Below, in pieces: positions 1 through 64,000 of a stretch of DNA of 64,000 nucleotides (position 1 is the first letter of the stretch; the number at the start of each line of letters is the position of its first letter). The position numbers and the translations under genes were made by a program. Source of the stretch: an uncultured Bacilli bacterium (GTDB lineage: Bacteria; Bacillota_I; Bacilli_A; RF39; UBA660). Where the stretch lies: the NCBI GenBank assembly GCA_910584085.1, contig CAJTZY010000006.1:668-64667 (forward strand). Direction: 5' to 3'. The notes beneath the pieces are model-generated. The model was not told the origin of the DNA and did not search any database. It saw only the letters and a list, made by a program, of their open reading frames with translations.

Positions 1-2
1 TA

Positions 3-239
3 TATGAGGAAAAACCAGTTCCAATATATAGTTATAGAACTGTTCCAAAACAAGAAGTAAAAGAAGAAAAAGTATATGATTATGTCGATGAGGCAGTATA
101 TAGTGATATAACAAAATATAGATCTAGAACATGTACTACTACTTTAGGACAACCTGATTATAAATGGAGTTTAAGCAAAAATGATACTGATTTAATAAAT
201 AAGAAGTATAAATTAACAGGAAATGTAAAGGAAGTTTAA
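3..239 (+). CDS. 3' end of a CDS that begins upstream of the window (hypothetical protein)
   Basis: Frame 3 is open from the window edge to TAA at 237-239. A terminator hairpin follows. No family recognised. Confidence 0.4.
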   Translation, partial: YEEKPVPIYSYRTVPKQEVKEEKVYDYVDEAVYSDITKYRSRTCTTTLGQPDYKWSLSKNDTDLINKKYKLTGNVKEV

Positions 240-243
240 AAAA

Positions 244-266
244 AAGTGTTTTAAACACTTTTTTTA
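244..266 (+). terminator. Rho-independent terminator
   Basis: AAGTGTT/AACACTT stem (244-250 / 254-260) followed by a T-run. Confidence 0.6.
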
Positions 267-342
267 CTTGTTTTTGTTTGACAAAGAAATTTCAATGTGT
301 TACTATTATTATAGTAAAATAGAATACCATAGGAGGTGAACT

Positions 343-762
343 ATGAAAGAAACATATATATTTGATTATGTTAATGAAAATGAATTTAGAAAACTTGAAA
401 GATCAATAAAAAAATATAATATGTTGGCATATAAAAAATTATATTTTGAATATTATCCAGCTTTAAAAGAGGGAAATTTTTTAGGTAAACTTGTATCAAC
501 AAATAAATCTAATAATACTTCTACATATGAATTAAAATTACCTACAGATGCCATGTTTTCAAAAGTTCACGGAGATATAAAGTTATATTATATGGTATAT
601 CATAGTGAAAAAATAGTTATGCTAGATAAGTTTGAACCTATGGAAATATTAAATGAAGGTCATGCATCTGAGCTTGTTACATACAAGGGTGTAATGGTAT
701 CAAAACAACATTCTGAAAAAGATATGTTTAAAATTAATTTGCTTAATATGATACAAAAGTAA
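343..762 (+). CDS. hypothetical protein (139 aa)
   Basis: ORF-track ORF with a strong SD (ataGGAGGTGaact) 6 nt upstream of the ATG. No family recognised. Confidence 0.6.
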   Translation: MKETYIFDYVNENEFRKLERSIKKYNMLAYKKLYFEYYPALKEGNFLGKLVSTNKSNNTSTYELKLPTDAMFSKVHGDIKLYYMVYHSEKIVMLDKFEPMEILNEGHASELVTYKGVMVSKQHSEKDMFKINLLNMIQK

Positions 763-791
763 AAAATATAGAAATTATTCTCTATATTTTT

Positions 792-2093
792 TTATTTTAT
801 TAAAACTTGTTTATCTATATTTGAAATATGTTTAGAATTTTCCGCTAATTCACTCATAATTACTTTCATTTCGTTTTTATCACCAGATGCATGAACTATA
901 TAATGTTTGTTATTTAATTTTCCAAGATATATCATGACATGACCTGTTTCATATAATAGTGAAGGATAATTATTAGATATTATATTTATCTTTTCAATGT
1001 TGGATTTATTACTTAAAGATATAATTTTCCCAACACTACTATTTTGACTAGATGTATTTCTTGGAAAGGTAAATCCAAAAGTTTTATATACATTAGCAAC
1101 ATAGCTAGAGCAATCTACACCCTTGTCCATACCACCCCAGCTATAATTAATATTTTCATATTTGAATGATTGAATATATAAATTTCTTTTAGTATATGGA
1201 AGATATCCAATATGTACATTATCTTTAGATATACTTATTTCGTTCTTACCAACATATCCATTTTTATTTTTTATTGGAATAATTAAATTATACCCATTTT
1301 TTGAAGTATTTATAAAGGGAAGTTTAACACCCATATCAAGTATAGTGTTTTGAATCTCAAAGCTGGGTGTTGTGATGATACCAAAGTCTTTATTTTTTAC
1401 AAAAAAATTATAATCATCCTCACTTGCAAGTGCGATATCACTTGTTTTTACCCATCCAGCGTATGTAGTAGATAAAACAAAATCCCATTTCTTATCCTTA
1501 CTTTCATGTAAAATTAAAATAGGGGTATTTACATATAACTCACTTTCTTGTAGAACATCAAAATTATACGTATTTTTTTCTTCAAAAAAGTGGATATCAG
1601 TAGGAAATGATTTTAAATTGGTACGATGCACAATAATACCTTTTTGTATTGTATTTTTATCCATAATTGAATCAATACTTCTATTTTCTAAAATTATTTC
1701 AATTTCATTTAGACTAACTTCAACATTTCCATTATACTTTGGTAAATCTGGAATTTTATAATAATTTATATAACTTAATATATCTGATTTAGAAACATTT
1801 TTAATATTATCTAAGTCATACATAGTATTAGATTTTGCCATAATATTTTTATTATATTTCTCTATTTCATTAGTAGTAAGTAATATATCGTTTACATCTA
1901 GTTTTTCTATAAACGGAATAGAATTTTCTGGAATAATTTCCATATGTTCATCTTTAAATTCATCTTTAACTATAATATTATGTTTTTCATTAGAACAACC
2001 AGTATAAATTAAGGTAAGTAATATACCATAAATTATTAATTTTTTCAATATAATCACCAAGTTTAGTATATAATATAATAATTGCTTTTTCAA
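792..2093 (-). CDS. NlpC/P60 (C40) cell-wall peptidase lipoprotein with SH3-like middle region
   Basis: Lipobox LIYTGC near the N-terminus. C-terminal NlpC/P60 signature YSWGGMDKGVDCSSYVANVY ... GHVMIYLG (catalytic Cys and His). Confidence 0.8.
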   Translation of the reverse strand: MKKQLLYYILNLVIILKKLIIYGILLTLIYTGCSNEKHNIIVKDEFKDEHMEIIPENSIPFIEKLDVNDILLTTNEIEKYNKNIMAKSNTMYDLDNIKNVSKSDILSYINYYKIPDLPKYNGNVEVSLNEIEIILENRSIDSIMDKNTIQKGIIVHRTNLKSFPTDIHFFEEKNTYNFDVLQESELYVNTPILILHESKDKKWDFVLSTTYAGWVKTSDIALASEDDYNFFVKNKDFGIITTPSFEIQNTILDMGVKLPFINTSKNGYNLIIPIKNKNGYVGKNEISISKDNVHIGYLPYTKRNLYIQSFKYENINYSWGGMDKGVDCSSYVANVYKTFGFTFPRNTSSQNSSVGKIISLSNKSNIEKINIISNNYPSLLYETGHVMIYLGKLNNKHYIVHASGDKNEMKVIMSELAENSKHISNIDKQVLIK

Positions 2094-2202
2094 TAATAAC
2101 AGTTAGTCAAAAATCACCAAATTATTTAAATTAGATTAATTATAGATTAATTAATTTTTAAATGTTATAATATAACTGTAAAAATGGATTGGAGAATTAT
2201 TT

Positions 2203-2481
2203 ATGGATATAGTTTTTGAACTTATTTTTGAATTATTAATAGAAGGTGGAATTGAAATAAGCGCTAATAAAAAAGTAAATAAGTGGATTAGATATTTTAT
2301 AATATTTTTGCTTGTAGTACTTTTTTCTGCCGTGATATTTGGTTTATTATTTTTAGGTATACTTATTTTAAAAAAAAGTCTACTTGGTGGAATATTCATT
2401 ATAACTATTAGCGTTATGATGCTTGTTTTAAGTATAATTAAGTTTAAAAAAATATATTTAAGTAAAAATAATTTAAAATAG
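2203..2481 (+). CDS. small integral membrane protein
   Basis: 92-aa ORF with two long hydrophobic segments. The antisense ORF 2151-2399 looks like a shadow. Confidence 0.45.
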   Translation: MDIVFELIFELLIEGGIEISANKKVNKWIRYFIIFLLVVLFSAVIFGLLFLGILILKKSLLGGIFIITISVMMLVLSIIKFKKIYLSKNNLK

Positions 2482-2577
2482 TAAAATAGTATAATATAAG
2501 ATAAAGGTTATGTAGCCTAAGAAGCCATTGATAAAATTTTAATTTGAAATTAGAATTATTAGTGAAAGGAGTTTTTT

Positions 2578-3375
2578 ATGCAAGACAAAAAGAATTTTGG
2601 AAAATATATATCAGAAAAAAGAAAGGAATTAGGACTTACTCAAGAAGAACTTGCAAATAGATTATATGTAATTCCAACTACCGTTTCAAAGTGGGAAAGG
2701 GGTATTACATATCCAGATATAACTATGATTACAGATTTATGCAGAGAATTAAATATTTCTGAACATGAGTTTTTTATAGCATGCGATGATCTTGCTGTTA
2801 GTAGGGAAAAGATGGAAGCAAAAAGATATAGAAATATTATAAAGGTAATTAATTATTCTTTTTCTGTAAGTTATTTAATTGCTATTATAACTTGTTTTAT
2901 TTGTAATTTAGCAATAGATCGTAAATTATCATGGTTTTTTATAGTACTTATATCTATTTTAATTTCATTTTGTATGACTAATTTACCTATTTATATAAAA
3001 AGGGATAAATTTAAAATAGTAAAAATAATAGGATTAATTCATATACTAACTTATTTACTTTTATTTGCAATTAATTTGTTTGTAGGTGGTTCTTGGTTTA
3101 TCGAATCCGCTATAATAACTACTTTTGAATTTGGATTGCTATGGATAGGAATTATAATTTGTAATTTTACTAAAATAAATGTATCATTTAAAATTAGTAT
3201 TAGTTTTATATTGCCTGCTATATGTGCAGTTTTGACAAATCCTATTTGTTCTAAAGTATTAAATATACCAAATGAAAATGATGATATATATAATAGAATA
3301 ATTGCTTTAATATTTTTAATTATATCTATAATAATGCTCTTTAATGGAACTATCTCGAAAAAACATAAAAAATAA
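2578..3375 (+). CDS. XRE-family HTH regulator fused to a multi-pass membrane domain
   Basis: N-terminal Cro/CI-type HTH (ISEKRKELGLTQEELANRLYVIPTTVSKWERG) followed by about 5 hydrophobic helices. SD gaaAGGAGtttttt precedes the ATG. Confidence 0.7.
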   Translation: MQDKKNFGKYISEKRKELGLTQEELANRLYVIPTTVSKWERGITYPDITMITDLCRELNISEHEFFIACDDLAVSREKMEAKRYRNIIKVINYSFSVSYLIAIITCFICNLAIDRKLSWFFIVLISILISFCMTNLPIYIKRDKFKIVKIIGLIHILTYLLLFAINLFVGGSWFIESAIITTFEFGLLWIGIIICNFTKINVSFKISISFILPAICAVLTNPICSKVLNIPNENDDIYNRIIALIFLIISIIMLFNGTISKKHKK

Positions 3376-3471
3376 AATATAAAAACTACCTTCAATTTGA
3401 AAGTAGTTTTTTCATTATAATATATATATTTAGTATATAGTATAAATTTTCCTTACAATAAGTATGATTAA

Positions 3472-4710
3472 TTATTTATTTTGTTTTAATTTTTTTAAGG
3501 CTTTAAATCTTCCACCGATTTCTTCAGTTTGCTTATCAATAATTTCTAGATTAGAATGTATATTATCATAAGCATCGTCTAATAGGTTGATGTTATTTTT
3601 TATTAATTCCATTATATTTTCAAAGCTATATATGATTTCTTTTCTAGTAAATGCTTGTTTTATATCATCATATAGTAATTTTTCAAATAAATGATTGGGA
3701 TCTGCATTTGACTGCGTTATTAGAGTTGATAAAGGTTTAATATCAAAATTACCTTTTCCATTTATAATAGATGCAGTATTTTCATCTATGAGATTTAATA
3801 CAAATAGATTAGTTGGATCATAACAAAATAGCTTGTCATTTTCTTCAACTAAAGTAATGGAATGATTTCCAGTTTGATTAATCATTCTTTTGAAAATACA
3901 CATTATTATACTGGTAAAGACTTTACTAGAAATATTACTTTTTACATTCCTTTCAATTTCTGGTTTATAATCGCAACTAATTGCTTCCTTTTTTGTAGGC
4001 ACTTTACATGAAAGTATTGCTGACTTTTTATTATTGATGGTTAAGTAATTATGTAATAATTCTGAATATGATAAACATACACCTTTACCTTTTATTACAT
4101 CAAAGGAATACATACCTGGTAATAGCAATCTTTCTTGTAATTTATAACAGTGTGATTTACTTACAGAATAATAACCATTCCACAACATATATGTAAATAA
4201 ATGACATTGATCTAAGGAACTATTTATATTAAGCTCATCTGCTAATAATTTATAGTTTTTTAATATTTCATTATAACTAATTAAAGATTCCTTATATAAA
4301 TCCCGATATTCTTTTTCACTATTACATGTAGTATATAACATAAGTGCTTGAACCAATCCACAGTTATAATCTGATGCTTCAATAATTGAAAGAAGTTCCA
4401 AATTTTCATTGTTTTTTCCTTTTTCTAAATCTTCATTTTCGTAATTTCCATCTTTTCTTTCTTCAGAAATTGAAATAAGTCTATATAAATCCCTAAATGA
4501 GATATTATTATTTTCTTCTTTTTCGCTAAGTTCTTTCTTTAAATCGTCAACCCTTCTTAATTCAATAATTTTTCTATATGCTAATAAAACTTGTTGATTC
4601 TTATTTAAGCCTTCAAAGTCTTTTCTATAATTATTTGTTTTTTCATCTATCAATTTATATTTGCCACTTATTTTATTGTTTTCATCCTTCATATTTTTTA
4701 CCTCCTGCAA
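3472..4710 (-). CDS. hypothetical protein, possible transglutaminase/papain-like Cys-His-Asp fold
   Basis: 412-aa ORF. Ordered motifs KGKGVCLSYSELL (Cys), GNHSITLV (His), FCYDPTN (Asp). Assignment rests on motif pattern only. Confidence 0.45.
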   Translation of the reverse strand: MQEVKNMKDENNKISGKYKLIDEKTNNYRKDFEGLNKNQQVLLAYRKIIELRRVDDLKKELSEKEENNNISFRDLYRLISISEERKDGNYENEDLEKGKNNENLELLSIIEASDYNCGLVQALMLYTTCNSEKEYRDLYKESLISYNEILKNYKLLADELNINSSLDQCHLFTYMLWNGYYSVSKSHCYKLQERLLLPGMYSFDVIKGKGVCLSYSELLHNYLTINNKKSAILSCKVPTKKEAISCDYKPEIERNVKSNISSKVFTSIIMCIFKRMINQTGNHSITLVEENDKLFCYDPTNLFVLNLIDENTASIINGKGNFDIKPLSTLITQSNADPNHLFEKLLYDDIKQAFTRKEIIYSFENIMELIKNNINLLDDAYDNIHSNLEIIDKQTEEIGGRFKALKKLKQNK

Positions 4711-4866
4711 TATTACTTTGCTTGCTAATTAATAATGTATTTTATTATAACTTATTTTATTTAAAATGTAAATATTAATGATAAAACTAGTAGGGATGAA
4801 ATTTTTAAGCGATTGCCATAGTGATATTGACTTTTTTAGTAAAAATGATAAAATATACAGCAATTA

Positions 4867-5622
4867 ATGGGGGATTGTATGGATAAAATAAAAATTAATA
4901 GGAACAATAATGAAGGACAAATAGATTTAAAATATGATAGTGAGCAATATAATATTGAATATGTTAAAAAAGAAGAAAAAATGATATTTGTTGTAAAAAG
5001 ATTAATTGATGATCGAGTAGTAAAAATATTTGATGATAATATAGGTTTTATCTTTCAATATGATGAAGGTAAGAATAGTCATTTTTTTGTATCATGTTGT
5101 GTGGGATATGACAATGGAAATAGACAATATAAACTAAGACAATACATCGATTATTATCATCTTTGCGATGAATTAATTTTAAATGAGGAAATTAGTGTTA
5201 ACGCATTCTATCTCGACGATTTTAATATTGGATACGATTCATCCTTTATGTCTATAGTTCAAGGAAGTTCTAGCAATAGTACGCGATATGGATGTTTTAG
5301 ATTTGGTGATTCTACTAGTATGATGCCATATTTAACTTTTTCTTTGAATGACCTAGCGAACAATATCGATAAATTAAATTCTACAAATTTAAGATTTTTG
5401 GCAAGTGAATTATTTATAAAAGGAAGAAGTAAAATGTCAATCGATGAATTAAGAGAACAAATGAAGAATTTATTACTAACAACAAAGACAATTGGAAGTA
5501 TCGATATTAATAATTGCCTTTCCGAAAATAATCCAGAAAGTAGTAGATTGTGGACAGTCGATGAATTTGTTGAAAAATATCAACCTTCTAAAAAAGTGAA
5601 AAAAATTGGCTCTAAGCAATAA
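4867..5622 (+). CDS. hypothetical protein (251 aa; start may be ATG 4879)
   Basis: ORF-track ORF followed by a terminator. No family recognised. Confidence 0.5.
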   Translation: MGDCMDKIKINRNNNEGQIDLKYDSEQYNIEYVKKEEKMIFVVKRLIDDRVVKIFDDNIGFIFQYDEGKNSHFFVSCCVGYDNGNRQYKLRQYIDYYHLCDELILNEEISVNAFYLDDFNIGYDSSFMSIVQGSSSNSTRYGCFRFGDSTSMMPYLTFSLNDLANNIDKLNSTNLRFLASELFIKGRSKMSIDELREQMKNLLLTTKTIGSIDINNCLSENNPESSRLWTVDEFVEKYQPSKKVKKIGSKQ

Positions 5623-5634
5623 TAAAATATAAAA

Positions 5635-5665
5635 AATAATATCAGTTTTTAGATATTATTTTTTA
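5635..5665 (+). terminator. Rho-independent terminator
   Basis: AATAATATC/GATATTATT stem (5635-5643 / 5652-5660) running into a T-run. Confidence 0.6.
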
Positions 5666-5833
5666 TAGCAATTTTATAAATTGATGCAATTAGGCATAGC
5701 TTTTTTTACTACATACACTCAAATAACTTTTCTAAAGAATGAACTCTATTTTAAATAATGAAAAAAGTTCATAATATCAAATATTATGAACTTTATATAT
5801 AGTTAATCGCCAAAGTGCGACTTTTAACCTCAA

Positions 5834-5851
5834 TGGTGCCCGAGAGAGGGA
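5834..5851 (-). other. orphan tRNA 3'-end-like fragment (possible relic att site)
   Basis: + strand tggtgcccgagagaggga is the reverse complement of ...TCCCTCTCTCGGGCACCA (T-stem 3' half + acceptor + CCA). No upstream tRNA body is present. Confidence 0.3.
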
Positions 5852-5863
5852 AGTACAACAACT

Positions 5864-6496
5864 TTATTTCTTTATAGTATTATTATAAAAAACTGTAGTG
5901 TCATAATTGCAATGTGGGCCTAATTGCTGTAATGTTTCATCACTTATTAAACAATAATCCAATGGATTCCTTCCTTTTTCTCTATTATAAATTCCATATA
6001 TAACATCATAATGTTTTGGCAAGCCATCAATAGTTATTATATTCCATATGTGTTTAACCCTATTTCCGTTTTCTAGTTCTCTTGTTTCACCTCTTATTGA
6101 TGTAGACTCTATGCCTAATTTTGTGCATATATCATTTATAACAGGTACAATTCCAGCACATATAGTTTTCTTTAATAACAATGGAGCATATTTATCACTA
6201 ACTTTTATTCCCCAATTATTATATATCTCAATTATTTGACAAGTGACGCTGCCATCATTATTATAATCAAGATTATGCTCATAATTTATATTATTTACTA
6301 ACCAATTAAATATAAATATCATTTTTTCTTCTTGAGATAAATCTAATGGTATTATGGAAATTAATTCGTCCAATTGTTTGTGATATTCTTCATCTAATTT
6401 TTTGATAAATGCATTCCACTCATTTTCAAAAATTTCTTTTGAAACGATTTGTCCCAAACTATTATAATAAGTTCTATTTTTGATTATAAATCCCAT
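5864..6496 (-). CDS. transglutaminase-like cysteine peptidase-fold protein
   Basis: 210 aa. Ordered Cys (KKTICAGIVPV), His (VKHIWNIITIDG) and Asp (KHYDVIYG) motifs typical of the transglutaminase core. Confidence 0.55.
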   Translation of the reverse strand: MGFIIKNRTYYNSLGQIVSKEIFENEWNAFIKKLDEEYHKQLDELISIIPLDLSQEEKMIFIFNWLVNNINYEHNLDYNNDGSVTCQIIEIYNNWGIKVSDKYAPLLLKKTICAGIVPVINDICTKLGIESTSIRGETRELENGNRVKHIWNIITIDGLPKHYDVIYGIYNREKGRNPLDYCLISDETLQQLGPHCNYDTTVFYNNTIKK

Positions 6497-6567
6497 ATAA
6501 AATCTCCCTTATATTGTATATTGTTTTTGACAATATGCAAGTTTCCTTGGCATATTCATAATATCAT

Positions 6568-6595
6568 AAAAACGACTTTTTTGACAAGTCGTTTT
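6568..6595. terminator. palindromic hairpin, probable original terminator of the tRNA operon
   Basis: AAAACGACTT/AAGTCGTTTT 10-bp stem with A/T runs on both sides. It lies just beyond the attL tRNA fragment. Confidence 0.45.
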
Positions 6596-6632
6596 CTATT
6601 ATTACTCGAAAAGTTCGAGTTTCATATCAATC

Positions 6633-6650
6633 TGGTGCGAGTGAAGGGAC
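6633..6650. repeat. attL core (duplicated 3' end of tRNA-Leu)
   Basis: tggtgcgagtgaagggac is identical to 57025-57042, the 3' end of the intact tRNA-Leu gene. Confidence 0.8.
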
Positions 6651-6710
6651 ACTATTCTAATGTTTTAATTTTCCTTTTAAATAAAGGGTTAAACAGGCAT
6701 TAATAATTAC

Positions 6711-6737
6711 TTTGGTCTTACTTTTGGTCTTGTTTTT
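6711..6737. promoter_or_regulatory. paired TTTGGTCTT repeats, candidate integrase arm-type sites (left arm)
   Basis: tttggtctta-c-ttttggtcttgttttt. The same doublet occurs at 56881-56907, with 16 nt (ttttggtcttgttttt) identical. Confidence 0.55.
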
Positions 6738-6740
6738 AAT

Positions 6741-7838
6741 TTATATATTCAATTTATTTAATAATTTTTCTTGTGAATTTGGATAGAGGTGTGAATATGT
6801 ATCTAATGTTATTGAAATATTTTCGTGTCCTAAATATTCACTAATTACACTAATTGGAACATCTTTATCAATACACATACTAGCAAATGAATGTCTAAAA
6901 TCATGTATTCTGATTCTTTTTTGAATATTTGCTTTTTTAATGTTCTTATCGCAATGATTTTTAAGAGTTGTTAAAGCTATATTATCAAATATCCTTCCTT
7001 CATCTTTTAAATCCATTTTTTTGAATGTATCTTTTACAATGTTTAGCATTTGTATTTTTCTGTTTGATTTATCGGTTTTAGGATCTGTTTCTTCTATATC
7101 ATATTTTTTATAGCGAGGACTATAGGTTTTGTCTATATTAATGGTATTAGATTTAAAATCAATATCAGATTTAGTTAAAGCTAGTAATTCTCCACGCCTC
7201 ATACCAGTATAAAATAATATTGTAAAAAAATTACGATAATCTATATCATTTTCGTATTGAATAAAATTATCAAATTCGTCTTTTGTAAGAAAATTCATTT
7301 TTTTACTTTTCTTTCCCTTTGGTTCTTTAAAATTATTAACCTTTATTATTACATTTTCTCTTATTCCAAAAAAGGTACAACCATGTTTCAGTAAAGATGA
7401 AAATGTTGTATAAATTCTTTTTTTTGTATAAATTGATAACTGTAATTGATTAATTTTATCTTGCCATTTTAAGATATCATTTGGAGTAATTTGTCCAACG
7501 ATTTTATTTTCAAAGTAGGAAAGTATATAATTTTCAATATCATCCTTATATTTTAGATATGTTGATAACTTTATCATAGGCTTTTTATGATTTAAATATT
7601 TATCATAAAGTTCTTTCAATGTCATTTCTTCATATTCATTATATTTTTTATTTTTTAACATATTTTCTTCTTGATATGCTTTCCAATATCCATCTCTTCC
7701 AAGCCACTCCTTATTGTGTTTTGTTATTTGTTTTCTATTTCCTTTTTCATCTGTTATGTAAGTTCTTATATAATATCTTTTTTGCCCATTTATTTTTTCC
7801 TTTTCTTCATATACTGGCATATTGCCATCTCCTTTCAA
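6741..7838 (-). CDS. int: tyrosine recombinase / phage integrase
   Basis: C-terminal catalytic region RIHDFRHSFASMCI ... GHENISITLDTYSHL (HxxR ... Y). Lies directly inside attL. Confidence 0.9.
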   Translation of the reverse strand: MKGDGNMPVYEEKEKINGQKRYYIRTYITDEKGNRKQITKHNKEWLGRDGYWKAYQEENMLKNKKYNEYEEMTLKELYDKYLNHKKPMIKLSTYLKYKDDIENYILSYFENKIVGQITPNDILKWQDKINQLQLSIYTKKRIYTTFSSLLKHGCTFFGIRENVIIKVNNFKEPKGKKSKKMNFLTKDEFDNFIQYENDIDYRNFFTILFYTGMRRGELLALTKSDIDFKSNTINIDKTYSPRYKKYDIEETDPKTDKSNRKIQMLNIVKDTFKKMDLKDEGRIFDNIALTTLKNHCDKNIKKANIQKRIRIHDFRHSFASMCIDKDVPISVISEYLGHENISITLDTYSHLYPNSQEKLLNKLNI

Positions 7839-7893
7839 ATTAGTTCGCTATATTAACATTAATTTATTTTTTTGTCAAATTGTCGAACAAATG

Positions 7894-7922
7894 TTTACTT
7901 TTTGATAAAATAATTATATAAT
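7894..7922 (+). promoter_or_regulatory. candidate sigma-A promoter for the two mini-ORFs
   Basis: TTTACT, 17-nt spacer, TATAAT. Confidence 0.35.
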
Positions 7923-8001
7923 AAATATGCAAATAAATCAATGGAATTTTTTGGTAAATTTTTCCAATTGATATAAAAGTATTGGAAAGGGAAGTGGTGT
8001 T

Positions 8002-8082
8002 ATGTATAATTTAAGAGTAGTATGTTGTATGTTGTTAGTTGTATGTTGTAAATCTAGATTAAATAGGAGTATGGCAGTATGA
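8002..8082 (+). CDS. 26-aa hydrophobic Cys-rich peptide (MYNLRVVCCMLLVVCCKSRLNRSMAV)
   Basis: Not in the ORF track because it is under 60 aa. SD-like AAAGGGAAGTGGTG ends 3 nt before the ATG. The coding sequence is built from a gtatgttgt nucleotide repeat. Confidence 0.3.
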   Translation: MYNLRVVCCMLLVVCCKSRLNRSMAV

Positions 8083-8171
8083 TAGTAGAATTATACATGA
8101 TACTACAAAGAGATGGTTTGTATGATGCTTTTATAGAGTATTGTACAAAGAAAAAAGGCACTATTGATTAG
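8079..8171 (+). CDS. 30-aa peptide translationally coupled (ATGA) to the preceding mini-ORF
   Basis: MIVELYMILQRDGLYDAFIEYCTKKKGTID. Its 3' end overlaps the convergent gene 8161-8649. Confidence 0.25.
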   Translation: MIVELYMILQRDGLYDAFIEYCTKKKGTID

Positions 8172-8649
8172 TGTCTTTTGATTTACTAAATAGACTTCTT
8201 TGATAATTACATAAAGCATCATCATACAATTTTAATTTTAAAGCATCTGTTATTATAGATGGTGTTTCGTAAGAACAAAGAGTTTCGATTTTATAATCAT
8301 AATATTTATTTTTATCAAAAAATAATCTTATATGTGCATAGTAACCATTTTTACTAGTTTTCTTATATTCAATAATTTTATATTTTTTATCTACAATGTT
8401 TTCAGCATTATAAACCTTAACTATTTCATTATTTGTTATATTTCTATTATTGAATTTTTTATATTTTGTTTTTCTGTTTATTTTCATAATAGCATTGGAA
8501 ATACCAACAATTATAGAACAAATTATTTTTATTCCATCGACAATCAAATATATTGGTATAAAAATCATTGCAGCCATACAACCAGACATTTCATTCAAAT
8601 CCTTTTTTGTAATTCCAATTTGAGTATAAAATGTTCTGCCTTTAGCCAT
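8161..8649 (-). CDS. membrane-anchored protein co-transcribed with the repressor (candidate superinfection-exclusion/Abi function)
   Basis: 162 aa with an N-terminal TM segment (AAMIFIPIYLIVDGIKIICSIIVGI). Its start overlaps the repressor stop. Function inferred from position only. Confidence 0.5.
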   Translation of the reverse strand: MAKGRTFYTQIGITKKDLNEMSGCMAAMIFIPIYLIVDGIKIICSIIVGISNAIMKINRKTKYKKFNNRNITNNEIVKVYNAENIVDKKYKIIEYKKTSKNGYYAHIRLFFDKNKYYDYKIETLCSYETPSIITDALKLKLYDDALCNYQRSLFSKSKDTNQ

Positions 8650-8992
8650 TTTTCTTATTCTCCTTTAAAGTTTCCACAACCAACATTGCCCTTTTAAAAT
8701 CCTCAACATCAAAATCTTGCCCTGCAATACTAATTCCTGCTTCTTGACATGCTATTTTAAGACGCTCTATTTTATCTAGATCATCTTGATTAAATCCTAA
8801 TAGGTAATCTGTTGTTACATTGAAATATTGTGCTAATTTGGTTAAAATATCATAACTTGGTTGAGCTTTGCCAACTTCCCATGCTGACACTGTAGAAAAT
8901 GTAACACCTAACATATCTGCCAATTCTGGTTGAGTAATTTTTTTTTCTTTACGCAATTCACGTAATCTATCTCCAAACAGATGAATCACCAT
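8642..8992 (-). CDS. CI-like XRE-family phage repressor
   Basis: HTH LRELRKEKKITQPELADMLGVTFSTVSAWEVGK. Divergent from the Cro-like gene. Confidence 0.8.
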   Translation of the reverse strand: MVIHLFGDRLRELRKEKKITQPELADMLGVTFSTVSAWEVGKAQPSYDILTKLAQYFNVTTDYLLGFNQDDLDKIERLKIACQEAGISIAGQDFDVEDFKRAMLVVETLKENKKNG

Positions 8993-9129
8993 CCTTTTCA
9001 GTTTTTTATATATACTTTAGTATATATAAATTATATCATAAAACCATCAAAAAGTATTGACATTTGTCTTTAAAAATCAAATTTTTTTTGAATTTTAGTA
9101 TAAAACTAAAAAAAAAATGTAAAAAGTTA

Positions 9130-9158
9130 TTGACAACTCGAAAAATATTTGATATTAT
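9130..9158 (+). promoter_or_regulatory. strong sigma-A promoter (rightward, early)
   Basis: TTGACA, 17-nt spacer with TGn, TATTAT. Confidence 0.6.
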
Positions 9159-9216
9159 TATATCGTAAGGTAGCAAGAGAACTACTTTGCAAGTGATAAA
9201 GTGGTGCTGATAGCAC

Positions 9217-9259
9217 AAAAAAAGAGTTAAGTCGAACCTGAGAAATTTGAACTTAACCC
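9217..9259 (-). terminator. Rho-independent terminator of a short leftward transcript
   Basis: On the minus strand: GGGTTAAGT ... ACTTAACTC stem followed by T7. Confidence 0.55.
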
Positions 9260-9324
9260 AAACAAACAAGATGAGAAATTATTTTCTCGTGACATTTATC
9301 TTGATAAGTGATAAATCTCTTATT

Positions 9325-9353
9325 TTGACATTGATGTCGTTTGAAAATAAAAT
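9325..9353 (+). promoter_or_regulatory. second rightward sigma-A promoter
   Basis: TTGACA, 17-nt spacer, TAAAAT. Confidence 0.5.
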
Positions 9354-9379
9354 CTCCAAAATATGTAGGAGCAAATTGC

Positions 9380-9429
9380 TCACCACCTTTCTTTTTTGGA
9401 TTTCCCTTCAAAGAAAAGTGTGCTACACA
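9380..9429 (-). promoter_or_regulatory. TGTAGCAC/AAGGGAA hairpin element, copy G (minus strand)
   Basis: Minus strand reads TGTGTAGCACacttttctttgAAGGGAAAtccaaaaaagaaaGGTGGTGA. It is closely similar to copy E (49693-49730). Confidence 0.6.
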
Positions 9430-9455
9430 TACACCACTTATCACAGATGTATAAG

Positions 9456-9538
9456 AACACCTATGACAAGTAGTACATTAATTGTACTATAACACCTAGT
9501 AAAAGTCAATAATTTTTATGAAATTTGCGATAGGTGTT
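9456..9538. promoter_or_regulatory. operator-like repeats (AACACCTA x2 direct, x1 inverted; AGTACA-n5-TGTACT inverted repeat)
   Basis: aacacctat 9456-9464, aacacctag 9491-9499, ataggtgtt 9530-9538, and an inverted repeat at 9471-9487. They overlap the leftward promoter. Confidence 0.45.
9481..9509 (-). promoter_or_regulatory. leftward sigma-A promoter driving the short antisense transcript
   Basis: Minus strand TTGACT, 17-nt spacer, TACAAT. Confidence 0.5.
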
Positions 9539-9574
9539 TTCTTATACCCAAACTTAAAAGAAAGGAGAAGAAAA

Positions 9575-9850
9575 ATGAAACAACTGGATTGGCGTGCAAA
9601 AAAAATTCAGACAGTTGATAAAAGATTCGCTCAAGCATTAGGCAATCAATTAAGACTGATTCGTGAAAAAAGAAAATTATCAATAAGAGATGTTCAAAGG
9701 CGAACTGGATTTTCAAAAACGCTCATTGATTATTGGGAATTAGGACTTACTAGAATAAAACCTGAACAATTAGAAACGTTATGTCAATTATACAATATTT
9801 CAAATAATTTAGACGTAAAAGTACGATTGGGATTTTTACTGGAAGATTAG
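9575..9850 (+). CDS. Cro-like XRE-family HTH protein
   Basis: Start moved to ATG 9575 (SD AAAGGAG 7 nt upstream). HTH IREKRKLSIRDVQRRTGFSKTLIDYWELG. Confidence 0.7.
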   Translation: MKQLDWRAKKIQTVDKRFAQALGNQLRLIREKRKLSIRDVQRRTGFSKTLIDYWELGLTRIKPEQLETLCQLYNISNNLDVKVRLGFLLED

Positions 9851-9858
9851 GAGTAAAT

Positions 9859-10101
9859 ATGTGTGAAGAGGAAGAATATTTTTTTGAAAGTCTTGAAAAA
9901 TTAAGACGTCAAGAAGAATTTGAAGATTATTATGCAGATGTTATGCATGATGAAATGATGATAGAAAAGGAGCAAAAAATGAAAAGAGAAATTATTGATT
10001 TATCTACAACAAATATGACTTTGGAAGAGAGTATGCAACTAGAAAATTATATTTGGGAAGGTAATTATTTAATACCAGTCGAACTATTGGAAGGTGAATA
10101 A
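9859..10101 (+). CDS. hypothetical acidic phage protein
   Basis: ORF-track ORF in the co-directional early operon. Confidence 0.5.
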   Translation: MCEEEEYFFESLEKLRRQEEFEDYYADVMHDEMMIEKEQKMKREIIDLSTTNMTLEESMQLENYIWEGNYLIPVELLEGE

Positions 10102-10939
10102 AGTGAATGAAATACAGTTAATAGATTATGCTGAAAATTTAGTAGTTTTAGATAGAAACACAATTGAAAAATTATATCAACTAGACAATTGTGATGAATG
10201 CGTAACATTATATTTACTTTATTATAAATTAGCAAAGTGGCAAAAAACAGATACAGTAAAGGCTAATGATGAGTATATTAGAAAATGCTTAAAATGGGGC
10301 AGAAATAAAATTATTAGGGCTAAACAGACTTTAAAAACCAGTGGACTTATAGAAATAGTTCAAAAAAGAAAAAATAACAAAATTAATGGTTGGTATATAA
10401 AAGTTCACTATGTTGTTTCAAATCAAAAATTATCATCAATTCAGGTAAAGCAAGAAGTATCGTTTCAAGATGTATCAAATGGTACATGTACTGAACAGAC
10501 GACAATTGCTTTAAGAGAAAATATTAATTGCTTAAAGAATAAAATTAAATTGCTTAAAGAAGAAAATAATAAACTTAACAGTTTATTAAAAGAAAGTCAA
10601 AATGGTGAAAAATCAGATTTAGAAAAAATGGATACCTACAAAGAAATTGTAAAATACATGAATACAGTAAATGAGCATCCAAAATTTAACACTAAAATAC
10701 CATTTTCTTACAAGTCAAATTCAAAAGCAACACAAAAATTAATCAATGCCAGATTACGAGAAGGATACAACGTCGAAGAATTTAAAGATGTTATTTGGTG
10801 GGGATATAGAAAATTTGTAGAATTTGAATTTAAAACTCAAAATGGTGAATCTAGTTATAAATATTTTAGACCATCAACAATATTTTCACAAGAACATTTT
10901 GAGGAATATTTAAATGAATACAGAGCAAATACAATCTAA
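10094..10939 (+). CDS. phage replication initiation/organiser protein (DnaD-like N-terminus, conserved phage C-terminal domain)
   Basis: The C-terminus (IVKYMNTV ... LINARLREGYNVEEFKDVIWWGYRKF ... YFRPSTIFSQEHFEEYLNEY) matches the pattern of the DnaD/phage replisome-organiser C-terminal domain. Confidence 0.65.
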   Translation: MNKVNEIQLIDYAENLVVLDRNTIEKLYQLDNCDECVTLYLLYYKLAKWQKTDTVKANDEYIRKCLKWGRNKIIRAKQTLKTSGLIEIVQKRKNNKINGWYIKVHYVVSNQKLSSIQVKQEVSFQDVSNGTCTEQTTIALRENINCLKNKIKLLKEENNKLNSLLKESQNGEKSDLEKMDTYKEIVKYMNTVNEHPKFNTKIPFSYKSNSKATQKLINARLREGYNVEEFKDVIWWGYRKFVEFEFKTQNGESSYKYFRPSTIFSQEHFEEYLNEYRANTI

Positions 10940-12245
10940 TGTTGAATATCAAATATTTTCTTGTTTAATTATCAAAAATAGTTTATTTGATGAAATTAAT
11001 TTAGATGAAAAATATTTCAAATACAAAAAAATACTTAAATACTTTAAAAAATTATATGCAGAATATGGATACTTAGATGAAAATTTAATTACAACAAACA
11101 CATCAAATCCTGATAAAGCAGTTGATTTTATAATCAAATGCACTGAATATGAGGCAAGTGCTAAAAATATATTTGGTTATTATAAAAAATTAAAAAACGA
11201 TTATTACATAAACAAAATTAATGAGTTACATAATAATTTGAAACAAGGAAATATCGATTATAAAAATTACTGTGAAGAAATTTATATGTTATCTTGTGAT
11301 GATAATGATAATAGCAATTTATTAATGGCAAATGATATAAAAATTAACATAAATGTTGAAAGAGAATATACGAACATTCAAGAATTAGATTACTTGCTTA
11401 AAGGAATTGAGTATGGAAAATTAAGTTTATGGTCAGGTATTACTAATCATGGTAAAACTACATTAATGATTCAATTTGCTAAGGAATGTTTAAAACAACA
11501 TAAAAAAATATTTTATTTTAGTGGAGAACAAACATCTAGTGAATTTAAAAACTATCTTTATGTTGGAATGTGTACAAAAATTCAATTAGAATTTATTCAA
11601 GATAAACACAATTCAAAAATTTATGATACCAAACCCAGAGATGAAGTAATAAGGTACTTTGATAATATTTACCAAAATAAATTATTTATTTATGATAATG
11701 AATCTAATAACAATACAATCTCAAATATGATTAAAACAATGGAATATGCTTGGAAGCAAGGTGTAAGAATATTTTTTATAGATAATTTTATGCAACTTGA
11801 CAACAGTGAAAAACTAGAGGAACAAACAAGAATTGTTGAATTATTTAAAAGATTTGCTAGGGATAAAAATTGTATTGTGAATCTAGTAGCACATCCTAGA
11901 AAAACACAATTTATGAAATGCAGACTAACTATTTTTGATATAGCTGGTACGCAAAATATTGCAAACAAAAGTGCTAATATTTGTTCAATAATTAGAACTG
12001 ACATATTACCTAGTAGTGAATATGAAGAAATTGAAAAAGTCTTGTTTAAATCAGGATATAACATAGAAAAGTGTGATGGAATTGTTGAAGTAATAAAAAC
12101 AAAAGGCAACAATTGTAAAATGGTTGGGCTTGTTTATGATTTAGATACAAAAACATATAAAGAAGCACCAAAATTAACTGAAAATGAAAAACTATATTTA
12201 GAAAATAAATTTGATAAGAAGGGTGGCAAAACTTATGGAAGATAA
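10914..12245 (+). CDS. DnaB-like replicative helicase
   Basis: Walker A GITNHGKTTLM and Walker B-like IFFIDNFMQL. Follows the replication organiser. Confidence 0.75.
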   Translation: MNTEQIQSNVEYQIFSCLIIKNSLFDEINLDEKYFKYKKILKYFKKLYAEYGYLDENLITTNTSNPDKAVDFIIKCTEYEASAKNIFGYYKKLKNDYYINKINELHNNLKQGNIDYKNYCEEIYMLSCDDNDNSNLLMANDIKININVEREYTNIQELDYLLKGIEYGKLSLWSGITNHGKTTLMIQFAKECLKQHKKIFYFSGEQTSSEFKNYLYVGMCTKIQLEFIQDKHNSKIYDTKPRDEVIRYFDNIYQNKLFIYDNESNNNTISNMIKTMEYAWKQGVRIFFIDNFMQLDNSEKLEEQTRIVELFKRFARDKNCIVNLVAHPRKTQFMKCRLTIFDIAGTQNIANKSANICSIIRTDILPSSEYEEIEKVLFKSGYNIEKCDGIVEVIKTKGNNCKMVGLVYDLDTKTYKEAPKLTENEKLYLENKFDKKGGKTYGR

Positions 12246-12319
12246 TGATATGAAACCAATACAAGATGTCTTAGAAAAAGTTTTAAAAAATATATTATCT
12301 AAAGTAAAAGAGGTAAGAA

Positions 12320-12655
12320 ATGATTGAGCTAATTGATTTAACAAAATGGAAAAAGCAAAAAGAAATTATATTAGAACTTCATAGAGATTATGGCATAAAT
12401 ATAAATGCTCGTGAGTGGAGAAACGCAGTATCTAAATGGAACAAAAAATTTGCAGATCATGAAGTAGATTATTATATAACACATTCAAATTCAAAAGGTT
12501 TTAAAGCAACACAAGATTATAAAGAAGCATTAATCTCAATAAATGACTATAAAAAAAGAGCACTCAATATGTTAAAAAAAGCAAGTGAAAGTAGTAAAGC
12601 ATTTGGTGAAAATTTTAATTACCAAATAGATTTTGAAAAAGGAGAATTGAAATGA
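12320..12655 (+). CDS. hypothetical phage protein
   Basis: ORF-track ORF with SD AAAGAGG. Confidence 0.5.
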   Translation: MIELIDLTKWKKQKEIILELHRDYGININAREWRNAVSKWNKKFADHEVDYYITHSNSKGFKATQDYKEALISINDYKKRALNMLKKASESSKAFGENFNYQIDFEKGELK

Positions 12656-13023
12656 GAATTTTAGAAAGACTTAAAGATTGGTTTAAGGAAAAGAATAAAT
12701 TAGTCGATGAAAATATGAAAATTAGAAAAGGCAAATTTGATATAGAACAAAAATACAATCAAATGTTAGAAGATATGAATGAAATATCAGTTAAATACAC
12801 AAATTTATTAGAACAAAAAAGTGAACAATTTGATTTATATGTTAAATATCAAAATCAATGTTTTGAATTAACTGTAGAAAAGAAAGATTTAAAGAAACAA
12901 CTTGCAGAAACAAATGAAATGTGTAATTCGCTTACTGAATGTAATACAGATTTAACCAAACAAGTTGAAAAATTAGAACGTAAAATTAAGCGAATGGAAA
13001 AGAAAAATGAACAGTCAGCTTAG
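12652..13023 (+). CDS. coiled-coil phage protein
   Basis: Start overlaps the upstream stop. Lys/Glu-rich heptad-like sequence. Confidence 0.5.
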   Translation: MRILERLKDWFKEKNKLVDENMKIRKGKFDIEQKYNQMLEDMNEISVKYTNLLEQKSEQFDLYVKYQNQCFELTVEKKDLKKQLAETNEMCNSLTECNTDLTKQVEKLERKIKRMEKKNEQSA

Positions 13024-13184
13024 CGAGAATATTTAATATAGTTACAATTGGCTTATCAAAGAAATAATCAAAACCGATTTTGAACAAAAACAAAGTGGAC
13101 AAGTTCAATATGTAAAAATGAAGAAAATTGACTTATTAAAGTTAGTACAAAAATTTATAAAATTAAACGAGAAAGGTGAGTAAA

Positions 13185-13502
13185 GTGGACGAAAAGTTAT
13201 TAAAAATAATACAACATTATGGAATAATGCCACAACTTAAATATTTTCAAAGTGAAGTATTTGAACTAAATGAGGCTATTATAAATTACGAGCAAGATAA
13301 AGGCTTTAAAGAACTATTAGATATAAAAGTAATAGATAGTGATATATCTAAAAAGATACATATAGCAGAAGAAATTGCGGATATAGAAGTTATGTTGTTA
13401 CAGTTCAAAGAATTTTATTATATTGACGGAAATGATATTTTAAAAATAATGGAACAAAAAATAGATAGACAATTAAAAAGAATTGAAGATGAGGTGAAAT
13501 AG
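13185..13502 (+). CDS. MazG-like nucleotide pyrophosphohydrolase
   Basis: All-alpha MazG-type motifs (FQSEVFELNEAI ... AEEIADIEVMLLQF). GTG 13185 has better SD spacing than the track start at 13176. Confidence 0.55.
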   Translation: MDEKLLKIIQHYGIMPQLKYFQSEVFELNEAIINYEQDKGFKELLDIKVIDSDISKKIHIAEEIADIEVMLLQFKEFYYIDGNDILKIMEQKIDRQLKRIEDEVK

Positions 13503-14254
13503 TGGAAAAGAAAATAAGATGTTTAAAACCAGAAGAAATAGAAATTCGCGTGCAAACAATTACTGAAAAAGGTGCACAACTATTGCTTTACAAAGATAGT
13601 CGTTGTGATAAAAGAATACTTGATGAAACGTTTGGAATGACTGGTTGGAAAAATAGGTATGAAGAAATAAAGGGCAATCTATTTTGCATCATATCAATTT
13701 GGGATGAAGAAAACAAACAATGGGTTGATAAGTGCGATTGTGGTGTAGAAAGTTTTAGTGAGAAAGAAAAAGGTGAAGCAAGTGATGCGTTTAAAAGAGC
13801 AGGATTTAATGTTGGTATAGGTAGAGAGTTATATACAAGAATATTCTATTTTGCTAACGTTCCAACTAAAAAGAATGATAAAGGTAAATATGAATTAGAA
13901 AATAGATTTGAAAAATTTACAGTTGATGAAATTGAGACCAATGAAAATACAGAAAAGATAGAAAAAATTAAAATTGCTGATAGTAAAGGAAATGTTGTAT
14001 TTAGTCATGGATATGGCAAAACCAATGCAAAGGTAGAAACAAAAGATGCACAAAAAAAAGAGGACAAGCCTGTTGAAATGATGGAAGAGGGTCAATTACA
14101 AGCAATTAGAATCCTACTTGCTAAAGATGAAACATTAAAGCAAAAAGTATATACAAAATTTAAAGTTGAACATTCAGAGGAATTATTGAAAAAAATGACA
14201 AAAGCACAAGCAACATCACTTATAAAACAATTAAAACAAAAATTAGGTGAGTAG
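13502..14254 (+). CDS. Rad52/Sak-type single-strand annealing protein
   Basis: N-terminal half carries the Rad52-like signature ...KGEASDAFKRAGFNVGIGRELY. Confidence 0.6.
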   Translation: MEKKIRCLKPEEIEIRVQTITEKGAQLLLYKDSRCDKRILDETFGMTGWKNRYEEIKGNLFCIISIWDEENKQWVDKCDCGVESFSEKEKGEASDAFKRAGFNVGIGRELYTRIFYFANVPTKKNDKGKYELENRFEKFTVDEIETNENTEKIEKIKIADSKGNVVFSHGYGKTNAKVETKDAQKKEDKPVEMMEEGQLQAIRILLAKDETLKQKVYTKFKVEHSEELLKKMTKAQATSLIKQLKQKLGE

Positions 14255-14256
14255 GT

Positions 14257-14808
14257 ATGAAAATAGATATATATAATACAAGCCAAAAATATAACATCAT
14301 TTATGCAGATCCAGCTTGGAATTATAATGACAAGAGGACAGGTAAAAAAATATCAGGAGGAGCAATTAATCATTATAACACTATGAAAATTGATGATATT
14401 AAAAATTTGCCTATAAAAGAACTTGCGGATAACAATTGTATGTTGTTTATTTGGGTAACATTTCCAAATTTACAAGAAGGATTAGACGTAATAAGGGCTT
14501 GGGGATTTAAATATAAAACATTAGGTTTTAGTTGGATAAAAACAAATAAGAATAATGGTAAACCATTTTTTGGAATAGGCTATTATACAAAATCAAATTG
14601 TGAAGTATGTTTGATTGGCGTTAAAGGAAAGCCTATTAAAGTTAGCAATTATATATCTAGTGTAGTAATTGAACCGAGAGAAGAACATTCAAAAAAACCT
14701 GATTGTGTAAGAAATAAAATAGTTGAATTGTGTGGCAATGTTTCACGTATAGAATTATTTGCAAGACAGCAAGTAGAAGGTTGGGATTGTTGGGGTAATG
14801 AAGTATGA
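14257..14808 (+). CDS. MT-A70-family N6-adenine DNA methyltransferase (orphan)
   Basis: Catalytic DPPW-type motif IIYADPAWNY and downstream LFIWVT. No cognate endonuclease is evident. Confidence 0.8.
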   Translation: MKIDIYNTSQKYNIIYADPAWNYNDKRTGKKISGGAINHYNTMKIDDIKNLPIKELADNNCMLFIWVTFPNLQEGLDVIRAWGFKYKTLGFSWIKTNKNNGKPFFGIGYYTKSNCEVCLIGVKGKPIKVSNYISSVVIEPREEHSKKPDCVRNKIVELCGNVSRIELFARQQVEGWDCWGNEV

Positions 14809-15698
14809 AAATAACTAATTTGCACAATATGCCAGATATGTTATGTCGAGCTGTAGAACGTGAATATATCTATCGTGATAAAAGATATTCAATAACATCA
14901 CTATTAGAGCCACAAAGAATAATTGCTTTAAAAAGAAGATATAACGACCAAATAGAACAAGATATAACAGATTGCATTTTTATGTTGCTAGGCACAAAAA
15001 CTCATTTTGAATTAGAAAATATAGAATTAAAAGAAAATGAATTTGTAGAAGACCATTTAGAATATACATTTGAAAATGGATATACATTGTCAGGTATTAT
15101 AGACCATTATGATGATGAATACTTAGATGATTATAAAACTTGTAAAGCATATTCATTAATATTTAAAAGTGATTATGATAAGTGGAAAAAACAACTACAG
15201 ATGGGTTCGTATCTTGCTTATAAAAAAGATGGCAAGTGGAGAAAAAAAGGAAGGATAATTGCTTTAATAAAAGACTGGAGTAGACTAGATGCACAAACGA
15301 AAAGTGATTATCCAAAATATCCATGTGAAGTAATCAATTTTGATTTAGGAACACCTAAACAAGTAGAAAAAATGATATTAGAAAAGTTTGACGTTGTTAT
15401 TAAATTAGAACAAATGTCAGATGAAGAGTTGCCACTTTGTACAGCAGACGAAAGATTTAATAAAGGTACAACTTGGGCAGTAAAAAAGAAGAAAAATAAA
15501 AAAGCTTCTAAAGTTCATGATAGTGAAGAAGAAGCAAAAAAACATTTGGAAAATCTAGAAAAGGATTACCCAAATGAATATGAAATAGAAAAACGTGAAG
15601 GGCAGAATCTTAGATGCGAGTGTTATTGCAGTGTAAACAAGTTTTGTCCTTACTATCAACAACACTATGGAAATACGAATGGAGAAAAAAATGACTAG
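14805..15698 (+). CDS. PD-(D/E)XK (RecB/Cas4-like) exonuclease
   Basis: GIIDHYDD ... LDDYKTCK nuclease motifs and a C-terminal Cys cluster CECYCSVNKFCPYY. Confidence 0.65.
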   Translation: MKITNLHNMPDMLCRAVEREYIYRDKRYSITSLLEPQRIIALKRRYNDQIEQDITDCIFMLLGTKTHFELENIELKENEFVEDHLEYTFENGYTLSGIIDHYDDEYLDDYKTCKAYSLIFKSDYDKWKKQLQMGSYLAYKKDGKWRKKGRIIALIKDWSRLDAQTKSDYPKYPCEVINFDLGTPKQVEKMILEKFDVVIKLEQMSDEELPLCTADERFNKGTTWAVKKKKNKKASKVHDSEEEAKKHLENLEKDYPNEYEIEKREGQNLRCECYCSVNKFCPYYQQHYGNTNGEKND

Positions 15699-15936
15699 AG
15701 AAAAAGAATTAGAAAAAGTTAAAAACATAATTAAAGAAGAAATAGAAAATGCTGATTGTGGATTATATAATATTAGAAATTTAGTAGGCGATAGTATGTT
15801 TACTATATTTGATGGCGATTACTTTACATTAGATATTTGCTATAATTGGGGTTATTTTGAAATATTCGGAACGACAAAAGAAGAATTTATGGAACTTTAT
15901 AAATTTTACGATAGTTTAAGGATGTGGAATAAATGA
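15691..15936 (+). CDS. hypothetical phage protein
   Basis: Start set to ATG 15691, preceded by GGAGAAAAAA. Confidence 0.45.
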   Translation: MTREKELEKVKNIIKEEIENADCGLYNIRNLVGDSMFTIFDGDYFTLDICYNWGYFEIFGTTKEEFMELYKFYDSLRMWNK

Positions 15937-15991
15937 AAAAATATGAATTAAGTCTATCAAGAAATTATGTATCTACTTGGGGAATAGAAGA

Positions 15992-16603
15992 ATGCAAATA
16001 AAAAGAACAGTCTGTGATATTGGTTATTTGGGAGATGGACCTTTTATTGCTACTGATGGTAAAAAGGCAACTAAATGTTATGAAATGTGGAGAGGTATGT
16101 TGAGAAGATGTTATAAGCCACATTCACAAAAAGATAAGGAAAATTATAAAGATTGTTATGTATGTGATGAATGGCATAATTATCAAAATTTTGCTTTATG
16201 GTATTGTAAAAATAATTATCAATTTAATAATGAAACAATGGATTTAGATAAAGATTTGTTGATTAAAAATAATAAGATATATTCTCCACAAACATGTTTG
16301 ATTTTACCACATAATATAAATTCATTATTATGTAACAGTAAAGGTTCGAGAGGTAATTTGCCTGTAGGTGTTTCACAATTAAATAAGAATAGTTATACTG
16401 CACACTGTTCAACTAAATTTAAAAATTTAACAAGCAATGCAACTGGATATTTAGGACATTTTGATAATCCAAATGATGCTTTTAAAATGTATAAGAAATA
16501 TAAGGAAAAACTGATTAAATATATAGCAGACGAGTATAAAAATATTCTACCTGAAAAAGTATATAATGCTTTGTATAAATATGAAATAAATATAAATGAT
16601 TAG
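15992..16603 (+). CDS. homing-endonuclease-like protein with AP2-type DNA-binding domain
   Basis: Cys/His-rich N-half (CYKP ... CYVCDEWHNY). C-terminal PVGVSQ ... YTAHC ... GYLGHFDNPNDAFKMYKKYK resembles AP2/integrase-type DNA-binding domains of phage HNH-like genes. Confidence 0.5.
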   Translation: MQIKRTVCDIGYLGDGPFIATDGKKATKCYEMWRGMLRRCYKPHSQKDKENYKDCYVCDEWHNYQNFALWYCKNNYQFNNETMDLDKDLLIKNNKIYSPQTCLILPHNINSLLCNSKGSRGNLPVGVSQLNKNSYTAHCSTKFKNLTSNATGYLGHFDNPNDAFKMYKKYKEKLIKYIADEYKNILPEKVYNALYKYEININD

Positions 16604-16613
16604 AGGTGATTAA

Positions 16614-17417
16614 ATGAGATTTAAAGTAGGAGATTTGGTAAAAATAGTTAAACCAAATATAAAAGGAAAAAACGAGTTTGAAGGTGCAATAAGAAGAATT
16701 ATTAAAGAAGATTCATCAGTTAGTTGGATATTAGAAGATATCAAACAGTGGTGTTGGTATGAAAATGAACTTGAATTAGTAGAAGAATCAACTAAACCAA
16801 CTGAAATAAAAATAGATTCAAATGAGATAAAATTATCAGCAAAACCATTTAAAATAACAACAGATGGTTTGCATGCACAAAATACAGTAAATTTAGTAGA
16901 CCAATATGAACAATTTGTATTAGGAAAATTTAATAAGAAAGAAGGAAATAAAATGATAGAAAGTATGAATTTAATTGATTTATATGCTAGTAAGCATAAA
17001 GAAAGAATAGAAAAAGAAACAAAAGAGAAAGTAGAAGAATTAAGAAAAAATTGTGATGTTATTAATAAATATAATGAGTTAGTAGAACAATTTAAGAAAG
17101 ATTGTGAAGAATTATATTTATCACAATTTACAGAAGAAGAGAAAAATGAAATATTAACTAACCAAGATATTATTGATGATAGTGATATGCAATTAAGAAG
17201 AAATAGTGGATATTTATATAATTATGTAGTTAATAAAGATTTTAAATCAGCTGAATATTACGATACTATGAATGAAAGAAATAAAAAATTGGCTGAAATA
17301 GATGATTTAATAAAAACAGTAAAAGCACATATTGGTATTGCTAAAACGAAAGAAGAAGTAGAGGAAATACTAGACAGATATGGAATTATTAAAAAGGGAA
17401 AGTTGGTGACTAAATAA
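16614..17417 (+). CDS. hypothetical phage protein (coiled-coil C-terminal half)
   Basis: ORF-track ORF with SD AGAGGTGA. Confidence 0.5.
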   Translation: MRFKVGDLVKIVKPNIKGKNEFEGAIRRIIKEDSSVSWILEDIKQWCWYENELELVEESTKPTEIKIDSNEIKLSAKPFKITTDGLHAQNTVNLVDQYEQFVLGKFNKKEGNKMIESMNLIDLYASKHKERIEKETKEKVEELRKNCDVINKYNELVEQFKKDCEELYLSQFTEEEKNEILTNQDIIDDSDMQLRRNSGYLYNYVVNKDFKSAEYYDTMNERNKKLAEIDDLIKTVKAHIGIAKTKEEVEEILDRYGIIKKGKLVTK

Positions 17418-17722
17418 TGAACAATGATATATTTAGAGAAAAATTAAGTAAAGGGACTTTTACAGAAAAAGAATTATCACAATTATCATGGTGCGAAGTA
17501 GAAGCGGATGTTGAGATGATTACACAAGATGAAGGAGAACAGCATAGATGGACACAAGATGTATCAACAATATTTAAGTTTGAGGATAAGTATTATTGTT
17601 TAGACTGGGATAGGGGTTTAACAGAATGTCAAGAAAACAGTTATTATAATCAACCTTATGAAGTTGAAAAAGAAACTAAAATCATTGAAGTAATAAATTG
17701 GAAGAAGGTAAATAATGTATAA
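17417..17722 (+). CDS. hypothetical phage protein
   Basis: ATG overlaps the upstream TAA (TAATG). Confidence 0.5.
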   Translation: MNNDIFREKLSKGTFTEKELSQLSWCEVEADVEMITQDEGEQHRWTQDVSTIFKFEDKYYCLDWDRGLTECQENSYYNQPYEVEKETKIIEVINWKKVNNV

Positions 17723-18107
17723 CAAAGTTGTATTAGTAGGTCGCATTAGTACAGACTTAGAATTGAGAACAACTAATAATGGAAAATCATATTGCAGATT
17801 TAATTTAGCAGTAAATAGAACGAATGAAGGTACAGACTTTATTCCTGTAACTTTATGGGGAAAATCAGCAGAAAACACAGTAATGTATCAAAATAAAGGA
17901 AGTTTGATTTTAATTGATGGTTCTATATCTATGAGTAATTATACAGACCAAAATGGAAATAATAGAATATCATTTGAGGTTATGGCACAAAATGTACAAT
18001 TTTTAGGAAGTAAAAAAACAGAATCAACTGAAATAGAAGAAGAAAATCAATCTGATCCATATGAGGAAATTGGTGAAGAGGTTGATATAGATAACTTCTT
18101 AGATTAA
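17715..18107 (+). CDS. ssb: single-stranded DNA-binding protein
   Basis: OB-fold SSB N-terminus VVLVGRISTDLELRTTNNGKSYCRFNLAVNR ... FIPVTLWGK. Acidic C-terminal tail ...EEVDIDNFLD. Confidence 0.85.
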   Translation: MYNKVVLVGRISTDLELRTTNNGKSYCRFNLAVNRTNEGTDFIPVTLWGKSAENTVMYQNKGSLILIDGSISMSNYTDQNGNNRISFEVMAQNVQFLGSKKTESTEIEEENQSDPYEEIGEEVDIDNFLD

Positions 18108-18118
18108 AGAGGTCAATA

Positions 18119-18553
18119 ATGAAAGGGAAAAAAATTAACATTATTGATAATATAACAAAAGCAATATCTATTTTAAATCAAACAGATGAGTATTTGGATA
18201 GTCTATCAACTAGACTATCTGAATGTGATAAATTAGAAACTGATTATAGACACCTTATAGAATTTGAACCAGTTGAAAAGATTAATTTAAAGCAATTGTA
18301 TAAAGATATGCAGAATAATTTTGTTAATCGTAGAAACATAAAAAAAGATATGGATATTGGTAGAAATTTAACTACAAATATAGCAAAATTATGTAATATA
18401 GACAATAGACAATTTTTAATTCAAACACTAAAAAACGTAGAATCTAAAAATGATGGACTAGAATATACAAATAGAATCTTAAATGACAATCAAATAAAAA
18501 GAATAATAATAAAAAAACGTGATAGACCAAAGAAATTGAAAGAAGGGGCATAA
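18119..18553 (+). CDS. hypothetical phage protein
   Basis: ORF-track ORF. Basic C-terminus. Confidence 0.45.
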   Translation: MKGKKINIIDNITKAISILNQTDEYLDSLSTRLSECDKLETDYRHLIEFEPVEKINLKQLYKDMQNNFVNRRNIKKDMDIGRNLTTNIAKLCNIDNRQFLIQTLKNVESKNDGLEYTNRILNDNQIKRIIIKKRDRPKKLKEGA

Positions 18554-18554
18554 T

Positions 18555-18878
18555 ATGGATTGTATACCATATATAAATGATTTAAATATTGAAATAAATA
18601 TATTAAAAGATGTTAAGGCAAATGGTAAATGTGATATAGATGAAATAAATAAGCAAATTGAAGAAAAGGAGAATTTAATTAATAAATGCAAAGAAAATTT
18701 ATCTAAATTATCAGTTAATAGTATTGAATATAGATTATATTTAAAAATTTTAAATGGTGTAAAACCAAGTAGAGCAGTGGAAGAAATTGCAAATGAAAAC
18801 TATTTGAAGGACATTACACCAGCAACTCCGAGTAAGATTTGGGAAAAATATTATAAAAAAATTAAAAAAATTACATAA
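18555..18878 (+). CDS. possible late-gene transcriptional regulator (small sigma-region-4/ArpU-like HTH); tentative
   Basis: 107 aa. C-terminal HTH-like segment IEYRLYLKILNGVKPSRAVEEIANENYL. It is the last gene of the early/replication block and is followed immediately by the 20-nt GGGAGT motif. Confidence 0.3.
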   Translation: MDCIPYINDLNIEINILKDVKANGKCDIDEINKQIEEKENLINKCKENLSKLSVNSIEYRLYLKILNGVKPSRAVEEIANENYLKDITPATPSKIWEKYYKKIKKIT

Positions 18879-18880
18879 AT

Positions 18881-18900
18881 GGGAGTGAAAAGGGAGTAAA
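18881..18900 (+). repeat. 20-nt motif GGGAGTGAAAAGGGAGTAAA, copy 1
   Basis: Perfectly identical to 27781-27800. Internally a tandem GGGAGTRAA. Confidence 0.8.
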
Positions 18901-19010
18901 TTCCTTGATACAATATAATCGTGATAGCAATATCACTGTAACATTATGTTACATCCTTTCTATGGTCAGGAAGCATTTTTTGAATCTCCTTTCATGCTTC
19001 CTCCTTATAT

Positions 19011-19087
19011 TGCTACTGGGTGAAACGGATAATCACGACAGACTCATAATCTGTAAATAACGAGTTCGACTCTCGTAGGAGCAACCA
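19011..19087 (+). tRNA. phage tRNA with anticodon CAU (elongator Met or lysidine-dependent Ile2)
   Basis: Hand-folded cloverleaf: acceptor TGCTACT/AGGAGCA (one A-G mismatch), D arm GTGA-aacggataa-TCAC, anticodon arm ACAGA-CTCATAA-TCTGT, T arm ACGAG-TTCGACT-CTCGT, encoded CCA. Confidence 0.8.
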
Positions 19088-20953
19088 AAATAATGTTCTT
19101 TGGCAAATTGATAATTGAACTATATGACAAACTATAACGCAATATAGTATAGATATTATCTTGTTCTTATTACCTTTGAGAGCGATTTTAAAGGGGATTG
19201 AGTGCATTTTGTTGGAAACAGCGAAATGGTAACCTACAAAGTAGGGAAAAAGATAATAGTGGTTTATTGTAGAGTTTTATAAAATACAGAACTAATCGTT
19301 GACAATCATAACCACCTATGGTAAATAGGGCGATAACTTATTAGTAGTACTTTGTGTGGTTACAAAGAGTGAAAATAAGAATACCAATAAGTCAATTATG
19401 CAGTTGATACCTAGTGATAGGAGTATAAGATTAGAAACTGGTACAAGTAGCACAAACTTGCATAAAAAAAGCAAATTTGTAAATGAAAGATATAATGGTA
19501 TATTTGAATTTAACATCTAAAGTGTGTGAAAGTTGTTGGTAAAGAATCCAATGTAGTTTTAGGTTTATTGGAAATGATGGACTATAGTCTTTGAGCTATA
19601 GTATCCTGCATTTTTGATAAGCCAGGTATTAGAGGAAATGGGGTCGCAACCTATCAGGACTAATACTTGCTAGTGATTGAATAATAAATGGCTATAGTAA
19701 ATTAGTGTGAGAAACACCAATTATCAATTTGTCAAAGGGCATTATATGTCCTTTACCTCCAAATAATAAAGCACTATCTTTAGTAGGTAGTGTACTGAAT
19801 AATATGCATGAAACAGACTACAGTGTGAGCAATCGTAGGTGTGAGCATAGTAGCCAATGGGAACGGTTATTATTTAGTACAGTATCTATTAAGATACAAG
19901 ATACATAAATAGTCGTAGGAGTTTTAGCGTATTAAATTACGGTTTAGAAAGCCTTTACATACATATTTAATGTATTCACATAAGATGTGTCTTAATGTAA
20001 GAAAAACTAAGACGTAAGGTTGATGACCTTTGTATTAATGGATTGCAACGTAAACAGTCAGCTATATTCTAGAGATAGTGGTTGTAGTCTTGGGATTGCG
20101 GTCGGTGGAAATCCGATATGATGGGGGTCGGTATTCCCAGCCTAGCTTCGGCGACCTATAAGGTTAAACACAAAATAGAAAGCACCCATAGCCTAATACA
20201 AAAAATAGGCAGATACCATATCATCTTTATAGGTGATATAGAGCAATAAATAAAAATGGTGAGAATTACAAGGGAGAAAGCCACCTCTCTACCGTATTGT
20301 TATACAGTGGTGTTTAGCATGGAAAGTATAACGAGTAAAGTAATCAAATTTATTGTTCTATATTGTCTATAAGACAATGAAATGCGAGGATGACTACTCG
20401 GAATTGATTAGACGTTGTCTTTTCAATTTGTTGTTCAAGAACTTTCTATTTATCTTGGCTAGGGCAAGCTTACGAACAAAGTAGATGCGAAATGAGTTAA
20501 AGATCTTGTCAGTAGAGAATAACTGTCAGTATTTGCTACTAATAGCAAAAGCCCATTTAATAATTAATTAAAAGTTGAAAGTATCTTTTATCAAAACAAT
20601 AACGTATGGCGCTATTGTCGACTATAAGCCCCCAACGTGAGTTAGATATAAAAACATAGTCTATCGGTGCGTTTTCGCAAGCGAGTTTAATATGTCCGTA
20701 TGACGTGAGGAATAAAAGTGGTGAGTTATTCCAAGATAACCCAAATAAAAAAACTCGTAGATATTGTTCTCGTGAACGAACAGAGATTCACGTTGGTTAT
20801 GACAAACATACGCTGAGCTATCAGTAGTAATTCTAAGTAAGTTGTCGTAATGGGCAACCACGGTTATTGCTTAGAGAAATAGTGGAACGTCTAACAGTGT
20901 CTATGGGTTAGGCAAAGTCCGATTGAGTAAGGTAGGTTTTCAATTGGTTTAAT
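19088..20953 (+). ncRNA. ~1.87-kb unknown, probably highly structured non-coding RNA region (candidate giant ornate RNA, GOLLD/ROOL-like context)
   Basis: No + strand ORF of 60 aa or more. G+C is clearly elevated: hand counts give 26/60 at 19801 and 33/60 at 20101, against 15/60 at coding line 30001. It contains numerous local helices and is bracketed by tRNA or tRNA-like genes and an intrinsic terminator. The strand is inferred from the flanking tRNAs and terminator. Confidence 0.5.
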
Positions 20954-21059
20954 CGGTAAGTAGCAAAGTGAAAATGCTTGCATCAAAGGGTGTAGAGAAA
21001 GGTAATATCCGTCGGGAATAACCTCATACGTTAGGTTCAATTCCTAACCTTGCCGACCA
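20954..21059 (+). ncRNA. aberrant tRNA-like element 1
   Basis: Canonical 3' half (GTTAGG-TTCAATT-CCTAAC, acceptor CTTGCCG, A, CCA) pairs with CGGTAAG at the 5' end, and a D-arm-like hairpin is present. About 47 nt replace a normal anticodon/variable region, so no clean cloverleaf forms. Confidence 0.35.
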
Positions 21060-21064
21060 AATAT

Positions 21065-21162
21065 GGGGCGTGTAGCTTAATGGGAAAAGCTTGTGTCGTA
21101 ATAACTGGGACATGACACTTAATCGGCAGTTGATATTGGTTCGAGTCCAATCATATGCCCCT
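21065..21162 (+). ncRNA. aberrant tRNA-like element 2
   Basis: GGGGCGT-GT-AGCT-taatgggaaa-AGCT D arm and a canonical T arm ATTGG-TTCGAGT-CCAAT. However, the GTGTC ... GACAC stem encloses 16 nt, there is a long variable hairpin, and 3 extra nt precede the acceptor 3' strand ATGCCCC. Confidence 0.35.
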
Positions 21163-21182
21163 AATCAATTTGAATTTATGAA

Positions 21183-21209
21183 GGGAGAATAATATAATTC
21201 TCTCTTTTT
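21183..21209 (+). terminator. Rho-independent terminator closing the RNA locus
   Basis: GGGAGAAT/ATTCTCTC stem with a 6-nt loop and T5. Confidence 0.6.
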
Positions 21210-21229
21210 ATATAGAAAGAAGTGATAAA

Positions 21230-21721
21230 ATGATTTTGTCAATAGATCCTGGAAACATAGAAAGCGCTTATTGCGTTATAGATGATAGCACATACAAGCC
21301 AATAGAATTCGCAAAAATCAATAATGATGATTTAATTGTAAAAATGATAACAATAATAAAAAAATATGATATTTACACTTTAGTTATAGAAATGGTTGCA
21401 AGTTATGGAATGGCAGTAGGTAAAACAGTTTTTGATACTTGTGTATGGATAGGTAGATTTTATGAACAAGCAATAAAATATATGGGTAGTATTGAATTTA
21501 TATATAGAAAAGATGAAAAAATAAATTTATGTAACTCAATGAAAGCAAAAGATAGTAATATTAGGCAAGCTTTAATAGATAGATTTGGGGAAGTTGGAAC
21601 TAAAAATAATCAGGGATGGTTTTATGGTTTTAAGGCTGATATTTGGGCAAGTTATGCTGTAGGAGTTACTTACTTAGACAAAATAAAGAGTGGAAGTGAC
21701 AAAAATGTCGTATATAAGTAG
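21230..21721 (+). CDS. RuvC-like Holliday-junction resolvase
   Basis: MILSIDPG (catalytic Asp), LVIEMV, FKADIW acidic motifs. The size (163 aa) is typical of phage RuvC-like resolvases. Confidence 0.65.
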   Translation: MILSIDPGNIESAYCVIDDSTYKPIEFAKINNDDLIVKMITIIKKYDIYTLVIEMVASYGMAVGKTVFDTCVWIGRFYEQAIKYMGSIEFIYRKDEKINLCNSMKAKDSNIRQALIDRFGEVGTKNNQGWFYGFKADIWASYAVGVTYLDKIKSGSDKNVVYK

Positions 21722-21944
21722 ATATGATACTAAATTTTTAACATTTATGAATAGGAAATATCAAAAATACAATGTAAATTTTGAATTTTTTGATGATTAC
21801 ATTTTATGGCTATATTACGATTATTTTGGGGAAAATGAAGAACTGTATTATAAACAATTAGAAAAAGATTTATGGAAATATGTAGAGTTTCAAAGTGGAA
21901 AAGAACGAGATAAGAGAGATAGGGTGGATATAAATGAAAGCTAA
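21705..21944 (+). CDS. hypothetical phage protein
   Basis: Start set to ATG 21705 (SD GGAAGTGA). The track start is GTG 21690. Confidence 0.45.
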   Translation: MSYISRYDTKFLTFMNRKYQKYNVNFEFFDDYILWLYYDYFGENEELYYKQLEKDLWKYVEFQSGKERDKRDRVDINES

Positions 21945-22608
21945 TTTAGAAGAGTCAAAATTGAAAAAACAAAGAAAGTTTAATGAAAACAGAGAAAAAG
22001 TTTTGCAGGAAAAAGAAAATCTTGTAAAAAAAATACAGGAAGAGTATAAGGATATGTTATTACCAACCTTAAAAGAAAAAACAAATGAAATAACAAATTT
22101 ACTTGTAGAAAAATTAAAGGCACGTGGAGATAAAGTAAACTCAATTGAAATATTATCGGTTATAGCAAAAAGAAGCCTAGTTGATGTTGTTAAAGGAAAT
22201 GCAAATTCCTATACACCACAAGAGATTATGATAGCATTTAATCTTTATATTCAAATGATAGACAAAATACAAGAATATAGAAATTTTCCTCCAACTGTTG
22301 AAAGTTTTTGTTTATTTTTGGGAATAAGTAGGTCAACTTATAACAATTGGTTGGTAGATTCAGATAGAAAAGATGCTATGGATTATGTACATTCTTATTT
22401 ATTAGGTGTATTAGCAAATGGTGGTTTAACAGGTGAAACAAAAGAAATATCAAGTATGTTTTTACAAAAGACAATGGGTAAGACAGAATTACAACAACCA
22501 ATTCAACATGAAGTAACAGTCAAAACTGATATTGACGCAATACAAAATCAATTAAGTGCATTAAAAAGAGATAATATTATAGAGGGAGAATTTGAAGAGA
22601 ATGAATAA
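21934..22608 (+). CDS. terS: terminase small subunit
   Basis: Central HTH-like PPTVESFCLFLGISRSTYNNW and the following ...SSMFLQKTMGK pattern are typical of Firmicute phage TerS. Size is 224 aa. Confidence 0.6.
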   Translation: MKANLEESKLKKQRKFNENREKVLQEKENLVKKIQEEYKDMLLPTLKEKTNEITNLLVEKLKARGDKVNSIEILSVIAKRSLVDVVKGNANSYTPQEIMIAFNLYIQMIDKIQEYRNFPPTVESFCLFLGISRSTYNNWLVDSDRKDAMDYVHSYLLGVLANGGLTGETKEISSMFLQKTMGKTELQQPIQHEVTVKTDIDAIQNQLSALKRDNIIEGEFEENE

Positions 22609-22771
22609 AGAAACTGGAAAAGGTATTAAATTTGAAAGAATAAGAAGAGTTACAGGTTATTTAAGTGGAGATGTATCAAGATTTAACAATGGAAAAAGGG
22701 CAGAGGAAAAAGATAGAGTAAAACATAATGGAATAAATGAAGTAAATAAAGAGGTAAAAGAAAGTGAGTAA
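22601..22771 (+). CDS. 56-aa stand-alone NrdD-type glycyl-radical domain protein
   Basis: Not in the ORF track. MNKETGKGIKFERIRRVTGYLSGDVSRFNNGKRAEEKDRVKHNGINEVNKEVKESE contains RVxGYL ... NxGKxxExxxRxxH, the C-terminal glycyl-radical signature of class III ribonucleotide reductase. Start overlaps the terS stop (ATGAATAA). Confidence 0.55.
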   Translation: MNKETGKGIKFERIRRVTGYLSGDVSRFNNGKRAEEKDRVKHNGINEVNKEVKESE

Positions 22772-22970
22772 AGTAGTAGGAGTTACAATAGGAACAAAAT
22801 CACCACATACAAAAGATAAAATATACTATTATACAACGGAAAAAGATTTGAAAAAAGGCGATGTAGTAGATATCAAAGTAGATACAGGTGGAACGCCAAG
22901 TGCAACAGTAGTAATACAAGATAGTCATAAAAAGTTCGATAGGGAATTAAAAAAATTAGATATTAAATAA
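22764..22970 (+). CDS. hypothetical phage protein (68 aa)
   Basis: GTG start overlapping the upstream stop. Confidence 0.4.
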   Translation: MSKVVGVTIGTKSPHTKDKIYYYTTEKDLKKGDVVDIKVDTGGTPSATVVIQDSHKKFDRELKKLDIK

Positions 22971-22980
22971 TATAAAACCG

Positions 22981-23009
22981 GAAAAAGTTTTGGGTTAGAA
23001 AAAGTTTTG
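22981..23009. repeat. direct repeat GAAAAAGTTTTG x2
   Basis: 22981-22992 and 22998-23009, at the left border of the reverse-oriented cassette. Confidence 0.6.
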
Positions 23010-23375
23010 CAATCTTTTATATATAATAGAGGTATATTATTTGCATATCTTTTTATTATATTGAATATTATAATTAGTCTTTAATAAACCGCTTTATTAG
23101 CTTAATAAAATATAAAATAATATAAATATACTATAAAATAAAACAAGCCTAAAAACGGCTTAAAATTGCAAATAAAAGGGTATTGTTTTTTATTAAAATA
23201 TAGTATATAATATAATTGCTTTTTGAAATTTGCTTGGATAAATCAAAAAAGATAAAAGCAATATAGAATTATGCCTAGTTAAATAAATAATCTATGTTAT
23301 TTTTTGAATGGTAAGCAACTGGGTATAATGAGTTATATTTGTATATCATTTTATGATATACCTCAAACAACACAT

Positions 23376-23400
23376 GAGGCTTAAATGCCTCGTTTTTTTT
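23376..23400 (+). terminator. Rho-independent terminator ending the terS transcription unit
   Basis: GAGGC-ttaaat-GCCTC followed by T8. Confidence 0.65.
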
Positions 23401-23489
23401 GTATATAAAAACTTTGCTATTTATTTTTTTTAGCAAAGTCACATAACCCACACCACATAGCAAGAGCTATTATAATTATAATTGCCATA

Positions 23490-24275
23490 TTATGCCTCCT
23501 TTTTAAGATTATCTAATATAATTTTATAATCTTTTGTATTGTATTTTTCATAACATTTTTTTAAATCTTTTTTAAATGTCTCTCTTGGAAATCTAGTTTT
23601 TAATACTGCTTTGTTTTGCCCTATATTTTCATTTATCATTTTTTCTAATGTATTTATAAAATTTTCTTTACTTGATTTGTCTGTTCTAGGTTTTCCAATT
23701 TGTTTCCCTTGAAGTCTTGCTTTTTCAATTCCCGCTTTTGTACTTCTAGAAACTTCCTCTATTTTTTTACATGCAACATAGTTTATAGCATTAAATACAA
23801 TATCACGTAAGAATTTGTATTCTAGTGTAATTGTTTCTTGTTTTTCGTTTGGAAATTTAGCACTTAGCATTTCATTATCTAAAATTATAACATTTATATT
23901 TTTTTCAGTTAGAAATTGCCATTCTTTTTTTGTATTATCCCAGTTTCTACCTAATCTACTTAATTCACTAACGATTAAATAGTCATTATTTTGTAGTAAG
24001 TCGTGTACTTCTTCGTATTGCTTACGATTTAGTTTTTTTCCTGTATATTTATCGCAATATATATAATCAATACATATTGTAATATTTTTATTTTTTGCCC
24101 ACTTATAAAGTTCTAATATTTGACGGCCAAAGTCTTGACATTCAGTACTAACACGGATGTATACATATAAATGACATTTATAATTATTATAAAATATGTC
24201 ATCAATTGTAAATACATCATTTAAACTCTCTTTATTTATAAAATTTATTATTTCTTGCTTATAATCTTTATTCAT
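23490..24275 (-). CDS. small serine recombinase (resolvase/invertase family)
   Basis: Catalytic motif LYVYIRVSTECQDFGRQ (nucleophile Ser) and LIVSELSRLGRN. Basic HTH-like C-terminal region. Confidence 0.8.
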   Translation of the reverse strand: MNKDYKQEIINFINKESLNDVFTIDDIFYNNYKCHLYVYIRVSTECQDFGRQILELYKWAKNKNITICIDYIYCDKYTGKKLNRKQYEEVHDLLQNNDYLIVSELSRLGRNWDNTKKEWQFLTEKNINVIILDNEMLSAKFPNEKQETITLEYKFLRDIVFNAINYVACKKIEEVSRSTKAGIEKARLQGKQIGKPRTDKSSKENFINTLEKMINENIGQNKAVLKTRFPRETFKKDLKKCYEKYNTKDYKIILDNLKKEA

Positions 24276-24672
24276 TTTCTACCATCTCCTTAAATTCATC
24301 AAGTGAATAATTTTCACGATCTAAATCATAAAAATATGTATAGTTTATTTCCTCTTTTAGATATTCAATGATTTTATCTAATACTTTTTCATTTACTTTA
24401 TAAATGACTTTATCTTTCTTTAAGTCATATTCTTCAATATCATATTTAAAATTAGAATATAAACTTTTAAAATTGTTATATGGTATATATTCTAATATAG
24501 TGCCATCTAGGCTTATTATTGTATTTGAATAACCATTTTCCCAATCTTGAACAGACATTCCATTGTTTTCATCAAATTGGCTTTCATATTCATTTATAGC
24601 ATTTTGTATTATTTCTTCTATTAATCTTTCAATTTTATTAATTTTATTTATCATTTTTGTATCTTTATCCAT
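24268..24672 (-). CDS. hypothetical acidic protein
   Basis: ORF-track ORF. Its stop overlaps the recombinase start. Confidence 0.5.
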   Translation of the reverse strand: MDKDTKMINKINKIERLIEEIIQNAINEYESQFDENNGMSVQDWENGYSNTIISLDGTILEYIPYNNFKSLYSNFKYDIEEYDLKKDKVIYKVNEKVLDKIIEYLKEEINYTYFYDLDRENYSLDEFKEMVENE

Positions 24673-24673
24673 T

Positions 24674-24826
24674 TTATAATATCTCCATTTTATTTAAACC
24701 ATTTCTATTTTTAAAATTTTCTATAGTATTTTTACATTCAATTTTATAACATAAATCTATTTTATCAAATAAATAATCTAGTAGTACAATTAAATCATTT
24801 GCATTTATTTTAACATATTTATTCAT
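24674..24826 (-). CDS. hypothetical 50-aa protein
   Basis: Not in the track. MNKYVKINANDLIVLLDYLFDKIDLCYKIECKNTIENFKNRNGLNKMEIL exactly fills the gap between two coupled genes. Confidence 0.4.
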   Translation of the reverse strand: MNKYVKINANDLIVLLDYLFDKIDLCYKIECKNTIENFKNRNGLNKMEIL

Positions 24827-25070
24827 ATTTTTTTAACACCTCCGTTTTTTCATTTTTTAAATATTCTATTATTTCATCAATTATTTTTTCACATTCTATA
24901 GGTCTCTCATCTTCGATAAGTAACTCTTCATATGCTATACTCTCTAAATAGTCCCAATCTTTATACTTTTTACTTTTGTGATGTGGTTTATTTCTATATA
25001 GTATATTATAAAAATCTTCTAATGAATAATTTTCTTTTAATTTATCCCAGTTTATCATTATTCTACGCAC
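24819..25070 (-). CDS. hypothetical protein
   Basis: ORF-track ORF in the minus-strand operon. Confidence 0.45.
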   Translation of the reverse strand: MRRIMINWDKLKENYSLEDFYNILYRNKPHHKSKKYKDWDYLESIAYEELLIEDERPIECEKIIDEIIEYLKNEKTEVLKKYE

Positions 25071-25294
25071 TCCTTTAATAAATCTAAAATAAATTCTTTT
25101 CTTTCTTTTATATAGTCTTCAATACTTTCTACTAATGATTTTTTATTATTATCATAAGTAACATAATCATTATAAATATATCTAATATTTCGCATATAGA
25201 TATCAAGCAAGATATCTTTATCATGTAAGAATTTTTTCTCTAATATCATTGATAAATAGAATTGTACCTCGTAAATATAACTATTATTAATCAT
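25058..25294 (-). CDS. hypothetical protein
   Basis: ORF-track ORF in the minus-strand operon. Confidence 0.45.
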   Translation of the reverse strand: MINNSYIYEVQFYLSMILEKKFLHDKDILLDIYMRNIRYIYNDYVTYDNNKKSLVESIEDYIKERKEFILDLLKECVE

Positions 25295-25306
25295 TTTTAA
25301 TACCTC

Positions 25307-25588
25307 CTAATTATAACTCATTTTACTTTGTATATCACTGTTTAAAGCAATTAAAGTATTGTTTGTAATTTCTATTCCTCTTGTTTCAACACCGATTTTT
25401 TGTCCTTTAAAATATAAATACCAAGTAATTTTATCAAAACTTTTAGCATAATAATAATCTGCGTCATCATATGGTCTAGGTTTATACATTTTATAACGTG
25501 GTATTTTACCATTATATACGTCTTGATACCAACTATATTTTTCATTTTCTTCTTTTAATAAATCTTGTATTTTATAACCATTTTTCAT
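25307..25588 (-). CDS. hypothetical protein (93 aa)
   Basis: Start trimmed to ATG 25588 (SD GGGAG) to remove the overlap with the upstream gene. Confidence 0.45.
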   Translation of the reverse strand: MKNGYKIQDLLKEENEKYSWYQDVYNGKIPRYKMYKPRPYDDADYYYAKSFDKITWYLYFKGQKIGVETRGIEITNNTLIALNSDIQSKMSYN

Positions 25589-25592
25589 ACTA

Positions 25593-25997
25593 TTAACACT
25601 CCCATTCAGTCCAATAGCTGTCGCCATTTCCATTGTCATACATTTCCAAATATTCTTCTTGTGTATAATGTTTATGTAAGCATTCATCACTACAATAGTA
25701 TTCTTCGCCATTTTCTATACAATAGCCTTGTGTCATTTCTTTGTGACATTCTGAACAAGTTCTTGTTTCTTTTTCTTCTTTATTTACTATATCTTTGTTA
25801 TCCCAATAATCTATTGTATAACCCATGCCATTGTCATAATTAATACATACAATAGTATCATCTTTTAAGTCTTTTAAATCTTCTTTTACTTCTTCTTCAA
25901 AGTCACTATCAATATTAACTGCGTTATTTTTCCAATAATCTAATATATCTTTTTTTGTTCCGAGCAATAATTCACCATTATCATAAATATTATTCAT
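25593..25997 (-). CDS. hypothetical protein with C-terminal CxxC...CxxxC zinc-ribbon-like motif
   Basis: ...RTCSECHKEMTQGYCIENGEEYYCSDECLHKHY... Confidence 0.45.
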   Translation of the reverse strand: MNNIYDNGELLLGTKKDILDYWKNNAVNIDSDFEEEVKEDLKDLKDDTIVCINYDNGMGYTIDYWDNKDIVNKEEKETRTCSECHKEMTQGYCIENGEEYYCSDECLHKHYTQEEYLEMYDNGNGDSYWTEWEC

Positions 25998-26235
25998 ATA
26001 TTACACCTCTTTCTAATAATTCATTTAATAATAAATCAATTATTTTATTTTGTTTTGTTCTTGTTGGTCGTTCGATTCTATTTATAATTTTAAAGTAATT
26101 GTCATAATAGGCTGTTAATTTTTCAATCCACCAAGTCGCACCACAATGCGATAATTTAATATCATAAGTTATTTTTAAATTGTGATTATTATCTTCTAAT
26201 ACCTCTATAATTTTTACTTGTTCTACTTTATCCAT
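25990..26235 (-). CDS. hypothetical protein
   Basis: ORF-track ORF in the minus-strand operon. Confidence 0.45.
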   Translation of the reverse strand: MDKVEQVKIIEVLEDNNHNLKITYDIKLSHCGATWWIEKLTAYYDNYFKIINRIERPTRTKQNKIIDLLLNELLERGVIYE

Positions 26236-26246
26236 TTTTACACCTC

Positions 26247-26792
26247 TTATCTATTAGCCCAATATCCCATACAATAGATATTTTTATTGTATTTCTTGAA
26301 ATATTTTTTTAATCTTTCTATATAATTGTTTATAAATTCGTCACATATTTTGTTATATTCTTGTATCTCTTCATTTGTCATATATCTTCTAAAATAGTTC
26401 TTTTTATTGTTATATTCTAAATCTTGTAGATAGTCAGTATAATAGTTTGTACTTAATACTGGCGATACTTGTACGTCACTTGTACAATAATGTTTTATAA
26501 AATATGGTTGTGTTTGTTCGTTATATTCATCTATTTTGTGATATTCACTAGTATAATTCATTTCATTATAATTTAAGAATAATTCTTCGGTCAATTTTGG
26601 TATTTCGTATTCATCATCGAAATATAAAGTTTTTGTTATACTAGGTTTGTTTTTAAAACTTAACACAAGTCCATCATTTGTTTTATAATATGTATATGTT
26701 TTTAAGTACCATTCAATCATATTTGGGCTTTCTTGCTCATTTTCTAACATCGATTTTACTTCTTCTAATTCCATTTTTTTCATATTTTTCAT
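26247..26792 (-). CDS. hypothetical Tyr/Asn/Glu-rich protein
   Basis: ORF-track ORF, first large gene of the minus-strand operon. Confidence 0.5.
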   Translation of the reverse strand: MKNMKKMELEEVKSMLENEQESPNMIEWYLKTYTYYKTNDGLVLSFKNKPSITKTLYFDDEYEIPKLTEELFLNYNEMNYTSEYHKIDEYNEQTQPYFIKHYCTSDVQVSPVLSTNYYTDYLQDLEYNNKKNYFRRYMTNEEIQEYNKICDEFINNYIERLKKYFKKYNKNIYCMGYWANR

Positions 26793-26887
26793 TTCCTCCC
26801 ATTATGTCATACTTGACATTTTTTAAAATTAAATATATAATGAGAGACAAGGAAAGGGAAACCTTTTCTTATATACAACTATTCTTA

Positions 26888-27088
26888 TTAAAAGAAGTAG
26901 TTATATATTAGTTTTTTTATTTGAGTTATCTTATGAGTTTCGCGACTGGAGATAACTCTTTTTATTTTTTCTATTAACTTTCTAAAATCTTTATTGAATT
27001 TATAAACAAATAATAACCATATTAACCATAATATTAATACTTGCATTAATGTTTCTAGTATTGACCATATTATTACCATTTCGATCAA
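26888..27088 (-). CDS. small membrane protein
   Basis: 66 aa. N-terminal hydrophobic segment IIWSILETLMQVLILWLIWLLFV. Confidence 0.4.
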   Translation of the reverse strand: MIEMVIIWSILETLMQVLILWLIWLLFVYKFNKDFRKLIEKIKRVISSRETHKITQIKKLIYNYFF

Positions 27089-27374
27089 CTCCTTTTTTTG
27101 TAGGTTTTCCCATTTCCTTATCTCTATATATTATTATACTCTTTTTTTTAAAAAAGTCAATACTTTTTAATAATTTTATCCTAAAAAATGCATTATTTTA
27201 TAAGGTAAATACTATGTATATTAATGTCTTAAAAATGTATATATTTATATTGCCATATTATTATATATTTTATTATTTATTTGCTATATTTTGATTGTTA
27301 TTTTATTGATTGATATATTTATATTATTTATTATAATATGGCTTATATATGATATATATAGTATTATCATTAGC

Positions 27375-27408
27375 ATATTATATTGGTATATTATATTGAT
27401 ATATTGAT
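27375..27408. repeat. tandem 13-mers ATATTATATTGRT (2.6 copies) within a ~700-bp gene-free, extremely AT-rich spacer
   Basis: atattatattggt / atattatattgat / atattgat. Surrounding sequence 27100-27560 is almost pure A/T with many short repeats. Confidence 0.6.
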
Positions 27409-27780
27409 TATATATTTATTTATTATTATTGCTTATTATTTATTTAAGAAATTAACAAAAGATAGTCTTTATATGCAAAACAAAATATATTATTATTTAA
27501 CACTATATTATTATAATTTTATAGTGTTTTTTATTATGCCATTATATAATTAAATAATTAATATTATATATTGAATTAACCTTTATTTTATAACAATTTT
27601 ACTATGTATGTTAACGGTCGTTTGCATACTTGACACCACCCCAACCCTATATTTTTAAAGGCATATAGGGGTGTTTTTACCTCTAAAAATCTATAAAAAA
27701 TAATAAAAGGACTATATAAATAAGCATAATTCATAAATAATCAAGCGAAAATGATTATTTTTTTATTTTGTTGTTAAAAG

Positions 27781-27800
27781 GGGAGTGAAAAGGGAGTAAA
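27781..27800 (+). repeat. 20-nt motif GGGAGTGAAAAGGGAGTAAA, copy 2
   Basis: Identical to 18881-18900. Preceded by AAAAGG, which makes a third AAAAGGG unit. Lies about 220 nt upstream of the first gene of the long rightward array. Confidence 0.8.
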
Positions 27801-28021
27801 CATAGTGATATTATACAAATAAGATGAAAACTAACATATTTATAGTAATCAAGCGGATATACAGAAATAGAGGACTAAACTCTAATAAAAAGTATATTTA
27901 GACCTTATAAAACAAAAGCAAACTAAAGATATACTGAGGGTTCAAAAATGAGCCAAAAGTGCCAAAATAGGGTTCATTTGGCGACAAGGATTTAACAAAA
28001 TAGAAAGGAAATATTCAAATA

Positions 28022-28345
28022 ATGGAGAAAGAAAAGTTAGACATACGATTTAGCAAACATGTAGAAAGAATTTTTGGAATTAAACTAACTAAATATGGCA
28101 AGTACAAAATACATAAATGGATAATTGATGAATTTGGCAGTATATATATGGCAAACAAAACATTAGACAATGATAGTTCAAGATTAGAATTTATTAGTGA
28201 CATGCTAAAACAAGAAAATTTAAAATTAGATGATATTTCAGATATAACTGAATTGTTACAAAACATAAAAAAAGAATTAAGAAAATTTAAACATAAATCT
28301 AAATATTGCCCATATTGTGGGAAAGAATTATCAAAAGAGGTGTGA
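28022..28345 (+). CDS. hypothetical protein with C-terminal zinc-ribbon motif (CPYCGKEL)
   Basis: First ORF of the rightward array. Confidence 0.5.
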   Translation: MEKEKLDIRFSKHVERIFGIKLTKYGKYKIHKWIIDEFGSIYMANKTLDNDSSRLEFISDMLKQENLKLDDISDITELLQNIKKELRKFKHKSKYCPYCGKELSKEV

Positions 28346-28346
28346 T

Positions 28347-28472
28347 ATGTTAAAAAAAATAGAAATAACGTTTTTAGGAATATTGATATTATTAATAATA
28401 TTCTTTGGATTAGGAATCGGTTTTGATAGATATGTATTAAATAATTGTGGATGTGAGGTACAAGATAAATGA
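28347..28472 (+). CDS. 41-aa membrane peptide
   Basis: Not in the track. MLKKIEITFLGILILLIIFFGLGIGFDRYVLNNCGCEVQDK. ATGA coupling to the next ORF. Confidence 0.35.
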   Translation: MLKKIEITFLGILILLIIFFGLGIGFDRYVLNNCGCEVQDK

Positions 28473-28666
28473 GATTATTTATAACGATAATGAAATACAT
28501 TTGCTTAAGTATATTAATATTTAATACATTATTCTTCGTATATTGTATATATGAAGGCAGAATTTTAACTATTATAACAAGTATAGTTAATGAATTTACA
28601 TTATATATTCAAACGATGATTTGGAATGACTTTTATGGATTAGAAAGTAGTGATATGCTGTGTTAA
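28469..28666 (+). CDS. small membrane protein
   Basis: ORF-track ORF, hydrophobic. Confidence 0.4.
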   Translation: MRLFITIMKYICLSILIFNTLFFVYCIYEGRILTIITSIVNEFTLYIQTMIWNDFYGLESSDMLC

Positions 28667-28950
28667 CATTACCAACAAAGAAAAAATGGTTTGATATGAT
28701 TAAATCTGGAGAAAAGAAAGAAGAATATAGAGAAATCAAACCTTATTACGATAGTAGATTTAAATATTATCTTGGCGGCTGGGAAATAGGTTTATTAGAT
28801 ATTAAATTTAGAAATGGATATTCAAAAAATAACCCATCAATAAAATGCAAAGTGGATATATCAAAAGGATATGGCAAACCAGAATGGGGAGCAGAACCAG
28901 GTAAATTATATTATGTTCTGAAAATATTAAGTGTAGAAGAGGTGAAATAA
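28660..28950 (+). CDS. ASCH-domain protein
   Basis: KKKWFDMIKSGEKKEEYREIKPYY matches the ASCH beta-barrel N-terminal signature. Confidence 0.55.
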   Translation: MLTLPTKKKWFDMIKSGEKKEEYREIKPYYDSRFKYYLGGWEIGLLDIKFRNGYSKNNPSIKCKVDISKGYGKPEWGAEPGKLYYVLKILSVEEVK

Positions 28951-29276
28951 TGAAAATATTAGGAATTGATGTAATTGAACCTATACCAAAACAAATAACA
29001 ATATATGAATGTCCGTATTGCACTAAAAAGTTTACGAATAAACATAGCTATTATAATCATATTTCAAAAAAATGGTGTTACAACTATGATATTAATTTTT
29101 ACAGGAAAAAAGCAGAATATGAAGCAAATAAAATTACAGAAGAAGAATACTACTTATGGCTTTTTGAAAATGATTGCTTAGATTATTTAGGATTTGATTA
29201 TGAAAAATTAGAGCAACTGAAAAATAAATTATCAAAACAATTATTTGAGAAAATAGAAAGGTTATACAATGAGTGA
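28950..29276 (+). CDS. C2H2 zinc-finger protein
   Basis: YECPYCTKKFTNKHSYYNH. Confidence 0.5.
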   Translation: MKILGIDVIEPIPKQITIYECPYCTKKFTNKHSYYNHISKKWCYNYDINFYRKKAEYEANKITEEEYYLWLFENDCLDYLGFDYEKLEQLKNKLSKQLFEKIERLYNE

Positions 29277-29694
29277 AATAATAGTTAAAAGTGTTAACTT
29301 ACAACAAGATAAAGTTGATAGATTAAATAATACAATTGAGATGAGAGATAACACTATAAAATATCAGCAAGACCAATATTTAAAATTATTAAGGAAATTA
29401 GATAATAAGGATCCGTTTGGGTTAAATAATTTACTATTTACTTATGATGAAATTATTGAAATTTTAAGAAAACAATATCATCCTTTAAAAGAATATATTG
29501 AAAGATGGTTTGGTACTTATCAAGATTTTATAGATAATGATGGATTATATTTTAGTGAAGATGGTATAGAAGTTGAAAAAGGTGATTATTGGTTAGTTAA
29601 TATAAAAACTGATTACGCTTGTAGACTTAAAAGCAAGGATAAATTAAATAGAAAAATATATGAACTAGAAAAAGATGGTGAATTAGATGATTAA
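29269..29694 (+). CDS. hypothetical protein
   Basis: Coupled ORF in the array; start overlaps the upstream stop. Confidence 0.45.
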   Translation: MSEIIVKSVNLQQDKVDRLNNTIEMRDNTIKYQQDQYLKLLRKLDNKDPFGLNNLLFTYDEIIEILRKQYHPLKEYIERWFGTYQDFIDNDGLYFSEDGIEVEKGDYWLVNIKTDYACRLKSKDKLNRKIYELEKDGELDD

Positions 29695-29956
29695 AGTAAG
29701 AGTTATGAACGAATATCAAATTGATGCATTATTAACAAGTGATATAGAAATAAATTATGATAATTTCTATAAAGATGATTTAGTATCAATGTTAAAAGTA
29801 TGTAGAGATAGATATAGAAAAAAAGACAGAGAAACAACCAATTTAAAACAAGCACTAAATGAAATAAAAGAAATTATACAACATTCAAAAGGCATGGGCT
29901 TTCAAAAAGAAAAAGATATTTTACAAATAATAGATAAAGTAGGAGATGAGAAATAA
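29687..29956 (+). CDS. hypothetical protein
   Basis: Coupled ORF in the array. Confidence 0.45.
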   Translation: MIKVRVMNEYQIDALLTSDIEINYDNFYKDDLVSMLKVCRDRYRKKDRETTNLKQALNEIKEIIQHSKGMGFQKEKDILQIIDKVGDEK

Positions 29957-30243
29957 TGACTAAAAAAGATTATATAAAAGCAGTAGATGACTTATTAAAT
30001 GGCTATGATGCTTATTACTTTATAAACAAGTATGATGATTTAGAAAATAACACACATAAAAATCAATTTGAATTATTAATTAATTTATTAAAAGATGATG
30101 AAATATCGATGAGAGCAATTAATTGGATAAAAAATTGTTATGATTGTTATTATAAAAGTAAATTTGAAAATGATGAAGAAAGTCCTTTTGCTTATTTAAA
30201 AAGTTCAATAAACAAAGTAGGAGGTAGTGAAAATGAAAAATAA
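29956..30243 (+). CDS. hypothetical protein
   Basis: Coupled ORF in the array (TAATG junction). Confidence 0.45.
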   Translation: MTKKDYIKAVDDLLNGYDAYYFINKYDDLENNTHKNQFELLINLLKDDEISMRAINWIKNCYDCYYKSKFENDEESPFAYLKSSINKVGGSENEK

Positions 30244-30646
30244 TCATTGTGATGGAAACGAGTTCGATTTTTTAATAGGAAAATCAATTATAAAAGTAGA
30301 AGAAAAAAGAGGAAGTTATAATACAGATTTATTTATTTTAACTTGTAATGATAATACAGTAATTGAAGTTGAAACAAATAATGGCTGTGGTGGATGCGGA
30401 AATGGTTGGTCCAGTTTTGATGATTTGAAAAAATTAGAGAATAATCATAATGTAATTACAAATATTAAGTGTGAATACAACAACAAATGGTGTGAAGATT
30501 ATAGCTTTAAATTATTTATTTACTATCAAGATGATATGCTAACACTTGAAGGTGATGATGGTTATGGAAACGGATATTATGGCGGTGGGTTCTATGTAAC
30601 TATTAAAAATGTTAGTGAATTAGAAAAGAGAGATAAAGATGAGTAA
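30233..30646 (+). CDS. hypothetical Cys/Gly-rich protein
   Basis: Start set to ATG 30233, 8 nt after AGGAGG. Contains NNGCGGCGNGW. Confidence 0.45.
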   Translation: MKNNHCDGNEFDFLIGKSIIKVEEKRGSYNTDLFILTCNDNTVIEVETNNGCGGCGNGWSSFDDLKKLENNHNVITNIKCEYNNKWCEDYSFKLFIYYQDDMLTLEGDDGYGNGYYGGGFYVTIKNVSELEKRDKDE

Positions 30647-30986
30647 AATAAATTTAAATGATAAATTTAGTGACATAATTATTAAATTATCAGAAGGAAA
30701 TCCAGGAGCAATGACAACATTATTTGAAATTATGAAAGTTAAAAAAAATGAAGAAATTTCATGTATTAGTACATTTTTAGTGATTGATACTATGGAATTA
30801 TATGGTAGTCATTTATATATGCTATGGAATGATTGCTGTAATAGAGATATAAATGAAACTTTAAATGTAATTAATAATTATCAATTAGGAAAAATTACTA
30901 ATATTGATATAAATGAAAGAATAAAAAATGTTGGATATGGTAAGTCATTTGCTGATTTATTAGAAAAGAGTGAAAGTAATGAATAA
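30639..30986 (+). CDS. hypothetical protein
   Basis: Coupled ORF in the array. Confidence 0.45.
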   Translation: MSKINLNDKFSDIIIKLSEGNPGAMTTLFEIMKVKKNEEISCISTFLVIDTMELYGSHLYMLWNDCCNRDINETLNVINNYQLGKITNIDINERIKNVGYGKSFADLLEKSESNE

Positions 30987-31167
30987 AGATGAACTACTAA
31001 AAATATTTGATTGGCTAGAAGAAAATGCTAATAAAAATAAATTACTATATTTTAAATTATTAGATAATAATCAAATAGGAGCGTATTTTAAAACAGACAA
31101 TCATCATTTTGCAGATTTTTATATAAGACCAATTTTACAGATAATTAGAGGTGATAAAGATGAGTGA
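30979..31167 (+). CDS. hypothetical protein
   Basis: Coupled ORF. ATG 30979 is preferred over the track GTG 30970. Confidence 0.4.
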   Translation: MNKDELLKIFDWLEENANKNKLLYFKLLDNNQIGAYFKTDNHHFADFYIRPILQIIRGDKDE

Positions 31168-31471
31168 AGAAATTGATATAAAAAACAAAATTGCTTATGT
31201 AGATAAGTATATAGCAGAAAATAATTGTGATGATTTAGTAGTAAAATATTTTGTTGATATTTTGAATTACATTTGTGAACTAGAAAATAAATTTTCTAAA
31301 CAAAGAAATCTATATAAGGAAACACAAGCAGATACTATTAATTTACAACAAAAAATTGCTGATTCTATTAATTTTTTAGATTTATTTATATCAGATGATA
31401 ATTTAAGTAAATATGATACATTAAAAATTTTGATGCACCAAAAGAAAATTTTAAAAGGAGAAGATAAATGA
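31160..31471 (+). CDS. hypothetical protein
   Basis: Coupled ORF. ATG 31160 follows AGAGGTGA. Confidence 0.45.
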   Translation: MSEEIDIKNKIAYVDKYIAENNCDDLVVKYFVDILNYICELENKFSKQRNLYKETQADTINLQQKIADSINFLDLFISDDNLSKYDTLKILMHQKKILKGEDK

Positions 31472-31713
31472 ATAAGTTAAAAATTAAAAAAATCGAAAAA
31501 TTGGGTAAATACTTATATATTTATATCAAAATACCATATTTTATTGGTTTTAAAAAAATATCTAAACAGTTAGCAAAGTATGAAGACAACGAGGCTTCTC
31601 TACATACATATATTGATATAAAAAGTAAATATGCAATACTTACTTATGTATTAAGGAATAAAGAAGATATATTGCCTTATGTTAATAACAGAAAGGTTGT
31701 AGAAGATGAATAA
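31468..31713 (+). CDS. hypothetical protein
   Basis: Coupled ORF (ATGA junction). Confidence 0.4.
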   Translation: MNKLKIKKIEKLGKYLYIYIKIPYFIGFKKISKQLAKYEDNEASLHTYIDIKSKYAILTYVLRNKEDILPYVNNRKVVEDE

Positions 31714-32071
31714 AATAGAAATACTAAGTTTATCTTATGGTAATTATGTAGCATTAGAAGATTATGAAAAAATACAACAAGAAAATAAATCATTAAGACA
31801 AGAAATAAAAATACATTCTAAAAAATCAAATGGTAGATATAAAGCAATTAAAATTTTAGAAAATCACATTAGAAAACTTAATCTAGAATGCCAAAAATAT
31901 TTTGATTTATTAATGAATAGAGATGAAGTTATTGATAAACTTATTGTAAATTGGAATTTTTTAGAAAAATATCTTGATGAAAACAAAATGGTATTAAATA
32001 ATCCTAGTATTTTTCAATTTTATTTAATACGAAAAGAAATCTTACAAAAATATAAAGGAGTAGATGATTAA
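31706..32071 (+). CDS. hypothetical coiled-coil protein
   Basis: Coupled ORF in the array. Confidence 0.45.
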   Translation: MNKIEILSLSYGNYVALEDYEKIQQENKSLRQEIKIHSKKSNGRYKAIKILENHIRKLNLECQKYFDLLMNRDEVIDKLIVNWNFLEKYLDENKMVLNNPSIFQFYLIRKEILQKYKGVDD

Positions 32072-32326
32072 ATGAGTGCTAAAGAGATGTTTGAGGAATT
32101 AGATTTTACTTTAATTAAAAATAATGAAATGATTTTAGAATATGAAAATCCTTATAATGAAACTATCTATTTTGATAAAAACGAAAAATATTATTCGTCT
32201 TATTGTCGTAATAATGAACACGATTTTGATGTTTATGCTGATGAAGCAATAATAATTAATATGAAATTACATAAAGCAATAAATAAACAAATAGAAGAAT
32301 TGGGATGGTTAAATGATAACAATTGA
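32072..32326 (+). CDS. hypothetical protein
   Basis: Coupled ORF (TAAATG junction). Confidence 0.45.
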   Translation: MSAKEMFEELDFTLIKNNEMILEYENPYNETIYFDKNEKYYSSYCRNNEHDFDVYADEAIIINMKLHKAINKQIEELGWLNDNN

Positions 32327-32501
32327 GACAAAAGAAACTGATGGAGCAGAATTAAAAATTTCTAAAGGAACACCACATATAACAATTTTATTAGGCATTG
32401 AAATGTTAATAGAGTCATTGATACAAGATAGTAGTGCCAATTTGAATATAGATGATATATTATTTGATTTGAAAAGAATATATGAAAGAGATAATAAATG
32501 A
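32313..32501 (+). CDS. hypothetical protein
   Basis: Coupled ORF in the array. Confidence 0.4.
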   Translation: MITIETKETDGAELKISKGTPHITILLGIEMLIESLIQDSSANLNIDDILFDLKRIYERDNK

Positions 32502-33001
32502 ATGAGGATTTATACGTTGTAAATAGTGATGGTGTTATAGTTGATACTATAGAATCAAATATAGGCTATGCTAAATTGTCAAGTGGAGATAGAGTATTAA
32601 GAAAAGGTACTATTCAATATTTATCAGATACAAAAGATATTAAGTATAGTTTTGCTAAAGTAAATACATTAGCTTGGAAAGAAATAGCACCTAAATACCC
32701 AATATTAAATATTTTGATACACTATATTGGTTATATGGATGGAATATTAACTTATAGAAATGGCAAAAATGTTCAAATGAAAGATATACCTAAATTATGC
32801 AATGTAAGTGAATCTACAACAAAGAGACAATTGTCTATGCTTGTTAAAGAAGATATAATCCATAAAATCAAGGATAATAAAACAACATATTTAAAATTTA
32901 ATCCATATATTGCTATGGTCGGCAAAAAAATAAATATTGAACTATACAACGAATTTAAAATGTCACAATGGCAAAATAAGATAGAGGTGTTTGAAAAATG
33001 A
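32498..33001 (+). CDS. winged-helix DNA-binding protein (RepL/MarR-like; tentative)
   Basis: wHTH-like segment MKDIPKLCNVSESTTKRQLSMLVKEDIIHKI. Size and layout resemble Firmicute RepL-type replication proteins, but this rests on pattern only. Confidence 0.3.
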   Translation: MNEDLYVVNSDGVIVDTIESNIGYAKLSSGDRVLRKGTIQYLSDTKDIKYSFAKVNTLAWKEIAPKYPILNILIHYIGYMDGILTYRNGKNVQMKDIPKLCNVSESTTKRQLSMLVKEDIIHKIKDNKTTYLKFNPYIAMVGKKINIELYNEFKMSQWQNKIEVFEK

Positions 33002-33204
33002 ATGACAAGATACAAGAAAATTTAAGACCTTTATATAATTGCTATGCTCAATATAAAATGTTATTCGATTATTATCAAGATAATAAATCAATGCGTTCAA
33101 AAGAAGAAATACAAGAGCGAATTGAATATTTAAAGAAAAATTCAAAGATAACACAACGTACAGAATTGGAAACATTGTTATGGATACTTAGTGAGGTGGA
33201 ATAA
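32998..33204 (+). CDS. hypothetical protein
   Basis: Coupled ORF in the array. Confidence 0.4.
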   Translation: MNDKIQENLRPLYNCYAQYKMLFDYYQDNKSMRSKEEIQERIEYLKKNSKITQRTELETLLWILSEVE

Positions 33205-33426
33205 ATGACTAAATTATCAATAAAACAAAAACAAACAATGGAAGCAATAGCATATTTCATAAATACAAATGGCTATCCACCAACAACAAAAGAACTATCT
33301 AAAATATTAAATACATCACCTAGTGCAGTATTTAAAAAACTAATGATATTAGAAGAAAAAGGTTATATAAAAACATCGATTGGAAAAGCAAGATCTATTG
33401 TTGTAATGAAAGGGTGGGAAGAATGA
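33205..33426 (+). CDS. LexA N-terminal-type winged-helix protein (DNA-binding domain only)
   Basis: LSIKQKQTMEAIAYFINTNGYPPTTKELSKILNTSPSAVFKKLMILEEKGYI matches the LexA DNA-binding domain. No peptidase domain is present. Confidence 0.6.
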   Translation: MTKLSIKQKQTMEAIAYFINTNGYPPTTKELSKILNTSPSAVFKKLMILEEKGYIKTSIGKARSIVVMKGWEE

Positions 33427-33635
33427 AACATAGAACATTACAAGAGTATAAAAAAGAAGTGTTTGATGAACTTACGGAAGAAAAGAAATTACAAGCAATG
33501 TATGATATGAGTAAACAATTATGTGATATTAGTGAATATATAAATAATCAAATAAATAAAAAGCGAGATCATCAGTATTCAGCTGGTTGGCAAATATTAT
33601 GGAAAATTAAAAAAATGCTAGGTGAAGAAGAATGA
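33423..33635 (+). CDS. hypothetical protein
   Basis: ATGA-coupled. ATG 33423 is preferred over the track GTG 33414. Confidence 0.4.
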   Translation: MKHRTLQEYKKEVFDELTEEKKLQAMYDMSKQLCDISEYINNQINKKRDHQYSAGWQILWKIKKMLGEEE

Positions 33636-34039
33636 AACAAAAAATAAAGCAGAGAATAATTAATTATGTTCAATCTAACTATGAATTATTAGATAAAAGC
33701 AAATTTATAAAAGGTAAGACATATTTAAATCATAGATGCCATTTGAATGCTGTTCAGGAAGCATATGATAATTCATCTAAAGTTTATTTAGTTGTATGTA
33801 TAGGTAATGATGAAGTGATTGTTCACTTTATAAATCAAGATTCAAAAGGAAATTATATTGATAATACATTAGGCTGGTATGGTAAAGAATTATATGATTA
33901 TTTCTTAATCAGGGAAGTTAACGAAAGTGAATATCATAAGATATGGAATTTATTAATTAATACTAAAAAAGCACTAATAAATACAAATTCTACTTGGCTG
34001 GAAAGAAAACTTAAATTTATTAAGGAAGATGATATTTAA
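33632..34039 (+). CDS. hypothetical protein
   Basis: Coupled ORF in the array. Confidence 0.45.
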   Translation: MKQKIKQRIINYVQSNYELLDKSKFIKGKTYLNHRCHLNAVQEAYDNSSKVYLVVCIGNDEVIVHFINQDSKGNYIDNTLGWYGKELYDYFLIREVNESEYHKIWNLLINTKKALINTNSTWLERKLKFIKEDDI

Positions 34040-34338
34040 TGCTTAATGTATCAGAATATATCCAACTCATTTTAAAAAAGAAAAAATGGACAAGCACCCG
34101 ATTGTGCCAAGAATTAAACAAAATAGAAGAACAACTAGGCGAATCCAGAACAACTGTACAAAATATATCTAATTATTTTCATGGGCAATGGAGTTTTCGA
34201 CCAAAAGTACTTGTTAAATATGAAAAGGCATTAGACTTGCCACAAAATACACTTGTATCAATGGTTGCTCCACCAAGCAGTAAAGAAGGGCAAAAAGAAT
34301 TGAAAGAAATAATGAAAAAAGTAGGTGAAATTAAATGA
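34039..34338 (+). CDS. HTH (XRE-like) protein
   Basis: LKKKKWTSTRLCQELNKIEEQLGESRTTVQNISNYFHG. Confidence 0.45.
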   Translation: MLNVSEYIQLILKKKKWTSTRLCQELNKIEEQLGESRTTVQNISNYFHGQWSFRPKVLVKYEKALDLPQNTLVSMVAPPSSKEGQKELKEIMKKVGEIK

Positions 34339-34502
34339 ATGGTTGGTTTTTAGCAATGATTATTATAAATGTTTTAAATATAGGAATTGCACTAGCAAAA
34401 CATGGTGAAACAAAAACGGAAGAATATAATGTATTTACTCAATTATTAGGTTCAGCAATAGGCTTAACAATTATTTATATGGCAATAAAGACAGGATTTT
34501 AA
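34335..34502 (+). CDS. 55-aa two-TM membrane peptide
   Basis: Not in the track. MNGWFLAMIIINVLNIGIALAKHG ... LLGSAIGLTIIYMAIKTGF. ATGA-coupled. Confidence 0.4.
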   Translation: MNGWFLAMIIINVLNIGIALAKHGETKTEEYNVFTQLLGSAIGLTIIYMAIKTGF

Positions 34503-34514
34503 GGAGGTAATTAA

Positions 34515-34721
34515 ATGAAAGACGTATTTGGAGCAATAGGAATAATTATTTTATCTATATTAGTAGTTTTACTATTAATTTCACTATCTAGTCTTATATT
34601 TTGGGGCTTAGGTAACTTTATTATATGGGTATTCAAAATTAATTATACGTGGACTATATGGCATGGTTTAGTATGTGCATTAGTATTTATATTATTGAAA
34701 GAGATATTTAATAGAAAGTAG
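34515..34721 (+). CDS. small two-TM membrane protein
   Basis: SD AGGAGG precedes the ATG. Hydrophobic. Confidence 0.5.
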   Translation: MKDVFGAIGIIILSILVVLLLISLSSLIFWGLGNFIIWVFKINYTWTIWHGLVCALVFILLKEIFNRK

Positions 34722-34728
34722 GTATTGT

Positions 34729-35079
34729 ATGAAGAAAATTATATTTGGAATAATAACTTGTTTAATTATAATATCTTGTACTGGTTGTATAGGGTATATG
34801 AATGAACAAACAAAAGAATGTGTAGTAAAAGATAAATGGATTAAAAGACCTAGTGGTAGTAATGATGAACTATATTTGATAAATTGTGGTGGTATAACAT
34901 ATAAAGTTTCAGACTTGTTATTTAAAGGTAAATTTAATAGTGCTGATATTTATGGTAATTTAGAAATTGGTAAAAAGTATAAAATAACTACTACTGGTTA
35001 TCGTTGGGGGTATTTTAGTGAATATCAAAATATAAATGATTATGAATTATTAGAGGAAGAGGTAAGAGAAAATGAATAA
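34729..35079 (+). CDS. putative lipoprotein
   Basis: Signal peptide with lipobox-like IIISCTGC. Confidence 0.5.
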   Translation: MKKIIFGIITCLIIISCTGCIGYMNEQTKECVVKDKWIKRPSGSNDELYLINCGGITYKVSDLLFKGKFNSADIYGNLEIGKKYKITTTGYRWGYFSEYQNINDYELLEEEVRENE

Positions 35080-35503
35080 TATATTAATATTTAGCCAAGA
35101 TGGACTAAGTGTATATCCATCAATGATAGGAATAGGACATAGACAAGAAATGCAAATAATTGGCGATAAAATAAAAGAGCAATTGAAAAAAAAGAATATG
35201 TCAGTAGAAGAGTTAATTGTTATTATAGGAAATAGTTATAGAAAAAATATTGAAAGAATACTTGAAAACCAAGAAATACCAACTCCAAAACTTATTGAAA
35301 GGTTAGAAAAAGCATTTGATGTTGAAAAGGACTTCTTTAAAGACAAGGAAACTTCAAATCTAGTATGTGTTCAAGGTGGTATTGTTATAGGTAAATATGA
35401 TACCAATGCAAGAGCAGAAGAAGTTAAAAATGAATTACAAAATAAGCAAAAAGAGGCACATCTAAATAACAAACAAGTTATTTATGAGATGCCAGAAAAA
35501 TAA
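35072..35503 (+). CDS. HTH-containing protein
   Basis: IKEQLKKKNMSVEELIVIIGNSYRKNIERILENQ resembles an XRE HTH. Confidence 0.4.
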   Translation: MNNILIFSQDGLSVYPSMIGIGHRQEMQIIGDKIKEQLKKKNMSVEELIVIIGNSYRKNIERILENQEIPTPKLIERLEKAFDVEKDFFKDKETSNLVCVQGGIVIGKYDTNARAEEVKNELQNKQKEAHLNNKQVIYEMPEK

Positions 35504-35521
35504 AGAAAGAAGGAATGAAAA

Positions 35522-35821
35522 ATGATAGTAAAAGCTTGCTATAAAGATAAAGATTTTGATTATTTTACAGATAAGGAAAATGGATTAGAAAGACACTATG
35601 GAGATATATTCGAGTGTTCTGATGATTTAGCGAATGAAAGAATCAAAAACAAATTTGTTAAGAAAGCAACAAAAGAGGAAGAAAAAGAATATTATGCTAA
35701 TCAAACAACAGTTGATGATGATATTCCAGTATCAACTGAACAAGAAGAACAACAAATGATTGATGACATAAATAATAATTGTACAGATGAATTAGAACAA
35801 TCAAATGGTGGTGAAGAATAG
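35522..35821 (+). CDS. hypothetical acidic protein
   Basis: ORF-track ORF with SD GAAGGAATGAAAA. Confidence 0.45.
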   Translation: MIVKACYKDKDFDYFTDKENGLERHYGDIFECSDDLANERIKNKFVKKATKEEEKEYYANQTTVDDDIPVSTEQEEQQMIDDINNNCTDELEQSNGGEE

Positions 35822-36690
35822 TGGGATCAATTATATTTAGTTTAATTTTAGTAGTAATAGTTGCTATATGTTTAGGAATAGGAAAAGCACCTGAGGATAG
35901 TGATTGGACTATGACTTGGAAATTTAGAAAAAGAATGATTTGGAGTCTATTGTGCCTATCAATTATACTATTTGGATGCTTTGCAACAATTAAAACAGGT
36001 GAAATTGGAATTAAAACTAGATTTGGTAAAATAGTAAATAGTACCAAAAATGAAGGAATCGTTTTTAAAAGTCCATTTGATAAAGTAGAGAAAATTAATA
36101 TTAAAGTACAAAAATATGAAAACAAAGATGTATTATCAACCTCTACAAAAGATATGCAAATAGTAAATAACATTAAAGTATCTATTAATTATCAAATTGA
36201 CGGAAACAAAGTAGTTGATTTATATAAAAGAGTAGGAACAGGTTATAAAGAAACGGTATTAGAACCAGCTATTCAGGAAACGATTAAAGGTGTTATTTCA
36301 AAATACACATCGGAGGAATTAGTTACAAAAAGAAGTGAGATTTCGCTTGATATAAATAATACACTAGATGAAAGAATTAAAACATATGGTATAAACAGTG
36401 TATCAGTAGCAATTAACAATTTTGATTTTAGTGAGGCGTACAATCAAGCCATCGAACAAAAAGCAGTATCTGAACAAAATGTATTAACAGCACAACAAGA
36501 ATTAGAAAAGGCTAAAGTCGAGGCAGAAAAGAAAGTAGTTGAAGCAGAGGCTACTAATAAAGCTAATGAATTATTAAAACAAAATGTTACTGATGAGGTA
36601 TTAGCAAAACAATTTATCGAAAAATGGAATGGTCAATTGCCAACCACTTATGCTGGTGATGACATATTAAAAATGTTTAATTTAAAATAA
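35821..36690 (+). CDS. SPFH/band-7 (prohibitin-like) membrane protein
   Basis: N-terminal TM, then an SPFH core (GEIGIKTRFGKIV ... TKDMQIVNNIKVSINYQI ... VLEPAIQETIKGVISKYTSEELVTKR ... INNFDFSEAYNQAIEQK) and a coiled-coil tail. Confidence 0.8.
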   Translation: MGSIIFSLILVVIVAICLGIGKAPEDSDWTMTWKFRKRMIWSLLCLSIILFGCFATIKTGEIGIKTRFGKIVNSTKNEGIVFKSPFDKVEKINIKVQKYENKDVLSTSTKDMQIVNNIKVSINYQIDGNKVVDLYKRVGTGYKETVLEPAIQETIKGVISKYTSEELVTKRSEISLDINNTLDERIKTYGINSVSVAINNFDFSEAYNQAIEQKAVSEQNVLTAQQELEKAKVEAEKKVVEAEATNKANELLKQNVTDEVLAKQFIEKWNGQLPTTYAGDDILKMFNLK

Positions 36691-36701
36691 AAATGTAAAA
36701 G

Positions 36702-36734
36702 TGTAGCACTCTCTTAAGGGAAATAGAGAGAGTG
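36702..36734 (+). promoter_or_regulatory. TGTAGCAC/AAGGGAA hairpin element, copy A (upstream of terL)
   Basis: TGTAGCACTCTCTtaAGGGAAAtAGAGAGAGTG. The 8-9-bp stem has a 3' arm that covers the SD, 5 nt before ATG 36740. Confidence 0.65.
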
Positions 36735-36739
36735 ATAAA

Positions 36740-38497
36740 ATGAGTTTAAAAATAGGCGAAAAGATAGAAATCAAAAAGCCACAAGAAAAAACGACCACTA
36801 TGTCACAGACTTTCTTTGATATAGTGGCTGTTTTAAAAAGTAATAAAGTTAGAGAAACGGATAAATTACAATGGTGTCAAAGTCTACTTGCAATATTAGA
36901 AAATTATTACAAAGAAAATGAACTAAAGTCAGTACAAAATGCTAAGAAGTATGCAATACCTGTGCTATATACTTTAACGGAGAAGAGTAGCATGGAAAAC
37001 ATGGCTCTCTTTTTTGATTATTATAAAAAAACATACTGTTTTTGTGCTAGAAGAGATTTTGAATGTTTTGTAGACTATATTGAATGGAATCAACCAAAGA
37101 AAGTATTAGCTAATCGCAGACAAGTATTAAAACCATACGTAGATGCTCTAAATAGAATAGCATTTGATGATAAATTACAATATATTATTGTTTCATATGC
37201 ACCCAGTATGGGTAAGAGTTACCTTGCAACATTATTTACAGCATGGGGATATGGTTTAAGTATAAATAATTCAGTAATCAGAATGTCATACTCTGACGAA
37301 CTCGTACTTGGTTTTAGTAGAACAGTAAAGGGTATTATATCAAGCCCTGAATTTGCGGAAATATTTCCTCTGTTTAAGTTGTATAATGGTAAACCGTTTG
37401 AAGTAGAAAGGGAATCAGACTGGAAAATAAAAAATGCCAATGTCCCTAAATCAAATCATATAGCACGTACCCGTAGTGGTTCTACTACTGGAGAAAGAGC
37501 CTCATTTGCAATTATATTTGACGATATGACAAAGGGAGCAGAGGAGGCTAATAGTGAGAGTATCCATAATGGAATATATGATAAATGGCTTACTGAATGG
37601 TGGAATAGACGTGATGGTCAAAAATGTAAATTTATATTTGTTGGAACTCAATGGACACCAGAAGATATATTGAATAGGGTTATAGAAGATAGAAACAAAG
37701 TATCGCCATTACAAGAAACGGATAATCCGTATGTTATGGAAAGTGAAGATAAATCAACTATAGTTATTCGTGTACCAATGTTAGATAAAGAACATAAAAC
37801 GACATGTCCCGAAGTATACCCACAAGAAATAGCAGAACAAATAGAACAAAATACAGATCCATTTCTATTTAGTTGCGTTTACCAACAAGATCCAATAGCA
37901 CTCACAGGGAGAGAATTAGCTTGGGAATGTTTACAAACATATATAGAACCACCAGAAGATTTAGAGTCATATTGTATGGCTGCTATCGACACTAAACGAA
38001 GAGGTAAAGATAATCTTAATATGTTTATATGTAAACCTGATGGGCATGGTAAACACTATTTATGGGATGCAATATTTACAAAAGAGCCTATGGATAAGTT
38101 ATATGATAAAATAATCGAAAAAATTATATTGCATCATATTACAACCTTAGTTATAGAAAACAATATTGATTTTTCATTAAAAACTTTATTAGAGGATAGA
38201 TTAAAGTTGAGAGGGATTTATTGGTGTAAAATTATAGAACATTATAATACACCTAAAAAAGAGAAAAGAATTATGGATATGTTGTGGCAAATACAAACAT
38301 TAATTATTTTCAAAGATAAATCTATTGTTAAACCAAATACTGATATAGGTAGGCTTATGGAAAATATTACAAAGTATTCATTTGATAAACCAAATGCTTT
38401 TGATGATGGACCTGATGGAAGTGCTTTATACGCTAGTGAAATAATAATGGGTAAGTCTGTATTACCAAAAGCGAAAGCTTGTCGTAGATTATTTTAG
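36740..38497 (+). CDS. terL: terminase large subunit
   Basis: 585 aa. Walker A-like SYAPSMGKSY and Walker B-like AIIFDDM, followed by a nuclease-sized C-terminal domain. Precedes the portal gene. Confidence 0.85.
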   Translation: MSLKIGEKIEIKKPQEKTTTMSQTFFDIVAVLKSNKVRETDKLQWCQSLLAILENYYKENELKSVQNAKKYAIPVLYTLTEKSSMENMALFFDYYKKTYCFCARRDFECFVDYIEWNQPKKVLANRRQVLKPYVDALNRIAFDDKLQYIIVSYAPSMGKSYLATLFTAWGYGLSINNSVIRMSYSDELVLGFSRTVKGIISSPEFAEIFPLFKLYNGKPFEVERESDWKIKNANVPKSNHIARTRSGSTTGERASFAIIFDDMTKGAEEANSESIHNGIYDKWLTEWWNRRDGQKCKFIFVGTQWTPEDILNRVIEDRNKVSPLQETDNPYVMESEDKSTIVIRVPMLDKEHKTTCPEVYPQEIAEQIEQNTDPFLFSCVYQQDPIALTGRELAWECLQTYIEPPEDLESYCMAAIDTKRRGKDNLNMFICKPDGHGKHYLWDAIFTKEPMDKLYDKIIEKIILHHITTLVIENNIDFSLKTLLEDRLKLRGIYWCKIIEHYNTPKKEKRIMDMLWQIQTLIIFKDKSIVKPNTDIGRLMENITKYSFDKPNAFDDGPDGSALYASEIIMGKSVLPKAKACRRLF

Positions 38498-38520
38498 ATA
38501 CTTATTAAGTATCTTTTTTT
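38496..38520 (+). terminator. Rho-independent terminator immediately after terL
   Basis: AGATACTT-att-AAGTATCT followed by T7. The stem starts inside the TAG stop codon. Confidence 0.6.
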
Positions 38521-38592
38521 GTGCAAAAAGGTGAATATTTGTTCTCCTTTTATACCTCAAACCTACCAATATTTCCATATATAGGATATAAA

Positions 38593-38640
38593 TGTAGCCG
38601 AAGGACAAGTTTTTTCCCTTAATAGTCCTTCAGTGCTACA
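38593..38640 (-). promoter_or_regulatory. TGTAGCAC/AAGGGAA element, copy F (consensus on the minus strand)
   Basis: Minus strand: TGTAGCACTgaaggactattAAGGGAAAAAacttgtccttcggctaca. The + strand therefore carries TGTAGCcGAAGGAC ... GTCCTTCaGTGCTACA with loop UUUUUCCCUU. Confidence 0.6.
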
Positions 38641-38726
38641 CGGGAGCATAACCGTAGAATTTATTTTATTGTTGTGTTCCCACATTTTATATTTTGGGAA
38701 TACCAAAGTATGAAAAGTGGTGAAAT

Positions 38727-40301
38727 ATGAAAAACGAAGAAGTAAAACCAACTGAAACAACAGTTGAAAATAATACAAATGCACAATTACCTACTAAAGA
38801 ACCTTATGCACCAAAATATGATGATACAAGGTTATATGGTAGAAAAATAATATATGCAGATTATGAGCCAGAAAATATGAATGCAGAAACAATAACAAAA
38901 ATATTAACTGATGTCTTTAGCATTCATTTGCAAAATTCAAGGGAAATAGATTATTTAGAAAAATATTATAAAGGATTTCAACCAATATTAAACAAAATAA
39001 AAGAAGTACGACCAACTATTAACAACAAAGTAGTTGAAAATAACGCTTATTTCTTAGTTGAGTTTAAAAAATCATTTGTATTTGGTAAACCAATTCAATA
39101 TGTGCAACGTGGAGATGTTGCAAATAAAGAGGTTGGAGCATTAAATAGTTATATGCTAGCAGAGGATAAATATCCTAAAGATACAGAACTAGCAGAAGAT
39201 TTATATATTGCTGGGATTGGACATAGATTAGTTCTTCCAGATATAAATGAAGATAGCCCATTTAGTATAGAAAATTTAGATAGCAAAACTACATTTATTG
39301 TTTATTCTAGTAGTTTACCACATAAAAAATTATTTGGTTGTACTTATACTAGAGGGATTAAAGATATAACAATAAAAGGTAGTATTTATACAAACAATGC
39401 TTTTTATAAATTTACAAGTGGAAGTCCATATAGTGCCTTTGATGTTCAATTTGTTAAATGGCACGTTTTAGGAGATATCCCAATATTTGAATACTTTTTA
39501 CATAAAAAAAGATTAGGAATTATCGAAGTCGTACTAGATTTGCTAAATGACATAAATAGAGTAACTTCTAATGAATTAGATGGGTTGGAACAATATGTAC
39601 AAAGTTTACTTGTATTTATAAATCAAGATATTGACAAAGAAGAATTAGAAAAAATGCTTGAAATGAATGCAGTAAAATTATGGTCTCCTGACCCTGGCAG
39701 AAATGCAGATTTAAAACTAATATCTAATGAAATAAATCATGCAAATACAAAAATCATGCACGATAAGTTATTTAACATGGCTTTAAATATTGTAGGAATA
39801 CCTAAAAATAGTGATAAAGCAAGTGGAGGAGATACAGGACAAGCTAGATATTTAGGTGAAGGTTGGACAATGGCAGATGCAAGAGCAGATGGCGATGAAA
39901 TGGAATTTAAACGTTGTTCTAAGCCTGAACTAAAAATGATACTTAGAATATGTAGACTTGCTCCAAATAGTGAAATAAATACATTAACACTTAAAGATAT
40001 AGACCAAAAATTCACTAGAAATAAATCAGATAATTTCTTAGTTAAATCACAAGGAATGATGAATCAAATTCAAAGTGGTGTATCACCTGATGTTGCAATG
40101 ACAACAAGTGGTTTATATAGTGATCCAAATGAAACATTTAATAAATCAATGGAGTTCTATGGTGGTATAGATAATTGGATTAAATTATTCGTTGGACAAG
40201 CACAAAAACAATTAAATGAAAAGAATAGCGATGGAAGTCCTAACAAGGCGACATCTGCCTCAAAAGATGAGTCTGGAGAGGTTAATAAACAAAAAAGTTA
40301 G
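38727..40301 (+). CDS. portal protein
   Basis: 524 aa, immediately after terL. Size and position are typical of SPP1-type portals. Confidence 0.75.
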   Translation: MKNEEVKPTETTVENNTNAQLPTKEPYAPKYDDTRLYGRKIIYADYEPENMNAETITKILTDVFSIHLQNSREIDYLEKYYKGFQPILNKIKEVRPTINNKVVENNAYFLVEFKKSFVFGKPIQYVQRGDVANKEVGALNSYMLAEDKYPKDTELAEDLYIAGIGHRLVLPDINEDSPFSIENLDSKTTFIVYSSSLPHKKLFGCTYTRGIKDITIKGSIYTNNAFYKFTSGSPYSAFDVQFVKWHVLGDIPIFEYFLHKKRLGIIEVVLDLLNDINRVTSNELDGLEQYVQSLLVFINQDIDKEELEKMLEMNAVKLWSPDPGRNADLKLISNEINHANTKIMHDKLFNMALNIVGIPKNSDKASGGDTGQARYLGEGWTMADARADGDEMEFKRCSKPELKMILRICRLAPNSEINTLTLKDIDQKFTRNKSDNFLVKSQGMMNQIQSGVSPDVAMTTSGLYSDPNETFNKSMEFYGGIDNWIKLFVGQAQKQLNEKNSDGSPNKATSASKDESGEVNKQKS

Positions 40302-40497
40302 AGGATAGAAAGACATTGACTATCGAGGCATGACGATGCTTAAGTGTAGGGAAACCGATTAGATGTGGGAAGTGATGCCCCACCTAACTTTATAGGGTTC
40401 ATAGGGTACGGGACTATGATTAAATACGCTCGAATATCTATTTAAAGATGTGTATTGGTAGCCCAGCCAAAGAAACTTTAGAAGCCTTTGGTCTTAT

Positions 40498-40573
40498 GCT
40501 GAAATAGCTCAATTGGTAGAGCAATTGTTTTGTAAGCAATAGGTTGTGAGTTCAAGTCTTACTTTCAGCACCA
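40498..40573 (+). tRNA. phage tRNA-Thr (anticodon UGU)
   Basis: GCTGAAA-TA-GCTC-aattggta-GAGC-A-ATTGT-TTTGTAA-GCAAT-aggtt-GTGAG-TTCAAGT-CTTAC-TTTCAGC-A-CCA. Confidence 0.85.
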
Positions 40574-40574
40574 T

Positions 40575-40667
40575 GTACGGTTACCCAAGTTTGGCTGAAG
40601 GGGACGATTTACTAAATCGTTAGGGTCCTGAGGGACCGCAAAGGTTCGAATCCTTTACCGTACGCCA
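40575..40667 (+). tRNA. phage type-II tRNA, Ser-like, anticodon ACU (A34)
   Basis: GTACGGT-TA-CCC ... GGG-G-ACGAT-TTACTAA-ATCGT, long variable arm GGTCC-tgag-GGACC, T arm AAAGG-TTCGAAT-CCTTT, acceptor ACCGTAC, discriminator G, CCA. Confidence 0.7.
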
Positions 40668-40898
40668 CAAATTTGATTATAGCTACCTTAATGGTAGTGT
40701 ACTGATGAAATGCATAAATATAGGTGCGACTCCTACGAAGGGTTAGAAGCCCTGCGATTTGTTAGAGTAACGAATTTCATTGGTACAGTGCTATTAAACT
40801 AGCATAAATTTGCTCTGTATACCGAGCATAATGGGTATACCACACTACTGTAGAGACGTGGCTACTATAAAAACGTAATGTGTGGGGAAGGTAATTAT

Positions 40899-41528
40899 AT
40901 GAATGAAATGATTGAAAATGTATTAAGTAATGAAGCTTATACAACAAATGAAGAAAGAGTAGAAGCTATTAAACAAGGTTTAGCGACTTTAGTTATTCCA
41001 AAAGATAAATACAATGATTTATCAACAAAACTAAAGAATACTGAAACAAGTTTAAGTACATTACAAACAGAATATGATGATTTCAAAAAATCCAAAATGA
41101 CAGAGGATGAATTAAGAGAATCTGAAAGAAAAGACTTAGAAGCAAAGCAAAAAAATATTGCTTTAAAAGAAAGTGAGTATGCAGTAAGAGATTTATTTAC
41201 AAATGCTAATATTTCAAAAGAAAAATACGAAAAAATATTAAGCAAAGTGGTAACATCTGATAAAGATAAATCTGTAGAAATTGCACAAACATTTATTGAA
41301 TTGTTAAGTGAAACTGCAGATGAAACAAAAAAGCAAACTGTAACAGATTTATTAAATGATACTCCAAAGCCTACTGTAAGCACTCCAAATAGTGGAACAG
41401 TAAGTAATTTAGATTCTTATAAAGCAAAATATGATGAAGCTGTCAAAAATGGAGATTTCTTAGCACAAACTCAATATATGAGATTAATGCAAGAAGAACA
41501 AATGAAACAAAATAAACCAAATGTTTAA
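40899..41528 (+). CDS. capsid scaffolding protein
   Basis: Lys/Glu-rich coiled-coil protein between the portal and major capsid genes. ATG 40899 (SD GGAAGG) is preferred over the track start 40878. Confidence 0.6.
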   Translation: MNEMIENVLSNEAYTTNEERVEAIKQGLATLVIPKDKYNDLSTKLKNTETSLSTLQTEYDDFKKSKMTEDELRESERKDLEAKQKNIALKESEYAVRDLFTNANISKEKYEKILSKVVTSDKDKSVEIAQTFIELLSETADETKKQTVTDLLNDTPKPTVSTPNSGTVSNLDSYKAKYDEAVKNGDFLAQTQYMRLMQEEQMKQNKPNV

Positions 41529-41534
41529 ATGAAA

Positions 41535-41577
41535 TGTAGCACTCATTAAAAGGGAATAGAAAAATTTTAATGAGGTG
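41535..41577 (+). promoter_or_regulatory. TGTAGCAC/AAGGGAA hairpin element, copy B (upstream of major capsid gene)
   Basis: TGTAGCACTCATTAAAAgggaatagaaaaaTTTTAATGAGgTG. 12-bp stem with one bulged G. The 3' arm contains the SD GAGGTG. Confidence 0.65.
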
Positions 41578-41582
41578 ATAGT

Positions 41583-42629
41583 ATGAATGGAACTGAAACA
41601 GTTCAAAGTTTTAACACATTAAATTATGCTGGATTGTTATATACAAAATCAAATAAGAAAACTCCTTTCTTAAATATGATTTCAGGACACAGAAAATATA
41701 CAAATTCAGTAGAATTTATTACAGGACAATTTTATGAAAATGAAGATGCAGAAATACCAGCAATTAGTGAAACAGCATCATTAACAGCACCAACTGCGTC
41801 ATTCGTAACAAGAAGTCAAAAAACTAATGTTACACAAATCTTTATGGAATCAGTAGCTATTAGTTATGCAAAACAATCTAATATGGGAACATTAAGTGGC
41901 GTAAATATTGCTGGACAAGTTGCAAATCCACAAAATGAATTAGATTTCCAAGTTGCAAGAAAAATGGAAACATTATCAAGAAGTATTGAAAAAACATTTA
42001 TTCAAGGAACTTATAATAAAGCAACATCTGATTCAACAGTTAACAAGACAAGAGGTATGAACGAAGCAATTACTACTAATGTTATTTCAGCAGAAAGTGG
42101 TAGTGGTGCTAGTAAGGTTAATAAACCACTTGATATTTGGTTAATCAATGATGCACAACAAGCAATCTATGATAATCAAGGTGATATTAGTAATTTATAT
42201 TTATGGACTAATACAGTTGGTTTAAATCAATTAAATGCAGATGCCTTAAAATGGGGTATGAAAATGGGAGAACCATATATGAGTTCATACGGTGTACAAG
42301 TATATGATGTAATCTTACCATTAGGTGTAGTACACGTTGCATTAGGTGAATTTATTCCAAGTGGAACAGCATTCTTATTCAATTTTGATGTAATTGGACC
42401 AGTAGAACAACCAGTACCAGGTAAAGGTAATTTCTTCTTAGAAGAATTAGCTAAACAAGGTGCAGGAACTAAATATCAATTATTTGGACAAATTGGATTA
42501 GACCACGGTCCAGAATGGATGCACGCTAAAATCACAGGATTAAAAACTACATTTGATAAACCAGAAGCAGTTAAGGATGTAAAAGTTGTTAATGCTAGTG
42601 ATTTAAAAGCAACAGCACCAAGTGCTTAA
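41583..42629 (+). CDS. major capsid protein
   Basis: 348 aa, directly after the scaffold gene. Assignment by position and size. Confidence 0.7.
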   Translation: MNGTETVQSFNTLNYAGLLYTKSNKKTPFLNMISGHRKYTNSVEFITGQFYENEDAEIPAISETASLTAPTASFVTRSQKTNVTQIFMESVAISYAKQSNMGTLSGVNIAGQVANPQNELDFQVARKMETLSRSIEKTFIQGTYNKATSDSTVNKTRGMNEAITTNVISAESGSGASKVNKPLDIWLINDAQQAIYDNQGDISNLYLWTNTVGLNQLNADALKWGMKMGEPYMSSYGVQVYDVILPLGVVHVALGEFIPSGTAFLFNFDVIGPVEQPVPGKGNFFLEELAKQGAGTKYQLFGQIGLDHGPEWMHAKITGLKTTFDKPEAVKDVKVVNASDLKATAPSA

Positions 42630-42660
42630 TAAAATCTTTTTAAAGTAAGGAAGTGTATTT

Positions 42661-43002
42661 ATGAGTCAAAAAGACCAACTATTAAAAATGCGACTAGAAA
42701 TCTTAGGCGATGTAGCTGATGACACAAAAGATGAAGTGTTTAAAATAAAACTAGATGACGCAGAAGTTGTGGCTCTAAATACACTTTATCCTTATGATTA
42801 TGAACAAAAAGAATTAGACAAAACAAACAAACGATTAATGAATTGGCAAGCAAGATGTGCAATAGAACTGTATAAGAAAATGGGAACTACTAATGTTAAA
42901 TCATATTGTGAGGATAGTTTTTCTGTTACTTATATGACAGGTTTAATATCATCATCACTTATGAATGAATTAAGACCACCAAAGGCAGGCATTCCTAAAT
43001 GA
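42661..43002 (+). CDS. head-tail connector/adaptor protein (putative)
   Basis: Position after the capsid gene. N-terminal LLKMRLEILGDVADDTKDEV resembles gp6-like connector proteins. Confidence 0.5.
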   Translation: MSQKDQLLKMRLEILGDVADDTKDEVFKIKLDDAEVVALNTLYPYDYEQKELDKTNKRLMNWQARCAIELYKKMGTTNVKSYCEDSFSVTYMTGLISSSLMNELRPPKAGIPK

Positions 43003-43376
43003 TAACTGAAATAAATGCAGATCCAAGTAATTGGAAAAAAGATGTCTATATAGCAAGCAAAAAAGAAGTTACTTTAGATGATGAAGGCAACGAAATTGTT
43101 ATATATGACAAACCAAGAAAATTTAGATTCAATTATCAATCAATCAGTTCTAATTCAAATATTGCCGAATTTGGAGAAAACTCCAAAATGATGAAAAAAG
43201 CAGTTATTCCTATATCATATCAAGGACAATTTAAAGAATTTGATGTGGCTTATCTTGACGGTGCAACACCAGAAGGAGAAGAGAATTATGGAGATAATGC
43301 AAACTATAGATTATTACCACCAAGAGATGGTAATTCAGTTATAATTATATATTTTGAAAGACTTACAGGAAAGTAG
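42999..43376 (+). CDS. head closure protein (putative)
   Basis: Assigned by synteny only. Confidence 0.4.
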   Translation: MITEINADPSNWKKDVYIASKKEVTLDDEGNEIVIYDKPRKFRFNYQSISSNSNIAEFGENSKMMKKAVIPISYQGQFKEFDVAYLDGATPEGEENYGDNANYRLLPPRDGNSVIIIYFERLTGK

Positions 43377-43383
43377 GTGCGAT

Positions 43384-43590
43384 ATGTACGAATTTACAAA
43401 TGGAATAGTAGTATTTGATGAAAAAACAAGAGATAGATATATTGAGGCAGGATATAGACTTATTGAGAAAAAAATAGAAACAAAATCTCAAGAACACCCT
43501 GTTGAAATCAACGAGGAGTTAAATGAAAACACTTTTAACAATGGAACTATCAAAAGACAGTCTAAAAAATACAATAAACTATCTAAATAA
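43384..43590 (+). CDS. hypothetical phage protein
   Basis: ATG 43384 after AGGTG. Overlaps the next gene by 68 nt, so one of the two starts is uncertain. Confidence 0.35.
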   Translation: MYEFTNGIVVFDEKTRDRYIEAGYRLIEKKIETKSQEHPVEINEELNENTFNNGTIKRQSKKYNKLSK

Positions 43591-44032
43591 GTTCAAAAGT
43601 GCTTATGAAAAAGGCATAGATAATGCTGTGCTTCATGCAACAGAAATAATGTATGAAAAAGTAAAGCAATATTGCTATGAGGCAGGTATTACTGAACATA
43701 CCAATAATATTTATATGGAGTATGATTATAATACCAAAACTGGTAAAGTTGGTACATCTGATATGGTACTTATCTTTAATGAGATGGGGACAGGTATTAC
43801 TGGTGCTAATAATCCACATCCTAATCCATCACCAAATTTCCAATCATGGAAATATGATGTAAATGAACATGGTGAAAAAGGTTGGTATTATCCAAAAGAA
43901 GATGGTACTTATGGTTGGACTAAAGGTTTACCTAGTAGGCATATGTTCTATGATGCCTTCAATGATATTAAAGATGAAATTGGAGATATTGTAGAAGTTG
44001 AATTGCGAAAGACAGTAGGTGATTTATATTGA
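43523..44032 (+). CDS. neck/tail-joining protein (HK97 gp10-like, putative)
   Basis: SD GAGGAG. Assigned by synteny. Confidence 0.4.
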   Translation: MKTLLTMELSKDSLKNTINYLNKFKSAYEKGIDNAVLHATEIMYEKVKQYCYEAGITEHTNNIYMEYDYNTKTGKVGTSDMVLIFNEMGTGITGANNPHPNPSPNFQSWKYDVNEHGEKGWYYPKEDGTYGWTKGLPSRHMFYDAFNDIKDEIGDIVEVELRKTVGDLY

Positions 44033-44472
44033 TAGTAGAAAATTTATTTGATACAAAGTTCTATCCAGAACAAAAACAATATGTTGAAACTAAATCAATA
44101 TATAAACCACATGTAACAAAAGCAATGCCACAGAACAGTAAAGACTTCCCAATAGTACCAACAAAATTATTGCCTGTAAAAAATCAATATGGCAATTTGA
44201 GTTATGGTGAAGAAAGATATTCATTTGGTATTGAGATTAATGTATATGCACAAGACGATACTATCAATGGCAAAAAAGTATCTAAAAGGACTATTTGTAA
44301 TGAAATAACAAGCCATGTAGTTGATTATTACAAGACTAATTATAGAGTTACTGTTAAGACAACTTTAGATGCTCCAAATGTAGACAGTAATGTACATAGA
44401 AATATTATAAGAATAACTGGTGTCTTAGACACAAAATATGGATTAGATAACTTGGTTATTTATCCAAATTAA
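44029..44472 (+). CDS. tail completion/terminator protein (putative)
   Basis: Assigned by synteny only. Confidence 0.35.
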   Translation: MIVENLFDTKFYPEQKQYVETKSIYKPHVTKAMPQNSKDFPIVPTKLLPVKNQYGNLSYGEERYSFGIEINVYAQDDTINGKKVSKRTICNEITSHVVDYYKTNYRVTVKTTLDAPNVDSNVHRNIIRITGVLDTKYGLDNLVIYPN

Positions 44473-44477
44473 AATGA

Positions 44478-44521
44478 TGTAGCACTTCAAATATAAAGGG
44501 GAAAAATTTATATGAGAGGTG
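44478..44521 (+). promoter_or_regulatory. TGTAGCAC/AAGGGAA hairpin element, copy C (upstream of major tail gene)
   Basis: TGTAGCACTTCAAATATAAAggggaaaaATTTATATGAGAGGTG. 6 bp plus 7 bp around a 2-nt internal mismatch. The 3' arm ends in the SD GAGGTG. Confidence 0.6.
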
Positions 44522-44528
44522 AAAGAAA

Positions 44529-44990
44529 ATGAACGAAACAGATGCAAAAGGATTACTAGATTTAGGCGTTGAAATACGTATCAAAAATCATGGAGAAGCA
44601 AAATATCCAAAAGAACCATTAGCAGGCGTAACATCAATACCAGCTACTGGACAAGCAGGTGGAACTATAGATGTAACAACATTTAGTGACCCTGTAAAAG
44701 TATATATTCCAGATAGACCAGATACTGGAGATATGGATTATGAATATATTTATACATTAATAAAATATAACGCAGTTAAAGCATATTGCGATAACACAGC
44801 AAAAGATATATTAATTAAATATCCAGAAGGTGATGGTGCTGAATATACAGGTATTTGTCAAACATGGAGAAATGAAAAATCTGTTGGTAGTGATGCATTA
44901 AAAGCTACATTACATACAGTGCCAAGTACATTAATTGTTGATAAAACAAAAGATGAAGTATCAGCATTAATATCAACAACAGCTGAATAA
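44529..44990 (+). CDS. major tail (tube) protein
   Basis: 153 aa, upstream of the chaperone pair and tape measure. Confidence 0.55.
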   Translation: MNETDAKGLLDLGVEIRIKNHGEAKYPKEPLAGVTSIPATGQAGGTIDVTTFSDPVKVYIPDRPDTGDMDYEYIYTLIKYNAVKAYCDNTAKDILIKYPEGDGAEYTGICQTWRNEKSVGSDALKATLHTVPSTLIVDKTKDEVSALISTTAE

Positions 44991-45009
44991 AAGAAAGTAG
45001 GGAAAATAA

Positions 45010-45345
45010 ATGAGAAAATTAAAATTAAAAATCAATGATAAAGATTATACTCTAGAAATGAATAGGGATACAATTAAATGGCTAGAAAATTATGATTTTT
45101 CCTTAGAAGAATTTATAAAGAAGCCAGTAACATATTATGATTTGCTATGGACTAGTTTATTTTTGGTAAATCATCAAGATGTAAATCCAAATTTAGCAAT
45201 GAAGTTGATGGAAACCTATGGTGAAAACCATAAAGTTGCTAAAGTTATTAATTTTGCTATAGAAGAATACAAAACTTTTATGAATGCCCTATCCGATATA
45301 AACTCAGAGAAGAGCGACGAGGAACTAGAGATAATCGAAGCATAG
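45010..45345 (+). CDS. tail assembly chaperone (G-like)
   Basis: Position immediately upstream of the tape measure gene. Confidence 0.55.
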   Translation: MRKLKLKINDKDYTLEMNRDTIKWLENYDFSLEEFIKKPVTYYDLLWTSLFLVNHQDVNPNLAMKLMETYGENHKVAKVINFAIEEYKTFMNALSDINSEKSDEELEIIEA

Positions 45346-45395
45346 ATGAAGAACAAGGCAAAAAATATAAGAACTTAACAGATTGGTTTTATGAT

Positions 45396-45776
45396 TTGTT
45401 GCCTATGGCGATAACATACGGTATGTCTGTGAAAGAGTTTTGGGAAGATGACCCTAACTTATTCTGGGCATACCGTTTTTCTTATTATGAACGATTAAAA
45501 ACGCAACAAGAAATATTTAATAATAATGCATGGCTTCAAGGAGCATATTTTCATGAAGCAGTTTCTGTAGCATTATGCAATGCTTTTAGTAAAACAAAAG
45601 TAGAATACTCAAAGCATCCTTATGGATTTAATGAAAATAAGGCTATTACAGAGGAAGAAAAGCAAAAAGTAGTGCAATCATATGCTAGTGAAATAAAAGC
45701 TCGTATATCGCAAGTAAATGCTATCAGGAATGGGGCAGAACAACAAGTAGTAATAAAAGGAAAAAGTAGAGTGTAG
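45396..45776 (+). CDS. second tail-chaperone ORF (T-like)
   Basis: Its reading frame (-1 relative to 45010-45345) is open from 45252. The mode of expression is unresolved. Confidence 0.4.
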   Translation: MLPMAITYGMSVKEFWEDDPNLFWAYRFSYYERLKTQQEIFNNNAWLQGAYFHEAVSVALCNAFSKTKVEYSKHPYGFNENKAITEEEKQKVVQSYASEIKARISQVNAIRNGAEQQVVIKGKSRV

Positions 45777-45816
45777 CACTTACCTAAAAGGGAAAATTTA
45801 CCAATAAAGGTAGGTG
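45772..45816 (+). promoter_or_regulatory. TGTAGCAC/AAGGGAA hairpin element, copy D (upstream of tape measure gene)
   Basis: TGTAGCACTTACCTaaaagggaaaatttaccaataaAGGTAGGTG. 9-bp stem with one G-U pair. The TAG inside the motif is the stop codon of the upstream ORF. Confidence 0.6.
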
Positions 45817-45822
45817 AAATAA

Positions 45823-48800
45823 ATGAATGAACAAACAATAGAAATGCAGATACGTGCTAAAGCACAAGAAGCATTACAAAGTTTAAATAAATTAACAAGT
45901 CAATTAACAGGTGTTGAAAAGAAAATTGATGGTGTCAAAACAACAATCGACAAAGTATCGACAACTAAAGCAAGAAATGAAATGAATAGTTTAAATAGTT
46001 CCATCGAAAAAGCATCAAAAAGTATGGAAAAATTTAAAAATTTATTCACGTTTGTTGGTGCTAAAAGATTAACAAAAACAGCATTAGGTTGGATGAATGA
46101 AGCAATAGATTATACAGAACAATTAAACTTATTTAATGTAGTATTTAAAAATATAGAAAAAAATGGTACCACAATGTATTCTAATCTTGGAAAAGAAGCA
46201 GTAAAATATCAAAATAAACTAAACGAAGCATTTGGTACAAATAAAACTCAATCATTATATACACAAGCAATTTATCAATCAATGGCTGAAAATCAAGGTA
46301 TTAGTGATTATTATTCAAAAATCATGTCTGAAACAATGACCAATTTTACGTATGATTTAGCATCTTTATATAATAAAAGTGATAAAACAACAGCAGAAGC
46401 CTTAAGAGCAAGCGTCTTTGCTGGAATGACAAAACCTGCTAGAAATTACGGTTTGGATGTTACACAACAATCAATGCAGCCAATATTAACAGAATTAGGC
46501 ATAGATAAACAAGTAAAAGAATTATCTCAAGGTGAGAAAATGATATTGAGATATATTACTGTATTAAAACAAGGACAGGTTGCTATGGCGGACTTTGCAT
46601 CTACCGTTGAATCTCCTTCAAACCAATTAAAAATATTTAGACAACAATTAGTAGAGGCTAAAGTAGCAATGTCATCATTATTTATAGGTGGACTAGCTAA
46701 TATATTACCATATGCAAACGCATTCTTAATGGTAGTAAAAGAAGTATCAAAAGCAATAGCTGATATGTTTGGTATCAAATTGGTTGACTACAACAGTGGT
46801 ATTGCAAGTCAAGAAGATGCCTTTGTCGATTTAGGTGACAGTGTAGATGATGCAATAGGTAAAGTAAAAGAACTAAAAAGACAAACACTTGGATTTGATG
46901 AAATTCACAATATTAATGAAAACAAGGATAGTGGAAGTGGGACAAGCATATCAGGTGGAATAGACCAACGATTATTAGATGCAATTAAAGGCTATGACAA
47001 TGGTATGGATAAAGTAAGAATGAAAGCTACAGAAATAAGAGATAGAATTATGGAATGGCTAGGTTTTACAAAAGAAATAGACCCATTAACGGGTGAAATT
47101 GGATTTAAATATCAAGGCATGAAAACAACATTAAAAAATGTTTGGACAAGTTTTAAAAATTTGAATACACAAGGAAAGATATTAGTCGGATTAGGATTAG
47201 TAACTGGTGCATTAAAATTATGGAATGCTGGTAAGAAACTAACTACGGTATTAGGAAGTACTGGTTTAGTTAAAGTTATTAAAAATTTAATTACTCCATT
47301 TAAAAACTTAACAGAGTATACAAGAGTTTATACATCAATAACAGGAACTTTAAAAGATGGCATAATTGGTGGAATAGATGCTTGGAGAAAGCAAAGCGGA
47401 ATAATATCAGAAACTACGGGTAAATTTACTGGATGGACAAGTATAGTAAATGGTGGAAAAATTGCTCTTGAAGGGCTTGTTACAGCAGGATTAGGTTTAT
47501 ATACAGTACATGAATCAATGAAAAATTTATCAACAGAGGGATTTAATCTTGCAAATGCACTTGGCTTAGTTGGTGGTAGTATAACAACTATAGCAAGTGG
47601 TGTACAAATAGGTGCTATATTTGGACCGTGGGGTGCAGCCATAGGTGGTGCGGTAGGTGCTGTAGCAGATTTGATTAGTATATTGGATGGGTATGAAACA
47701 CAATCAGAAAAAACAAGAAATGAAATAAATAAAACTATTGATAAAACAAAAGCATATTCAGAATCCTTGATAGAACAACACAATAATATTGATGAAGAAT
47801 TACAAAAACAAACAGCATTATCAAATGCACATCAAAATTTATTAAATGAATTGCAAGAAATAACAGATGCTAATGGGAGAATTAAGGTTGGATATGAAGA
47901 ACGAGCAAGTTTTATTGTTACAACATTAAATAATGCATATGGAACTGAGATTAAAATAGTAGATAACGTTATTCAAAAATATGATGAACAAATATCAAAA
48001 ATAAAAAGTTTAATAGATGAAAAAAAGAAAGAACTTTATTTGTCTAAAGCAGAGGAATCATACAATTTGGCAATTGAGAAAAGAGCAGAAACATATGAAA
48101 ATTTAAAAGAAGCAAATGATGCTTATTTAAAATCTTTGAAAGCTCAAACTGATATGGAAGAAAAGTATAGAAAGCAATGGGAAAAAATACCTAGTTTAAT
48201 AAAATCGTGGTATGGTTCATTTGAAAGATATCTTGATAAAGAGTCAAAAGCGGTAAATGATGATTATTATAAACTTGTAGAAACAGCTAACAAAGCGAAG
48301 ATAAATCTGGATGAAGCAACATCTGCATATGATTCAAATACAAAAGCAATAATGAATTATAATGGATTATTATCTGCAGATACAGAGGAAAATTCAGAAC
48401 TTATCAATTACTATATGAATGAAATTGATAAAAGATATAATGAATCTGAAAATAATATAAAAGATACTTATTCAAAACAATTAGAAGATGCCAAAGAATA
48501 TTATGAATCAGTTATTAGAATATCAGGTGAAAGTGAATCCTCAATGAGCGAAACAACACGTGCTGAAGCAGAGTCAAGATATAATTCAGTAATTTCAGCT
48601 TTAAAAAATGAACTTAATTATATTAATGGAACTACAGACGAAACAGCACAAGCTTGGTATACATTATCCAAATCAAGTAAAGATAAGTTTTTAGAGAATT
48701 TTAATCAATTACCAGAAGATATACAACAACAAGTAATAGATAAGATGTATTCTAAAGGATATTCAATAAGTCAAGAATTACAAAATGGTATAAATGCTAA

Positions 48801-49227
48801 AATACCAACAATAAAGTTTAATATAGATACAAGTAGTTTATCAAGTTTCTTAAAAACTGGTTTTAACCAACAACTTAGTTGGTTAGGGATAAATACTAAA
48901 GCGAATGGCGGTGTATTCTCAAATGGTTCATGGAAAAATATCCCACAATATGCAAATGGTGGGATTCCATCACACGGTTCAATGTTTGTTGCAGGCGAAC
49001 ATGGTGCTGAAATAGTAGGACATATTAATGGCAAAACGGAAGTATTAAACCAATCACAAATAGCAAATGCAATTTATAATGCTATAGTAAGTGCAATGAG
49101 TCAGTATAGTGGACAAACTAGTGAAATTGATGTCCATGTACATACTGATGAAGGAACAGTAATCGATAGAATTGAACAAAGGACAAAGCAAACTGGGCAA
49201 TTTCCATTTACTATTCCAACATATTAA
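45823..49227 (+). CDS. tail tape measure protein
   Basis: 1134 aa. Long coiled-coil regions plus a Gly-rich hydrophobic stretch GAIFGPWGAAIGGAVGAVADL. Confidence 0.85.
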   Translation: MNEQTIEMQIRAKAQEALQSLNKLTSQLTGVEKKIDGVKTTIDKVSTTKARNEMNSLNSSIEKASKSMEKFKNLFTFVGAKRLTKTALGWMNEAIDYTEQLNLFNVVFKNIEKNGTTMYSNLGKEAVKYQNKLNEAFGTNKTQSLYTQAIYQSMAENQGISDYYSKIMSETMTNFTYDLASLYNKSDKTTAEALRASVFAGMTKPARNYGLDVTQQSMQPILTELGIDKQVKELSQGEKMILRYITVLKQGQVAMADFASTVESPSNQLKIFRQQLVEAKVAMSSLFIGGLANILPYANAFLMVVKEVSKAIADMFGIKLVDYNSGIASQEDAFVDLGDSVDDAIGKVKELKRQTLGFDEIHNINENKDSGSGTSISGGIDQRLLDAIKGYDNGMDKVRMKATEIRDRIMEWLGFTKEIDPLTGEIGFKYQGMKTTLKNVWTSFKNLNTQGKILVGLGLVTGALKLWNAGKKLTTVLGSTGLVKVIKNLITPFKNLTEYTRVYTSITGTLKDGIIGGIDAWRKQSGIISETTGKFTGWTSIVNGGKIALEGLVTAGLGLYTVHESMKNLSTEGFNLANALGLVGGSITTIASGVQIGAIFGPWGAAIGGAVGAVADLISILDGYETQSEKTRNEINKTIDKTKAYSESLIEQHNNIDEELQKQTALSNAHQNLLNELQEITDANGRIKVGYEERASFIVTTLNNAYGTEIKIVDNVIQKYDEQISKIKSLIDEKKKELYLSKAEESYNLAIEKRAETYENLKEANDAYLKSLKAQTDMEEKYRKQWEKIPSLIKSWYGSFERYLDKESKAVNDDYYKLVETANKAKINLDEATSAYDSNTKAIMNYNGLLSADTEENSELINYYMNEIDKRYNESENNIKDTYSKQLEDAKEYYESVIRISGESESSMSETTRAEAESRYNSVISALKNELNYINGTTDETAQAWYTLSKSSKDKFLENFNQLPEDIQQQVIDKMYSKGYSISQELQNGINAKIPTIKFNIDTSSLSSFLKTGFNQQLSWLGINTKANGGVFSNGSWKNIPQYANGGIPSHGSMFVAGEHGAEIVGHINGKTEVLNQSQIANAIYNAIVSAMSQYSGQTSEIDVHVHTDEGTVIDRIEQRTKQTGQFPFTIPTY

Positions 49228-49230
49228 AAT

Positions 49231-49650
49231 TTAATTATTGTTTTGTAATTCTTTACAATTCCAATTATTAGCTTCCAATTCTGCAATTTTATCATAATAA
49301 TTATAATTTGGTTTTAAATTTTTGTACCCTATATCAACAGTAGTATTACTTCTATGAACAGAACATTCAACACCATCAATAACATTATTACACTTTTCCT
49401 TTTGTATAGATTCCTTTTCTATAGCATCTGATAAAGAATCGTAAGTATTTGAAAGTAGTGAAAAATCCTCAATAATATTATAGTTATCATCATAATAAAA
49501 TTCCCAAATTATTAATTTATTAGTTGAACTAATAGAACAAGATGTATATTTATTTGTTATTTTTCCCTCTTCTTCTTTTTCTTTTCTATTTTCACATCCA
49601 CATAAGCATAAACAACATAATCCAATTAATAAAATTTTCTTCATAAACAA
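49231..49650 (-). CDS. lipoprotein encoded antisense within the tail module (moron)
   Basis: Signal peptide and lipobox MFMKKILLIGLCCLCLCGC. It is the only minus-strand gene between 27.8 and 56.9 kb. Confidence 0.65.
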   Translation of the reverse strand: MFMKKILLIGLCCLCLCGCENRKEKEEEGKITNKYTSCSISSTNKLIIWEFYYDDNYNIIEDFSLLSNTYDSLSDAIEKESIQKEKCNNVIDGVECSVHRSNTTVDIGYKNLKPNYNYYDKIAELEANNWNCKELQNNN

Positions 49651-49692
49651 TCTCCTTATCTACTTAAAGTATATCAAAAAATATAAAAAATG

Positions 49693-49730
49693 TGTAGCAC
49701 TTTCTTTCAAAGGGAAATTGAAAGATGGTG
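49693..49730 (+). promoter_or_regulatory. TGTAGCAC/AAGGGAA hairpin element, copy E (upstream of distal tail gene)
   Basis: TGTAGCACTTTCTTTCAAagggaaaTTGAAAGATGGTG. 13 positions with one mismatch and one G-U pair. The 3' arm holds the SD GGTG. Confidence 0.65.
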
Positions 49731-49735
49731 AAGTT

Positions 49736-50179
49736 ATGATAAAAGAATTTACCAATAATGGATATAGATATGTATTAGCAGGTCCTGTTCTTACTGTATC
49801 TAAAGTCAAATTAAATGGAGTAGATATATCAAAATATCTGTCAAATCAAACAAAAATATCATGGTATGATGTATCAAAAAATAGTGGTCGTGATGTAACT
49901 AATGCAGATGGTACTATGGTTTTAAATGTAATTAATACTAAGTGGCGAATTGATTTAGTAAGTAGACCATTAACAGAAGATGAACAAGTAGATTTTTATG
50001 CAGAAATAATAAAAGCACCAACACTTGGAATAGATTTTAAAAATCCATTTACTAAACAATGGCAACATATCGATTGTTATCGTGGCGATAGAGTTGCACA
50101 AGCAATGTTACCTTATGTTACACCAGATGGACTTGTAGAATTATATAATCCAGCTTCACAAGCAGTAATAGAATTGTAG
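49736..50179 (+). CDS. distal tail protein (putative)
   Basis: Follows the tape measure gene. ATG 49736 is preferred over the track TTG 49718. Confidence 0.5.
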   Translation: MIKEFTNNGYRYVLAGPVLTVSKVKLNGVDISKYLSNQTKISWYDVSKNSGRDVTNADGTMVLNVINTKWRIDLVSRPLTEDEQVDFYAEIIKAPTLGIDFKNPFTKQWQHIDCYRGDRVAQAMLPYVTPDGLVELYNPASQAVIEL

Positions 50180-50187
50180 GTGAAGTT

Positions 50188-53100
50188 ATGGCAAGTAATA
50201 ATTTTATAAATGAATGTAAAAATAGATCAAATGGTAACAGATTAGGAAAAATCATAGTAGATGGTGTAAATACACCAATTACTAATTCTGATAATTTACA
50301 AAAGATAAGCATTGATAGTGGATGTTATGTAGATGGAAATATAATTGGTTCAGTATATGCCAAATGTTTAAAAGCAAATTTTATAACAAGCATAGATAAT
50401 TTATCAAATAAATCTATACAAGCTCAAATTGGTGTAAAATATGCCAATTTAAGCACAGAATACATCAACATGGGCAAATATACTATTGAACGTCCAAATA
50501 ACGAAATAACGGCAAATATGAGTCAAATAACGGCATATGATGATTTATATACAAATTTAGATAAACCTTATGTATGTGGTATAGATTATTTTAGTGGGGA
50601 TAAGACTGTAAGTGATTTGTATGTAGATGTATGTAACCAATTAGGATTAACACCAAAAACAACAACATTCATAAATAGCAATATTCCAATATCAAATAAT
50701 CCATTTACTAATGGTGAGAAAAATAGAACGGTATTACAAACAGTTGCCAAAGTATCATGTTCATTTATTGATATAGATGTTGATAACAATAAGATTGATT
50801 TATGTTGGTTAAGTTCAACTTTAAATTATACATTTAAAAAAAATGATTATGTAAGTGTGGAAGGTGGACAAGTAGTATGTGGTCCAATTAATTGCTTAAT
50901 AATTAAAAATAGTGTAATTGATGATGAAAATGTAACCGTTAAAGATGATGCAAGTATAACTCAAAATGGTGAAAATTCAATAATAATTAGTGAAGATTAT
51001 ATATTACATAATGCAGAATTAAGAAATCAAGCAAAAACAGCAATATGGAATAGAGTTAAAGGAATGAAATATGTAGATTGTAAATTGACTACATATTATG
51101 GTAAACCATTTTTAAAACTAGGAAATAAAATAAGAATTTATACAAGTGAAACAGAATATTTTGATACATATGTATTAAAACATAATTTTACTTATGATGG
51201 TTCTTCTACAAGCATTATTGAAAGCCCAGCATTAACAAAACAAGAGATAAAAACAAAACAAAATGTAGGACTTAAAGAAAAACTATATAAGACACAAATA
51301 GATATCGATAAGCAAAATAAAAAAATAGAAGCCTTAGTAAGTGAAGTAGATGAAAATAGTGAAAGCATAGCCAATTTAGAAATGAAATCAGATGAAATAA
51401 GTGCAGAAGTATCAAATAAAGCCGATTTATCAACAAATAGTGAGTCTAATAATGCAGTATTAAATTTTGAAAATATAAATGAATCAGAACCAATAGCAAT
51501 TACAATAAGACCAATAAATGAAGATATTACTTATTTATATCCAGCAGATGATTTATATCCATCAGATACTTTGTATATAAAAAATAGAACATTACGATTT
51601 ACTAATATTACGACTAAAGAAATATTTGATTATGAATTACCTGATGATTTACTTTATTATGATGAAAATAATTATGATGAATTTATCTTAGAAAATGGTA
51701 AATGCTATATCAATAAAAAAGTAGAACACACATCAAAAAATGGTGTAAATAAATTAGCAATAATACCCAGAAAAATAGAGTGTGAATATCCTAATATTGA
51801 GCTTACAACAGGTAATTATAAAGTGGAATTGCTTGGGTATAGTAAAGGTTATATTTATTGCAAAATGATGATTGTAAATGAATATACAAAAAAATTTGCT
51901 ACTAAGGTTGAATTAAGTGAATCAATAAGAATTGCTAAAGGCGAAATTGATTTATCGGTTAATAAAAAAATTGAGGGTGTAAATGAAACTATTCAGGAGC
52001 AATCAAATACTATAAATCAGAGAATAACAGATAATGAGAATACAATTACTTTAGCTGTAAAAAATATCGAAACTACTGTTAAAACTATAGTACCTTATTA
52101 TTCAATATCCACATCGAATACAACTGCTCCAACAAACGGATGGAGTGAAACAGTTCCAATAAGAAATACAAGTCAATTTATATGGAGAAAAGATTTGATT
52201 ACATATCAAAGTGGCATGACAGAATATACCATACCATATATGGTTACTGGTGATAAGGGTGATACTGGGCCTCAAGGTGTTAAAGGTGATAATGGAACTA
52301 ATGGTGCAAAAGGTGACAAAGGTGACAAAGGAGACACAGGAGCAACTGGAACAGGAGTAGATAATATAACACCAGAATATTATTTATCTACATCTAATAC
52401 TAGCCAAGTTGGAGGCTCATGGGGTACGGCAATTCCAGCATATGTAAAGGATAAATATTTATGGACTAGAAATAAGATAGTTTATAAAAATCCTGTATCT
52501 ACAACATATACTACTCCGATTTTAGATAAAACCTTTGATATTGAAGCAAAACTTGAATTAAAAATTGGTAAAAATGATAATGACCAAATTGTTTCAATGA
52601 TTAATGCTAGTGCAAATGAAATAAGTTTAAAAAGTAATAGATTAACTATTGAATCAACTAATTTTAAATTGACAAAGGAAGGTGTTATTACAGCAACAGC
52701 GGGAACTATAGGCGGTTTTACTATAGGTAAAGATGAATTGTATTCAAAACATGTTGGAACATATACATTTAAGCAAGCAGATTTAACAAAACTTCAAAAT
52801 TATTTTATGGGTAGTGGAACATTAACTGATTCCGAAAAAGCTTTATATGATGTTAATGGAGATGGCAAAGTCGATAATGTTGATTATATAAGGATAAGAA
52901 AGGCAATAAACAGTGGAAATCCAACAATGAATGGAACAGTAGAATTAAGTAGTAAAAACATGTATTCTATGTTGAGAATTAAAGATAATAATGAAAAGAT
53001 TGTCGTTGATATAGGAATAAATGGTGTTGAAGTGGATGAAAGAATAACTGCAAATTTCATATCATCTAAGGATGAAATAACTACTAAAGGCTTACGCTCC

Positions 53101-53523
53101 GAAAATGGAGATGTTTTAGTAGGTATTGATTCTGCAGGTAAAAACTTAATTCAGTTAAACAGTTCTAATGGAAATGTAAAATGTATTTCATTAACTCAGA
53201 CATCTTTAGAATCACAAAAGAAAAATTTTGAAAAGTTTACTAATGCTCTTGAAGAAGTAGAAAAAACTGATATATATAAATATCATTTAAAGCATGAAAA
53301 TGACACTGATAAAAAACATTTAGGTTTTGTAATAGGAGAAAATTACAATTATTCTAAAGAAATAACTTCAACTGATATAGAAGGTAATGATATTGGTGTA
53401 GATACATATTCAATGGTTAGTTTATGTTTACAAGCAATCAAAGAATTAAATGCTAAGGTAAAAAAGTTAGAAAGTGAAATAGAAATTTTTAAGAAAGGTG
53501 ATAAAAATGGCGACAAAAATTAA
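50188..53523 (+). CDS. tail-associated/tail fibre protein with collagen-like repeats and C-terminal S74-type intramolecular chaperone domain
   Basis: 1111 aa. GDKGDTGPQGVKGDNGTNGAKGDKGDKGDTGATGTG (Gly-X-Y repeats). DVNGDGKVDNVDYIRIRKAI (Ca-binding/dockerin-like loop). C-terminal HLGFVIGENY ... VDTYSMVSLCLQAIKELNAKVKKLE is typical of auto-cleaving fibre chaperone domains. Confidence 0.75.
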   Translation: MASNNFINECKNRSNGNRLGKIIVDGVNTPITNSDNLQKISIDSGCYVDGNIIGSVYAKCLKANFITSIDNLSNKSIQAQIGVKYANLSTEYINMGKYTIERPNNEITANMSQITAYDDLYTNLDKPYVCGIDYFSGDKTVSDLYVDVCNQLGLTPKTTTFINSNIPISNNPFTNGEKNRTVLQTVAKVSCSFIDIDVDNNKIDLCWLSSTLNYTFKKNDYVSVEGGQVVCGPINCLIIKNSVIDDENVTVKDDASITQNGENSIIISEDYILHNAELRNQAKTAIWNRVKGMKYVDCKLTTYYGKPFLKLGNKIRIYTSETEYFDTYVLKHNFTYDGSSTSIIESPALTKQEIKTKQNVGLKEKLYKTQIDIDKQNKKIEALVSEVDENSESIANLEMKSDEISAEVSNKADLSTNSESNNAVLNFENINESEPIAITIRPINEDITYLYPADDLYPSDTLYIKNRTLRFTNITTKEIFDYELPDDLLYYDENNYDEFILENGKCYINKKVEHTSKNGVNKLAIIPRKIECEYPNIELTTGNYKVELLGYSKGYIYCKMMIVNEYTKKFATKVELSESIRIAKGEIDLSVNKKIEGVNETIQEQSNTINQRITDNENTITLAVKNIETTVKTIVPYYSISTSNTTAPTNGWSETVPIRNTSQFIWRKDLITYQSGMTEYTIPYMVTGDKGDTGPQGVKGDNGTNGAKGDKGDKGDTGATGTGVDNITPEYYLSTSNTSQVGGSWGTAIPAYVKDKYLWTRNKIVYKNPVSTTYTTPILDKTFDIEAKLELKIGKNDNDQIVSMINASANEISLKSNRLTIESTNFKLTKEGVITATAGTIGGFTIGKDELYSKHVGTYTFKQADLTKLQNYFMGSGTLTDSEKALYDVNGDGKVDNVDYIRIRKAINSGNPTMNGTVELSSKNMYSMLRIKDNNEKIVVDIGINGVEVDERITANFISSKDEITTKGLRSENGDVLVGIDSAGKNLIQLNSSNGNVKCISLTQTSLESQKKNFEKFTNALEEVEKTDIYKYHLKHENDTDKKHLGFVIGENYNYSKEITSTDIEGNDIGVDTYSMVSLCLQAIKELNAKVKKLESEIEIFKKGDKNGDKN

Positions 53524-53692
53524 AACAGTAAATCTTGATAAAATAACATTTAAAAATTTACCAGATAAGACAACACCGATTAACGCAACAAATATGAATA
53601 AAATTCAAGAGAATACTCAAAAAGCAATTACAGAATCAATATTAACGGATGATGAGATATTCAATGCACTATTTGAAGAAGTGCAAAATTAA
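53507..53692 (+). CDS. small tail-fibre-associated protein
   Basis: ATG 53507 after AAAGGTGA. MATKIKTVNLDKITFKNLPDKTTPINATNMNKIQ resembles fibre N-terminal segments. Confidence 0.45.
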   Translation: MATKIKTVNLDKITFKNLPDKTTPINATNMNKIQENTQKAITESILTDDEIFNALFEEVQN

Positions 53693-53738
53693 AGAAAGGA
53701 ATGAAAAAAATGATAGAAAAAAATAAAAAAATATATAT

Positions 53739-53746
53739 GGGGGGGG
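53739..53746. repeat. G8 homopolymer
   Basis: atatatatGGGGGGGGtatg. Very unusual in this ~25-30% G+C context. Confidence 0.9.
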
Positions 53747-53841
53747 TATGCTTTATTTAAATTTAAAACATACTCAACTTCAAAAAACTTCCAAAGATTG
53801 GAGGTTAAATGTTAGATTAAATTTAAACGAGGTGGTCAGCA

Positions 53842-54210
53842 ATGACTAAGGTAGTTAAATTTAAGAACGATGTTTGTTTAGATAGCAAAGCAATATGCCA
53901 CGACGATAATGGAACATTGTTAAATAGTATTATTTATAGAGAAAATTTTCTTTTAAGAGATAATGCTCAAACGACATTTAAATTAAAAGATAAAGGAGTG
54001 TATTTATTTATAAATTCACATTTTTACAATCGAAGTTTAATTTTAATAACATTTCTTTATGAAACTGTTAGAGCAGATGTGATTTATAAAAGTATTGACA
54101 ATGCAGTTCCGGAAATAACATATAATTCAGAAACTAAAACAGTAAATTTCAAATCTCTTTCACAGTGTAGGGGATATTTATTCAAAATTGGCAACATTTC
54201 TTGTGGATAA
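53842..54210 (+). CDS. fibre-region paralogue 1 (hypothetical)
   Basis: The N-terminus VVKFKNDVCLDSKAICHDDNGTLLNSI is shared in pattern with the next two ORFs. Confidence 0.5.
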   Translation: MTKVVKFKNDVCLDSKAICHDDNGTLLNSIIYRENFLLRDNAQTTFKLKDKGVYLFINSHFYNRSLILITFLYETVRADVIYKSIDNAVPEITYNSETKTVNFKSLSQCRGYLFKIGNISCG

Positions 54211-54244
54211 TCTAAATAAGCAAAAAAATCTAACATAGAAAAAA

Positions 54245-54619
54245 ATGAGTAATTTTAAATTAAAAAATGGTAATTATATTGATGCAACTGGGATTAAATA
54301 TAATAATAATATATTAAGCGATGTATTAAAAAATACAACTAATTTATTTAGTAAAACTAAAACATCAGCAACTGGGACTATAGAATTTAATATTAAAGAA
54401 ATGGGAACATCAGGAAGAACTATTTACTTTTACATGATTATGAGTATAACTGGTTCTATTATTGCTGGTTTAGCAGCAATAAATAATGGTAATTTGTTTA
54501 ATCATCCAATTGTTGGAAATGTTAATATAGAATATACAAATAATAGTATATTAAAATTTAGTGGCGTTGGTATATGGCCAGCAATTACACTAATAGGTGG
54601 AAATGAAATAATTAGTTAA
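54245..54619 (+). CDS. fibre-region paralogue 2 (hypothetical)
   Basis: N-terminus MSNFKLKNGNYIDATGIKYNNNILSDVL. Confidence 0.5.
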   Translation: MSNFKLKNGNYIDATGIKYNNNILSDVLKNTTNLFSKTKTSATGTIEFNIKEMGTSGRTIYFYMIMSITGSIIAGLAAINNGNLFNHPIVGNVNIEYTNNSILKFSGVGIWPAITLIGGNEIIS

Positions 54620-54659
54620 ATTTATCAATATAATTATCATAAAAAATAAAGCAAAATTT

Positions 54660-55115
54660 ATGGCAAATTATAAATTAAAAAATAATAAAAAAATAGATAG
54701 TTCGGCAATAATTCATAATAATGAAAATTTAAATAATATTTTAAATGGTGAAACACATTATTATACATCACTTAGTAATAGTTTTTTCGATTTCAATAGT
54801 GAAATTGTAGAATATGTTGCTAGTTGCTCAATTGATATTTACGGGAGAGCAATTAAAATAAATTCAATGATTAAATTAAAAGAGAATTATTTTAATACAA
54901 CTACAAGCGGAAATGTTACTTTATTGACATTTAAACGATTTAATCCTCCAAGAAACACATTTTTTACCAATGAATTAGGAATAAGTGTGGCTCAATTTGG
55001 ATTAAAGAATAGTAGATATTCCTATTATAATCAAAATGACAAAAAAATTTATTTTCAGAAAGGAACTGCAAGTGATGGATATTATTTATTATTGAATTTT
55101 ATGTATATTGCATAA
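54660..55115 (+). CDS. fibre-region paralogue 3 (hypothetical)
   Basis: N-terminus MANYKLKNNKKIDSSAIIHNNENLNNIL. Confidence 0.5.
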   Translation: MANYKLKNNKKIDSSAIIHNNENLNNILNGETHYYTSLSNSFFDFNSEIVEYVASCSIDIYGRAIKINSMIKLKENYFNTTTSGNVTLLTFKRFNPPRNTFFTNELGISVAQFGLKNSRYSYYNQNDKKIYFQKGTASDGYYLLLNFMYIA

Positions 55116-55134
55116 TAATTAAGAATTATGTTTT

Positions 55135-55141
55135 GGGGGGG
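55135..55141. repeat. G7 homopolymer inside a hairpin loop
   Basis: ATGTTTTGggggggagtagggtaCAAAACAT (8-bp stem, 55128-55158). Confidence 0.85.
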
Positions 55142-55182
55142 AGTAGGGTACAAAACATAAAATAAAAAAAGTAGGTGAAAAA

Positions 55183-55467
55183 ATGGAAGAAAAATATATA
55201 ATTCAAATGAAAGAAACAGATGATAGATCTAAATCTAATACAAAAAGATTAGATGAGCATGATAGAGAAATAGATGAATTAAAAAAAACTTATTCTATAA
55301 TGGAAAAAATGGATTATAGGATGGGTAAAGTAGAAAATGCAGTAGAGAGAATAGACAATAAATTAGATAGTACGGATAAAGTAAAAGGCATGAAATGGGA
55401 CAAGTTCATAGACTATATATTTTATGCTATTCTTGCGTTTGCATTAATAAAATTAGGATTGAAATAG
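55183..55467 (+). CDS. XhlA-like lysis-associated membrane protein
   Basis: Coiled-coil N-terminus and a C-terminal TM segment (FIDYIFYAILAFALIKLG). Precedes the holin and endolysin. Confidence 0.5.
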   Translation: MEEKYIIQMKETDDRSKSNTKRLDEHDREIDELKKTYSIMEKMDYRMGKVENAVERIDNKLDSTDKVKGMKWDKFIDYIFYAILAFALIKLGLK

Positions 55468-55479
55468 AGGTGATGATAA

Positions 55480-55653
55480 ATGAAAAAAGCATGGACAGAT
55501 TTAAAATCATTTATAACAGTGGTAGTAATGTTCTTGTTTGCTTACTGCATAATAAGACAAATACCAATAGATGAAACATTAAAAAGTGTATTAGCAACTG
55601 TAGTAGGCTTCTTTTTGGGAGCAAAATCAGTTAAAAATAAGGAAGGTGAATAA
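55480..55653 (+). CDS. holin (57 aa, two TM)
   Basis: Not in the track. MKKAWTDLKSFITVVVMFLFAYCIIRQIPIDETLKSVLATVVGFFLGAKSVKNKEGE, with SD AGAGGTGA. Confidence 0.55.
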   Translation: MKKAWTDLKSFITVVVMFLFAYCIIRQIPIDETLKSVLATVVGFFLGAKSVKNKEGE

Positions 55654-55655
55654 AA

Positions 55656-55952
55656 ATGAATGATAGTTATAAATTTGAAGTTATATGTAAAAATTTGGTA
55701 ATAGATTATTTTAATAACAATGTAGAAAAAACTGATAATAAGAAAATTAATATAAAGGATGTCTATGTTGTTTGGATGTGTAAAACATTAAAAAATAGTA
55801 AGGCATTATTAAGTACAACAGTTAGCGATGGTATGTATTATGAAATCACTTATAATGGGGAAAAAGATGAAATTTATTTTGATGCATATAAAAAATGGGA
55901 AAATGTAGTAATTCCAAAAGAAAAATTTAATGATGTAGTGGAGAGTGAATAA
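55656..55952 (+). CDS. hypothetical protein in the lysis cassette
   Basis: ORF-track ORF with SD GGAAGGTGA. Confidence 0.45.
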   Translation: MNDSYKFEVICKNLVIDYFNNNVEKTDNKKINIKDVYVVWMCKTLKNSKALLSTTVSDGMYYEITYNGEKDEIYFDAYKKWENVVIPKEKFNDVVESE

Positions 55953-56637
55953 AATGACTTATGTAGAATTTAAAAATAAATATAATGGTAAAAGGGTTGA
56001 CTACGATGGCTCATATGGTTCACAATGTTGGGATTTAGCTCAATTCTATTTTACAGAAGTTTTAGGATTACCAGCAAGTGTATTATCTGGTTGTGGCTTA
56101 GTATCAAATATGCTTTATGGAGAAAAAAGAAAACAACTAGATAAATACTTTGATGAGGTTAAAACTACTGAAATGGTACAAGGTGATGTTTGTATTTGGG
56201 AATATGGCCATATAGCTATATTTGATAATTGGGATGGTAAGCAATGTTATTATTTCTCACAAAATCCTAATCCATCAAAAGTAATGCCATTAACTGGTAA
56301 TGGACTACATGCTTTCAGATTAAAAGGCAGTAAACCAATTTCTGAACAGCAAAGTGATACACAAAGTGAGCCACAATCTAAGAAAAGATACCTAAATTTA
56401 AAGCCTAGTGTGTCTTCTTGGAAAGTTTATAAGACTAACAAGTATTTTATACCAACTAAGGCAAGTGACGTTAGAGCTAGATTAAATCCACAAAAATTCA
56501 ACGGTCTTTCATATGAGATACTTGAGGATTACGGTAACTACCATTTTAAAATTAAAACTGATATGTTTGGATATGTCTATATATCAGGAAATATTGAAAA
56601 ATATGATTGTACTATTACCGATAAACCTTTATATTAA
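55945..56637 (+). CDS. endolysin: N-terminal CHAP domain, C-terminal SH3-like binding domain
   Basis: CHAP Cys (YGSQCWDLAQFYF) and His (WEYGHIAIFDNW). A Gln/Ser linker is followed by a ~80-aa C-terminal domain. Confidence 0.8.
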   Translation: MNKMTYVEFKNKYNGKRVDYDGSYGSQCWDLAQFYFTEVLGLPASVLSGCGLVSNMLYGEKRKQLDKYFDEVKTTEMVQGDVCIWEYGHIAIFDNWDGKQCYYFSQNPNPSKVMPLTGNGLHAFRLKGSKPISEQQSDTQSEPQSKKRYLNLKPSVSSWKVYKTNKYFIPTKASDVRARLNPQKFNGLSYEILEDYGNYHFKIKTDMFGYVYISGNIEKYDCTITDKPLY

Positions 56638-56642
56638 AATTA

Positions 56643-56669
56643 CTAGGACAAGCTCCTAGTTCTTTTTTT
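56643..56669 (+). terminator. Rho-independent terminator of the late operon
   Basis: CTAGGA-caagc-TCCTAG followed by a T-run. Confidence 0.7.
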
Positions 56670-56678
56670 GTGCTCAAT

Positions 56679-56706
56679 TTGACAAATGTTTTATTTGTGG
56701 TATTAT
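56679..56706 (+). promoter_or_regulatory. sigma-A promoter of the right-end moron
   Basis: TTGACA, 16-nt spacer with TGn, TATTAT. Confidence 0.55.
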
Positions 56707-56729
56707 ATACAACCAACGAGGGGGATAAT

Positions 56730-56876
56730 ATGAAAAATAAGATTGAAAAGAAAGTTAGAAATTTAACACATCAATTAGAATATATTGAAAGGGTATATCC
56801 AAAAAGTAGTACTATCCATAAATTAAAATGTAAAATTTATTATTATAATAAAAAATTATCTAGTCTTTGTGACTAG
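56730..56876 (+). CDS. 48-aa basic protein (right-end moron)
   Basis: SD GAGGGGGA precedes ATG 56730. It has its own promoter and its own terminator hairpin (56860-56883). Confidence 0.5.
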   Translation: MKNKIEKKVRNLTHQLEYIERVYPKSSTIHKLKCKIYYYNKKLSSLCD

Positions 56877-56880
56877 ATTT

Positions 56881-56907
56881 TTTGGTCTTGTTTTTGGTCT
56901 TGTTTTT
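56881..56907. promoter_or_regulatory. paired TTTGGTCTTG repeats, candidate integrase arm-type sites (right arm)
   Basis: tttggtcttg-tt-tttggtcttgttttt. Counterpart of 6711-6737. Confidence 0.55.
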
Positions 56908-56979
56908 GTCCAACATATCACTTATTTTAATAAATATTCATAGTACAAAATAAGTTAAATATAGTACATAAGGCCTTTA

Positions 56980-57012
56980 AAATAAAAGAAAAACCTTATA
57001 TTTCAAAGGTTT
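56980..57012 (-). terminator. terminator downstream of tRNA-Leu (supplied by the prophage side of attR)
   Basis: Minus strand AAACCTT-tgaaatat-AAGGTTT followed by a T-rich run. Confidence 0.5.
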
Positions 57013-57024
57013 GTTAATTTTATA

Positions 57025-57042
57025 TGGTGCGAGTGAAGGGAC
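57025..57042. repeat. attR core (3' end of the intact tRNA-Leu)
   Basis: Identical to 6633-6650. Confidence 0.8.
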
Positions 57043-57109
57043 TTGAACCCCCATGCCTTGCGGCGCTAGATCCTAAGTCTAGTGCGTCTGCCAATTTCGC
57101 CACACTCGC
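57025..57109 (-). tRNA. tRNA-Leu (anticodon UAG)
   Basis: The reverse complement folds as a type-II tRNA: GCGAGTG ... anticodon arm CTAGA-CTTAGGA-TCTAG, long variable arm, T loop TTCAAGT, CACTCGC-A-CCA. Confidence 0.9.
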
Positions 57110-57118
57110 AAATAAAAA

Positions 57119-57195
57119 TGGTGGATCTTGTAGGACTCGAACCTACGACCGCCCGGTTATGAGCCGGATGCTCTAACCAACTGAGCTAAAGATCC
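57119..57195 (-). tRNA. tRNA with anticodon CAU, Ile2 (lysidine)-like
   Basis: The reverse complement is GGATCTTTAGCTCAGTTGGTTAGAGCATCCGGCTCATAACCGGGCGGTCGTAGGTTCGAGTCCTACAAGATCCACCA. From memory it closely resembles Bacillus tRNA-Ile(CAU). Met cannot be excluded. Confidence 0.85.
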
Positions 57196-57361
57196 ATCAG
57201 ACTTAATTAATATATCATATATTTTTACAAGTTGCAATACTTTTTTTAAAAAAAGTTAGAGCATCCGCCAAAAAAAAGTAAAAGAATGTGAAGAAATAGT
57301 AAAATAATTTACGTAACTACAATATATTATTCTAATAAAAATAAAAAATTCTTATATTTTT

Positions 57362-57390
57362 TTGCACTTTCAGAATAATTATGTTATAAT
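57362..57390 (+). promoter_or_regulatory. sigma-A promoter
   Basis: TTGCAC, 17-nt spacer with TGn, TATAAT. Confidence 0.55.
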
Positions 57391-57419
57391 TGAATAGAAA
57401 AAAATAAGGAGTGGAAAAT

Positions 57420-58619
57420 ATGGAATGTAAAAAATGCGGAGCAAATATATCAGATGATTCAAAATTTTGTGAATTTTGTGGAGAGGCTGTTAATACATTA
57501 GTTAGTAATGAAATGTCTCAAAACGATGAGCAAATGGTAACTAATAATACCTTAAACGAACCAATTCAACCGACAGATGAAACACAGCAAATTCAAGTTG
57601 AAAGTATAGAGCAACCAACTAATAATAATGGGGTTGCAGATCAAAATATTAGTGTGGGGATTCAACCTGCAATGAATACTAATTCATCATCAAAAAATAA
57701 TAAAAAGGGAAATAAATTAATATTTATTGTTTTAGGAATAGTTTTAGCTACGGTTGCAGCAGGATTAGTACTTATTTCAATGAATAAGTCTTCAAATAAC
57801 TCTATAGCAGTTTTGGAAAAAGCAATTGGTAATTTTGGAAAAAATGCAAAGGAAAGCGGAACAATAAATGCAAGCGTATCAGTAAGTAGTAAGTCTTCAG
57901 ATAGTATCAATCTATCAGCAACTGTTATGTATTCACAAAATGGAGATAATTACGATTTAAATTTCAAATTAAATAAATCATTATTAACTGATGAAATAAA
58001 TTTATATACTAGAGCTAATAAAGATAATATTAGTTTATATGTTAATTCTAAAGTAGTAGATATGCTAGGGTTTACTGAGTCAAATTTAGATAAATGGTTA
58101 ACATATTCTATAAATTTAGAAGAATTTATAGGTGATGAGGAAATCGAAGCAACAGAGAATATTAATTTTAAAAATATTTTGGACAGTAAACACCTTAAAT
58201 TTGTTGATAATAAAAATAATAGACATTATAAATTAATTATAGATGTAGAACTTTTGGAAAAAATAAAAAATAATGCATCACTTGATGATGAAGATAAACA
58301 AGAAATTGAAACTTTAATTGAAGAATTTAAAAATATAAATAATGGAAGTTACGAATTAGATTTTTACATTAATAATAATGATGAACTTGTAAAATTTGAA
58401 ATGGATTTAACAAAAATAATAGATGATGATGATATTGAAAGTGCGATAATAAGTATAGAATTTTCTGATTTTAATAAAACTGTAGTAACAATTCCAGAAA
58501 AAGCTTTAAGTTCTAGTATGGATATTGAAAAGTATATAACAGATTATTCAACTTTTGATGATGATCTTGACTGGGACATTGATGATGATTTTGATTTAGA
58601 TGATATTGATAACATATAA
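57420..58619 (+). CDS. zinc-ribbon membrane-anchored protein
   Basis: N-terminal CKKCGANISDDSKFCEFCG, one TM segment (LIFIVLGIVLATVAAGLVLI), and an acidic C-terminus. ATG 57420 follows AAGGAG. Confidence 0.6.
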   Translation: MECKKCGANISDDSKFCEFCGEAVNTLVSNEMSQNDEQMVTNNTLNEPIQPTDETQQIQVESIEQPTNNNGVADQNISVGIQPAMNTNSSSKNNKKGNKLIFIVLGIVLATVAAGLVLISMNKSSNNSIAVLEKAIGNFGKNAKESGTINASVSVSSKSSDSINLSATVMYSQNGDNYDLNFKLNKSLLTDEINLYTRANKDNISLYVNSKVVDMLGFTESNLDKWLTYSINLEEFIGDEEIEATENINFKNILDSKHLKFVDNKNNRHYKLIIDVELLEKIKNNASLDDEDKQEIETLIEEFKNINNGSYELDFYINNNDELVKFEMDLTKIIDDDDIESAIISIEFSDFNKTVVTIPEKALSSSMDIEKYITDYSTFDDDLDWDIDDDFDLDDIDNI

Positions 58620-58713
58620 TATTTAGAAAATAATATTACAAAAAGTAGTTTTACTACTTTTTTTGTGCATTTTTAGCTAGCGTTTTCATATATTAAAATG
58701 AGGAGGGAATAGT

Positions 58714-59244
58714 ATGTCTTTATATAAAGAGATAGTTACCAAGGCTGTTATTGGTAAAGGTAAAAAATATTTTAAAGATAACTACAGTATTGAAGTAGAA
58801 AATGTTCCTACAACTATATTGGGATGTTGGGTAATAAACCATAAATTTAAAGGTTACAAGACTAGTGAAAAAATAGGTGTAAGTGGGTCATATGATGTTA
58901 ATATATGGTATTCATATGATAATGACTCAAAAACAACTGTTGTAAATAAAAATATATCATATAATGATTTATTCAATGTTAAATTAAAAGAAAACTCAGA
59001 TTTATCAAGTGATACAGATATAATAGTAAGAACATTAAAACAACCTAATTGCTCTGGAGTTAATATAAATAATAAAAGTATAATATTTGATATAGAAAAG
59101 GAATTAGGTGTAGAAGTAGTAGGAGAAACAAAGGTAAAAATAGCAATAGAAGAGGATGAAGAACCATGGGAAGAAATTGATGATGAGTTAACTGAAAAAG
59201 ATATAGAAGAAATAGATAATGTTAAAGATGATTTTATAAAATAG
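58714..59244 (+). CDS. cotE: outer spore coat morphogenetic protein CotE
   Basis: YKEIVTKAVIGKGKK ... ILGCWVINHKF ... VNIWYSY ... LKQPNC ... VVGETKVKI and an acidic tail match B. subtilis CotE as recalled. Confidence 0.75.
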   Translation: MSLYKEIVTKAVIGKGKKYFKDNYSIEVENVPTTILGCWVINHKFKGYKTSEKIGVSGSYDVNIWYSYDNDSKTTVVNKNISYNDLFNVKLKENSDLSSDTDIIVRTLKQPNCSGVNINNKSIIFDIEKELGVEVVGETKVKIAIEEDEEPWEEIDDELTEKDIEEIDNVKDDFIK

Positions 59245-59298
59245 TACTACTGTACTTTTTTATTTTATTTACTGCATATTTAAGTTAACCTAAAAGGG

Positions 59299-59327
59299 TT
59301 GACAAAATAAAAATAATTTGTTAATAT
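59299..59327 (+). promoter_or_regulatory. sigma-A promoter of rpsP
   Basis: TTGACA, 17-nt spacer, TAATAT. Confidence 0.5.
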
Positions 59328-59351
59328 TGTTATTATGAATGGAGGGATAAT

Positions 59352-59645
59352 ATGGCAGTTAAAATGAGATTAAAAAGAATGGGAGCTAAGAAGAGACCTT
59401 TCTATCGTATAGTTGTTGCAGATTCTAGATTTCCAAGAGATGGAAGATTTATAGAAGAAATTGGATATTATAATCCTATTGAAACTCCTGCAGTTGTAGA
59501 AGTTAATAAAGAATTAGCTATAAAATGGTTAAAAGATGGAGCAACTCCAACAGATACAGTTAGAGATATTTTAAGTAAACAAGGGATTTTAAAAGAATTT
59601 CATGAAGAAAAAATATCTAAAAAGACTACTAAGGCTGGTAAATAA
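59352..59645 (+). CDS. rpsP: 30S ribosomal protein S16
   Basis: [42 protein letters not shown]. Confidence 0.95.
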
Positions 59646-59647
59646 TT

Positions 59648-59890
59648 ATGGAATTAGTTAGTTTAACAGAATTTTTAGTAAAGCAATTATTACCTAATAT
59701 CGATAATATAAATGTTGAAAAAATAGACTCATATAGTGATATAGTTATTAGAGTTTTAGTTCCAAATGAATGTATGAGTAGCATTATTGGAAAAGGTGGA
59801 AACATTGCAAACTCAATTCGCACTGTTGTACAGGCTGCAGCTTATAATAGAAAATTAGGTAGAGTAAGAATTAATATTGATTCATTATGA
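59648..59890 (+). CDS. KH-domain RNA-binding protein (YlqC-like)
   Basis: GxxG loop IIGKGGNIANSIR. Conserved position after rpsP. Confidence 0.75.
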   Translation: MELVSLTEFLVKQLLPNIDNINVEKIDSYSDIVIRVLVPNECMSSIIGKGGNIANSIRTVVQAAAYNRKLGRVRINIDSL

Positions 59891-59972
59891 TTGGAGTAAT
59901 CCAATTTTTTTTCTTTTATTTATTGTATTAAATTGATATATATATTATAATATATTATAGGATGTGATATAG

Positions 59973-60773
59973 ATGAAACAAAGAGTAATAAGCGCAGTCG
60001 TAGCATTTTTAATATTTATACCTATTTTTATTGTTGGTGGAATTACTTTTAATGTAGCTTTTTATATTTTAACCATTTTAGGTTTAAGGGAATTTATGAA
60101 AGTTAGAGAAAAGGAAAAGAAAATTCCCGATTTTATAAGGCTAATTTCATATTTAGTTATATCAATTTTATATTTTGAAAATATGATAAATTTAAATTTA
60201 GATTTTAATATAAACTATAAACTAGTTTCGGGGCTATTTTTAATTTTATTACTTCCCGTTGTTTTATATCATGATGAAAAGGTATATAATGTAAAAGATG
60301 CATTTTATATGCTTGGTGGAGTATTATTTTTAGGATGCTCTATGTCATTATTTGCTATATATAGAAATGTTAGCTTAGAATTAATTATATTTTTATTCTT
60401 AATAACTATAATAACAGATTCATACGCATACTTTATTGGTAGATTAATAGGTAAAAATAAATTAATAGAAGAGATATCTCCCAATAAAACATGGGAGGGT
60501 ACTATAGGCGGAAGTATTGTTTGTACTTTTGTTTGTACTGTATATTATTTGACAGTAATAAATTCTAATATATCAATATATGAGATTTCAATTATAGTAT
60601 TATTTTTAAGTTTGATTGGACAGTTTGGAGATTTATTTTTCTCTGCAATAAAAAGAAAATATAAAGTAAAAGATTTTTCAAATATTATGCCGGGGCATGG
60701 TGGAGTACTTGATAGACTTGATAGTATAATATTTGTTTTACTTGCATTTACTTTTTTCATAAATTTATTATAA
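59973..60773 (+). CDS. cdsA: phosphatidate cytidylyltransferase
   Basis: Multi-pass membrane protein with the SPNKTWEG ... GHGGVLDRLDS signature. Confidence 0.85.
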   Translation: MKQRVISAVVAFLIFIPIFIVGGITFNVAFYILTILGLREFMKVREKEKKIPDFIRLISYLVISILYFENMINLNLDFNINYKLVSGLFLILLLPVVLYHDEKVYNVKDAFYMLGGVLFLGCSMSLFAIYRNVSLELIIFLFLITIITDSYAYFIGRLIGKNKLIEEISPNKTWEGTIGGSIVCTFVCTVYYLTVINSNISIYEISIIVLFLSLIGQFGDLFFSAIKRKYKVKDFSNIMPGHGGVLDRLDSIIFVLLAFTFFINLL

Positions 60774-60784
60774 AGGGTGATTAA

Positions 60785-62047
60785 ATGACAATTATATATT
60801 TTATTTTAATATTAAGTATTACGGTATTTATACATGAATTGGGACATTTTATGTTTGCTAAAAAATTTGGTGTTTATGTTTATGAATTTTCAATAGGTAT
60901 GGGACCAAAACTTTTTAAATTCAATAGAAAGAATGATGAAACAGATTATTGCATACGACTTTTACCTATAGGTGGTTTTGTTCAAATGGCTGGCGAAGAA
61001 GTAGAAGTAGATGAAAAAATTCCAGTGGAAAAAAGATTACAATCGAAGCCTGCATTCCAAAGATTTATGATTATGGTAGCTGGAGTTATGATGAATTTTT
61101 TACTTGCTATTGTTTTATTCTTTCTTATAGGATTATTTAATAATGTTTCACTAAATAATGTATATGTTCAAAATAGCTCTATTGATGGTTTAAATAACAA
61201 TGATAAAATAGTTGCTATAAATGGTAATTTTGTAAACAATTATGATAAATTAGCACTAGAAATGACTATTGCTGGAGATAAGGAATTCACTATGACCGTA
61301 AAAACAGAAAATGGTGATAAAAAAGATGTTAAGGTATTACCAATAGGCGTTGGTAAATCAAATTTATTATATGAAAAAGATTATGGATTTTCAGTAGAAG
61401 ATTTAAGTATAACAGAGACAAATTTACAGGAACTTAGCGTTGGAGATAAAATAGTAGGTATTAATGGCAAAAAAATTATTACTTATCTAGAACTATTGAA
61501 TGAATTAAAAATAGTAGGTAATAATAACTTTACATTAACAGTTATTGATAAAGGTAATATAGAAAAATCTGTTAGTATATTTCCGAAAGATATTAAAGAA
61601 GATGAACTTTTAGGTTATAGTTATGGATTTTATATATCAGGAAAATCAGAAAAAGGATTCTTTGCCGCAATTAAATATGCATTTGGTAAATTCTTTAGTA
61701 CTATTGAACAGATGATATTTACAGTATTTTATTTAATAACAGGCAAAATTAGTTTGAGTATGCTATCTGGTCCTGTTGGAATATTTAATGCTGTTAGTGT
61801 ATACTCAAGTTATGGTTTTACAAGCTTAATTTCATTATTATGTTTAATATGTATAAATGTAGGATTTATAAATATATTGCCACTTCCGGCATTTGATGGA
61901 GGGCATGTATTATTTATTATAATAGAAAAAATAAAGGGCAGTAAGGTTGATCCAAAAGTAGAAAACACAATTCATAATGTTGGATTTATCTTACTTATGC
62001 TTTTAATGGTATTAGTAACTTATAACGATATAATTAGATTATTTTAG
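60785..62047 (+). CDS. rseP: RIP (site-2) zinc metalloprotease RseP/RasP
   Basis: HELGH motif, PDZ region, and NILPLPAFDGGH motif. Confidence 0.9.
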   Translation: MTIIYFILILSITVFIHELGHFMFAKKFGVYVYEFSIGMGPKLFKFNRKNDETDYCIRLLPIGGFVQMAGEEVEVDEKIPVEKRLQSKPAFQRFMIMVAGVMMNFLLAIVLFFLIGLFNNVSLNNVYVQNSSIDGLNNNDKIVAINGNFVNNYDKLALEMTIAGDKEFTMTVKTENGDKKDVKVLPIGVGKSNLLYEKDYGFSVEDLSITETNLQELSVGDKIVGINGKKIITYLELLNELKIVGNNNFTLTVIDKGNIEKSVSIFPKDIKEDELLGYSYGFYISGKSEKGFFAAIKYAFGKFFSTIEQMIFTVFYLITGKISLSMLSGPVGIFNAVSVYSSYGFTSLISLLCLICINVGFINILPLPAFDGGHVLFIIIEKIKGSKVDPKVENTIHNVGFILLMLLMVLVTYNDIIRLF

Positions 62048-62049
62048 GA

Positions 62050-62958
62050 GTGTTAGAAATGTTGAAATTGGAAAATGTAACTAAATATTATGGTGATTTT
62101 AAGGCAGTAGATAATTTATCTTTCGAAGTTAATGAAGGTGAAATTTTTGGACTTTTAGGTATTAATGGGGCAGGAAAAACTACCACATTTAGAATGATTA
62201 TGGGACTTCTTGATAAGACAAGTGGTAGTATTACATTAAATGGTAAAAATATAGACTATTCTGTGACAGATAATATTGGATTTTTAACAGAGGAGAGAAG
62301 TTTACTTACTAAACTTACAGTAAGAGAACAGGCAATATATTTTGGGTCATTAAAGGGTATGAAAAATGACAAAATATTAGAAAGACTTGATTATTTATTA
62401 AATAAATTTGGTATAAATGAATATAAAGATAAAAAAATAAAAGAATTATCTAAAGGTAATCAACAGAAAATACAGTTTATAACTGCTATATTAAATGAAC
62501 CAAAATTATTAATATTGGATGAACCTTTTTCAGGCCTTGATCCATTCAATATTGAATTATTTAAAGAGGAAATATTAAATCTTTCAAAAAAAGGAAGTAT
62601 GATAATATTTTCATCACATAGAATGGATCATGTGGAATTATTTTGTAAAAAATTAGTAATTCTTGTTAATGGAAAAACTGTTTTAGAGGGAAATATTAAG
62701 GATATAAAAGAAAGTTATCAAAAGAAAAATATTGTTTTAAAAGGCGATATTGATTTAGAAAAGTTAAAAAGTATAAAAGGTGTGGAAAAATTAGTAGAGA
62801 AATCAGATGAGTATGAAATTACAATATCGTCTAAAGATGTTGTAGGTGATGTTTTTAAATTTATTTCTAAATGTAAAAATATTACTAAATTTGTTGTTGA
62901 AGAACCAAGTTTAAATGAAATATTCATTTCCAAGGTAGGTGAGTCTTATGAAAAATAA
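62050..62958 (+). CDS. ABC transporter ATP-binding protein (ABC-2/NatA-like)
   Basis: Walker A GINGAGKTT, signature LSKGNQQK, Walker B LLILDEP. Confidence 0.9.
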   Translation: MLEMLKLENVTKYYGDFKAVDNLSFEVNEGEIFGLLGINGAGKTTTFRMIMGLLDKTSGSITLNGKNIDYSVTDNIGFLTEERSLLTKLTVREQAIYFGSLKGMKNDKILERLDYLLNKFGINEYKDKKIKELSKGNQQKIQFITAILNEPKLLILDEPFSGLDPFNIELFKEEILNLSKKGSMIIFSSHRMDHVELFCKKLVILVNGKTVLEGNIKDIKESYQKKNIVLKGDIDLEKLKSIKGVEKLVEKSDEYEITISSKDVVGDVFKFISKCKNITKFVVEEPSLNEIFISKVGESYEK

Positions 62959-64000
62959 ACTAAAATTTTTAGTTAATACAAGTTTAAAAAAGAAAATTAA
63001 ATCCAAATGGTTTTTAGTAGCCAATTTAATAATTGCTGTAATAATTATAGCAGTTATAAATATTGATAGCATTATAACTCTATTTGGAGGGGACTTTAAT
63101 AAAAAAGATAAAATATATATGTTAGATGAAACTAATGAAATATATGAAAATTTTAAGCAAAATTTAGGTTATTATGAAACCACTTTATATGGTGAGGAAA
63201 ATGAATCATATGAAGTTATTTTAGAAAATAAATCATTAGATGATTTAAAAAAAATTATAAGTGAAGATGAAAAAGACTCAATAATTATACAGGTTTACTA
63301 TAACAAAGATAATAGACTTAGTTCAAAATTAATCTCATTATCTACTATGGATACATATGATTATCAGTTAATTAGCAATGCATTAATGACGACTACAAGT
63401 ATGTATACTTTAAATTCTATAGGATTATCTGAAGAACAATACAATAAAATTATAAATGGTGTAGAAGTTGAAAGAGAAATATTAGATGAAAACATAACTA
63501 GTGAAGATGAAGACACAGGGATGATTATGACTACAGTTTTTCCAGTTCTTATATTACCATTTTTCATGTTAACGATATTCTTAGTTCAATTTATAGGTAG
63601 TGAAGTAAATGATGAAAAATCCACTAAAAGTATGGAAATTATTATTTCTAACGTATCACCAAAAATTCATTTTGCGGCTAAGATAATTGCCAATAATTTA
63701 TTTATATTCGCACAAGTTGTTTTAATAGTAATGTATGCCGTTATGGGATTTGGAATAAGAAAAGTAGTTGGTGGAGATTCTATTATTAATGGAATTGGTA
63801 GTGAGGTTGGAAATATTTTAAAAACTTTAATGTCAGGTGCATTATCGGATAAGTTTATTTTTGTATTAATATTTACTATTGTTCTTATGCTGCTTACTTT
63901 TATTGCCTATTCATTGGTTGCAGGGATTCTTGCATCAATGACTACAAATGCTGAAGATTATCAACAAGTACAAGTACCTATAATGATAACATTACTTTTA
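62948..64000 (+). CDS. ABC-2 family permease (5' part; runs off the window)
   Basis: Open frame from ATG 62948 to the window end, overlapping the ATPase stop. Contains EVNDEKSTKSMEIIISNVSP and TM segments. Confidence 0.75.
   Translation, partial: MKNKLKFLVNTSLKKKIKSKWFLVANLIIAVIIIAVINIDSIITLFGGDFNKKDKIYMLDETNEIYENFKQNLGYYETTLYGEENESYEVILENKSLDDLKKIISEDEKDSIIIQVYYNKDNRLSSKLISLSTMDTYDYQLISNALMTTTSMYTLNSIGLSEEQYNKIINGVEVEREILDENITSEDEDTGMIMTTVFPVLILPFFMLTIFLVQFIGSEVNDEKSTKSMEIIISNVSPKIHFAAKIIANNLFIFAQVVLIVMYAVMGFGIRKVVGGDSIINGIGSEVGNILKTLMSGALSDKFIFVLIFTIVLMLLTFIAYSLVAGILASMTTNAEDYQQVQVPIMITLLL

Follow-up and report, generated by a model that had tools for sequence, protein, structure and literature searches.

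Ribosome-site-masking hairpins before late genes of a gut Bacilli siphophage, and an inverted copy in the portal leader that may pair with them

Introduction

Several late genes of a prophage from an uncultured Bacilli bacterium are preceded by the same composite element, a short invariant box followed by a hairpin with a conserved loop, and its recurrence raises the question of what the element does and, if it hides the ribosome site as the original prediction proposed, what would open it. The window (the whole stretch of 64,000 nucleotides analysed here) holds a temperate siphophage of roughly 50 kb from a low-GC gut Bacilli host. The identities of the SU10-type major capsid protein, terL, the major tail protein and the tape measure were confirmed as previously named, but the label "distal tail" given to 49736-50179 rests on gene position only, its product matching phrog_1194, a family without known function.

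Results

Six M elements in the window

The pattern TAGCAC-N3-25-ARGGGRA has 7 matches in the window, compared with 0.06 expected (0 of 100 shuffles reach 7). Two of them lie on the minus strand, at 9427..9402 and 38638..38614, and bring the five copies described previously to the seven that had been mentioned in passing. A covariance model trained on 53 related copies and run against the window recovered six full copies (35-52 bits, E <= 4e-6), the next-best match scoring 14.5 bits. We call a full copy an M element. The five already described before late genes are all present, with their box, CAC(T) hairpin, loop motif and Shine-Dalgarno-bearing 3' arm, and the sixth lies on the minus strand before a small ORF of the immunity region:

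36702..36736, plus strand: M element A, before terL (ATG 36740); 41.8 bits, -12 kcal/mol, z -4.6; box UGUAGCACU, 9-bp stem CACUCUCUU/AGAGAGAGUG, loop AAGGGAAAU.., Shine-Dalgarno GAGUGA inside the 3' arm
41535..41579, plus strand: M element B, before the major capsid gene (ATG 41583); 35.1 bits, z -3.7; starts 6 nt past the stop codon of the ORF upstream
44478..44523, plus strand: M element C, before the major tail protein gene (ATG 44529); 47.2 bits, z -5.95; loop variant AAAGGGGAAAAA
45772..45818, plus strand: M element D, before the tape measure gene (ATG 45823); 44.3 bits, z -4.75; the TAG of its box (45774-45776) is the stop codon of ORF 45396-45776
49693..49732, plus strand: M element E, before the first gene past the tape measure (ATG 49736); 52.5 bits, z -3.2; an antisense ORF, 49650..49231, lies upstream
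9382..9427, minus strand: M element F, box UGUAGCACA, in an immunity-region 5' leader about 45 nt past a TTGACT-17-TACAAT promoter; 39.8 bits, z -4.0; the small ORF behind it (TTG 9374 or 9359 to TAA 9279) is conserved in loci L177-L181

In a further locus, L184, an F-type element precedes a different ORF, of 32 codons.

The invariant box TGTAGCACT is present in all five late-gene copies, and the hairpin begins at its CAC(T). The 5' side of the loop is occupied by AAGGGAA or AAGGGGAA, and the 3' arm terminates in (A/G)GTG, with that GTG 5-8 nt ahead of the ATG. In the computed folds the CACU of the invariant box, (U)GUAGCACU, is paired with the GGUG of the Shine-Dalgarno, which is thus buried as proposed, and the loop shows the invariant (A)AGGGAA. 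The first two box positions are variable in many M copies (AA, AG, GT), leaving only a 3-nt unpaired toehold, which counts against an opening by strand displacement as proposed below.

M elements are hairpins of the mRNA strand

M elements are mRNA-strand hairpins that mask the Shine-Dalgarno. The six window copies fold at z = -3.2 to -6.0, with 0 of 200 shuffles folding equally well, and in 70 of 73 distinct copies the sense fold is stabler than the fold of the reverse complement, the difference averaging -3.7 kcal/mol. Across these 73 copies G·U pairs number 90 and A·C 1x1 mismatches zero, a strand-specific pattern that bears out the RNA-level structure suggested before. Stem sequences vary by site and by phage yet complementarity is kept, and in the model-fitted alignment 89 cells have both sides changed, compared with 45 in shuffles (0 of 500 reach 89). 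The original prediction had proposed a covariance model and a search of related phages, and the pairing is indeed preserved among relatives. No model of Rfam 15, C4 included, matched the region 36500-50000 even at E <= 10, in agreement with the view that the motif lies outside the described families.

The original prediction had also noted a TAAAAT-like hexamer 1-7 nt upstream and suggested that the elements could mark late transcription starts. A late promoter or initiator would make TGTAGCACT a DNA signal read by a phage-specific sigma factor, activator or polymerase, and each late RNA would begin with the hairpin. Such a role would suit the location of the elements before the first genes of functional modules, like T7 class III promoters, the conserved terminator after terL, which implies multiple late transcription units, and the TATAAC/TATAAA-like hexamer often found 3 nt ahead of the box in E-type copies. 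However, the upstream hexamer proved unconserved: among 81 distinct copies neither a position-fixed -10 nor T-A-n-n-n-T at a fixed distance was found, the region being merely A-rich, and a sigma-70 scan was unenriched (92 sites versus 126 expected). Nor was a sigma factor or RNA polymerase found among the subset of ORFs scanned. Elements B-D start at most 6 nt past the stop codon of the preceding ORF, D overlapping that stop and hence translated sequence, and F sits inside a leader, downstream of its canonical promoter. Since the variable spacing between box and AAGGGAA, the strand-specific G·U pairs and the loop conservation are also RNA-level traits, we regard a promoter role as very improbable.

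One clade carries the family

The M family is limited to one clade of ~50 kb siphophages, found in gut Bacilli MAGs of low GC content, whose element-bearing members span capsid proteins just 63% identical. All 12 related prophage loci that cover the terL-portal spacer have one inverted copy, described below, plus at least two M copies, with up to five M copies in the DNA examined for one locus. Ten loci at the same capsid-protein distance (L131, L132, L135, L137, L139-L143 and L170) have neither M nor inverted copy, and these element-free relatives use plain AGGAG leaders.

This distribution bears on the possibility that the hairpin acts only in cis, masking the Shine-Dalgarno for translational coupling and perhaps also stabilising the mRNA at its 5' end or at a processing site, and thereby setting half-life and stoichiometry, with the loop AAGGG as a standby or STAB-SD site. 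In A-D the preceding ORF ends at most 11 nt upstream of the box, or within it in D, and a terminating ribosome would melt the CAC:GUG base. The Firmicute 16S rRNA tail carries the anti-Shine-Dalgarno CCUUU, with which the loop AAAGGG could pair, and GGUGA is the common Shine-Dalgarno of the window phage. Against this, E and F have no same-strand ORF terminating nearby, coupling or stability needs no invariant UGUAG or loop heptamer across such diverged phages, and equally related phages do with plain leaders. A purely cis-acting role, which also leaves unexplained why the portal leader keeps one conserved complementary copy, therefore seems rather unlikely.

An inverted copy in the portal leader

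The seventh pattern match lies in the terL-portal spacer. It exists as a match, as previously counted, but it is not an ordinary copy: the evidence below suggests that it behaves as plus-strand RNA, inverted relative to the M elements, a new finding that was absent from the earlier reading. The spacer contains the following features:

38497-38520, plus strand: terminator after terL, read from the sequence
38525-38553, both strands: bidirectional terminator, in tandem with the preceding one
38587..38592, plus strand: -10-like hexamer TATAAA, 7 nt before hairpin 1, the predicted portal promoter
38600..38631, plus strand: anti-element hairpin 1 (GAAGGAC...GUCCUUC), reverse complement of the seventh pattern match
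38614-38620, plus strand: UUCCCUU, within the loop of hairpin 1, complementing the M loop motif AAGGGAA
38632..38640, plus strand: anti-box AGUGCUACA, the linker of hairpins 1 and 2 and exact complement of the M box UGUAGCACU
38642..38681, plus strand: hairpin 2 of the portal leader, GGGAGCAUAAC / GUUGUGUUCCC
38680..38723, plus strand: hairpin 3, in which CCAC is paired to the GUGG within the portal Shine-Dalgarno (GUGGUGA, 38717-38723); GGGAA in the loop at 38696-38700

The putative tandem terminators (38497..38553) part the terL transcript from the portal leader, and the portal transcript is predicted to start at about G38600, so that the portal mRNA would begin with the inverted copy, immediately behind a conserved -10 box. 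In each of 39 distinct loci a TAnnnn stands 6 nt ahead of the G that opens hairpin 1 (the gap in the window itself is 7 nt), as TATAAA or as TGnTACTTG, TAAATC, TACTAG, TAGATA or TATACC, often in the form TGnTAnnnn and independently of the intervening sequence. The anti-box is conserved among 36 distinct loci, and the whole portal leader folds at z -6.2. Hairpin 3 resembles the masking hairpin of an M element but lacks the UGUAGCAC box; an AU-rich hairpin precedes the portal Shine-Dalgarno in most of 16 lineages, with a GGGAA/GGAAU loop and CC:GG closure in many of them, not all.

The strand on which the inverted copy acts can be read from its non-Watson-Crick pairs, of which 54 are G·U on the plus strand and 11 on the minus strand; internal plus-strand G·U cases come from at least five independent lineages (in tandem in L335) and minus-strand cases from one. 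RNAalifold found five covarying pairs in the inverted hairpin, which 10 of 16 lineages close with G·U, and the plus strand is the stabler in 14 of 18 distinct copies; in the window's own copy the minus strand is slightly stabler (-19.9 versus -17.0 kcal/mol). In hairpin 2 one pair is G·U in 16 of 16 lineages and a second is U·G in 11 and U-A in 5, and both wobble pairs would read A·C on the minus strand. The invariance of 'TTACGGTTATGCTCCCG' on the minus strand is thus due to plus-strand hairpin 2.

These data also bear on a protein operator, in which a phage or host RNA-binding protein would read the box and the AAGGGAA loop to repress, activate or stabilise the mRNAs, in the way of Mu Com, T4 RegA or an RNA-phage coat protein, and minus-strand transcription of the inverted copy would supply a small decoy RNA to titrate that protein, by the logic of CsrB/CsrA. 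Read on the minus strand, the spacer keeps the full M order (box, arm, 5'-side AAGGGAA loop, arm) and then meets a terminator-capable hairpin, which is bidirectional in most phages and good on the minus strand only in L025, so there may be a minus-strand small RNA with a same-sense copy. Furthermore several small genes (33205-33426, 32998-33204 and 35072-35503) are confined to element-positive phages, and such an operator too predicts the box and loop covariation between inverted and M copies in L123/L124 and L134. In at least five lineages, however, the inverted hairpin would have minus-strand A·C mismatches where the plus strand has G·U, and the conserved 5' flank is accounted for by the plus-strand helix, not by a minus-strand promoter. 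UGUAG is unpaired and CACU paired in M elements and the reverse holds in the inverted copy, so that a single protein would need to recognise both contexts; the spacing from box to loop motif is inconstant, at 6 to 12 nt across M copies; and the clade-specific proteins look like helix-turn-helix DNA-binding proteins rather than RNA binders, the product of 33205-33426 being a 73-aa LexA-type winged helix. Such an operator also does not predict the excess of A-to-G over G-to-A changes, and we consider it unlikely.

Complementarity between M elements and the inverted copy

Complementarity by itself is not evidence of pairing, because every inverted duplicate is complementary by construction; the evidential weight lies only in the conservation, strand signature and promoter signal of the inverted copy. 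The box duplex has 9 bp (-13.5 kcal/mol) and the loop duplexes 8-13 bp (-10 to -14 kcal/mol), and loop-loop and box-box pairing around two intact stems cannot both form without special geometry. RNAcofold, which is unable to model kissing loops, pairs the box of all six M leaders with the AGUGCUACA linker (-7.8 to -11.1 kcal/mol compared with the monomers), leaving the Shine-Dalgarno wholly or partly unpaired (leader A keeps part of it paired). The five late M leaders rank 1, 2, 4, 5 and 6 in predicted binding among 61 leaders, with a modest margin over background, the unrelated leader 14805 scoring -9.1.

When M copies are compared with the inverted copy of their own phage, box transitions comprise 8 wobble-compatible and 0 A·C cases, and the loop core about 9 and about 3, respectively. 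In the L123/L124 lineage the inverted copy has altered to TATAGCAC and AAGGAAA, and the M copies match it in 3 of 4 boxes and 2 of 4 loops, the unchanged ones still being able to pair via G·U. Exceptions with A·C occur in L122, L319 and the L063 tape-measure copy, and the trans-covariation is supported by few independent events.

Discussion

The explanation we tentatively prefer, and hold to be quite possible, is that an antisense segment of the portal leader base-pairs with M leaders and so frees their ribosome sites, in the manner of a toehold switch. Each phage would carry a single complementary module at the 5' end of the portal mRNA, a UUCCCUU-loop hairpin followed by the single-stranded AGUGCUACA, and this RNA would meet most M leaders in trans, and perhaps in cis any that share its transcript. 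Recognition would begin through loop-loop contact; pairing of AGUGCUACA with UGUAGCACU would then nucleate at the unpaired (U)GUAG toehold; and CACU would be displaced from the Shine-Dalgarno, exposing the ribosome site so that translation begins, although pairing may instead lead to repression or cleavage. Such a switch would explain why two short blocks are invariant while stem sequence, length and spacing vary, why each phage combines several direct copies with a single inverted one, and why direct and inverted copies are present or absent jointly. The original prediction had envisaged a phage factor or helicase as the opener; since the inverted plus-strand copy holds the complement of both boxes, the likeliest opener would be a phage RNA. 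The three roles listed in that prediction (operator, protein-binding site, and stabiliser or processing signal) are kept as less likely rivals. If so, the sequences suggest that one viral RNA would turn on several structural genes together.

Relationship to known systems

Anti-antisense activation by small RNAs is exemplified by DsrA and RprA acting on rpoS. The IsrK RNA of prophage Gifsy-1 likewise activates translation of a phage regulatory gene by an anti-antisense mechanism (PMC4825925). As in the switch proposed here, an inhibitory leader hides the ribosome site until a trans-acting RNA pairs with its 5' side and renders it translatable. In contrast to IsrK, DsrA and RprA, the present system would have six or more dispersed targets, mostly structural genes, and a bipartite recognition (loop plus flank), its predicted regulator is the start of the portal mRNA instead of a free-standing small RNA, and it has no sequence or Rfam relationship to them.

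The c4 antisense RNA of phages P1/P7 (Rfam C4) and the CI RNA of phage P4 control immunity by repression, through translation block or termination. They too are phage RNAs encoded close to their targets, in which two short exposed segments pair with repeated mRNA sites overlapping the ribosome-binding site, and they leave the same genomic signature of direct copies plus one complementary copy. They repress immunity genes, however, whereas here late structural genes are the targets and unmasking is predicted; the host lineage also differs, and the Rfam C4 model gave no match, as noted above.

The Mu com-mom hairpin, the coat-protein operator of RNA phages and the T4 RegA sites are translational operators that sequester the Shine-Dalgarno, and like M elements they place a hairpin containing the ribosome-binding site, with conserved loop nucleotides, just upstream of a phage gene. 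These are single protein-bound sites, while M elements are repeated, each with a conserved unpaired 5' box, and are matched by a complementary RNA.

Synthetic toehold switches are opened by a trigger RNA complementary to a toehold and the 5' arm, and share with M elements a single-stranded 5' toehold followed by a hairpin that hides the ribosome-binding site. M elements are natural, however, their toehold is short (3-5 nt), their Shine-Dalgarno lies at the base of the 3' arm and not in the loop, and they have additional loop-loop complementarity. Finally, lambda-type nut sites (boxA + boxB), which are present singly in each early operon and target RNA polymerase via N/Nus proteins, resemble M elements in having a conserved single-stranded box and then a variable-stem hairpin with a conserved purine-rich loop, but nut sites are far from ribosome sites, whereas M elements abut start codons and pair with the Shine-Dalgarno.

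The phage and its relatives

A single temperate siphophage occupies the window from ~6.7 kb to 57 kb (G+C of the window ~25%); we treat it as one phage because homologues of its cI repressor share ~50 kb viral contigs with the late-gene elements. It carries replication genes, a ROOL RNA, tRNAs, late genes for terL, an SPP1-type portal, an SU10-type capsid protein, a major tail protein and a tape measure, a CHAP lysin, and the following landmarks:

7838..6741, minus strand: tyrosine integrase
8992..8642, minus strand: cI-like repressor, with a cro-like gene divergent from it
50188-53523: tail fibre of 1111 aa in which collagen repeats are combined with a type I dockerin domain and, at the C terminus, an S74 intramolecular chaperone domain

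The best genome match is a 1.2 Mb circular MAG labelled 'Bacilli bacterium', whose capsid protein is 98% identical, and other relatives come from gut MAGs assigned to Bacilli, Tenericutes or Clostridium. No GenBank phage matched the late region by megablast.

A clade-restricted family of hairpins that mask the Shine-Dalgarno

The original prediction described a composite hairpin in the leaders of five late genes (terL, capsid, major tail, tape measure and the next gene; M elements A-E), and the positions and anatomy of all five were reproduced here. It also spoke of seven copies, and the pattern TAGCAC-N3-25-ARGGGRA indeed occurs seven times in the window against 0.06 expected, the two extra matches lying on the minus strand (9427..9402 and 38638..38614). 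A covariance model built from 53 distinct copies separated these, recognising exactly six full M elements, namely the five already reported and copy F at 9427..9382, with scores of 35-52 bits and the next match at 14.5. The seventh, in the spacer between terL and the portal gene, is a different object, a single complementary copy that we call the inverted copy.

We collected related loci by scanning viral contigs for the pattern and genomes for the capsid protein, and the model gave 118 hits in 80 of them and none in the element-negative relatives. Carrier phages have low-GC hosts (<= 0.32) and capsid proteins that may be as little as 63% identical; the DNA examined per locus contains as many as five direct copies, which occupy homologous sites (terL, capsid, major tail, tape measure, next gene), and a single inverted copy in the terL-portal spacer. 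Relatives that are just as distant (L131, L132, L135, L137, L139-L143 and L170) have no copy and use short AGGAG leaders instead. The M family is thus restricted to one clade. A metagenome scan with ACGGTTATGCTCCC gave one true locus among the 120 matches listed, the others being chance matches. Across copies (U/A)(G/A)U(A/G)GCACU (the box) and (A)AGGGAA (the loop motif) are invariant, while arm sequence, arm length (5-12 nt) and loop length vary.

That the motif lies outside described families was borne out by Rfam, which matched none of the copies (cmscan, run over the whole window with the gathering threshold and over 36500-50000 and 9000-9700 with E <= 10); no curated family, including C4 antisense RNA, preQ1, other small riboswitches and RNA thermometers, overlaps the seven copies or the portal leader. 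Literature searches with the motif sequence gave primers and unrelated matches only, and keyword searches gave no close phage counterpart.

Several results agree with the earlier view that the conserved feature is an RNA structure, formed on the mRNA strand. The window copies fold much better than shuffled sequences (z -3.2 to -6.0), and 70 of 73 distinct copies are more stable than their reverse complements, by a mean of -3.7 kcal/mol. G·U pairs number 90 in these stems, which have no A·C 1x1 mismatch. Stems differ from site to site (CUCUCU/AGAGAG, CAUUAAAA/UUUUAAUG, UUCUUUC/GAAAGA, UACC/GGUA) and, as had been proposed, pairing is kept as they drift from phage to phage. Since arm lengths differ, column-wise pairing tests are weakened and a MAFFT column alignment is reliable for the outer six pairs only, so we relied on per-copy folding and a model-fitted alignment. 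In the latter 75.8% of cells pair, compared with 71.8% in shuffles, and 89 cells changed on both sides, compared with 45 (neither value was reached in 500 shuffles); sliding the partners cut pairing to 59% or less.

The Shine-Dalgarno sits in the 3' arm as predicted, its (A/G)GUG pairing with CAC(U) at the stem base 5-8 nt before the start codon, and GGUGA is this phage's usual, and the window's commonest, Shine-Dalgarno. By structure and by the position of the ribosome site, the M elements fit the translational-operator class of cis-regulatory hairpins that sequester the Shine-Dalgarno, with a predicted effect on translation. Two other uses of this sequence were dropped: a mini-ORF that would take the GUG of the Shine-Dalgarno as its start codon and run across the ATG, which works in A and B and not in C, and a 'split Shine-Dalgarno' joined by the stem, whose halves lie at opposite stem ends.

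M elements are not promoters

The suggestion that the elements also mark late transcription starts was not supported. Upstream of 81 distinct M copies there is only an A-rich tract, with no T-A-n-n-n-T at a fixed distance, and a consensus scan for sigma-70-type promoters showed no enrichment. The M elements are therefore not promoters of this type; sigma-54, sigma-B or T7-like promoters were rejected because the spacing varies from 6 to 15 nt, and N4-type DNA hairpin promoters because the transcript would lack the ribosome site.

Elements B-D begin no more than 6 nt past the preceding stop codon and A begins 11 nt past it. This arrangement fits translational coupling purely in cis, in which the hairpins at A-D would need no partner in trans; E and F however do not fit, and such coupling leaves the invariant boxes and the complementary copy unaccounted for. 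The TAG of the box is the stop codon of the preceding ORF in copy D and in that copy only, and the idea of a general stop-codon role was dropped.

Copy F, with a TTGACT-17-TACAAT promoter ~45 nt upstream, precedes a conserved small ORF of 26-31 codons (9279-9374, minus strand; ..EILFSNDINVKIRDLSLIKINVTRK). It lies ~400 nt from cI, on the upstream side, and cI has a promoter of its own. The small ORF is retained in L177-L181, and in L184 the element stands before an unrelated 32-codon ORF (MKSGLITLIKAMFNGFAINTGDISFNKIIIKK). Because copy F precedes an immunity-region ORF, the element is not strictly 'late'. A satellite (PICI) origin of copy F was discarded, since cI homologues occur on the same ~50 kb contigs as the late elements.

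The inverted copy is conserved as part of a predicted portal mRNA leader

Read on the minus strand, the inverted copy resembles an M element that lacks a Shine-Dalgarno and is preceded by an invariant TTACGGTTATGCTCCCG. Its stem points to the other strand: pairs that are A·C on the minus and G·U on the plus strand prevail by 54 versus 11 in 31 distinct copies. Internal plus-strand G·U pairs occur in L004, L121, the L136 lineage, L317 and L332, with a tandem pair in L335, and the opposite in one case. The plus strand is the more stable in 14 of 18 distinct inverted copies, and RNAalifold on 16 lineages gives an 8-bp hairpin with five covarying pairs and a closing G·U in 10. The invariant upstream sequence corresponds to the 5' arm of a plus-strand helix, GGGAGCAUAAC/GUUGUGUUCCC, in which one pair is G·U in all 16 lineages and another is U·G (11) or U-A (5). 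Judged from these patterns, the signature of selection on the inverted copy is on the plus strand, where the following parts were delineated:

38497-38553: tandem terminator hairpins after terL, the first plus-strand only (GATACTTA..TAAGTATC then a T run), the second bidirectional
38614-38620, plus strand: loop UUCCCUU of hairpin 1, at the predicted 5' end of the portal mRNA
38632-38640, plus strand: linker AGUGCUACA after hairpin 1, predicted to be single-stranded
after linker AGUGCUACA, plus strand: hairpin 2 of the predicted leader fold
38680-38723, plus strand: hairpin 3, predicted to mask the portal's own Shine-Dalgarno, with GGGAA in its loop

Relatives carry the second terminator only, and this conserved terminator would keep the portal unit apart from terL transcription. 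Unlike the M elements, hairpin 1 has a TAnnnn hexamer at a fixed distance, 6 nt upstream of its first G in 39 of 39 distinct loci (7 nt in the window), whatever the bases between. The hexamer is mostly TATAAA, and lineages with a weaker one have TGnTACTTG, TGnTAAATC, TGnTACTAG, TGnTAGATA or TGnTATACC, that is, an extended -10. We infer a portal promoter with its transcript starting at about G38600.

The whole leader folds with z -6.2. Hairpin 3, in which CCAC pairs with the GUGG of the Shine-Dalgarno GUGGUGA, has a long stem rich in A and U, and most of the 16 lineages are predicted to form an AU-rich hairpin upstream of the portal Shine-Dalgarno. Because hairpin 2 shares the 5' CCC of hairpin 3, each might form in place of the other, as in a switch. 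The loop of hairpin 3 is complementary to the UUCCC of hairpin 1, and in the predicted fold the portal Shine-Dalgarno also takes up part of the linker. A 9-nt identity between hairpin 2 and 16S rRNA helix 45 (UAACCGUAG) may be chance, and mimicry was dropped.

A possible rival reading places the activity on the minus strand, where a small RNA from the inverted copy would act as a decoy for a protein that binds the M elements. Such an RNA is conceivable because the terminator is bidirectional and, in L025, works on the minus strand only. Candidate protein partners exist among small genes found only in element-positive phages, although these element-specific proteins look DNA-binding:

32998-33426 and 35072-35503: three small genes, found in 0 of 9 element-negative relatives

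They encode a 68-aa protein (in 9 of 13 element-positive loci), a neighbouring 73-aa LexA-type winged-helix protein (11 of 13) and a 143-aa HTH_3 protein (10 of 13), and may be regulators or mere clade markers. A CsrA/RsmA-type system would have GGA in hairpin loops and over the Shine-Dalgarno, a CsrA-family protein and a decoy RNA with many sites. GGGA is present in the M loops; the inverted copy has one site and favours the other strand, and no CsrA-like protein was found among the ORFs scanned.

The portal leader is complementary to the M leaders

The invariant M blocks are exact complements of blocks in the portal leader, UUCCCUU facing AAGGGAA and AGUGCUACA facing UGUAGCACU, and this complementarity is maintained across 36 distinct inverted copies and 118 M hits. 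The box duplex would have 9 bp (-13.5 kcal/mol) and the loop duplexes 8-13 bp (-10 to -14 kcal/mol). RNAcofold predicted a heterodimer for all six M leaders, with the box on the AGUGCUACA linker, a gain of -7.8 to -11.1 kcal/mol, and the M stem base opened so that the Shine-Dalgarno was wholly or partly free (A keeps part of it paired). By predicted binding the five late M leaders ranked 1, 2, 4, 5 and 6 of 61 leaders; we used leader cofolding here because duplexfold on long windows gave an uninformative background.

In the rare places where M copies differ from the inverted copy of their own phage, the direction is one that fits pairing: changes run A-to-G or C-to-U with the wobble kept (8:0 for the box, ~9:3 for the loop core, few of these events being independent), despite the A+T mutational bias. 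In L123/L124, one co-varying lineage, the inverted copy now reads UAUAGCAC and AAGGAAA; of the four M copies, three show the corresponding change in the box and two in the loop, and those without it are still wobble-compatible. There are three A·C exceptions (L122, L319 and L063).

These predictions suggest that a module at the 5' end of the portal mRNA, the UUCCCUU hairpin with the AGUGCUACA linker, might pair with the loop and box of the M leaders. Pairing of box and linker would open the M stem base and free the Shine-Dalgarno, the most likely outcome being translational activation by unmasking; repression or guided cleavage may result instead. With hairpins of -9 to -14 kcal/mol, the M genes would be silent by default. 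Such RNA-RNA pairing would account for the single inverted copy per phage and the joint gain or loss of both components, and for blocks frozen while stems and spacing drift, as many targets would share one partner. We give this reading of the M elements and the portal leader about an even chance of being right. Its fullest form is a natural multi-target 'toehold switch' regulon, in which the portal-mRNA module would unmask six or more dispersed leader hairpins and so license translation of the packaging, head, tail and baseplate modules and of the small immunity-region ORF; we put this forward tentatively and consider it somewhat doubtful.

For temperate phages of Firmicutes, the usual description of late-gene control is a single transcriptional activator working at a single promoter. 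In this phage several modules of structural genes would each have their own translational lock, and there is apparently just one RNA key. If true, this would be among the rare examples of phage morphogenesis controlled through RNA-RNA interaction, with an mRNA leader regulating other mRNAs, and a natural counterpart to engineered toehold switches, which the M elements and portal leader formally resemble. The antisense systems P1 c4 and P4 CI, with their repeated target sites, are among the functionally closest. So is anti-antisense activation, as by the prophage RNA IsrK (PMC4825925). We rate the kind of regulation as known and the RNA motif family as new. Even read conservatively, it is an easily recognised family without an Rfam match that can improve the annotation of phages from uncultured, small-genome gut Bacilli, and with its 9-nt and 7-nt boxes it offers a compact, directly testable system. 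We know of no genetics for these hosts.

Other features of the phage

An SPFH/Band-7 family gene (289 aa, 35821-36690) directly upstream of terL is probably a moron, since it occurs in only three of 13 related loci. What looks like a moron within the late operon is an antisense ORF of 137-139 aa (49231-49650, minus strand) with its own AAGGAG ribosome site. It separates the tape measure from the next tail gene, and the two stop codons are only 3 nt apart; related phages likewise have the start of an antisense gene just upstream of element E.

The plus-strand early region is broken by a minus-strand block of seven ORFs (23490-26792), which may be an inserted cassette or an invertase system, containing a 261-aa resolvase-type serine recombinase (24275..23490). 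M elements as its recombination sites were dropped, the shared sequence being too short and without a dyad.

A tRNA-Met (19011-19087) is followed by a full-length ROOL RNA (19096-19736, 172.7 bits), within which AGTAGCAC (19446) was rejected as a further copy because no hairpin or loop motif follows it. After the ROOL RNA come ~1.5 kb without an ORF of at least 70 aa, with the highest G+C of the window (0.33), ending in a sub-threshold tRNA-like match (21068-21159); this part of region 19011-21230 may represent further structured RNA. Between the portal and scaffold genes, a 580-nt gap (40294-40880) contains a skipping-rope RNA (40294-40391), a tRNA-Thr (40498-40573), an unusual 93-nt tRNA-Ser with anticodon ACU (40575-40667) and a further ~200 non-coding nt.

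What the first reader, a model, noticed from the sequence alone, without database searches (positions are those of the whole stretch)
38496..38727. Terminator right after terL, plus an inverted copy of the element presenting the complementary loop upstream of the portal gene
A good intrinsic terminator (AGATACTT-att-AAGTATCT then T7, 38496-38520) separates terL from the portal gene. This is unusual inside a packaging/head operon.

The 200-nt spacer then contains copy F of the element in inverted orientation. On the minus strand it reads TGTAGCACT ... AAGGGAAAAA, matching the consensus. On the transcribed + strand it forms a hairpin, TGTAGCcGAAGGAC ... GTCCTTCaGTGCTACA, whose loop is UUUUUCCCUU. 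That loop is complementary to the AAGGGAAA loops of the other copies.

This suggests two testable ideas:
- loop-loop (kissing) pairing in trans between the portal leader and the other late leaders
- a DNA-level inverted site used by a regulator that must also overcome the terL terminator, in an antitermination-like way
Basis: partly seen in the sequence, partly recalled or inferred. Interest (0 to 1): 0.6.

Follow-up and report, generated by a model that had tools for sequence, protein, structure and literature searches.

The report
Phage anti-leader RNA before portal gene
Between the terminase and portal genes, this gut prophage and its relatives carry a conserved small RNA module. Its exposed loop and tail are complementary to the leader hairpins that mask the ribosome-binding sites of the main virion genes, so it probably pairs with them.

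Summary
Both sequence features are real.

**Terminator after terL.** The hairpin plus U-run at the terL stop (38496-38520) is only a modest terminator (-6.2 kcal/mol, 2 G-C pairs). A second hairpin follows at 38526-38555. A loose scan finds a hairpin plus T-run after terL in 50 of 56 distinct relatives; many are weak.

**Copy F.** Every related phage (gut and rumen phages of small-genome uncultured Bacilli) has exactly one inverted copy, just 5' of the portal gene. It stays with the portal gene when other genes are inserted after terL.

**Strand and structure.** Covariation shows a plus-strand RNA: 14 of 19 pairs have compensatory changes, with 115 G.U cells against 10 A.C. The module is about 90 nt:
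- a 5' hairpin with loop UUUUUUCCCUU
- single-stranded AGUGCUACA
- a second hairpin that scores as an intrinsic terminator in relatives

One relative has a tool-called sigma-70 promoter directly upstream.

**Complementarity.** The loop and tail complement the loop and 5' flank of the late-gene leader hairpins. In those leaders, CACU masks the Shine-Dalgarno sequence. One lineage changed both F segments and two leaders compensatorily. A distant clade shows another A-U to G-C swap.

**Best reading.** F is a same-strand "anti-leader" RNA that pairs with late leaders and frees their ribosome sites. No transcript data exist, and the direction of control is inferred. The DNA-site/antitermination idea is not supported.

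The parts
36659..36688 (+). Predicted sigma-70-type promoter (ATGACA-18-TAAAAT) just upstream of terL leader copy A
   Evidence: Consensus scan, 10 of 12 matches. A consensus match only, not shown to function.
36702..36734 (+). Leader copy A (terL): UGUAGCACU, hairpin with AAGGGAAAU loop, AGUGA Shine-Dalgarno in the 3' arm. Predicted target of F.
   Evidence: -12.0 kcal/mol. Cofolding with F leaves the Shine-Dalgarno unpaired.
36740..38497 (+). terL (large terminase subunit, 585 aa)
   Evidence: ORF. Pfam terminase RNaseH-like nuclease domain. 77 relatives at 55-87% identity.
38496..38520 (+). T1: 8-bp A/U-rich hairpin overlapping the terL stop codon, followed by a T run. A modest intrinsic-terminator candidate.
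   Evidence: -6.2 kcal/mol, z = -2.9. Not called by the consensus scan, which needs at least 3 G-C pairs. The same extra hairpin is present in L015, L026 and L077.
38526..38555 (+). T1b: second hairpin (38526-38551) running into the conserved box TTTTATAC (38548-38555)
   Evidence: -8.1 kcal/mol. A hairpin with varying stem sequence plus TTTTA[TG]AC is present in most relatives. The box ends exactly 43 nt before the first paired base of P1 in 26 of 37 box-bearing sequences (46 distinct examined).
38587..38592 (+). -10-like hexamer TATAAA, 6-7 nt before the base of P1. Candidate promoter of the F RNA; no -35 in this phage.
   Evidence: Read from the sequence. At the same position L095 has TTGACA-17-TAAACT with TG, called by the scan. 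L069, L072 and L074 have TTGACA/TTGAAA/TTGAAG-17-TATAAA by eye. Inference only for the window.
38600..38631 (+). P1, the 'copy F' hairpin: arms 38600-38606 and 38625-38631, with an 18-nt loop
   Evidence: Fold. All 8 P1 pairs vary; 7 of them show changes on both sides. 97% of cells are paired in 43 distinct relatives.
38610..38620 (+). Seed 1: loop sequence UUUUUUCCCUU, complementary to the AAGGGAAA loops of the leaders
   Evidence: Nearly invariant columns. Longest Watson-Crick run with cognate leader loops averages 7.3 nt against 4.9 nt for shuffled loops. The L005 lineage has UUUUCCUU and its leaders have AAGGAAA.
38632..38640 (+). Seed 2: single-stranded AGUGCUACA, exact complement of the leaders' UGUAGCACU
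   Evidence: GTGCTA is invariant. Positions 2-7 form Watson-Crick pairs with all 63 leaders examined. Trans compensatory changes are seen in L005/L014 and in the distant clade.
38642..38681 (+). P2: GGGAGCAUAAC...GUUGUGUUCCC hairpin (-18.5 kcal/mol), terminator-like
   Evidence: Covariation on 11 pairs and two conserved G.U pairs. Called an intrinsic terminator in L013, L065 and L095. Stability figures.
38682..38695 (+). U-rich tail after P2 (ACAUUUUAUAUUUU), which is also the 5' arm of the next hairpin
   Evidence: Across 43 distinct relatives, the 12 nt after P2 hold 7.5 T on average, against about 4 expected from composition.
38685..38715 (+). P3b: leader-like hairpin with GGGAAUA at its tip, ending just before the portal Shine-Dalgarno
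   Evidence: Minimum-free-energy folds of the window and most long-type relatives. Heterogeneous among relatives; covariation not tested.
38719..38723 (+). Portal Shine-Dalgarno, GGUGA
   Evidence: conserved (G/U)GGUGA in relatives.
38727..40301 (+). Portal gene (524 aa, SPP1 Gp6-like)
   Evidence: Pfam PF05133, E = 2e-55.
41535..41577 (+). Leader copy B (major capsid gene)
   Evidence: Capsid identified by Pfam SU10_MCP.
44478..44521 (+).
45772..45816 (+). Leader copy D (1134-aa tape-measure-sized gene). The UAG inside the 9-mer is the stop codon of the upstream ORF.
49693..49730 (+). Leader copy E (gene starting at 49733)
9372..9427 (-). Copy G: the same leader element on the minus strand in the immunity region. 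It sits ahead of a 32-35 aa ORF, inside a promoter (9509-9481) to terminator (9259-9217) unit.
   Evidence: Strongest predicted pairing with F (ddG -11.7 kcal/mol).

Best explanation
**What it is.** Copy F is not a stray inverted repeat. It is the 5' hairpin (P1) of a conserved plus-strand RNA module of about 90 nt that heads the portal transcription unit.

**Layout.**
- terL is closed off by one or two terminator hairpins (T1, T1b).
- Next comes a weak or activator-dependent promoter.
- Then P1, which presents UUUUUUCCCUU in a large loop.
- Then the single-stranded AGUGCUACA.
- Then a stable hairpin, P2, followed by a U-rich tract.
- Then the portal ribosome-binding site.

**How the RNA is made.** It is produced either as a discrete small RNA ending at P2, or as the 5' part of the portal mRNA when P2 is read through.

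**What it does.** Its two exposed segments base-pair with the two conserved segments of the leader hairpins in front of terL, the capsid gene, two tail-region genes and the tape-measure-sized gene (and copy G). The loop pairs with the leader loop as a kissing contact. The tail pairs with the 5' flank UGUAGCACU. The last four bases of that flank (CACU) are what hold the leaders' Shine-Dalgarno GGUG in the stem. Pairing should therefore expose the ribosome-binding site and switch on, or synchronise, translation of the virion genes.

**What is shown and what is inferred.**
- Shown: conservation, plus-strand RNA structure, complementarity, masking of the Shine-Dalgarno, and compensatory changes in trans.
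- Inferred: that the RNA accumulates, that pairing occurs in the cell, and that its effect is activation.
For: 1. **Position.** One F copy per phage, always on the + strand just 5' of the portal gene. A covariance model hits once in 42 of 79 capsid-anchored sources and once in each of the 51 sources searched next. It hits once in the window's own genome and in 6 of 301 genomes of the order.
2. **F travels with the portal gene.** When genes are inserted after terL, the terminators and F stay with the portal gene.
3. **Structure.** 97.2% of cells are paired and 14 of 19 pairs show changes on both sides. 0 of 500 shuffles reach this, and slid controls give 38-55% paired.
4. **Strand.** 115 G.U cells against 10 A.C on the + strand. 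Read on the minus strand, only 84% would pair.
5. **Seeds are conserved while stems vary.** The loop and flank are the invariant parts.
6. **Leaders mask their own ribosome site.** In 75 of 81 distinct leaders the Shine-Dalgarno is paired in the minimum-free-energy fold. In 73 of them the partner is the CACN of the 9-mer.
7. **Energetics.** Cofolding predicts that the F tail pairs with UGUAGCACU at ddG -8 to -12 kcal/mol and leaves the Shine-Dalgarno unpaired in all six leaders.
8. **Trans covariation, L005/L014 lineage.**
   - F has GUGCUAUA and UUUUCCUU.
   - The capsid and tail leaders have UAUAGCACU and AAGGAAA.
   - The unchanged terL leader still pairs through G.U wobbles.
   - Cognate duplexes score -19 kcal/mol against -14 kcal/mol with the canonical F.
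9. **Trans covariation, other lineages.**
   - In the distant clade, F begins GGUGCUAC and leaders end UAGCACC, an A-U to G-C swap.
   - L095 has CCCC in the F loop and GGGG in the leader loop.
10. **Co-occurrence.** F and leaders occur together in 38 loci and are both absent in 25. The exceptions are artefacts.
11. **It looks like a small-RNA gene.**
    - L095 has a called TTGACA-17-TAAACT promoter abutting P1, and P2 there is called an intrinsic terminator.
    - P2 is also called a terminator in L013 and L065.
    - A tRNA-Trp gene lies between P2 and the portal start in L069, L070 and L074.
Against: - **No transcript evidence.** The only RNA-labelled run holds three tiny undirected contigs, and the other RNA run has no reads.
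- **Weak promoter in this phage.** The window has no consensus promoter in the spacer. The -10-like box lacks the usual final T.
- **Possible self-masking.** If transcripts start further upstream, the window's own UGUAGC (38593-38598) masks the tail. Predicted ddG then falls to -2 to -7 kcal/mol, no better than shuffled controls.
- **Modest energetic margin.** Even the favourable ddG values overlap the extreme of the shuffled controls.
- **Few independent covariation events.** The trans covariation rests on about three lineages. It would also fit concerted change of one DNA motif.
- **Stoichiometry.** One RNA would have to serve five or more abundant mRNAs.
- **An alternative route to opening the leaders.** Ribosomes finishing the upstream ORFs could open the leader hairpins without any RNA partner.
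- **Variable stem lengths.** Stems range from 5 to 14 bp, so simultaneous loop and flank pairing is geometrically uncertain.
Confidence: 0.5

Rival explanations
1. The pairing is real, but F is the regulated party. The late leaders (or the immunity-region RNA carrying copy G) bind the F loop or tail. This changes folding of the portal leader: P2 termination, the P2/P3 alternative, or access to the portal Shine-Dalgarno. Portal and downstream head-gene expression would then be tuned to the level of other late mRNAs, or blocked in the lysogen.
For: - P2 is terminator-like and lies only one base after the tail seed.
- The segment GUUCCC can pair either with GGGAGC (P2) or with the downstream GGGAA.
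- Many minimum-free-energy folds pair GCUAC of the tail with the portal GUGGU.
- Copy G lies in a unit with a strong predicted promoter and shows the best predicted pairing with F.
Against: - The tail-to-portal-SD helix is not kept in the distant clade, where the SD is GGAGG.
- A tRNA gene separates P2 from the portal start in three relatives. This argues that F-P2 is not an integral part of portal translation control.
- This reading does not explain why every leader masks its own Shine-Dalgarno with exactly the segment that F complements.
Confidence: 0.2
2. The element is a double-stranded DNA site for a phage regulator. F is the same site in the opposite orientation, placed to act on transcription across the terL-portal junction.
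For: - At the DNA level F and the leaders are the same motif.
- The concerted changes in the L005 lineage (TATAGCAC plus GGA in F and two leaders) would also fit a change of protein specificity.
- The hairpin T1b and its box lie at a fixed 43 nt from P1, which suggests promoter-like architecture.
Against: - The stems between the two conserved boxes covary instead of being conserved, with 115 G.U against 10 A.C on the + strand. This is selection on an RNA helix of one strand.
- The spacing between the 9-mer and GGGAA varies from 5 to 13 nt.
- The leaders' 3' arm contains the Shine-Dalgarno.
- In L005 the terL leader kept the ancestral motif. G.U wobble tolerates this in RNA, but a protein with altered specificity would not.
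Confidence: 0.07
3. F is a genuine copy of the leader element that functions on the minus strand, as the start of an antisense transcript or small RNA opposite the terL-portal junction.
For: - In the window the minus-strand hairpin folds well (-19.9 kcal/mol).
- The minus strand reads the full consensus TGTAGCACT...AAGGGAAAAA.
- T1 and T1b are symmetric enough to terminate leftward transcripts.
Against: - Across relatives, the minus-strand version of the stems would carry A.C mismatches, up to 4 per stem. Only 84% of cells would pair, against 97% on the + strand.
- No Shine-Dalgarno or ORF follows it on the minus strand.
- No minus-strand promoter is called next to it.
- The adjacent P2 also has G.U pairs specific to the + strand.
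Confidence: 0.04
4. F is a functionless inverted duplicate or a small mobile repeat that happened to land before the portal gene. The complementarity has no role.
For: Short repeated hairpin elements do spread in either orientation in many bacterial genomes (general knowledge, not tested here).
Against: - Exactly one inverted copy, always at the same place, in phages whose terL is only 55-60% identical.
- The seeds are invariant while the stems covary.
- Compensatory changes occur in trans.
- F and the leaders co-occur strictly.
Confidence: 0.02

Closest known systems
c4 antisense RNA of phages P1 and P7, acting on the icd-ant mRNA (own knowledge; listed as a prototype in the review PMC12197685)
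   Same: - A phage-encoded RNA made from the same strand as its target.
- Two short exposed segments pair with two separate segments of the target next to the ribosome-binding site.
- It is released from a longer transcript.
   Different: - c4 represses a single target and serves immunity. Here there are five or more targets, all major virion genes, and pairing is predicted to expose the ribosome site rather than block it.
- There is no sequence or structure similarity. The Rfam 15 scan gave no hit on the F module.
CI RNA of satellite phage P4, pairing with seqA and seqC (own knowledge)
   Same: A same-strand phage RNA with several complementary target sites on transcripts of the same element.
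   Different: - P4 CI causes premature transcription termination for immunity.
- Its targets are not leaders that mask a Shine-Dalgarno sequence.
- It is unrelated in sequence.
CopA-CopT of plasmid R1 and related kissing-loop antisense systems (CopA/CopT listed in PMC5415839; the mechanism is from own knowledge)
   Same: Recognition combines a loop-loop contact with pairing of an adjacent single-stranded segment.
   Different: - CopA is encoded opposite its target and is fully complementary to it. Here the stems of F and of the leaders are unrelated, and only loop and flank match.
- CopA is a repressor.
Anti-antisense activation by small RNAs: DsrA/RprA on rpoS, RNAIII on hla, VR-RNA on colA of Clostridium perfringens. 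Synthetic toehold switches work the same way (own knowledge).
   Same: - The target mRNA folds so that its own 5' segment masks the Shine-Dalgarno.
- The small RNA pairs with that 5' segment and frees the site.
- This matches the leader fold and the cofold prediction.
   Different: - Those RNAs act on one or a few host genes.
- Here a phage RNA would address a whole set of structural genes through a shared 9-nt toehold plus a loop contact.
- Activation is not shown here.
StxS and lambda 6S RNA: short late-leader transcripts ended at a terminator that act as small RNAs (PMC7547250, listed)
   Same: A short RNA generated by termination in the leader of a phage late transcription unit, with a trans-acting role.
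   Different: - StxS comes from the PR' promoter and tR' terminator, ahead of all late genes.
- It acts on stx1 and rpoS, not on a family of leader hairpins in the phage's own virion genes.

Membership tests
Rho-independent (intrinsic) terminator: T1 at 38496-38520 | Stable, usually G+C-rich stem-loop | tested here: inconclusive
   8-bp stem with only 2 G-C pairs; -6.2 kcal/mol, z = -2.9. Not called by the consensus scan, which needs 3 G-C pairs. A/U-rich terminators are plausible in a 27% G+C genome.
Rho-independent (intrinsic) terminator: T1 at 38496-38520 | Run of U directly after the stem, downstream of a stop codon on the transcribed strand | tested here: met
   Six T at 38515-38520 follow the stem. 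The stem starts inside the terL stop codon. A loose hairpin plus T-run scan is positive after terL in 50 of 56 distinct relatives, many of them weak.
Rho-independent (intrinsic) terminator: T1 at 38496-38520 | Transcripts actually end there | not testable with these tools
   No usable RNA reads.
Rho-independent terminator: P2 at 38642-38681 | Stable stem-loop followed by a U-rich tract | tested here: met
   -18.5 kcal/mol in the window. The 12-nt tails of 43 relatives hold 7.5 T on average. The scan calls the homologous hairpin a terminator in L095, L013 and L065. The window's own tail (ACAUUUUAUAUU) is weaker, and its long apical part escapes the scan.
Same-strand phage antisense RNAs (P1/P7 c4 type) | Regulator and targets are encoded on the same strand of the same phage | tested here: met
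   F, P2 and leaders A-E are all + strand RNA features.
Same-strand phage antisense RNAs (P1/P7 c4 type) | Two short exposed segments complementary to two segments of the target at its ribosome-binding region | tested here: met
   Loop against loop (mean 7.3-nt run) and tail against flank (positions 2-7 Watson-Crick in 63 of 63). The flank includes the CACU that pairs with the Shine-Dalgarno.
Same-strand phage antisense RNAs (P1/P7 c4 type) | Accumulates as a discrete small RNA | tested here: inconclusive
   Promoter plus terminator in L095. A tRNA directly follows P2 in three relatives. There is no RNA data for any member.
Same-strand phage antisense RNAs (P1/P7 c4 type) | Sequence or structure homology to the described family | tested here: not met
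   No Rfam 15 family matches the F module at gathering score or at E up to 5. It is therefore not filed as a member, only as working in a similar way.
Anti-antisense activating small RNAs (DsrA-rpoS type) | The target leader masks its own Shine-Dalgarno with an upstream segment | tested here: met
   Shine-Dalgarno paired in 75 of 81 distinct leaders, and paired to CACN of the 9-mer in 73.
Anti-antisense activating small RNAs (DsrA-rpoS type) | The small RNA pairs with that upstream segment and frees the site | tested here: met
   In silico only. Cofolding gives ddG -8 to -12 kcal/mol, with the Shine-Dalgarno unpaired in all six complexes.
Anti-antisense activating small RNAs (DsrA-rpoS type) | Translation rises when the small RNA is present | not testable with these tools
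   Needs reporter assays.
Kissing-loop antisense pairs encoded on opposite strands (CopA-CopT type) | Full complementarity, because both RNAs come from the same DNA segment | tested here: not met
   The stems of F and of each leader are unrelated; only loop and flank match.
Double-stranded DNA operator used in both orientations | Conserved boxes at fixed spacing, with no strand-specific RNA signal | tested here: not met
   Spacing varies from 5 to 13 nt. The stems covary with 115 G.U against 10 A.C.

The most novel reading that the evidence does not exclude
A natural "toehold-switch regulon". One phage small RNA, made from its own promoter between the terminase and portal genes, is the master key for virion production. 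It unlocks the self-masked ribosome-binding sites of all major virion genes (terminase, capsid, tail, tape measure, baseplate) through a shared 9-nt toehold plus a kissing loop.

A leader-like decoy RNA from the immunity region (copy G) may hold this key in check in the lysogen. That would make late-gene timing and immunity in this phage group partly RNA-based rather than protein-based.
Probability: 0.3. Interest if true: 0.85.

Novelty: new variant of a known kind. Interest (0 to 1): 0.68.

Why it matters
- **A new layer of late-gene control.** Phage late-gene control is normally explained by protein activators, sigma factors or antiterminators. An RNA that coordinates translation of the whole virion gene set would be a new layer of control. 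The 2025 review of phage small RNAs lists none acting on capsid or portal genes.
- **A widespread but unstudied phage group.** The module occurs in a clade of phages of uncultured small-genome gut Bacilli found in human, mouse, rabbit and ruminant samples. It is absent from Rfam.
- **Directly testable.** Nature has already supplied a compensatory pair: the L005 variant of F together with its variant leaders.
- **A possible engineering part.** It is a compact natural design (9-nt toehold, kissing loop, masked Shine-Dalgarno) that could be reused as an orthogonal translational switch.
- **Annotation.** terL, the portal gene and the following blocks appear to be separate, individually gated units rather than one late operon.

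Tried and rejected
- **Known RNA families.** Rfam 15 at gathering score on the whole window, and at E up to 5 on 36000-50500, gave nothing on F or the leaders. The only hits were ROOL, skipping-rope and tRNAs.
- **Close annotated phage.** blastn against INPHARED matched only the tRNAs.
- **Transcript evidence.** Two run searches and one read-laying were made.
  - The single RNA-labelled run (X25) holds three short undirected contigs at depth 2-4, one of which covers 38625-38774.
  - The raw-read RNA run has no reads.
  - Nothing can be concluded.
- **More lineages with altered seeds.**
  - A 16-mer scan of viral contigs returned only known relatives plus chance hits in unrelated high-G+C contigs.
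It returned a single chance match.
- **Leader peptide.** A peptide starting at the ATG or GTG before TGTAG is consistent in only 2 copies, so this was rejected.
- **Partner for the invariant CGGGAGCATAACCGTA.** No complementary sequence exists elsewhere in the window. Its conservation is explained only partly by P2.
- **Resemblance to 16S rRNA.** From memory, GUGCUACA resembles a conserved 16S rRNA segment. The genome bin returns no match to that 16S motif, so this could not be tested. It is treated as coincidence.
- **Invertible DNA segment.** Inversion between copy A and F by the phage recombinase was rejected. The shared sequence is too short, inversion would uncouple terL from its promoter, and the signal is at the RNA level.
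- **Minus-strand ORF 38563-38784 (73 aa).** Its start lies upstream of the element. The spacer has indels among relatives. It was not pursued.
- **P3 region of the portal leader.** Two overlapping helices are possible. The relatives are too heterogeneous for a covariation test.

Full report
**The sequence as described**

The window is 26.7% G+C. It carries a prophage whose terL (36740-38497), portal (38727-40301) and major capsid (41583-42629) genes are confirmed by Pfam.

The terL stop codon TAG lies at 38495-38497. It overlaps an 8-bp hairpin, AGATACTT-att-AAGTATCT, followed by six more T. As RNA this hairpin (T1) folds at -6.2 kcal/mol, z = -2.9. It has only two G-C pairs and is not called by the consensus terminator scan. 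It is a plausible but modest terminator.

A second hairpin, T1b, lies at 38526-38551 (-8.1 kcal/mol) and runs into the box TTTTATAC (38548-38555).

Copy F is as described:
- P1 arms at 38600-38606 and 38625-38631
- an 18-nt loop containing TTTTTTCCCTT
- AGTGCTACA at 38632-38640

On the minus strand F reads TGTAGCACT...AAGGGAAAAA.

The element family is far beyond chance. TGTAGC-N5-35-AAGGGAAA gives 5 matches against 0.02 expected. The + strand copies at 36702, 41535, 44478, 45772 and 49693 each end in a GGTGA or AGTGA Shine-Dalgarno followed by ATG. The whole 250-nt spacer folds with z = -7.25.

**Relatives**

Protein-anchored searches produced two sets of loci:
- terL found 77 related loci in gut and rumen metagenome-assembled genomes labelled as uncultured Bacilli, and in IMG/VR contigs.
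- The capsid protein gave 78 further loci of about 21 kb.

The terL-portal spacer keeps a length of about 190-210 nt and the same order of parts in 53 distinct sequences.

The inverted orientation of F is kept in essentially all of them. This includes phages whose terL is only 55-60% identical and phages that lack a + copy upstream of terL.

In seven loci other genes have been inserted between terL and portal (L001, L010, L026, L041, L042, L070, L077). There the terminator hairpins and F stay next to the portal gene, at the usual 90-100 nt from its start. F therefore belongs to the portal unit, not to the terL 3' end.

**It is a plus-strand RNA**

I built a covariance model of P1, the tail and the following hairpin P2. 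Its hits were:
- exactly one strong hit per related phage, always on the + strand before the portal gene
- one hit in the window's own genome
- hits in 6 of 301 genomes of the same order, all in one family

On the model-based alignment of 43 distinct sequences:
- 97.2% of cells form pairs.
- 14 of 19 pairs show changes on both sides.
- No shuffle out of 500 reaches the observed values.
- Slid controls give 38-55% paired.

The helices contain 115 G.U cells and only 10 A.C cells. Read on the minus strand, only 84% of cells would pair. A cruder count on the leaders showed the opposite polarity for elements read in their own orientation. Selection has therefore acted on F as an RNA hairpin of the strand that also encodes the late genes. 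This excludes a minus-strand copy of the leader and argues against a purely DNA-level site.

**Anatomy of the module**

The invariant parts are the loop (UUUCCCUU) and the tail (GUGCUAC). The P1 stem changes freely.

P2 (38642-38681, GGGAGCAUAAC...GUUGUGUUCCC, -18.5 kcal/mol) also covaries, including in the most distant clade. A U-rich tract follows it: 7.5 T on average in the next 12 nt across 43 relatives, against about 4 expected. The scan tool calls the homologous hairpin an intrinsic terminator in L095, L013 and L065.

Promoter evidence upstream of P1:
- L095 has a called promoter, TTGACA-17-TAAACT with TG, ending at the first base of the F hit.
- L069, L072 and L074 show TTGACA/TTGAAA/TTGAAG-17-TATAAA-7-G(P1) by eye.
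- The window has only a -10-like TATAAA (38587-38592) at the same position, and no -35.
- The T1b box ends exactly 43 nt before P1 in 26 of 37 box-bearing sequences (46 distinct examined), although the spacer sequence diverges. This suggests a constrained promoter architecture, perhaps dependent on an activator.

In L069, L070 and L074 a tRNA-Trp gene sits between P2 and the portal start. F-P2 can therefore be separated from the portal ribosome site and behaves like an RNA gene.

Taken together, the module has the layout of a bacterial small RNA: a 5' hairpin, a single-stranded seed and a terminator. It could equally be a leader that ends prematurely at P2.

**The targets**

In 81 distinct leaders from the window and its relatives, the first four bases of the Shine-Dalgarno are paired in the minimum-free-energy fold in 75. 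In 73 the partner is the CACN at the end of the conserved 9-mer. The segment that F complements is therefore the one that masks the ribosome site.

Cofolding the window's F (from 38600) with each of its six leaders gives these results:
- The tail pairs with UGUAGCACU over 7-10 bp.
- ddG is -8 to -12 kcal/mol, against shuffled means of -3 to -6.
- The Shine-Dalgarno is left unpaired while the upper leader hairpin is kept.

If the RNA also contains the window's upstream UGUAGC (38593-38598), the tail is masked and ddG drops to -2 to -7 kcal/mol. The position of the RNA's 5' end therefore matters.

Loop-loop complementarity averages a 7.3-nt Watson-Crick run in 91 distinct cognate pairs, against 4.9 nt for shuffled loops.

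**Covariation in trans**

Positions 2-7 of the tail pair by Watson-Crick rules with all 63 leaders examined. Three lineages depart from the consensus, and each does so in a complementary way.

- **L005/L014.**
  - F has GUGCUAUA (C to U) and the loop UUUUCCUU (CCC to UCC).
  - Its capsid and tail leaders have UAUAGCACU (G to A) and AAGGAAA (GGG to GGA).
  - Its terL leader kept the ancestral letters and still pairs through two G.U wobbles.
  - Summed seed duplex energies are about -19 kcal/mol for all three cognate pairs. The variant leaders score only -14 kcal/mol with the canonical F.
- **The most distant clade.** F begins GGUGCUAC and most leaders end UAGCACC, an A-U to G-C swap.
- **L095.** The F loop has CCCC and the capsid leader loop has GGGG.

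The route seen in L005 is the classic path of compensatory RNA evolution: first C to U in the regulator, tolerated as a wobble, then G to A in the targets.

F and the leaders also co-occur strictly: 38 loci have both and 25 have neither. The few exceptions are regex false positives or truncated loci.

**What this means for the terminator**

terL has its own predicted promoter just upstream of leader A (36659-36688). A loose hairpin plus T-run scan is positive after terL in 50 of 56 distinct relatives. The clearest examples, 9-10 bp stems with U5-7, are in the distant clade, and many others are weak.

The terL-portal junction is therefore best read as the end of one unit and the start of the next. 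It is not an obstacle inside one operon that needs antitermination. The terminator with more regulatory interest is P2, which lies inside the portal leader, one base after the tail seed.

**Mechanism and its limits**

I commit to the following model. The F-P2 RNA pairs through loop and tail with the late leaders, in trans or over long range on a shared transcript. Pairing releases their Shine-Dalgarno sequences.

| Claim | My estimate |
|---|---|
| Pairing occurs | about 0.65 |
| The effect is activation | about 0.4 |
| Overall statement | 0.5 |

The main rival keeps the pairing but reverses the roles. In that reading the leaders, or the immunity-region RNA carrying copy G, act on F to set P2 termination or portal translation.

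Copy G (9427-9372, minus strand) is a bona fide leader of a 32-35 aa ORF. It lies inside a unit running from a promoter (TTGACT-17-TACAAT) to a terminator. It has the best predicted pairing with F, so it could be a further target or a decoy.

No transcript data could be obtained. All functional steps are therefore inferences.

**Comparison with known systems**

The module works most like three things:
- the same-strand antisense RNAs of P1/P7 (c4) and P4 (CI)
- anti-antisense activators such as DsrA on rpoS or VR-RNA on colA
- recognition geometry reminiscent of CopA-CopT

It is not a member of any described family. Rfam 15 has no match. A 2025 review of phage small RNAs lists none acting on capsid or portal genes. 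I rate it a new variant of a known kind of regulation.

Noticed in passing
window 38642-38695: A strong hairpin (-18.5 kcal/mol) followed by a U-rich tract sits inside the portal leader, 45 nt before the portal ATG. The homologous hairpin is called an intrinsic terminator in three relatives. Portal expression may therefore need read-through of this site.
   Followed up: partly
window 9217-9509 (minus strand): Copy G of the leader element lies in a leftward unit in the immunity region: promoter TTGACT-17-TACAAT, then the element, then a 32-35 aa ORF (9386/9377-9279), then a terminator (9259-9217). The unit is upstream of the XRE-type repressor gene (8992-8642). It shows the strongest predicted pairing with F.
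   Followed up: partly
window 40294-40664: A skipping-rope RNA (Rfam RF02924, 43 bits) and two tRNA genes lie directly after the portal gene, before the scaffold-position gene. ROOL RNA is at 19096-19736. This phage is unusually rich in non-coding RNAs.
   Followed up: no
L069 5239-5312, L074 1136-1209, L070 4870-4943: In the most distant clade a tRNA-Trp(CCA) gene is inserted between the F-P2 module and the portal start. L068 and L072 carry a different insert of about 150 nt at the same place, containing a T-arm-like GGTTCGTGACC.
   Followed up: partly
L001 4693-6321; also L010, L026, L041, L042, L070, L077: The spot directly after the terL stop codon, upstream of the terminators, is a hotspot for inserted genes. 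L001 carries an XRE-like HTH gene on the opposite strand and a 248-aa protein that resembles an antirepressor by eye. The inserts were not annotated further.
   Followed up: no
window 38548-38555 and relatives: The box TTTTA[TG]AC after hairpin T1b ends exactly 43 nt before the first paired base of P1 in 26 of 37 box-bearing sequences (46 distinct examined), although the intervening sequence differs strongly. The T1b loop also keeps a motif like AAYATTTGTT. This could be a regulator site or a promoter element as well as a terminator.
   Followed up: partly
window 36701-36706, 41534-41539, 44477-44482, 45771-45776, 49692-49697: In the TGTAGCACT copies the preceding base is always A or G. The motif therefore begins with a start codon directly followed by a stop codon (ATG-TAG or GTG-TAG). 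At 45774-45776 the TAG is the real stop of the upstream ORF. A preceding G also extends pairing with F to 10 bp. Variants such as AGTAGCACT and AATAGCACT lack the start codon.
   Followed up: partly
window 38633-40 (GTGCTACA): From memory, this 8-mer equals a universally conserved 16S rRNA segment (...CACGUGCUACAAUGG...). The genome bin returns no match to that motif, so host identity could not be checked. Probably a coincidence.
   Followed up: partly
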